A stretch of 24,792 nucleotides of DNA from a bacterium (GTDB lineage Bacteria > SAR324 > NAC60-12): NCBI GenBank assembly GCA_965233585.1, contig CBDDTI010000193.1:1-24792 (forward strand), read 5' to 3'. Within the stretch, counting starts at the first letter, position 1; each line of letters opens with the position of its first letter. The notes under the pieces are model-generated. The model ran no database searches, had not been told where the DNA came from, and saw only the letters and a program-made list of their open reading frames with translations. Below are positions 1-24,792 of the stretch, piece after piece. Made by a program: the position numbers and the translations under genes.

Positions 1-964
1 TACTGGCCACACGCTAAGGCCCGCAGCACGCTGGATATGCCTAACGCCGCTAACTCCAATTACCATCCTAGGGTTGGATGCAATCACTTTGCTCATCGGG
101 GCAAAAGGCAAGCTCACCGATCGCGATGACACCTCCTTGTTTTTAAAAGCCTCAATAAACTTTTTCATGGTGGCTGGATTAGGGTAGATGTACTGTTGAG
201 CAAAACAGTGTGAAAAGTTTTTTAATTAAAAATATGCTGAGCTGATTTCAAACTGTTTTACTCACCCCGTCGTCTCCAATAAAATATTGTTCGCGATGGC
301 TGTGGCTTTCTAGCCACTTGGAAAAGTTTACCTCCGCGGTTTTCACGCGCTCGTTAACATCCCATTTGCAGGGTCGAAACAACTCCTCTTGCTTTTTCCT
401 TGTCAAATTAATCCCATCCACCTTGGACGAAACCGGCTCCGGCTCGACATAATTTTTCCTTTTTGAATCGGGTAATTTCTTTTTGCCTGAATCGGACCTT
501 GGTCTTTTTTTCGCGCAAAACGGCTTTCCTTGATCCTCCATCTCCGGTTCTTCAATATCAGTCGGGGCATCGTCATCATCGTCATCCTCGGTATCATCTT
601 GGGCGGCATCAGACACAACATCGCTATCATCGTTATCAGAGCCGTCTTGCATGTTCTCTGAGCCGGATTCTTCAGACTCGTCATCGCTTGAATTCTCGTT
701 GTCTCTCATGTCCTCATCCTTCTCCATGTCTGAGTCGGAATCTTCTAATTGCTTATGTCCTTTGTTCGCAGATGACGAACGGGATTTGGCAAGTTTACTA
801 CTTTTTTGCTCTTTGGTGTAAACTTTTGACGTTTTTTCAACGTGGCTTTTTTCGAACGGTGTCTTTTTCGCGACCTTTTTATGCGCAGACTTCCCCTTTT
901 TTTTGTACAAGATCGTCTTGCTGCCTTTGCCATTGCTTTCAGATGATGTAGCCAGTTTACCCAT
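1..964 (-). CDS. Spliced hypothetical protein (Lys-rich N-terminus, Asp/Glu-rich tract); exons 964-266 and 192-<1, runs off the window
   Basis: ORF 248..964 has a donor GGG|GTGAGT at 265 (phase 0) and an acceptor TTTTGCTCAACAG| ending at 193. The next exon is open for all 64 codons to the window edge (YIYPNPATMKKFIEAFKNKEV...GLSVWPV). Confidence 0.7.
193..265 (-). other. Spliceosomal intron, 73 nt, phase 0
   Basis: GTGAGT...CAG, AT-rich; removal bypasses the stop at 248 and keeps the frame open. Confidence 0.7.
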
Positions 965-1656
965 GACGCGACCGATGTTTTATCTTAGGTGTGGATGTGA
1001 AGCCAGTCAAAATATTATTGGTGTTTCACCAAAAGTGCAAATTGGCTTTTATACTATTTTGACTTGTATAATGGCAAATGCTAGAATATTCTGGATGAAA
1101 TTGTGGTCAACTTTTAACCCATTTTAAGGCAAAAAAAAAGTTCTAGAAGAAACTAGAAAAATCTAAAAGCAATTATTTTCATAAAGGTTTGAAAAAAAAA
1201 TTTAAAAATGCTCATTTCTATTTTTTTGTCGGTAAAATGACCTAAAATTAGGGCATCTTTTGTAAAATGGAGAATTTTTTCCGCCTTTTTAGATGCTGCT
1301 CCTTGGCACGTGCTTTTTTTCTCACTTGAGCTAATGGTTTTTCTGCTTAATGGTTTTCAACGCTAATTTTCCTTCCAGAAAATTGTCATTCTTTATTTCT
1401 TTGACCGCAAAAAAGGGTGCAAAGACCCGATTGTTAACCTTTTAATAATTAATCTTTTTCCTTTTGCTGATTTATTTTAATGGGTGTGCTGCTAAAAAAA
1501 ATTGGCTGTTGTTTAAAAGAAAAAACAATTTTTAGCAAACACACTGTCTCATATCTTGTCATTAATTTGCTCCAATTTCGGCGCTTTTGCTTTAAGCCTT
1601 AATGCATGTGCGGAAAAATGAACAAAAATAAAGGAAAATTGCACGGAAAACACAAT

Positions 1657-1666
1657 CTGACGTCAG
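1657..1666. promoter_or_regulatory. CRE/ATF-type palindrome in the divergent intergenic region
   Basis: CTGACGTCAG contains the canonical TGACGTCA, between divergent ORFs starting at 964 (-) and 2091 (+). Function is not shown. Confidence 0.3.
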
Positions 1667-1948
1667 GTTGCGGGGATAAAAGGATTTACAAGAAGGGTTA
1701 AAATTTTCTCCAAAATTAATTATCTTTTCAAAAAACCAGGTTTAATTTTTGCGCCTTTTTTCTACTATTAAAAAGTTTACATGAATGACCCTTTTTGAGA
1801 TAAGGAGTCATTCCAAAATCTAAACTGAAACCGAAAAGATCCTGGTTTTATCTTTTAGACACTTGAAAAAAATCGTAAGTAGACAAAAAGTCTTTACAAT
1901 TTTAAAACATTGAATTTTTTTGAAAAATATTTTTAAACATAAAGTTGG

Positions 1949-2053
1949 TTAAAGTCTAAAAATTTTTTACACAAATTGAGCTTACGCAAAAAAAATTTTA
2001 ACAATTGCTTAAAGTCTTAAAATTTTTTACCCAAAATTGAGCTTACGCAAAAA
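1949..2053. repeat. Imperfect direct repeat, two copies of about 45 bp, period 60
   Basis: TTAAAGTCT(A/T)AAA(A)TTTTTTAC..AAATTGAGCTTACGCAAAAA at 1949 and 2009. Confidence 0.8.
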
Positions 2054-2090
2054 TCTTAAACCTGATTTCAATCACCCTGCTTTCTAGACA

Positions 2091-2867
2091 ATGCCGAAAA
2101 ATAGGGAATCAAGATTAATTGGTTTTAAGAGGTGTGGGCCTTTCCAAATAAAACTGGGAAGAAGGACACCAGTGGAACAAGTCTCGGTCGAGCTCACGTC
2201 CGCATCTTCCACCGTCGCGCTGCCTTCGAACTCACCGCCCGCTTCCCTTTCCACCTCTTTTATTCAAATTAGAACTGAGCCCCTTTTTTCCTCGACACCA
2301 AACACCTCGTTTAGACCGGTGTGTTACAGCCCTCCGCCTACCCCTTCGCCCGTGCCATCACCGGTCTATTCAATGCCGGCTCCCTTTCGTCCGCTTCAAC
2401 CTGGCTTGTTCTTACCGGGCCCCCCAACTCCGGCTCCACCGAGACTACCAACCATGTCTCCAACGGCTGTGTCCCTCCCGCAATCCCCAATGTTGTGTGA
2501 CATGAGGGCTTTGCGGGCTCAGCTAAGGCCGATCCGCCCGGCGCCCATAACAACTCCGCTTCTAGCAGCACCACCGCGACTCGTCATCCCCGAACCGCGA
2601 GGAGCAAGGGTGGTAAGATTACCGGGCGTGTCGGTAAATGGTGGGGTCATAAGTGAGGGGCTCGACTTGAGGGTAAACCGCCCCTGTCCGGATCCGCACG
2701 TTTTTACGGAAAAATTAAAGAAAATTTTAAGTAAGGTGTCCCCCTTGCTCGTATTTTACGAGTCGCAAGGGGGAAATTTATTTTTAAACCCGTCCATTCG
2801 CGAATTATATAAAAAAAATTTAACAGAAGTGCAAGAATATGTAGAGAGTGCTATTAATTTATTGTAA
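2091..2867 (+). CDS. Pro/Ser-rich hypothetical protein, 258 aa, with a predicted helical C-terminal region
   Basis: ATG-initiated GC-rich ORF in an AT-rich context; no family motif recognised. Confidence 0.65.
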   Translation: MPKNRESRLIGFKRCGPFQIKLGRRTPVEQVSVELTSASSTVALPSNSPPASLSTSFIQIRTEPLFSSTPNTSFRPVCYSPPPTPSPVPSPVYSMPAPFRPLQPGLFLPGPPTPAPPRLPTMSPTAVSLPQSPMLCDMRALRAQLRPIRPAPITTPLLAAPPRLVIPEPRGARVVRLPGVSVNGGVISEGLDLRVNRPCPDPHVFTEKLKKILSKVSPLLVFYESQGGNLFLNPSIRELYKKNLTEVQEYVESAINLL

Positions 2868-2962
2868 ATATAACAATTGTGTGTGTGTGTATATATAAAG
2901 ATTAGAAGATACAACATTTTTTTCCTTTTTCAGAAAAAGTTTAAAAGCGAGAGAAAAAAAGA

Positions 2963-3598
2963 ATGACGCACAAGTGTGAAACGTGTCACATATCGTTTTC
3001 CAGAAAGAGTCGTCTTGCCAATCATTTAAAATTAAAACACAGAAATCAAGCAAATCAAAATGGTCGCGACAAGTTGAGAAAGTGCCCGTTTTGTGAACTT
3101 AAATACAGTGATAAGAACGAGTTATCGTCTCACGTAGATTCGAATCACGCGGAATCAAGGGTATTTTCTAAAAGGCAAGGAGCCATTGGCGACAAAGTTT
3201 GCATTTTCCAACAAGAACTGACTCACCTAAAAAGCTCTTTGCAAGATTTTTGCAACTCTAAGCAAACGATCGAAAATGTGTTTAATCTCGTTAAAAGTCA
3301 ATTTACACATCGGGTGGTTTGTCGAATAAGTATAACAATCACGGCAGATTACGAGATACAGGGTTTAGATGAAGAAAGTCAGGGAAAAAGCGTCGACATC
3401 GATTCTTTCACGTTACGGTCAAAAGGCGTCGCGGTCAACAAATATCAAAGCGATGAGCAGATTCGAGATAGGATAAAGTCACTTTTGGCTGGATCGGTGG
3501 AGAGGGAAGACGATTTGTTAACTAGAGGTTCAGGCTGGCGATTTGCTCAACTTCAAAGTTGCAGCGTTTTAATCTATGACTGTAGCAGTATTTTTTAA
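2963..3598 (+). CDS. C2H2 zinc-finger protein equivalent to the N-terminal (GSGW) region of Polinton pPolB, 211 aa
   Basis: Two C2H2 fingers (CETC..H..H, CPFC..H..H) and RGSGWRF near the end. In Polinton polymerases GSGW typically precedes the LP..K.+IN..N.D..CF.W.+ block, which here begins the next ORF. Confidence 0.75.
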   Translation: MTHKCETCHISFSRKSRLANHLKLKHRNQANQNGRDKLRKCPFCELKYSDKNELSSHVDSNHAESRVFSKRQGAIGDKVCIFQQELTHLKSSLQDFCNSKQTIENVFNLVKSQFTHRVVCRISITITADYEIQGLDEESQGKSVDIDSFTLRSKGVAVNKYQSDEQIRDRIKSLLAGSVEREDDLLTRGSGWRFAQLQSCSVLIYDCSSIF

Positions 3599-3600
3599 AA

Positions 3601-6600
3601 ATGAACAGCGACTCTGTAAACGTGCCCGAGTATTTATTAAAGTGTCGAAGTGTTTTATGGAACAGAAAATACGATGAAAAGAATTTTCTATATTGTGTCA
3701 TAGGACATCTTTGGCCGGAAACGGCAAACATCAGACGATGCAAAAAAATTCCAAAGGAGTATGAAAGTAAATTTAACTTGCAGGGTTTAACCTTTCCCCT
3801 GCAGTTTAGTCAGATTAGCAAGTTTGTTCGAATTAACAAGCACCTACCGTTACGTATAAGAGTTCTTTTTGAAGGTGAACATCAACTGAGTGTTTTAGAC
3901 GTTTTCTCCAATAGATCTGGCGAGAAAAATAAGAACAAAAATACGCTAAATTTGCTAATGATTAAAAGTGATCGTCAAATTTCATCGGCCAATAAAGACA
4001 GCATTGACGTAAATGGCATTTCCAACGTAAAAGACCTTGAGCATCAGCACCATTTTTTCACTATTGCTAATTTAAATGGCTTTCTGAACAACCGAAAATC
4101 TGCTATGACCAAAGGAAGACGGCATAGAAGTCAGTTTTATTTTTGTGACAGCTGTTTAAGAGATTTTCGTTCGCGCAAGAAACAAAAATTACACGAAAAA
4201 ATCTGTCAAATGGATAAACAAGCGGTGATTTATCCGGAAAAGGGCAGTGTCTTGAATTTCGATAAGCAAAGAAATGCTTTTAAAGCACCTGTAGTGGGAT
4301 TTGCTGATTTTGAGTGTTTTATGGAAAAGTCAGAGCAAGAAGCAAAAACATGTAAAACATGCGGAAAAGCGTGGGTGACATGCGAATGTCAAGTGTCGGG
4401 ATGCGCTGAGCTAAGTAAACATCGAGCTTGCGGCTATTCAATTTGTTTTGTCGATTCGGAAAACGAAGTATTTTATCAAGAAACGTACAGTGGAAAAGAC
4501 GCTGTGGAAAATTTTCTATCAAAGCTGGATTATTTCGAAGAATTAGTGGAAGCGCGAAAGCAACGGTTCAAGAACACATCTCAAATTATAGCGAGCAAAC
4601 ATGATTGGGAAGAGTACCACGCCGCCACGCTGTGTCATATTTGCAAAAAAGATTTTGATTCAGGCTCGCGATTATATAAAAAAGTGGTTGATCATGATCA
4701 CGTCACCGGAAACATTGTTCAAGCGGCGCATTCTATTTGCAATCTGCAACGACAGGGCCCATTTAGAACACCTATATACTTTCACAACGCCAAGGGGTAA
4801 GTACAGACTTTTTTAATATTTATAATCCTTGACTTGAGGGAAAGTCATTTTAAATTTTTTTAATTTTAAGATATGACATAAATCTACTAGTAGAAAAATT
4901 GGACAAAGAGGCTAATCTGATGGCGAGTAACCAAGAAAAGTTTAGGACAATCACTATTGGAAAATTTCAAATTAGGGATTCTCTAGAGCACGTGCCATCC
5001 AGTCTTGATGCGCTCATGACCGATTTATGCAAGGATGAGACGTTTACCTTTCCGATTCTCAAACAATTCGAGCCTTACAAGAGGCTGTGGACGCGACAAA
5101 AGGCGAAAGGTTTAAAATTATTGAAAAGAAAAGGTGTATATCCGTATGAATACTTTTCATCATATGAGTCGATTAAAAACAGTCAATTTCCGCCAAAAGA
5201 CGCTTTCTACTCGAGATTGAGCGAAGCCCACATCTCAACCGAAGATCATAAGCACGGCTATGAAGTGTTCAAGTTTTTTAATTGTAAAAATATGGACGAC
5301 TACATGAAGTTATATTGCGGACTGGACGTGATTTTGCTGGCTGAGATTTTTGTAAAGTATCGAGAAATGGTGATGAAGCACTTTGAGTTGGATCCCATCT
5401 ACTATTTAGGCATACCTGGCTTGTCATTTGACATCATGCTTAAAATGTTTCAAAATGAAGAAAGAAAAGACGAAGAAGAGATTAGTCCTGATTTAATGTC
5501 GAAACCACCGGGCTCATTGGACTTGTTTCACGATCCGGCAATGGAACAGTTTTTTACACGCGGCATTAGAGGAGGGCAGAGTTTTATAGCTACCAGACAA
5601 GCGACGGGTCAGGCCGATCCTAAAGCGAGCGGCGAGCATTTACTATATGTAGATGGTAATATTTTTTATTAAACGTCAAAGAAAAAAGATTGATTAAAAT
5701 TACGATACATTTTCAGCTAACAATCTTTACGGCAGCATGGAAACACGCATGCTGCCGGTGGGTAATTTTAAGTGGGTGCCAAAAAAGGAGATAAAAACAT
5801 GGACGGACAAGGACATTTTGAATTTGCCTTCGCAAAGCAGGATTGGCTATGCTTTTGAAGTGGATTTGCACTATCCAAAAAAATATCATGAGGTAAATAA
5901 TTGTTTCTGCTAAACACCAACTGCTAGAAAAATTTTTTTTATTTATTTTGCAGAGAGATGATCAATTTCCTTTGGCTCCTTACACTGACACAATAAACTT
6001 TGATGATCTGTCACCGTTTAACAAACAACTTTTGAAGAAGCACTGTCCGACTGATTACAAAAACAAACGTTACAGTTCGCGAAAGCTTCTTGCCACATTC
6101 TACCCGCGACGTAAATATGTCGTCTTGTTAGATAATCTAAAGTATTATTTGAGGCGAGGGCTGAAGCTTACAAAAATCAGACGAGCGGTCAAGTTTGAGC
6201 AAAAAGACTTTTTAAAAAACTTCATCACAAAAATTACAAAATTAAGGTCGGAGGCAAAAACTGATTTTGAATTACGTCTCTTCAAGTTGTTTGCCAATTC
6301 CACATTTGGCAAATTTATAGGTAAAATAAAGTAATGGCTCCCTTTTTTCACAATAAAATGTTTAATTTTTTTCAGAGAACGCGCGAAACTACATCGAAAT
6401 CGTATTGTGCCACAATGAAAAGAAGCTGAGAAAGACTTGCATGGGTCAGCATGTTTCGAATTTGAAAGTCATAAACGAAAACCTTGTGGCTGTCATGAAA
6501 AAACCGGCCGTTATTGAAATGAAGAAACCGTTGGCGGTGGGGTTTGCGATTTTGGAACTATCCAAACTCTACATGTATCGATCGTACGACAAATTTAGAC

Positions 6601-7163
6601 GCTACTTTGGAACGGAGAATCTAAGGTTGTGCTTTTCGGACACAGACTCGTTTCTGTTTCGAGTAAAATGTCAAAATTTAGTTAAAAAGTTAAAAAGAAT
6701 GGAACACATGTTCGACTTCTCAAAATACGATAAAGATCACGAGTTGTTTGACGATAGCAGAGCCAATCATTTGTTTTACTTCAAAGACGAGCTAAAAGGA
6801 AAGGCCGCAATTACTGAATTTATCGGCTTAAGGCCAAAATGTTACAGCATGACGGTCAAGGATTTGAAAACCCGAGGAGCCAGCGTAAAGAAAATTTGTA
6901 AGGGCCTTAAAAAAACTAGTATTAAAAATCACTTGACCTTTGAGGATTATAAAAAATGTTTAAACGAATCAACATTGGTATATAAGCCTCTTGTTAATAT
7001 TAAATCAAAGAATCACAGAATGTCAACAACCTACCAACGGAAAATTGCTCTATCTGCCATGGACACCAAACGTTATGTGCTTTCTTGCGGAAAGTGCACT
7101 TTGGCCTTAGGAAGTTGTCATGTAAAAAAATGTTATAAACACGAATGTAAGGAAATCAAATAA
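3601..7163 (+). CDS. polB: Protein-primed family-B DNA polymerase, 5 exons: 3601-4796, 4871-5655, 5717-5892, 5954-6320, 6376-7163 (3312 nt, 1103 aa)
   Basis: The spliced product has Exo I FADFEC, Exo II FHNAKG|YD, Exo III YCGLDV, motif A YVD|ANNLYG, GYAFEVDLHYP, FPLAP, motif B KLFANSTFGKFI|EN, motif C FSDTDS and LRPKCYS. Junction phases (2,1,0,1) all match and there are no internal stops. Confidence 0.93.
4797..4870 (+). other. polB intron 1, 74 nt, phase 2
   Basis: GG|GTAAGT...TTTTAAG|A; restores HNAKGYD. Confidence 0.9.
5656..5716 (+). other. polB intron 2, 61 nt, phase 1
   Basis: G|GTAATA...TTTTCAG|CT; restores YVDANNLYG. Confidence 0.9.
5893..5953 (+). other. polB intron 3, 61 nt, phase 0
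   Basis: GAG|GTAAAT...TTTTGCAG|AGA; restores YPKKYHERDDQFPLAP. Confidence 0.88.
6321..6375 (+). other. polB intron 4, 55 nt, phase 1
   Basis: G|GTAAAA...TTTTTCAG|AG; restores FGKFIENARN. Confidence 0.88.
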
Positions 7164-7225
7164 ACGTATTGATAAAAATTGATCGTAATATTTTGTCTCT
7201 TTTTTGTGACAAGAAAATTAAAAAC

Positions 7226-7912
7226 ATGGACGGATTTGATTTGCGCTTTAAGCTTCCATCTAACTTACTCGCGGTAGGTCCCACTTCTTGCGGAAAAACG
7301 TCATGGCTAAAAAAACTGGTTGAAGATAGGGCCGTAATGTGCTCGCCCGTTCCGGAATGTATGATTCTATTTTACAAAGAATTCCAACCGACCTATGCTG
7401 ATATGGAGCGGGGGATGAACGATGACGCGCGTGAAAAGAGGTTTTGCAAATTTTCATCCATGCCAGAATCGGTTGAAGAGATGAAAGATATACTGGAAAC
7501 GTTTCCTAGAGCTCTTCCGAAAATTGTGGTATTTGACGATTTTCTTGATGAAGTAGGATCGGTGCTAAAGCACTTTTTCACGGTTTTAACGCATCATTAT
7601 AATTGTTTGACAGTTTTTTTGTGTCAGAACATGTTTAGCGCCAAAAGCGAACTCAGAATGCTCAGCATCAACTCGCAGTACATGATTTTATTCAACAATC
7701 CCAGAGACCGTAGCGCCGTCTCGCACCTGGCTAAACAGGTGTATCCGGGTAACGTGCATCGGCTAAACGATGCATATGCGGCAGCAACCGGTGAAAGACC
7801 TTATGGCTATTTACTGCTGGATTTTCATCAGCAGCAAAATAATTTGGTTCGATTAAGAAGTCATATTTTTCCGGACGAACAGCCTACAAGGGCGTACAAC
7901 GTACGCACGTAA
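7226..7912 (+). CDS. A32/FtsK-HerA-like genome-packaging ATPase, 228 aa from ATG 7226
   Basis: Walker A GPTSCGKT, Walker B IVVFDDF, HHYNCLTVFLCQN and R.LS.NSQY.ILFNNPRD, as in Polinton packaging ATPases. ATG 7226 (AAACATGG) is preferred over the TTG at 7169. Confidence 0.9.
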   Translation: MDGFDLRFKLPSNLLAVGPTSCGKTSWLKKLVEDRAVMCSPVPECMILFYKEFQPTYADMERGMNDDAREKRFCKFSSMPESVEEMKDILETFPRALPKIVVFDDFLDEVGSVLKHFFTVLTHHYNCLTVFLCQNMFSAKSELRMLSINSQYMILFNNPRDRSAVSHLAKQVYPGNVHRLNDAYAAATGERPYGYLLLDFHQQQNNLVRLRSHIFPDEQPTRAYNVRT

Positions 7913-7942
7913 GAATGGCAAAATCGTTAAGTAGAATGGTAA

Positions 7943-8296
7943 ATGACGAAATCACTAGAAAAAGCAGTTTCTCTTTTAAACGCGGTAAAACATTTAAAAG
8001 ACCGTGACTGTTCCAATTTCATTGGATGTTTAAACGAGGAAGGCATCTATACTCTGTGTCGAATAATACACTACGTTTTGAACGGAGAGCTTACTTTTAG
8101 TAAGCGCGTTCGAGCAAGGTTAAGATCGAAAGTCGGGTGTCATCTGCCTGACTTTAAAAAACTGTCAAATTACCCGCGCAATAGTCGAGATATTTGCAAA
8201 AAGAAGCGAATACTGCAAAGAGGAGGCATAATCGGGGTTCTGACGGCTATTGCTAGCGCTGTAATACCTCTAATCACTCAACTTATTACAAAATGA
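7943..8296 (+). CDS. Small basic protein ending in QRGG plus a hydrophobic/amphipathic helix (Polinton-type putative virion protein), 117 aa
   Basis: C-terminus KKKRILQRGG-IIGVLTAIASAVIPLITQLITK; position next to the ATPase. Confidence 0.7.
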   Translation: MTKSLEKAVSLLNAVKHLKDRDCSNFIGCLNEEGIYTLCRIIHYVLNGELTFSKRVRARLRSKVGCHLPDFKKLSNYPRNSRDICKKKRILQRGGIIGVLTAIASAVIPLITQLITK

Positions 8297-9867
8297 AAAA
8301 GAAACAGGAAGAGGACGTATCCACCATGTTTTTGGTGCCGAAACGAATTTACCTAGCCGTGAGGGAGGTCATTAGCGAAGATGACAAGCTTAATCAATTA
8401 GATCAATTGAATAAAGGTACAAATTATATAGAAGACGCTATTCAATTTAAGCAGCAGAAATCCTACAAGACACAACCGGAAGATTTGAAGAAAACGGTTT
8501 CAACTTTGGTAAATACGTTCAATAACATTGAGCAGCCAGCGCAGATCGAAATAAACTCCTTGCCTGCTCGAAACAGCGAAGAACTCTCGCAAGATGGTTT
8601 TACTTCTGTCCCTCCATCAAGCGGAAGCCAGCTCGATGGTCCTAATTTCATCTTTCCACCTGTAAATCCGACGGAAGCGGAAAACGTAAAACATCAAAAG
8701 GAAATAACGCTTTCGCATCAGGAAATTGCATCGGAAAATTTACTTAATAACGAGCCTCAGCCTCAACATTGCGAACCATCAAACATCGACTTGAAAAAGA
8801 AAAACAACGTTCCGCCAAAACTTAGATGCCCGTTTTGTAACTATGCAACCTACTCAAGGGTATATTTTCTTATGGAACATTTGCGTAATAAACACAACTA
8901 CCGCGCTAGTTTGGAAGAAGAAAGATCAGCAAGAGAAACATTGGAAAAGGCCAAAATTGAGCGCAATTTAAACAAAACCAAGGAACCTTTGCCGTCTTTT
9001 CGCGGCAAAAGAAAAAACATTAGTGTCGAGGATGAAAGCGGCATTCCATTTAAGCGGCGAAAACGTGATTGTTTAACTAAAAATTACGATGAAAATGAAC
9101 CACTTTCGAAATTAAGACGCAATGTAAAAAATAAAAAATTAAATGCAAAACCAACAAAGAAAAAGGTAAAAAAGTCAACTTTTGATGAAAACGAGCCACT
9201 TTCTAAATTAAGACGTCAAGGTGTAAAAACGAAGAAAGAAAAGAAAGAAAAGTCAACTTTTGATGAAAACGAGCCACTTTCTAAATTAAGACGTCAAGGT
9301 GTAAAAACGAAGAAAGAAAAGAAAGAATCAAGAAAATTAACTGTTGATGAAATACCTAATCAAGATGGGAAGCTTTTTAAATTACGAAAAAACCCGTTTT
9401 ACATGAAGCCTTATAAAAAATACAATACGAAGAAAGAAAAGAAAGAATTAAAAAAGTTGACTGTTGATGAAATACTTAAACAGGATGGGAAGCTTTTTAA
9501 ATTACGAAAAAACCCGTTTTACAAGAAGCCTTGTGAAAATTACGATGAAAATGAACCACTTTCGAAATTAAGACGCAATGTAAAAAATAAAAAAATAAAT
9601 GCAAAACCGACAAAGAGAAAGTTAAAAGAGTCGACTTTTGATGAAAACGAGCCACTTTCTAAATTAAGACATCGAGGTGTAAAAACGAAGAAAGAAAAGA
9701 AAGAGTTAAAAAAGTTGACTGATGATGAAATACAGCTTTTTAAATTACGAAAAAACCCATTTTACAAGAAGCCTTATAAAAATTACGATGAAAATGAACC
9801 ACTTTCAAAATTAAGACGCAATAGTAAAAAAAAAACCCGTTTTACAAGAAGCCATTTCCTAAATTGA
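8293..9867 (+). CDS. C2H2 zinc-finger protein with a Lys/Arg-rich repetitive C-terminal half, 524 aa
   Basis: CPFC..H..H finger, six DENEPLSKLR repeats and three LFKLRKNPFY repeats; ATGA overlap with the upstream stop. Confidence 0.75.
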   Translation: MKKKQEEDVSTMFLVPKRIYLAVREVISEDDKLNQLDQLNKGTNYIEDAIQFKQQKSYKTQPEDLKKTVSTLVNTFNNIEQPAQIEINSLPARNSEELSQDGFTSVPPSSGSQLDGPNFIFPPVNPTEAENVKHQKEITLSHQEIASENLLNNEPQPQHCEPSNIDLKKKNNVPPKLRCPFCNYATYSRVYFLMEHLRNKHNYRASLEEERSARETLEKAKIERNLNKTKEPLPSFRGKRKNISVEDESGIPFKRRKRDCLTKNYDENEPLSKLRRNVKNKKLNAKPTKKKVKKSTFDENEPLSKLRRQGVKTKKEKKEKSTFDENEPLSKLRRQGVKTKKEKKESRKLTVDEIPNQDGKLFKLRKNPFYMKPYKKYNTKKEKKELKKLTVDEILKQDGKLFKLRKNPFYKKPCENYDENEPLSKLRRNVKNKKINAKPTKRKLKESTFDENEPLSKLRHRGVKTKKEKKELKKLTDDEIQLFKLRKNPFYKKPYKNYDENEPLSKLRRNSKKKTRFTRSHFLN

Positions 9868-9907
9868 TTGTTAGAAAGTTTTAAGAAAAACAAGATAAAA
9901 AGATAAA

Positions 9908-9913
9908 AATAAA
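9908..9913 (+). terminator. Candidate polyadenylation signal of the plus-strand gene block
   Basis: AATAAA 40 nt after the last stop, followed by T-rich sequence. The context is AT-rich, so chance is possible. Confidence 0.4.
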
Positions 9914-10035
9914 ATTTTCATATTTTTGCAATTTCCTTAACTATTTAGTAACAGCATTCCGTTGAAGTTTATAGCAAAAAAGAAAAGAAAAACCCGAGTT
10001 ATTGAGCACGTTTCTTCGTCTATGGACCGCTGACA

Positions 10036-10095
10036 TTCTGGTGCCTGGATCTAAAATTTCACGCCAGCGTCAAAATTGAGATCCCGGCACCAGAA
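10036..10095. repeat. 60-bp near-perfect palindrome (29-bp arms, 4 mismatches)
   Basis: TTCTGGTGCCTGGATCT...ACGC-CA-GCGT...AGATCCCGGCACCAGAA. Confidence 0.85.
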
Positions 10096-10148
10096 AAAGT
10101 AATGCAGACAAGTAAAATTTTGATGCATGCATGAAATTTTTAGTGCGT

Positions 10149-10460
10149 GCACCAACTTTTTCATGCCTGCATTAGACAGAGCAATGCAGGCACCAAACTT
10201 TTGATGCACGCACCAAACTTCTCATGCCAGCATTAGACAAAGCAATGCAGGCACCAGATTTTTGGTGCACGCGCCAAACTTTTCATGCCAGCATTAGACG
10301 GAGCAATGCAGGCACCAAACTTTTCATGCACGCACCAAACTTTTCATGCCGGCATTAGACGGAGCAATGCAGGCACCAAACTTTTGGTGCACGCACCAAA
10401 TTTTTCATGCCAGCATTAGACACAGCAATGCACGCACCAAACTTTTGGTGCACGCACCAG
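10149..10460. repeat. 61-bp tandem array, about 5 copies, each made of three GCA...TGC mini-palindromes of about 20 bp
   Basis: GCATTAGAC recurs at 10169, 10230, 10291, 10352 and 10413; subunits are GCATT..AATGC, GCACCAAACTTTTGGTGC and GCACCAAACTTTTCATGC. Confidence 0.92.
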
Positions 10461-10734
10461 AAATCGGTGTGCATTCAGATGCTTTTAGATTGAATCAGTT
10501 GACGTTTTGCTTGCAACGAGAACGCATCTAGATGAATTTAGATGAATTTAGAACGCATTTAGATTTTTTTAGATGAATTCGGGCCGAAAACATCTAAAAA
10601 CAGGCTCCCGTCATCCGTCTTGAAGGGAGGGAATTCTTTCTTTGCGGCATATCTACTATACCATGGTAAAGCTGCCTATGGTCAATCCCCAGGGCAATAT
10701 AGCCGTTATCTGCGAATGAGGAAAAAGGACGTAC

Positions 10735-10795
10735 CTGAAGTGAATCCAATGAACAAGGCTACAACGAGAGCTGAAGCTAAGTTAACCCTTGTCAT
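10735..10795 (-). CDS. Candidate first coding exon (signal peptide) of a host gene
   Basis: CAAAATG start, MTRVNLASALVVALFIGFTS (20 codons), then a phase-1 donor G|GTACGT at 10734. Short, so chance cannot be excluded. Confidence 0.45.
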
Positions 10796-11299
10796 TTTGA
10801 CAATGAATGCAGGCAAACTGGATTTATTTCAGATATTCCAATCAAATACAACTTCAAGTCCGTAAATGCGTAGCACAAACCAAAGGGTAGACATTAGAAT
10901 CATACACCTTTTACTAATAAGCCCTTATAGCTGGCTACCACGCACCCTAAATTCTGGGGCCAACATATATCATATGTGCAGCATATGGTGCTCTCGCTCT
11001 AGGAGAAATTAAAGGAAGTCAATCCATTATAAAAAGTGCAAAACCCAAATATTAAACCCATAGATAGGTGACTCAACAGTCTTTCATTTCATTCAATCAA
11101 TTTTCATCTTTAAAAGAAAAGAGGCACGATTTTTTTGTGTCAATGGGAAGCTTTCAATACCAAGACAACATATGCCCCTGCTTTTAACAATGAATTCGGA
11201 AATTTCATTTTATGGCAATTTTTCTGAACAGGGTTGGTGCATTTGACAGCCAGCACCATAGATATATTATACTCATAGATGAGCAGGCAAAAAGCTTTT

Positions 11300-11745
11300 C
11301 TGGGGTATCTTAGAAATAGCCGAGAGATGAACATCACAAATTCTTGGATCTTTCTTGCATTAAGAATATCAGATCTATTCAGCTGATATAGATGCAACAC
11401 AGGAAGATAAAAGAAGGATAGATATTTACTTTATTCAAGAATTTGTGATATTCATCTCTCGGTCCCATGCACCAGGCTAGGTAATGTCTCTGTTGGCTAC
11501 CCCACCATGCACAAGTCGCCTGCCTGGGGTATCTTGGAAAAGCTAGAGAGATCTTATAAATCTTGTAAAATGTGGATGACTGCTATGATAAAAAGGTAAA
11601 ATAGAGCACACCATACTGAACAGGTTTGACATGCTTAATAGAAGAAGGATAAATACTTACCTTATTCAAAAATTTGTGATATCAATGCACTAGGCTGACT
11701 AACATCTCTCCCGAGCAGCTGCTGTCTAACCCAACATGCACAAGG
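11300..11745. repeat. Degenerate duplication (period about 225-230 bp) containing a 27-bp inverted repeat; possible MITE/transposon remnant
   Basis: 11320-11346 and 11436-11462 are inverted (26/27). The blocks CTGGGGTATCTT, AGAAGGATA..TTATTCAA.AATTTGTGATAT and CATGCACAAG each occur twice. Confidence 0.6.
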
Positions 11746-12391
11746 CTCTCCTTTTCCTCTAAGTATATAATAGTACTCTGTGATCAGGCCCCAGCACAGA
11801 CTGGCCCCAAATGACAGTTATTTTTCAAAAAAACGTATTTTCATAAGCTTAAGTCATTTAAACAAGTTGTATTTGACAATTAGAAATATTAACAGAATTA
11901 GCACAGACAATTTACATGGAATTTGTGTGGTTTTAATGCTTGCCCCAACAAACAACAAGGTTATAAAAGACCAACAGACAATCCGACTATAAAAATCCAC
12001 AGTTAATATCATAGCTGGGACGGTTTTTTTGAATGGGTAGGATTCAGTTTTGAAGGTTCAGATGGGTGGGTCATTTTTTCTCCCTGGGAAGAGGGTTACT
12101 TCTCACTTAAAAATAGGGCTGTATTAAGATTACCCTCCTATATAAAAGGCTATTACTATCTCAAAGGTTTATTATGACTTTTCTCTGTAATACTTCACTT
12201 GCGACCATCTATATTTTATGATACTACACGCATATGACTTTAAAGTTTTTGCAGTGCCCAAGCACTGTTTTAAGTTAAAACAATGTTACTGATATGCGGA
12301 TATGTCTGTCAGTCAGTGCATTATGTGCATTTTGCAAAGCCTTTTAATTGCTCTTCAATGCTGCCACCTTGGTGATTTTTTTACTTTGGTC

Positions 12392-12775
12392 TGAAAGGAC
12401 CAGCTTTCTCAGCTAATAAAATTGAAGAGAGCCTTATGACATTTAAGTGAATATTTAAGTGTATAAATAATGTGACTCATTATGCTTATAACAACCGCCA
12501 ATTTTCAATTTTCCCTTCAAAGAAAAGAAGGCAGATGTACTTCTTTCCTCCTAACTACAGTTAACTATCGATAACCCTTGCGGGGGTTAAAGTCTCATGA
12601 TTGTCATGCAGGAGGTGGTTAATAGATCCACTTCCGCCATATTTTTTCCTATGTCTTTTATGTTGATAATACTTTACTTCGTAGTTAAAATTTAGAAATA
12701 AATTCAGTCTTATGCAAGCATTAAAGGATCAAGGTCTTCATCCTTATGTTAAGATTATAACTCCTCGACCTTTCA
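12392..12775 (+). mobile_element. Isolated LTR-like sequence (384 bp) related to the LTR at 13529-14710
   Basis: Starts TGAAAGGACCAG and ends CGACCTTTCA (inverted termini). Shares ACTTCGTA, GAAATAAATTCAG and CGACCTTTCA with the downstream LTR. No matching TSD, PBS or PPT is seen. Confidence 0.55.
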
Positions 12776-12905
12776 TTAAAAGTCTCCTGGATTTAAGGAG
12801 GCAATTACTGTATTCAAAGGAAATAATTTAAACCATTGAATGACAGTTAAAATGATTAAATTAAATTTATTTATTAAATTAAAAGCATGGACTTCTGGGT
12901 CATGT

Positions 12906-13454
12906 TTAACAGATAGGAAATTCGGCAATGGTAAGGGACACAGCGGAAGGGCAATCCTCCGGGAAGGCGAAGTCGCTGAGTTCATTGTCGGCAAATCACT
13001 TAACTCTCTGAGGAGAGGTTGTTCAGGTAGTAGTCGCTTTTGGGGTTCTTGGCCTCAGAAGAGGTGATGAAGGACGGTCCGGACCTCTGGAAATAGTGCG
13101 AACTTTTCTGTTGTATATGAAAGGGTGAGCTTTATGGTCGTGTTTGAAAGCACGAGCTTTTTGGTCGCGGTTGATAGGGAGGAAGTTCAACTCTCCAAAG
13201 AGGGGTGAGGCTGTTCGTGTAGTCATCGCTGAAGGGGTTGTTGGCCTTATAGGGGTCGACAAAGAGCAGTCCGGATGTCCGGAAATCATGCGAACTTTTT
13301 GGTCGTATATGAAAGTTGGATTGGCCTTGAAAATAACCTCATCATCCTGACAGTTGGTCATTATATCCTTTGCCAGCTCCTTTAGCAGACATATTAAGTC
13401 TTAAAGTCGGCTTGACGTCCGGCTTGTGTCGGGTAGTTGTTCTTCAGCTGCCAT
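12906..13454 (-). pseudogene. Decayed intronless gene (183 codons, three in-frame stops), unknown product
   Basis: TATATA about 40 nt upstream, AAAATCATGG start, a single frame MAAEEQLP...EFPIC-stop that includes track ORF 13023..13361, an internal repeat FIY(D/N).KVR.IS..PD, and AATAAA just downstream. Confidence 0.5.
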
Positions 13455-13766
13455 GATTTTGACTGCCCCCTACTCAGAGGTCTCTTCAGCTATATAACTA
13501 ATCTTTTTTTTATCAAAGTTACTTCAATTGAAGGGGCCAGGTTAATTACTTAAATTTTATGTTCATAAAATTCCCCTTCTCAAAAAATGTGTTTTTCCTT
13601 CTTCTTTTTGTGCTTGCTAAAGCGACGCCCCAATTAACCGACATGAACCGGTCTGGTGAAAGTCAACTCCCAATTCCTGAGAACTGTTCTCCTTCTCTCG
13701 ACAGGGGTCGCCCATCTAAGCACTTACCACAGAAGTCCACGCCTAGCTACGTTGCCTTGTTGTCAT

Positions 13767-13932
13767 GTTATGTATTAATTTCGTAAACGCATAATTGGAT
13801 ATTTTGCCTCCCACTTTTGCGAGTCCCAACTCGCATTCGCAAAACTTGTTTTCACTTCGTAAAATATGAAGTGAAATAAATTCAGAATAGATTTAGCTTT
13901 CACTGTTCAAAGTCGTACGTTATTTCTATACT
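13767..13932. repeat. 166-bp direct repeat, copy 1
   Basis: Identical by eye to 14515-14680. Confidence 0.95.
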
Positions 13933-14514
13933 GTTTTAGAAGTGGGGTAATCCCCAGTGTTTCCACTTGCCTCCGGGCTTTTGACCCATTGGAGGTCTAG
14001 GGATGCTCCATACCCCACTTGACCATCACCTCACCCTTGGTCAACAGGTTGTGTTCCAGTCGCTGGAATTACAGGAGGTGCCAATCTCCCCACAAAGGTT
14101 GTCGTCTCGCTCTTGCCAGTAAGTTAATCATCAGAGAGAAACCTAGGCTCTCACCCAAGTAGGCTGATTCAGAGCCTGCAACAAGCAACACCCCCATTCA
14201 GATGCTCTTTGTATTCCCAGGTCTTACTTACATGACAACCTTCCCTCCTCTTTTCCAACCTTGGCCCACGGCTGGGAAGTACCACTCTACACTTTTTCCT
14301 ACCAAACCCCTGAGTGTGTCACTGCCCGCTGGTGCATGCATAATGTCAATTGCAGGCTCTGACCCTATTGATCAGCCTTCAACCAGAGTCCACATCCCCA
14401 GTGCAGGGTGAAAACACTGGGTATATGGTTGGCCCCGGGATTCGAACCCAGGACCTCTCCGACGAAAGCTTAGCGCCTTACCGCTCTGAGCTATCCAGAC
14501 AACCCCCAGACAAA
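13933..14514 (-). mobile_element. tRNA-headed SINE-like insertion, 582 bp
   Basis: The minus strand has an A box TAGCTCAGAGCGG (14493-14481) and a B box GGTTCGAATCC (14448-14438), then a GC-richer structured body. It sits between the two 166-bp copies; no poly(A) or microsatellite tail is seen. Confidence 0.75.
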
Positions 14515-14680
14515 GTTATGTATTAATTTCGTAAACGCATAATTGGATATTTTGCCTCCCACTTTTGCGAGTCCCAACTCGCATTCGCAAAACTTGTTTT
14601 CACTTCGTAAAATATGAAGTGAAATAAATTCAGAATAGATTTAGCTTTCACTGTTCAAAGTCGTACGTTATTTCTATACT
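14515..14680. repeat. 166-bp direct repeat, copy 2
   Basis: Identical by eye to 13767-13932. Confidence 0.95.
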
Positions 14681-14712
14681 TGGTAGATATAAAAACCTCC
14701 CGACCTTTCACG

Positions 14713-14724
14713 TGGTGGCAGGCG
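14713..14724 (+). other. Primer-binding site, probably tRNA-Leu
   Basis: TGGTGGCAG is complementary to the CTGCCACCA 3' end typical of eukaryotic tRNA-Leu(AAG); it lies 2 nt after the LTR-terminal CA. Confidence 0.6.
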
Positions 14725-14767
14725 AACCCGTTCCGGGGGGTACAAGCCCTTGGGTTAATACCCAATT

Positions 14768-17700
14768 ATGCAACGGGATGATGACCCCGTAGCTGGCGCC
14801 AAAGCAGCCGGACCTAGCACGATATCAGACGTACTAGCTACTTTGCAGCTATCTGATGACTCAGAAGCCCAGGTAACCTCTTTTGTTGATTCTCTCGCGC
14901 AGGGTCTAAGCGGACCTCGCTTCAGAAAATTATTAACCTATATCCTCAAATTGGTGGAACTAAATAGGTCTAAATATGAAACACTCCGATCGGAGCAAGC
15001 ACGATTTATTGATCTAGCAACTTCAAATAGGGACGAGCTAAATCAGATTTTAACAGTATTACAGGAACGATTGCCACCTGTGGCTCCAGTTCCTAGGGTT
15101 CCTGCAGTGCCAGCAGTGGCAACGCAACCTTTTCAGGCTCCACTTCCTGCAGTGCCAGCAATGGCTACGCAGCCCTCACAGGCAACACTGCCTAATATAC
15201 CAGCTGTGGCACCCCAGGTCTCACAATCAACCGAGCCACCAGCCCCTATGGCTCCGGCTTCTGCACCTGTGCAGCCCTCAGCCTTCCAGGCAGTTCCTCC
15301 ACCATCAGCCCCTCAGGCTGCAGGTATGGGATATTTCGCAGCTCCTGCGACGTTTACTCCCTCCATTCCAAATCAAGACGGAACCGTCTCACGCCGAATG
15401 GATCAAGTTGGTAATAACGTCATTGTTACCTTTTCTGGTGACGACGAGATGGCCTCTAAAAAAGCCAAACTTTTCAGATCCTCCGCGAAGTACGACATTT
15501 TTACAGGTCAAGACATGAGCAAATTTCCCGAATGGGTTGCGCAGTTCTTGTCTGGGGTTAATTTATTCCAACCAACTGAACCGAATGCTTGCAGAATTGC
15601 ATTACATTTACTTAGAGACAAAGCCGCAGAAATGTCGAAAAATGTCTCTCAACAGGTTACGATGCGAAATTTGCAGGAACTCCTGACAACTCTCGATCGA
15701 ATTTTTAATACTTCGGGCAACAGAATTGTTGCAGTCGGTCTCTTTAACAGCTTTACTCAGCGCGAAGATATGCCTGTACAAGACTATGCTATTCGAATTG
15801 AGCAATTGTTTTATCGAGCCTATCCCGGTATGAACCCTGACTTGTCTATTTTTCTTATGGATCGATTCATTAATGGACTAATTTCAACGGACGTTAAGCA
15901 GCGATTACGGATACCACCTCAGCCGAGTTATTTGCGTGAAGCGGTTGAAAAAGCCATGTCACTAACCGCAGCAATTTACCATGGGGACCAAATAATGAAA
16001 CAACGTTCCATGGCATGGAAAATGGCGGCATCTGCCAGCAATCCATTAAACACCAAATCATCTAAGAATCCCAGGGGACACATTCAGATGATCGAAACAC
16101 CAGAAGACACTCCAGCCACAGTGCAAGTGATTCGTAAGTGGTGTACTCTGCATAAAACAGACAAACACTCGAATGCTGATTGTAGAGCGCAAAAGGAAAC
16201 TGCTCCCTCCAGCACCGCAACCGCAACCGCGTCCAAGAAATGTCCCAAGGGATCCGAGAAGCGAAAAGCTAAATCCCGAAAATTGAGATTTAAGTCAACC
16301 TCTGACAAAAAGAAATTCCTACGTTCTATAGAGGATACAGAAGGGGTTTCCCTCGAGAGTGCCAGCTCAGACGATGAAGACGTTGTCGAACAAAGCCTCA
16401 TGCAATTGGATCCTGTTTCTGGTGGAACAACGGATGAAGAAGAGGAAGGCGAGCTCCATATACTCATGTTGGACCCCGACTCATTACTCGATGACCCCGA
16501 CATAAATATGGATAGCGTCTTTTTGGATCCTAGCGCTTCAACCGAAGCTTTGGATTCTGGGGTAAGCGGTATCAGATTGGAAGGGGAAAAAGCGGACTCT
16601 CCGATGTCAATGAAGGCAGGATGCAGCTCTTCAGGATTCAGTCCATTAGACACTGCTCTCTTGAACACAGCCATGAATACTCCTGTCGCTCCCGTTCCCA
16701 CTGTTAAGGATGAGAAGAATCCCTTCTCTCCGGAACAATATCCTAACGTTGAAGAAGATATGTTCCCTCCTTTGGCTTCCAACATTATCAATCCCGAAGC
16801 CAGCGCCGTCGAGTCCTTACCCAACCAGAATTATCTTCTCTTTGGAGTTTACTACCAGCCGGTACCACCTCCTCATAATGTGGTTGTCACCCACTCTACG
16901 GTCCCCAGGCCGGACTTGGTTCCCGCACCTTTAGGACCATTACTGAATGTTCACCTTCCTGTAGCTGCATCCGAGATTCCTCTGCCTGCTACAGCTACGG
17001 ACACTGAGACGAACGGATCCGACCTCTCCGTCCCTTTGGTCGAAGTCGCCCCCACTTCAGCTGCAATTGCTGACACCGCCGCCAAAACTCCAGCAAACCC
17101 TGACCCCAAAGAAGACAAGGAGTTTGCTGTCCCGAAGGAACCTTCCTCCAGCGGGTCAACGAAAACTCATAGAAAGGCTAGGCCTAGGTCCCGCTCCTCG
17201 TCCTCTCCCAACTCTGAACCTTCCCAGGCTCCTCGACCTCAAGGAGTCAGTCCTTCCGACTCCTTAACGAACGCCAAGCGAGTCCGCGGCATCGGCCGAG
17301 GAAAAGCAAAGGAAGCGGCCAACGTGATGCCTATGCCCTCGTCAAATCTTCTAACGGGAGCAGTTGCCCTGGAAAACATCAGGATTACTGTCCCTACCGG
17401 AGGCGGCTCTAGGAAGATCGAAATTGTCCCGGATTATCCTGCCAATATTGGCCACCTGGCCAAACTGGAAGATGAAACCAGAGGACAAGAGGAAGTCCAA
17501 CTCTCTTCCGCCATGAAGACCAACTTCACGGTTCAGCTCCCTCCTTCCGACTCCTTAACGAACGCCAAGCAAGTCCGCGGCGTCGGCCGAGGAAAAGCAA
17601 AGGAAGCGGCCAACGTGATGCCTATGCCCTCGTCAAATCTTCTAACGGGAGCAGTTGCCCTGGAAAACATCAGGATTACTGTCCCTACCGGAGGCGGCTC

Positions 17701-18052
17701 TAGGAAGATCGAAATTGTCCCGGATTATCCTGCCAATATTGGCCACCTGGCCAAACTGGAAGATGAAACCAGAGGACAAGAGGAAGTCCAACTCTCTTCC
17801 GCCATGAAGACCAACTTCACGGTTCAGCTCCCTCGAGAAGATCCGCAGGAAGATTCCGAAATTGACATCCTCACTGGGGAAATCAAGAACCCCAAAACGG
17901 TGCCAATGCAATTTTCCTTTCAAGCCAATTTAGTTCTTGAAGATCACCAGCGCTTTGCACAAGAAGTCCTGAAGCTGGAACCCGATTCCTGGGACCGCAC
18001 AAAGGTTGAAAGCAATCCCTGTCTATTCTACCATGCGTATTTTCTGGACTAG
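14768..18052 (+). CDS. gag: Gag-like protein (Ty3/Gypsy type) with a long acidic/Pro/Ser-rich C-terminal extension, 1094 aa
   Basis: Capsid-like motifs FTGQD..FPEWVAQF, LLRDKA, QREDMPVQDYAIRIEQL and DRFINGL, then a knuckle WCTLHKTDKHSNADC (Cx2Hx4Hx4C). Confidence 0.8.
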   Translation: MQRDDDPVAGAKAAGPSTISDVLATLQLSDDSEAQVTSFVDSLAQGLSGPRFRKLLTYILKLVELNRSKYETLRSEQARFIDLATSNRDELNQILTVLQERLPPVAPVPRVPAVPAVATQPFQAPLPAVPAMATQPSQATLPNIPAVAPQVSQSTEPPAPMAPASAPVQPSAFQAVPPPSAPQAAGMGYFAAPATFTPSIPNQDGTVSRRMDQVGNNVIVTFSGDDEMASKKAKLFRSSAKYDIFTGQDMSKFPEWVAQFLSGVNLFQPTEPNACRIALHLLRDKAAEMSKNVSQQVTMRNLQELLTTLDRIFNTSGNRIVAVGLFNSFTQREDMPVQDYAIRIEQLFYRAYPGMNPDLSIFLMDRFINGLISTDVKQRLRIPPQPSYLREAVEKAMSLTAAIYHGDQIMKQRSMAWKMAASASNPLNTKSSKNPRGHIQMIETPEDTPATVQVIRKWCTLHKTDKHSNADCRAQKETAPSSTATATASKKCPKGSEKRKAKSRKLRFKSTSDKKKFLRSIEDTEGVSLESASSDDEDVVEQSLMQLDPVSGGTTDEEEEGELHILMLDPDSLLDDPDINMDSVFLDPSASTEALDSGVSGIRLEGEKADSPMSMKAGCSSSGFSPLDTALLNTAMNTPVAPVPTVKDEKNPFSPEQYPNVEEDMFPPLASNIINPEASAVESLPNQNYLLFGVYYQPVPPPHNVVVTHSTVPRPDLVPAPLGPLLNVHLPVAASEIPLPATATDTETNGSDLSVPLVEVAPTSAAIADTAAKTPANPDPKEDKEFAVPKEPSSSGSTKTHRKARPRSRSSSSPNSEPSQAPRPQGVSPSDSLTNAKRVRGIGRGKAKEAANVMPMPSSNLLTGAVALENIRITVPTGGGSRKIEIVPDYPANIGHLAKLEDETRGQEEVQLSSAMKTNFTVQLPPSDSLTNAKQVRGVGRGKAKEAANVMPMPSSNLLTGAVALENIRITVPTGGGSRKIEIVPDYPANIGHLAKLEDETRGQEEVQLSSAMKTNFTVQLPREDPQEDSEIDILTGEIKNPKTVPMQFSFQANLVLEDHQRFAQEVLKLEPDSWDRTKVESNPCLFYHAYFLD
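17251..17832 (+). repeat. In-frame 291-bp (97-aa) tandem duplication in gag
   Basis: 17251-17541 versus 17542-17832; two substitutions seen (R/Q, I/V). Confidence 0.93.
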
Positions 18053-18388
18053 CAGAAACTTAACGAAGTTTTGCAGAGAAGTACTGTCCGGATCCAACAG
18101 TTCAACGTCAAGGTCACGAGGCAATCATCCGACAAGGACACTTCCGCCAGCAGTCGACACAATAGGGAGAAGCTGGAAGCTAAATTTAAGGTAGCTATCA
18201 GTAATCTTTATAATGCTTTGAGGATGCTTTCCAGTTCGAAAGCTCTGACTTCATTGAGGACCTCAGCAGCCATTTGGTCAAACACGCGGTCGCTCAAATC
18301 ACCAGCCTTTTTGCCAGCTCCCGCTGTCGCACTTGCTACCGCGGCCGCCGTATGGACGCCGCTTGGAGACTTCGCAGGTTCGAGACCC
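18053..18388 (+). pseudogene. In-frame continuation of the gag ORF beyond a TAG, cut by the BEL LTR
   Basis: Same frame as 14768 and open from 18053 into the LTR, where it stops at 18403. Confidence 0.55.
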
Positions 18389-19119
18389 TGTAGGATTTCT
18401 TAGCTTGTCCTTTGTCCTTTTGTGTCTAAGATTCCTAACTATTACAGTGTAAACCGGTCCTTACAGGGTAAACATTACCATCCAACCTTGTATCCATCAC
18501 AATTAATATCAACCTTGAGAAAGGGTCCATATCCTCACAAAAAAGGGTAATTGCAATAGAGTTTATTGCGACCTTGTACCTTAAAATATTCTCTGTAAAA
18601 CCATAGGAGATGACATTTAGAAGGTTGGCGTTTAAATGACCGTCTTCCCTCAGGTGAAATTATATTTGTATTGTGCACGATCGTAAAAACCTCGAGAAAC
18701 CATTTTTTGTCCCATTTTTTGTATGCAATCCTTGATTTCTAATTTTTTACTTATTTAACCTTTGTAAACGGCATATGCGCAAGGAATTGCAGGTAATGAG
18801 TTTTACGCTTCCCTGGCCCTTGTTCAGCGTAAAACACCCTTGGAAAATCATATATAAAGAAGACCCTGATCCAGTCTTCGTCAGTCACTTATTTACCATC
18901 CCCATTTCAGCAATATGGTAGTCTCGAGTATTTCCCTCACATAGTACTACAATAATATCTGTGTCAACTTATTGCCGGTATAAGGTGAGAAAATACAACA
19001 CGAGATTTTACTTTGCTCGAAATTGCGTGGCTCACCAAGATATCGTTCCGGGTTTATTTTAGCTAGGCGCGAGTTTTCAAACTGGTCTGCTTTGATATTC
19101 TTTGGAAAGATATCCAACA
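18389..19119 (+). mobile_element. 5' LTR of the BEL/Pao element (731 bp)
   Basis: TGTAGGATTTCTT...AAGATATCCAACA are inverted termini (11/13); TATATAAAG at 18851; followed by TT-TGG (candidate PBS at 19122) and the gag ATG at 19201. Confidence 0.7.
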
Positions 19120-19200
19120 TTTGGAGCATCACGGTCCGGAAAGGACATCAATTCTGGCCTTTTACAAATCCACTGAACCAACTAATTCAGCAATACCATC

Positions 19201-21279
19201 ATGGCTGAAAAAGATGCAAAGCTCCAAGACATAGAGGATGTGGAAATCGAAGATCTTCAAGCCGAGGATGAAGAGCCTGTTTCCTCTGTTTATGTATTGG
19301 CAGGAGAGGCCTTCTCGATTTCTAAAGATAGCCAAAAGACTATCGATATGCTGTCTGAACAGCTACAAGAGGCCCTCCCTGACACTGGACAGAGATTGAC
19401 AGACATGGGAAGAATTGTCGACCGGGTGCAAACCCTAATGTCTACCAACTTCAGGGATATCAGGAGCCCCAGAAAGCTTAAGGAGAAGGCCAAGAGTCTT
19501 AGGACTACCCTCAGGCGCAGGATTACTGAACTAAGTAAGAAGATCCTGCCCAAGCTTGAGGAAATTGACCCTCCGCAAGCCGAAGTGGGAGCTAAGATAG
19601 AAGCACTCAATGAGGCTACAATCGAGCGCCAGCGACTTCTAACAGACAAGGCGGCCTTGACACTCATCCTACGGAGGGACATGACCGACGATGAAGCGGT
19701 AGTGGACGTTGCTCGAAGAAAAGATAGAGTTGAGGTGGCGAACAGCCTGATACAGCAAGCCAGAGTCTGGGTCAACGAATATGGTCCAGGAGAGGGCAAT
19801 CCTGGAGGCAAATTGTTGGTGCTGGGATCAGAAGACGTCGCAGAAGTCGATAAGGATTACGATACATCGGTGGCTAAGTTAGAGGAGATCGATGAACAAC
19901 AAGGTCAACTCCCTAAGTCGGTCGGAAAAGAGCCCTCCCCAAGATTGATTTCGCCGGAGCCGAGCAAACGTCCAGCGTTTACATCTACCCCTTATCAGCC
20001 TGACTTTCAACCCATGTCTCCGCAAACTGCTCCGAGAGTTGCGAGGAAGGTTAGCTTTGGGGAAGATACAAACTTGGGTAAGCAATCGACAGCGGAAGGA
20101 GGGGCTAGAAAATACCAGGATACTCCCACACGCAAACCTACCTATAGGGATCATAAAGAGGAGTACTATAGGTATCAGAACCAGAGTCAAACAGATTTGC
20201 CTTTGTTTCCCGAAGATCTTTCGGGATCTGGATCTGGATCTTCGGAGTATTTTACGGCCAATGACGAATCTTTCAAATCCTCGGTACATGCTGAAGATGA
20301 TAACGCATTTACACAGACTCTTAAGAACCTCTCAAACAGCATCATTGTCCAGTACAATCAACCATCCGCCAATGAGAAGGTTCCAAAGTTCGACGGAGAC
20401 TATACCAAGTGGAACGCCTTTTGGCAGGCATTCACAGTCCTCGTCGACAAGAATCCCAAGGTACCTGTTATCTCAAAGCTCAACAAGTTGAATCAGGCAG
20501 TTGAAGGTGAGGCAGCGGCAGTCATTTCAATGTTCGAGTTCAACGAAGAAAGCTATGAATTAGCGAAGATGGCTTTGATCAACGAGTACGGGGATCCGGC
20601 ACTTTGTGCCAACAAGATGTTAAGAGATTTGCAGAATCTCGAAAGGGTGAAGGCCAATGATGTGGAGGGTCTTTGGAATCTCCATATCAGAAGCAAACAA
20701 TTGGTTCTCCGGGTTCAGGGTTTGTATCCGACAATTATGGCGCAACCCATCTTGATGACTTCTACTATTGAGAACAAGATGAGTCCAGAATGTCTGTACA
20801 AATGGGAAGAGGAGAACACTAGGAGGAAAAGGGATCTATCACTTCTGCCGCCAGACAAACAGTTACAATGGACACTCAATTGGCTGGGTGACTATATCCA
20901 AACTTGTAAGAGGTCTACCATAAAAATGAATATGGGCGACGACAAAGCCAAGAAGAGCTCCAACGGAAGCAAGAATGGTGGTAATGGAGGGGCGGTTCCC
21001 AAGACCCTGAACAATTTCTTCACCATGGCGGAACAGAAGATTCAGCAGGAGCAGTCAGACAAGTGCATCTTCTGTGGAGGCAACCATTTCGCTGGCAAGT
21101 GTCGCAAGAACATTACTGCTAATGCGGCCGTGGAGAAGGCTAAGAAGGCAAAAGCTTGCCTTAATTGCCTAAAGCCTGGACACTTTGTCAGGGATTGTCA
21201 ACAGAGTGGATGCAAGGAGGCGGGGTGTAACGGCAAACATCATGTGAAACTTCATGGAGGTGATTTTCGGTTGAAGTGA
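19201..21279 (+). CDS. gag: BEL/Pao Gag, 692 aa, intact
   Basis: PKFDGDYTKWNAFWQAF (DUF1759-like); knuckles CIFCGGNHFAGKC, CLNCLKPGHFVRDC and CKEAGCNGKHHVKLH. Confidence 0.9.
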   Translation: MAEKDAKLQDIEDVEIEDLQAEDEEPVSSVYVLAGEAFSISKDSQKTIDMLSEQLQEALPDTGQRLTDMGRIVDRVQTLMSTNFRDIRSPRKLKEKAKSLRTTLRRRITELSKKILPKLEEIDPPQAEVGAKIEALNEATIERQRLLTDKAALTLILRRDMTDDEAVVDVARRKDRVEVANSLIQQARVWVNEYGPGEGNPGGKLLVLGSEDVAEVDKDYDTSVAKLEEIDEQQGQLPKSVGKEPSPRLISPEPSKRPAFTSTPYQPDFQPMSPQTAPRVARKVSFGEDTNLGKQSTAEGGARKYQDTPTRKPTYRDHKEEYYRYQNQSQTDLPLFPEDLSGSGSGSSEYFTANDESFKSSVHAEDDNAFTQTLKNLSNSIIVQYNQPSANEKVPKFDGDYTKWNAFWQAFTVLVDKNPKVPVISKLNKLNQAVEGEAAAVISMFEFNEESYELAKMALINEYGDPALCANKMLRDLQNLERVKANDVEGLWNLHIRSKQLVLRVQGLYPTIMAQPILMTSTIENKMSPECLYKWEEENTRRKRDLSLLPPDKQLQWTLNWLGDYIQTCKRSTIKMNMGDDKAKKSSNGSKNGGNGGAVPKTLNNFFTMAEQKIQQEQSDKCIFCGGNHFAGKCRKNITANAAVEKAKKAKACLNCLKPGHFVRDCQQSGCKEAGCNGKHHVKLHGGDFRLK

Positions 21280-24200
21280 CAACTAGTCAGCCAGGAGCCA
21301 TCTGAAAATGAAGAAGTAGTGAATGACATAACTTGTTTTAGTTCTATTTTAAATGATGAAAATGAAGTGCACCTGCCTATTGTCAGAGGCTTTCTGGCTG
21401 GACCCGTAGAAATTCCCGTAAACATCATGCTAGACACAGGATCAACCGTAAACTTTATTAGCAAAAGGCAGGTAAGCAGATTTGCGACGTATTACAATGT
21501 TGACGAGAGTTCTTGGTTGATCGAGGTAGCGGATAACTTAGAGATTAACTTGCAAAGTCTCAATACATCACGCGATATGAAGGCGCAATTACTTAAGTTT
21601 AGGTTAACTAAGCCGGCCAACAATTGGGTCGAGGCAATTGTTATGGATGACATCCATCCATTTCCAAGGTTAGAGTTAGATGAAATCATTACTCGGTCTT
21701 ATGAAATGAATGGTCCATTTCCGCGCTCAGAGGGATCAGTAGACATATTATTGGGTGTCGCCGATTCGTTAAAGTTATTAAAGAGGTAACATATTTTCTT
21801 GAAGAAATCCTTTGCTTTACTGTCCACAGTTTACGGATACGTGCCCTGTGGGAGTCAACCGGTAAAGGCTTTGACGGACCCCAATTATGTCCCATCTGTT
21901 CCCGTTAGCTCGAATATGACGTCGACAGAGGCGTTAACAAAAGCTATGGAGAAAATGTGGGAAATGGATAGATTACCTATGGATGATTCACCCACGTCGT
22001 TAACCAAAGATGAATTAATTGCGGTTTCTAAAATAAAAGACACACTGTCTTTCCACAAAGGCCTTAAACGGTTCGTCACCGGTCTGTTGTGGAGAGCGTA
22101 GCCAGACCTGGTCAGCAATTTTGCGAGTGCATGTAATAGGCTGGATTCGTTAATGAGAAAGTTGAGACAAAATCCAGAGCTTAGGCACGCCTATCGCGAG
22201 GCTATGGAAGAGTATATCCGCAGCCGGGTGGTAGAAAGGGTAGATGACCCTGCTGCAGCGGACCTCAGTCGCACCGACGTTTATTATCTTCCACACCGTG
22301 CAGTCTATGATGTTTCGAGGGTCTCCACTAAGTGTAGAATCGTCTTTGACGCCTCAGCAAAGTCTCCAAACAAAAAGAGTCTGAATGACAACCTTGTTTG
22401 TGGTCCTCTGCTACAATTAAATATCTTAGCAATTGAATTGAGATTTCGAACTAAAAGATACGCTTTGATTGGGGATATAGGTAAGATGTTCTTGCAAATC
22501 AAGGTCATAGAGGAGGACCGAGACTATTTGAGATTTTTTTGGAAAGACCCTGAGAGACCAGGAGAACTGGAAGTATGGAGATGGAACTCCTTGATTTTCG
22601 GAGCTGCTGATAGTCCTTTCCAGGCCATTACGGCCATTAAGACTTTAGTGCAGATGAAAAGGAAATGGGGTAATCGAACAAAAGGTGTGCGATGTGTTAG
22701 ATAATAATACTTACGTAGAAGATCTGACGATCGCTGGGGATACCATCACAGAAGTCCACGCCATACATGAGGGGATTGTGGAGCTTCTAGGCGAGGCCAA
22801 TTTCCAAGTTAAGAAATGGGCCTCAAATTCTCAGACTCTTCTGAAAAAACTGGATCCCTCAACCTTGGCCCCCACAGAGGTGGATTTGCATTCCACCTAT
22901 GAGAATATTGTTAGTAGTGATACAACCACGTTAGGGGTACAGTGGGAACCGAGAACTGACCGTATTCACTACGCCCGATGTAGGGAGGGTGCAAAGGACG
23001 ATGAAAACACTATGAGGAGTGTGGCGTCTTTGCTCGGGAGACCTTTTGACCCTATCGGGCTTTTGTCCCCCTTCATATTGCAAGCTCGGTTGATAATAAA
23101 AGAATGTCACTTGCTTGGTATGAAGTGGTCGGATACTCTTCCACAAGAACTGCAACCGCGGTGGAAGAGATGGGTGGGACAATTGCAGTATCTGGGAAAC
23201 GTGCACTTCGCCAGGTATGTCCCACTCTTGGATGACTCCCTTATTGTGATATTTAGCGATGCCAGCGAGTGCGGACACGGCGCGGTCGCCTATTGTCACA
23301 CCTTTGATGAGAAGGAGGGGAGGTGGGTGCCAAATATTCTGTGTGCGCGAAGCAGAGTTGTACCCACAAAGAAAATGCTCACTATCCCAAAGAAGGAGCT
23401 TGCAGGGTGTCTAGTCGCTGCGGAGTTAGGACAGTTCTTGCATGAAGAATTGCAGATCTCGAAAGAGCGAATGCGTTTCTTTTGTGACTCAGAAGTCTGT
23501 CTTTTCCAGTTGACTAAGAACCCCAGTTACCTCCAACCCTTTACCGTGAATAGAGTAGAGAAAATTCAGGCTTGGGGATTTTCTTTCCAGTACGTCAGTA
23601 CCTGTGATAATCCAGCAGATATTTGCTCTAGGGGATGTGACGCGCTCACCCTTAACTCAGAATTTTGGCAGCATGGACCTAAGTGGTTGTCTTTACCTGA
23701 GAAGGAGTGGCCAACCCCAAAAGTAGATTTCTCAAAGATTGATAGAATGGAGGGAATGCGAAAGAAACACATTTTCACCTTTTCTACATTGGCTTCTTTA
23801 ACTACTCCTTTGCAACATCCTGTGAACAAAGAATGCACCGTAGGCAACAGCAGACGTTGGCCTACAACAGCTGAATTACTTCAAATTGGCAAAAATGATC
23901 GGATTTCTTTTGAAAAATATTACTCTGAATACAGGATGTTGATAAAATGGACTGCATGGGTTTTCTTTGTTTTAAGGAAATGGCACGATCGTTTAAACTG
24001 TACGAAATCTGATACCTCATTAATACTACCCGGCCAAATTGACAGGTCAAAGGCAGAGATTTATTGGATAAGAATTTCGCAAGAAAAATATTTCGAAAAT
24101 GAGCTCAAATGTCTTCAAGAAAGAAATAATCTCCCTTTAAATTCAAAGATTATAGGACTTTCTCCTTTCCTTGATGACATGGAAATCATGAGAGTAGGAG

Positions 24201-24792
24201 GACGATTGGCCTTTTCTGACTTAGATAATGAACAAAAGAACCCTATTCTTTTAGCAAAAGACAGTTTTCTTACAAAGATGTTAGTTCTGGATTATCATGA
24301 GCGTCATCATCACACAGGGGTTGACCAGACGCACTTCGGGTTAAGGGAGAGGTTTTGGATCTTACAATCGCGACATCTGATATGGAAGCTTCTACGCACT
24401 TGCGTAAAATGTCGCCGCATTACTAGTCAGCCTTACGCACCTTTAATGGGCAATTTACCTGAGGGACGCCTCTCTCTCAGACACTGAGCCTCCGTGGACA
24501 CACGTGGGGGTTGACCTCACGGGGGCTATTCAGCTGAGACGAGTGGGTAGACGAACTATTACTCCCGAGAAGGCCTACATTGTGTTGTACACCTGTTTGG
24601 CTACTCGTGGCGTTTACCTCGACTTGATGATAACTAACAAGACCGAGGACTTCTTGTTATCATTCAAAAGGCTCTGTGGGGAGTTGGGCACTCCCAAGTA
24701 TTTATACAGCGATCAAGCCGGCTATTTTGTTCGCCAAGGATGAGCTTAAAGAATCTCATGAGAACATGGAAGAAGGATTAAGAACATTGCAT
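21280..24792 (+). pseudogene. pol: BEL/Pao pol (protease, RT, RNase H, integrase), disrupted
   Basis: LDTGS and DILLG (PR); YYLPHRAV, RIVFDAS, GDIGKMFLQI and YVED for YVDD (RT); FSDAS, TIPKKEL, FCDS and NPADICSRG (RNase H); H..HHH..CVKC and GVDLTG..SDQA (IN). In-frame stops at 21787 and 22099; frameshifts near 22660, 24475 and 24732. Confidence 0.92.

Follow-up and report, generated by a model that had tools for sequence, protein, structure and literature searches.

A predicted gene for a protein-primed-type family-B DNA polymerase occupies positions 3601 to 7163 on the plus strand of the window (the whole stretch of DNA that was analysed, 24,792 nucleotides). With a probability of about 0.9, we read it as the polymerase gene of a recently active animal Maverick/Polinton, with a coding sequence interrupted by four genuine spliceosomal introns of U2 (GT-AG) type.

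Structure of the polymerase gene

The gene was resolved into five exons and four introns on the plus strand, with a product of 1103 codons plus a stop:

Exon 1, 3601..4796, plus strand: N-terminal domain, Exo I block (GFADFEC), HNH/endonuclease-VII-like Cys/His motif
Intron 1, 4797..4870, plus strand: 74 nt, GTAAGT..TTTAAG, phase 2, 78% A+T
Exon 2, 4871..5655, plus strand: remainder of Exo II (YD), Exo III region, start of motif A (LLYVD)
Intron 2, 5656..5716, plus strand: 61 nt, GTAATA..TTTCAG, phase 1, 80% A+T
Exon 3, 5717..5892, plus strand: 176 nt, ANNLYG ... HYPKKYHE
Intron 3, 5893..5953, plus strand: 61 nt, GTAAAT..TTGCAG, phase 0, 75% A+T
Exon 4, 5954..6320, plus strand: contains motif B (KLFANSTFGKFI)
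Intron 4, 6321..6375, plus strand: 55 nt, GTAAAA..TTTCAG, phase 1, 76% A+T
Exon 5, 6376..7163, plus strand: motif C (FSDTDS), C-terminal domain with a Cys-rich tail, TAA stop

In-silico removal of the four segments (74, 61, 61 and 55 nt, every one GT..AG) joined 3312 exon bases without an internal stop. This reproduced the segment lengths and the frame of a preliminary description of the same DNA, which had reported four AT-rich GT-AG segments of 55–74 nt whose removal left an open frame of 1103 amino acids. The removed segments contained 75–80% A+T versus 61% in the exons, and the intron phases were, in order, 2, 1, 0 and 1. The donors (GTAAGT, GTAATA, GTAAAT and GTAAAA) and acceptors (TTTAAG, TTTCAG, TTGCAG and TTTCAG) were those of U2-type GT-AG introns. 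Rfam models, including those for group I and II self-splicing introns, gave no match over the whole window at gathering scores; moreover, introns of these self-splicing groups are much longer than 55–74 nt.

The interruptions fell in or next to catalytic blocks. Intron 1 separated HNAKG from YD, leaving two bases of the Gly codon in HNAKG at the end of exon 1; intron 2 interrupted the Ala codon of YVD-A-NNLYG, and intron 4 immediately followed FANSTFGKFI. The earlier placements (intron 1 within HNAKG/YD, intron 2 within D/ANNLYG, intron 4 after motif B) agreed with these positions. If retained, each intron would bring in-frame stops or a frame shift. A list of open reading frames (ORFs) of at least 60 aa with ATG, GTG or TTG starts accordingly contained the gene as separate pieces (3601..4800, 4899..5672, 5948..6334 and 6405..7163), bearing out the earlier remark that ORF-based screens would fragment it. 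Exon 3 (5717–5892), previously noted as absent from the ORF track, was indeed missing from this list; stop to stop, it lies within a 71-aa frame at 5698..5913.

Identity of the polymerase

The assignment to a virus-type polymerase of the protein-primed type was supported by Pfam model PF03175 (DNA_pol_B_2), which scored 30.3 bits on exon 2 and 26.8 bits on exon 4 against a cut-off of 25.8; the scan was run exon by exon, and the scores are those of single exons, not of the whole protein. Protein-primed family-B polymerases are recognised by the exonuclease blocks DxE, NxxxYD and YxxxD and the polymerase blocks DxxxLYG, KxxxNSxFGK and DTDS. The spliced product carried GFADFEC, HNAKGYD, YCGLDVILL, YVDANNLYG, KLFANSTFGKF and FSDTDS in this order, all in conserved columns of alignment A1. 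HNxxxYD, DxNNLYG and NSxFGK, which we take to be Exo II, A and B, were conserved across the 18 full-length aligned relatives. All 18 also shared the HNH-like Cys/His motif, located at about 4624–4764 in exon 1, where the Endonuclease_7 model reached 20 bits, under its cut-off of 23.6. Exon 5 matched 6236 representative proteins at E ≤ 1e-3. Searches of solved structures by sequence with exons 1, 2 and 5 gave no match for any of the three at E ≤ 1, and a profile of alignment A1 matched 114 chains; every one of the 60 chains listed was of the C2H2 zinc-finger kind.

A further ORF directly preceded the polymerase:

Zinc-finger ORF, 2963..3598, plus strand: 211 codons, two C2H2 zinc fingers, Pfam zf-C2H2 E 3.6e-6

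Its TAA stop lies 2 nt upstream of the polymerase ATG (3601). Because this ORF is homologous to an N-terminal module that is fused to the polymerase in relatives (P0001, P0002, P0011 and others), the 1103-aa product may not be the full functional unit. In sub-families B–E (see below) the module was likewise a separate ORF. A frameshift or intron linking the ORF to the polymerase was considered and rejected: the stop was kept in 9/9 copies covering that stretch, the extra A in one copy followed the stop, and a spacer of only 2 nt excludes an intron between the two.

Copies of the family within the assembly

The same assembly contained ten copies of this family (family A), with 87–99.8% identity (0.2–13% divergence) and differing flanks. 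In each of the nine full copies, the spliced frame ran for 1103 codons from an ATG to a stop; the tenth copy, truncated at a contig end, was stop-free over 1049 codons. Among the nine copies other than the window's, all 41 indel records fell into the 251 intron bases and none into the 3312 exon bases; intron 1 alone accounted for eight distinct indels. The most distant copy (C58) differed at 353/3312 exon positions (10.7%) and at 67/241 intron positions (27.8%). The comparison of exon with intron divergence that had been proposed as a check thus came out as expected for introns. Sister copies with unconserved GT-AG ends, named earlier as evidence that would count against introns, were not encountered: GT..AG was kept at 36/36 sites in a MAFFT alignment, made with an aligner that has no splice-site requirement.

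The dN/dS ratio on the spliced frame was 0.035–0.21 (0.083 at a dS of 0.51 for C58). All ten copies show purifying selection on the spliced frame, which, together with its openness, agrees with the earlier view of an intact gene. When the intron sequences were searched in the 12 Mb of the assembly, the matches came solely from family-A copies (10/10, 9/9, 9/9 and 9/9 for introns 1–4), and the four introns were mutually dissimilar apart from A/T runs.

Intron sites across five sub-families

All 63 polymerase loci found in the assembly were analysed with a purpose-written spliced aligner; 40 of them scored above 2000. Besides family A, these comprised four more sub-families (B–E; 30 further loci) at 54–69% amino-acid identity. 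With sites numbered as residue.phase of the window's 1103-aa product, introns were located at 398.2 (intron 1) and 660.1 (intron 2) in 40/40 loci each, and at 719.0 (intron 3) and 841.1 (intron 4) in 38/40 loci each. Site 719.0 was precisely absent from both sub-family B loci; at 841.1, the remaining two alignments stop at residue 841. An additional intron at 578.1, without counterpart in family A, was found in 30/40 loci. The spliced models of 12 representatives were all open (1097–1122 aa in the 11 that are full-length; the C246 copy, truncated by a contig end, gave 1048 aa). Spliced alignment to other copies, the second check put forward with the preliminary description, therefore found the intron sites kept across all five sub-families.

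GT and AG were imposed by the spliced aligner, so their presence in 100% of the aligned loci holds by construction. The positions that were not forced matched the usual consensus of animal introns in general: among 120 distinct introns, A occurred at +3 in 114 and at +4 in 118, C or T at −3 in 116, and T at −5 in 107 and at −6 in 104. Between sub-families, introns sharing a site differed in sequence and length. In sub-families D and E, intron 4 measured 1.08–2.32 kb, which we read as GC-rich repetitive insertions. A nested gene in this long intron was considered and dropped, as the antisense ORFs had no Pfam match and were unalike between D and E (E 0.12).

A phylogeny grouped the five sub-families with an SH-aLRT of 100 and the topology ((A,B,C),(D,E)); the tree was a quick, midpoint-rooted search, with the order among A, B and C unresolved. 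Given this tree, the absence of 578.1 from A and of 719.0 from B is by parsimony best read as two precise losses rather than gains. The usual route to precise intron loss is via spliced RNA, and such a route may lie behind these two losses. The ancestor of the five sub-families would have had at least five introns, after residues 398, 578, 660, 719 and 841; later, the window's family would have lost 578, another family 719, and two families would have expanded the last intron to 1–2 kb. On this reading the element is copied as DNA and carries its introns along in every new copy, and synthesis of the polymerase would require nuclear transcription and host splicing.

Relatives with and without introns

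Eighteen full-length relatives from protein collections are uninterrupted at all four sites; the same holds for a second lineage of polymerases in this assembly, encoded as one ORF of 888 aa. A genome contig scan with alignment A2 also found intron-split relatives, on contigs from two further bins labelled bacterial. One of these, in another assembly (L034), had a 54-nt intron that matched intron 2 in site and phase (660.1). In another bin, five loci carried introns at 662.0 (5/5), 903.0 (5/5) and 832.0 (4/5). As such relatives occur in other assemblies, the intron-split lineage is not unique. A scan of the genome contigs with a single protein returned 18 pattern matches, none of them confirmed; a scan of a viral contig collection gave five pattern matches, none a relative, and one of a metagenome contig collection gave one weak locus (39% identity over 40 residues).

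Stored sequencing data

A look-up of sequencing runs that contain the stretch listed four, all from one study, and none recorded as RNA. The four are stored as contigs of unrecorded kind, and these contigs span the introns. The sole joint in them, from 5804 to 5940 with GG..TT ends, occurred in one contig at a depth of 4.85 and matched no intron. We infer splicing of the RNA at the four junctions from the genomic pattern; production of the polymerase protein and the reason for the retention of the introns through evolution are presumed on the same footing.

The Maverick/Polinton element and its host

The gene sits in an element that is, by its content and ends, of Maverick/Polinton type, with a length of approximately 20.7 kb and terminal inverted repeats of approximately 600 bp (in contig C435, the unit extends from about 1502 to 22191). 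Many near-identical copies (98–99.8% identity) were located at many places with different flanks. Two further features of the window belong to this element:

P-loop protein (GPTSCGKTS), 7226..7912, plus strand: single ORF; Pfam ATPase_2 weak, 19 bits against a cut-off of 33.2
Right terminal inverted repeat, 10020..10618, no strand: 61-bp tandem repeats at 10123–10459

An inverted copy of 10020–10618 was found about 20 kb upstream in contigs C435, C401, C47, C530, C382 and C426. The termini were ragged among copies, some ending in ...CCGTTTTTACTACAAC and others in ...CATCCGT, and the flanks yielded no clean pair from which a 6-bp target-site duplication might be read. The left half of the same 20.7-kb unit encoded a retroviral-type integrase (L021:3852-5003, minus strand) with an rve domain (E 4.1e-10) and a weak Chromo match. 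The long inverted ends and this integrase in the same unit support the Polinton-like lineage proposed earlier.

The P-loop protein is likely the packaging ATPase of the element. The ORF at L021:8068-9414 resembled clusters in which 15–30% of the members have PF21738 (DJR-like_dom; atlas score 0.98), which we treat only as a lead to a double-jelly-roll capsid protein. Peptidase_C5, sought as a sign of an adenain-like protease, was not found in this element; the sole match in the assembly was on another contig. A possible intron in the integrase was rejected: two minus-strand ORFs overlap there, and the in-frame ATG and the lack of any intron-like segment make them look like separate genes. Across the element as a whole, the clustering of indels was too noisy for intron calls in other genes.

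The contig consists of animal DNA that had been placed in a bacterial genome bin; a BEL/Pao retroelement on the same contig identifies the host as an animal. Two contigs carrying actin-like pieces hint that host exons lie kilobases apart. As this case illustrates, a 'bacterial' bin of 12 Mb with a contamination score of 2% can be mostly animal repeats.

Alternative explanations

A decaying pseudogene, in which the segments are small insertions with chance GT and AG ends, would produce the four or five separate frames of an ORF annotation, and GT and AG are common dinucleotides. We regard this as extremely improbable, given a dN/dS of 0.035–0.21 with no exon indel in ten copies that are all open, and the same intron sites at 54–69% amino-acid identity; the variant in which the copies are assembly duplicates of one locus is contradicted by their differing flanks and 0.2–13% divergence. 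Introners have been reported inside dinoflagellate Maverick-Polinton-like elements (PMC11957031), and recent introner- or MITE-like insertions could be imagined here too. The matches of these introns, however, were confined to the ten family-A copies in 12 Mb, the introns were mutually dissimilar, and their sites are older than the split of the five sub-families, all of which makes recent insertion very improbable. Domestication is also improbable: introns and strong purifying selection are typical of a cellular gene, as expected of a host gene family that arose from a Maverick polymerase, duplicated and is no longer mobile, but the gene lies in units of approximately 20.7 kb with approximately 600-bp inverted repeats, an integrase and other element ORFs, and these units occur at many places with different flanks and 98–99.8% identity.

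Two further readings accept the introns as real. Splicing might be regulated, with retention keeping the polymerase off until the host state permits, so that the introns act as a switch. The stops or frame shifts that every intron brings and the persistence of the introns through diversification would suit this, but the two precise losses imply that single introns are dispensable, and we consider such a switch unlikely. More broadly, at least three lineages have introns in their Maverick polymerases (five sites in the present clade), and such introns could be a recurrent and selectively kept trait, perhaps aiding escape of the transcripts from host surveillance directed at intronless mobile DNA, or export and translation; this proposal is tentative, with the odds rather against it. 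If it were true, the introns would tie expression to the host nucleus, and the precise losses would reflect recombination of these DNA elements with reverse transcripts of their spliced messages. The preferred reading remains that of four genuine spliceosomal introns in the polymerase gene of a recently active element.

Comparison with known systems and implications

The core genes of vertebrate (PMC8097293) and nematode (bioRxiv 10.1101/2022.07.12.499685) Mavericks are described as intronless, which matches the earlier statement on the Polinton polymerase. The vertebrate survey equates intact with intronless ORFs and counts GeneWise gaps as damage (PMC8097293). The present element resembles these canonical Mavericks in having a PF03175 polymerase and an rve integrase, in its long inverted ends and in its length of about 20 kb, and differs in that it has four or five conserved introns where their core genes are intronless. 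Adenoviruses, a related virus group, likewise have a protein-primed family-B DNA polymerase (E2B), which they express from spliced RNA in the nucleus. There, leader exons are spliced to a nearly continuous coding body, whereas here the catalytic core itself is cut in or beside Exo II, A and B.

Dinoflagellate Maverick-Polinton-like proviruses also have spliceosomal-type introns inside an element of this class; these are reported to be dispersed introner copies mostly judged younger than the integration (PMC11957031). In contrast, the introns described here have unique sequences, are older than five sub-families and occur in an animal host. The pPolB2 of nematodes and oomycetes, into which an HNH nuclease is inserted (PMC10748475), is similar in the HNH-like DHDHVTG...AAHSICN in the exonuclease half, but the Endonuclease_7 match in the window was below the cut-off (20 versus 23.6 bits).

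Mavericks and Polintons are screened and called 'intact' mainly via uninterrupted ORFs. A splicing-dependent clade would be scored as fossil, and the activity and diversity of these elements in invertebrates may therefore be underestimated. With conserved introns, the polymerase message, like its adenovirus counterpart, would have to transit the nucleus and the spliceosome of the host, and the element could then move only to new hosts with compatible splice signals. The two precise losses would offer a handle on sequence exchange between DNA elements and their own spliced RNA.

Structure of the polymerase gene

The polymerase gene of the window (3601–7163, forward strand) consists of five stop-free stretches, between which the reading frame shifts. 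Joined in silico, the five exons comprise 3312 bases, i.e., 1103 codons from ATG to TAA without an internal stop.

3601–4796 (+), exon 1; followed by intron 1, 74 nt, GTAAGT..TTTAAG, phase 2
4871–5655 (+), exon 2; followed by intron 2, 61 nt, GTAATA..TTTCAG, phase 1
5717–5892 (+), exon 3; followed by intron 3, 61 nt, GTAAAT..TTGCAG, phase 0
5954–6320 (+), exon 4; followed by intron 4, 55 nt, GTAAAA..TTTCAG, phase 1
6376–7163 (+), exon 5

The A+T content of the four removed segments was 75–80%, against 61% in the exons. Exon 2 (30.3 bits) and exon 4 (26.8 bits) matched DNA_pol_B_2 (PF03175; Pfam cut-off 25.8), and exon 1 contained an endonuclease-VII/HNH-like motif scoring below the Pfam threshold. 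The spliced product contained, in order, the blocks GFADFEC, HNAKG/YD, YCGLDVILL, YVD/ANNLYG, KLFANSTFGKFI/ and FSDTDS (slashes mark introns 1, 2 and 4). When the product was aligned with 18 full-length relatives, all six fell in conserved columns. The default ORF list split the gene into four pieces and had no entry for exon 3. The preliminary description had reported four short AT-rich GT..AG segments whose removal opens a 1103-codon frame, placed introns 1, 2 and 4 at these same positions, and noted that exon 3 was missing from the ORF track; since the spliced frame, the intron sites and the ORF list all agreed, it was right in every detail.

A 211-codon zinc-finger ORF (2963–3598) ended with a TAA two bases 5′ of the polymerase ATG in 9/9 copies, its stop lying inside a T6A5 run (window 2963–3603). 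The two frames were also separate in the diverged sub-families B–E, whereas in relatives the zinc-finger module is fused to the polymerase. The conserved stop suggests that the two frames are bicistronic or translated by re-initiation, or else that they are joined in some unrecognised way.

Near copies of the gene

Ten copies were present in the assembly, with identities of 87.7–99.8% over window positions 3401–7400; these form the window's own sub-family (A). In a MAFFT alignment, the GT..AG ends of all four introns were kept in the 9/9 other copies (36/36). The 3312 exon bases were free of indels: all 41 copy-wise records within 3601–7163 (approximately 25 distinct events, counted by hand from the alignment) fell in the 251 intron bases. 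The most distant copy (contig C58) differed at 27.8% of intron versus 10.7% of exon positions; change between copies was concentrated in the introns, and the exons were constrained. The 1103-codon frame, with start and stop, was retained in 9/9 full copies, and the partial copy was stop-free over 1049 codons; contig C246 begins within the gene, so its copy lacks the first 165 exon bases. The dN/dS against the window copy was 0.035–0.21 (C58: 0.083 at a dS of 0.51). Because indels were confined to introns, frames were open and dN/dS was low, the copies diverged under purifying selection on the spliced frame and on nothing else.

The four introns had no match in the 12 Mb outside the ten sub-family A copies, so they do not belong to any dispersed family of introners or MITEs. 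The window was also without a match in Rfam.

The element and its genomic setting

The window is a complete 24.8-kb contig from a 12-Mb, 747-contig assembly filed as a prokaryote genome, with a marker-based completeness of 92% and contamination of 2%. Long-ORF cover was bacterial-like, at 79–87%, in only five contigs of ≥100 kb (2.9 Mb) and <50% in most of the remaining 742 contigs (9.1 Mb). The smaller contigs carried animal repeats (Mavericks on 50 contigs, plus BEL/Pao), and a BEL/Pao retroelement with matches to DUF1759, Peptidase_A17 and Integrase_H2C2 was located at 19186–24792 of the window. The window contig is of animal origin. Animal repeats in a 'prokaryote' bin escape marker-based contamination scores.

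Window positions 1–10618 corresponded to the right-hand half of a unit that is repeated in the assembly and was found in full in contig C435 (~1502–22191, ~20.7 kb), at the left end of which window 10020–10618 recurred in inverted orientation. The left half held a 449-aa ORF resembling clusters with a double-jelly-roll-like domain (an atlas lead only) and the gene of an integrase, which matched rve in its core (E 4.1e-10) and, weakly, a chromodomain. Mavericks/Polintons are defined by the combination of polymerase, integrase, long inverted ends and such a size, and the unit is accordingly one of them. No adenain-type protease was found in the element, and the 6-bp target duplication was unreadable because the element termini were ragged.

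In C435 (locus L021), the left half also contained a TATA-binding-protein-like ORF (6119–6685, minus strand; PF00352, E 1e-16), adjoined by an ORF (5356–6114, minus strand) whose match to a TFIIB-type zinc ribbon was weak (E 1.3e-4) and under the cut-off. A full-text literature search, judged by title and abstract, yielded no description of a TATA-binding protein gene in a Polinton. At the element's right end, a 536-codon ORF (window 8257–9867, with 9078–9835) consisted mostly of A-rich, Lys/Glu-rich repeats of 78 nt and 120 nt, both tandem and dispersed, and had no Pfam match. Elsewhere in the window, a 1097-codon ORF (14759–18052) with only a weak PNMA (Gag-like) match held a 291-nt tandem duplication (17251–17834, 99% identical), and an exact direct repeat of 166 nt occurred at 13767–13932 and 14515–14680. 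Actin-family fragments of 26–42 residues, ~1.9 kb apart, were found on contigs C577 (473–6299; locus L030) and C64; this spacing suggests host genes with kilobase introns, in contrast to element introns of 55–88 nt.

Intron sites in diverged sub-families

A protein-to-DNA aligner was written for this analysis that permits GT..AG introns in any phase; it returned the window gene model exactly and was applied to all 63 polymerase loci found by tblastn in the assembly. Five sub-families were present among the 40/63 loci scoring >2000.

Polymerase sub-families, their identity to the window product and their intron sites (residue.phase of that product; introns 1–4 are 398.2, 660.1, 719.0 and 841.1).
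A (the window's): 10 loci; 92–100%; 398.2, 660.1, 719.0, 841.1
B: 2 loci; 68–69%; 398.2, 578.1, 660.1, 841.1; without 719.0
C: 2 loci and one partial; 66%; 398.2, 578.1, 660.1, 719.0, 841.1
D: 15 loci; 54–62%; 398.2, 578.1, 660.1, 719.0, 841.1 (unreached in two loci)
E: 11 loci; 57%; 398.2, 578.1, 660.1, 719.0, 841.1

Spliced alignment of the 1103-aa product recovered the same sites across all five sub-families. Sites 398.2 and 660.1 were each occupied in 40/40 loci and 719.0 in 38/40, the two B loci having continuous coding sequence there; 841.1 was also found in 38/40, the remaining two alignments ending at residue 841. The fifth site, 578.1, was occupied in 30/40 loci and absent from the ten A loci. 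GT and AG were imposed by the aligner and the remaining intron positions were free: among 120 distinct introns, A occurred at +3 in 114 and at +4 in 118, C/T at −3 in 116, and T at −5 in 107 and at −6 in 104. Introns at one site were dissimilar across sub-families. Intron 4 measured 55–74 nt in A, B and C, 1.08–1.35 kb in E and 1.6–2.3 kb in D. The introns of D and E had been enlarged by GC-rich inserts (0.48–0.53; C411:5515–7772 and C30:10485–11822, loci L024 and L023), in which several frames of either strand were open; these inserts had no Pfam match and were dissimilar between D and E.

A tree of 12 spliced models, one locus of an intronless lineage from the same assembly and 8 outside proteins, built by a quick maximum-likelihood search and rooted at its midpoint, united A–E with an SH-aLRT support of 100 on a long stem, so that the intron-bearing sub-families form one group. 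Within it, (A,B,C) split from (D,E), and the order of A, B and C was unresolved. On this tree, the simplest account of the missing 578.1 in A and the missing 719.0 in B is a pair of precise losses. Such loss is classically attributed to recombination between a gene and a reverse-transcribed copy of its spliced message; if these losses arose in this way, they would be indirect evidence that the junctions are used.

Relatives with and without introns

A phmmer search with exon 5 against 1.84 billion representatives gave 6236 proteins at E ≤1e-3; only five exceeded 50% identity, all fragments from metagenome assemblies. The 18 full-length relatives (1056–1458 aa; 26–40% identity among aligned rows) were uninterrupted through all four intron sites, and the related proteins P0005–P0009 were also continuous across site 4. 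The intronless lineage of the same assembly (~35% identity) had, in contig C657 (L025:507–3173, minus strand), a single 888-aa ORF spanning all four sites; members of this lineage also lay on C606, C315, C322, C581, C492 and C493.

The preliminary description had stated that Maverick/Polinton pPolB is normally described as one long ORF. This agrees with two published sources: the ORFs of intact Mavericks from vertebrates are said to lack introns, 'in agreement with Kapitonov and Jurka (2006)' (PMC8097293), and nematode Maverick core genes are intronless, with introns in cargo genes only (bioRxiv 10.1101/2022.07.12.499685). Dinoflagellate Maverick-Polinton-like proviruses contain introner copies, according to PMC11957031. 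In contrast to the intronless core genes of vertebrate and nematode Mavericks, the polymerase of the window's Maverick has conserved introns. Among the main texts covered by full-text searches on introns in Polintons/Mavericks, none described an animal Maverick polymerase with conserved spliceosomal introns.

A scan of a species-representative genome collection with an exon-5 homologue alignment gave 11 loci in other 'bacterial' bins, where animal-type Maverick polymerase genes with introns also sit; the aligner was applied to 8/11. In one bin, five loci (L031, L033, L035, L036 and L039; 37–44% identity) had introns at 662.0 (5/5), 903.0 (5/5) and 832.0 (4/5), which were 82–402 nt long, frame-shifting or stop-bearing, with ends GTAAGT/GTGAGT..TTTCAG. 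Locus L034, from another bin (38% identity), had a 54-nt intron with 80% A+T and two in-frame stops at 660.1, the codon and phase of window intron 2, in the shared context GATG/../CTAA. The aligner found the polymerase core without an intron in L032 and L037. Since the window clade, the one-bin set and L034 all have introns, intron-split polymerases occur in at least three lineages; the shared 660.1 may reflect either common descent or two gains.

Implications

The copies, the sub-families and the element ends support the preliminary interpretation of a Polinton-like polymerase with real introns and an intact frame. On this comparative evidence, we regard the window gene as a Maverick/Polinton polymerase with genuine, old and conserved spliceosomal introns. 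As the element would be copied as DNA, its introns would be carried, and persist, in every copy, and making the polymerase would require a transcript from the nucleus that the host spliceosome has processed. Several reasons for keeping the introns would be compatible with the data: they may persist passively, help the message to be exported or translated, let the element evade host silencing directed at mobile DNA that lacks introns, or serve regulated intron retention. Conserved polymerase introns carry practical weight for how Mavericks/Polintons are screened, and intron-bearing Maverick polymerases are probably more widespread than described in the surveyed literature.
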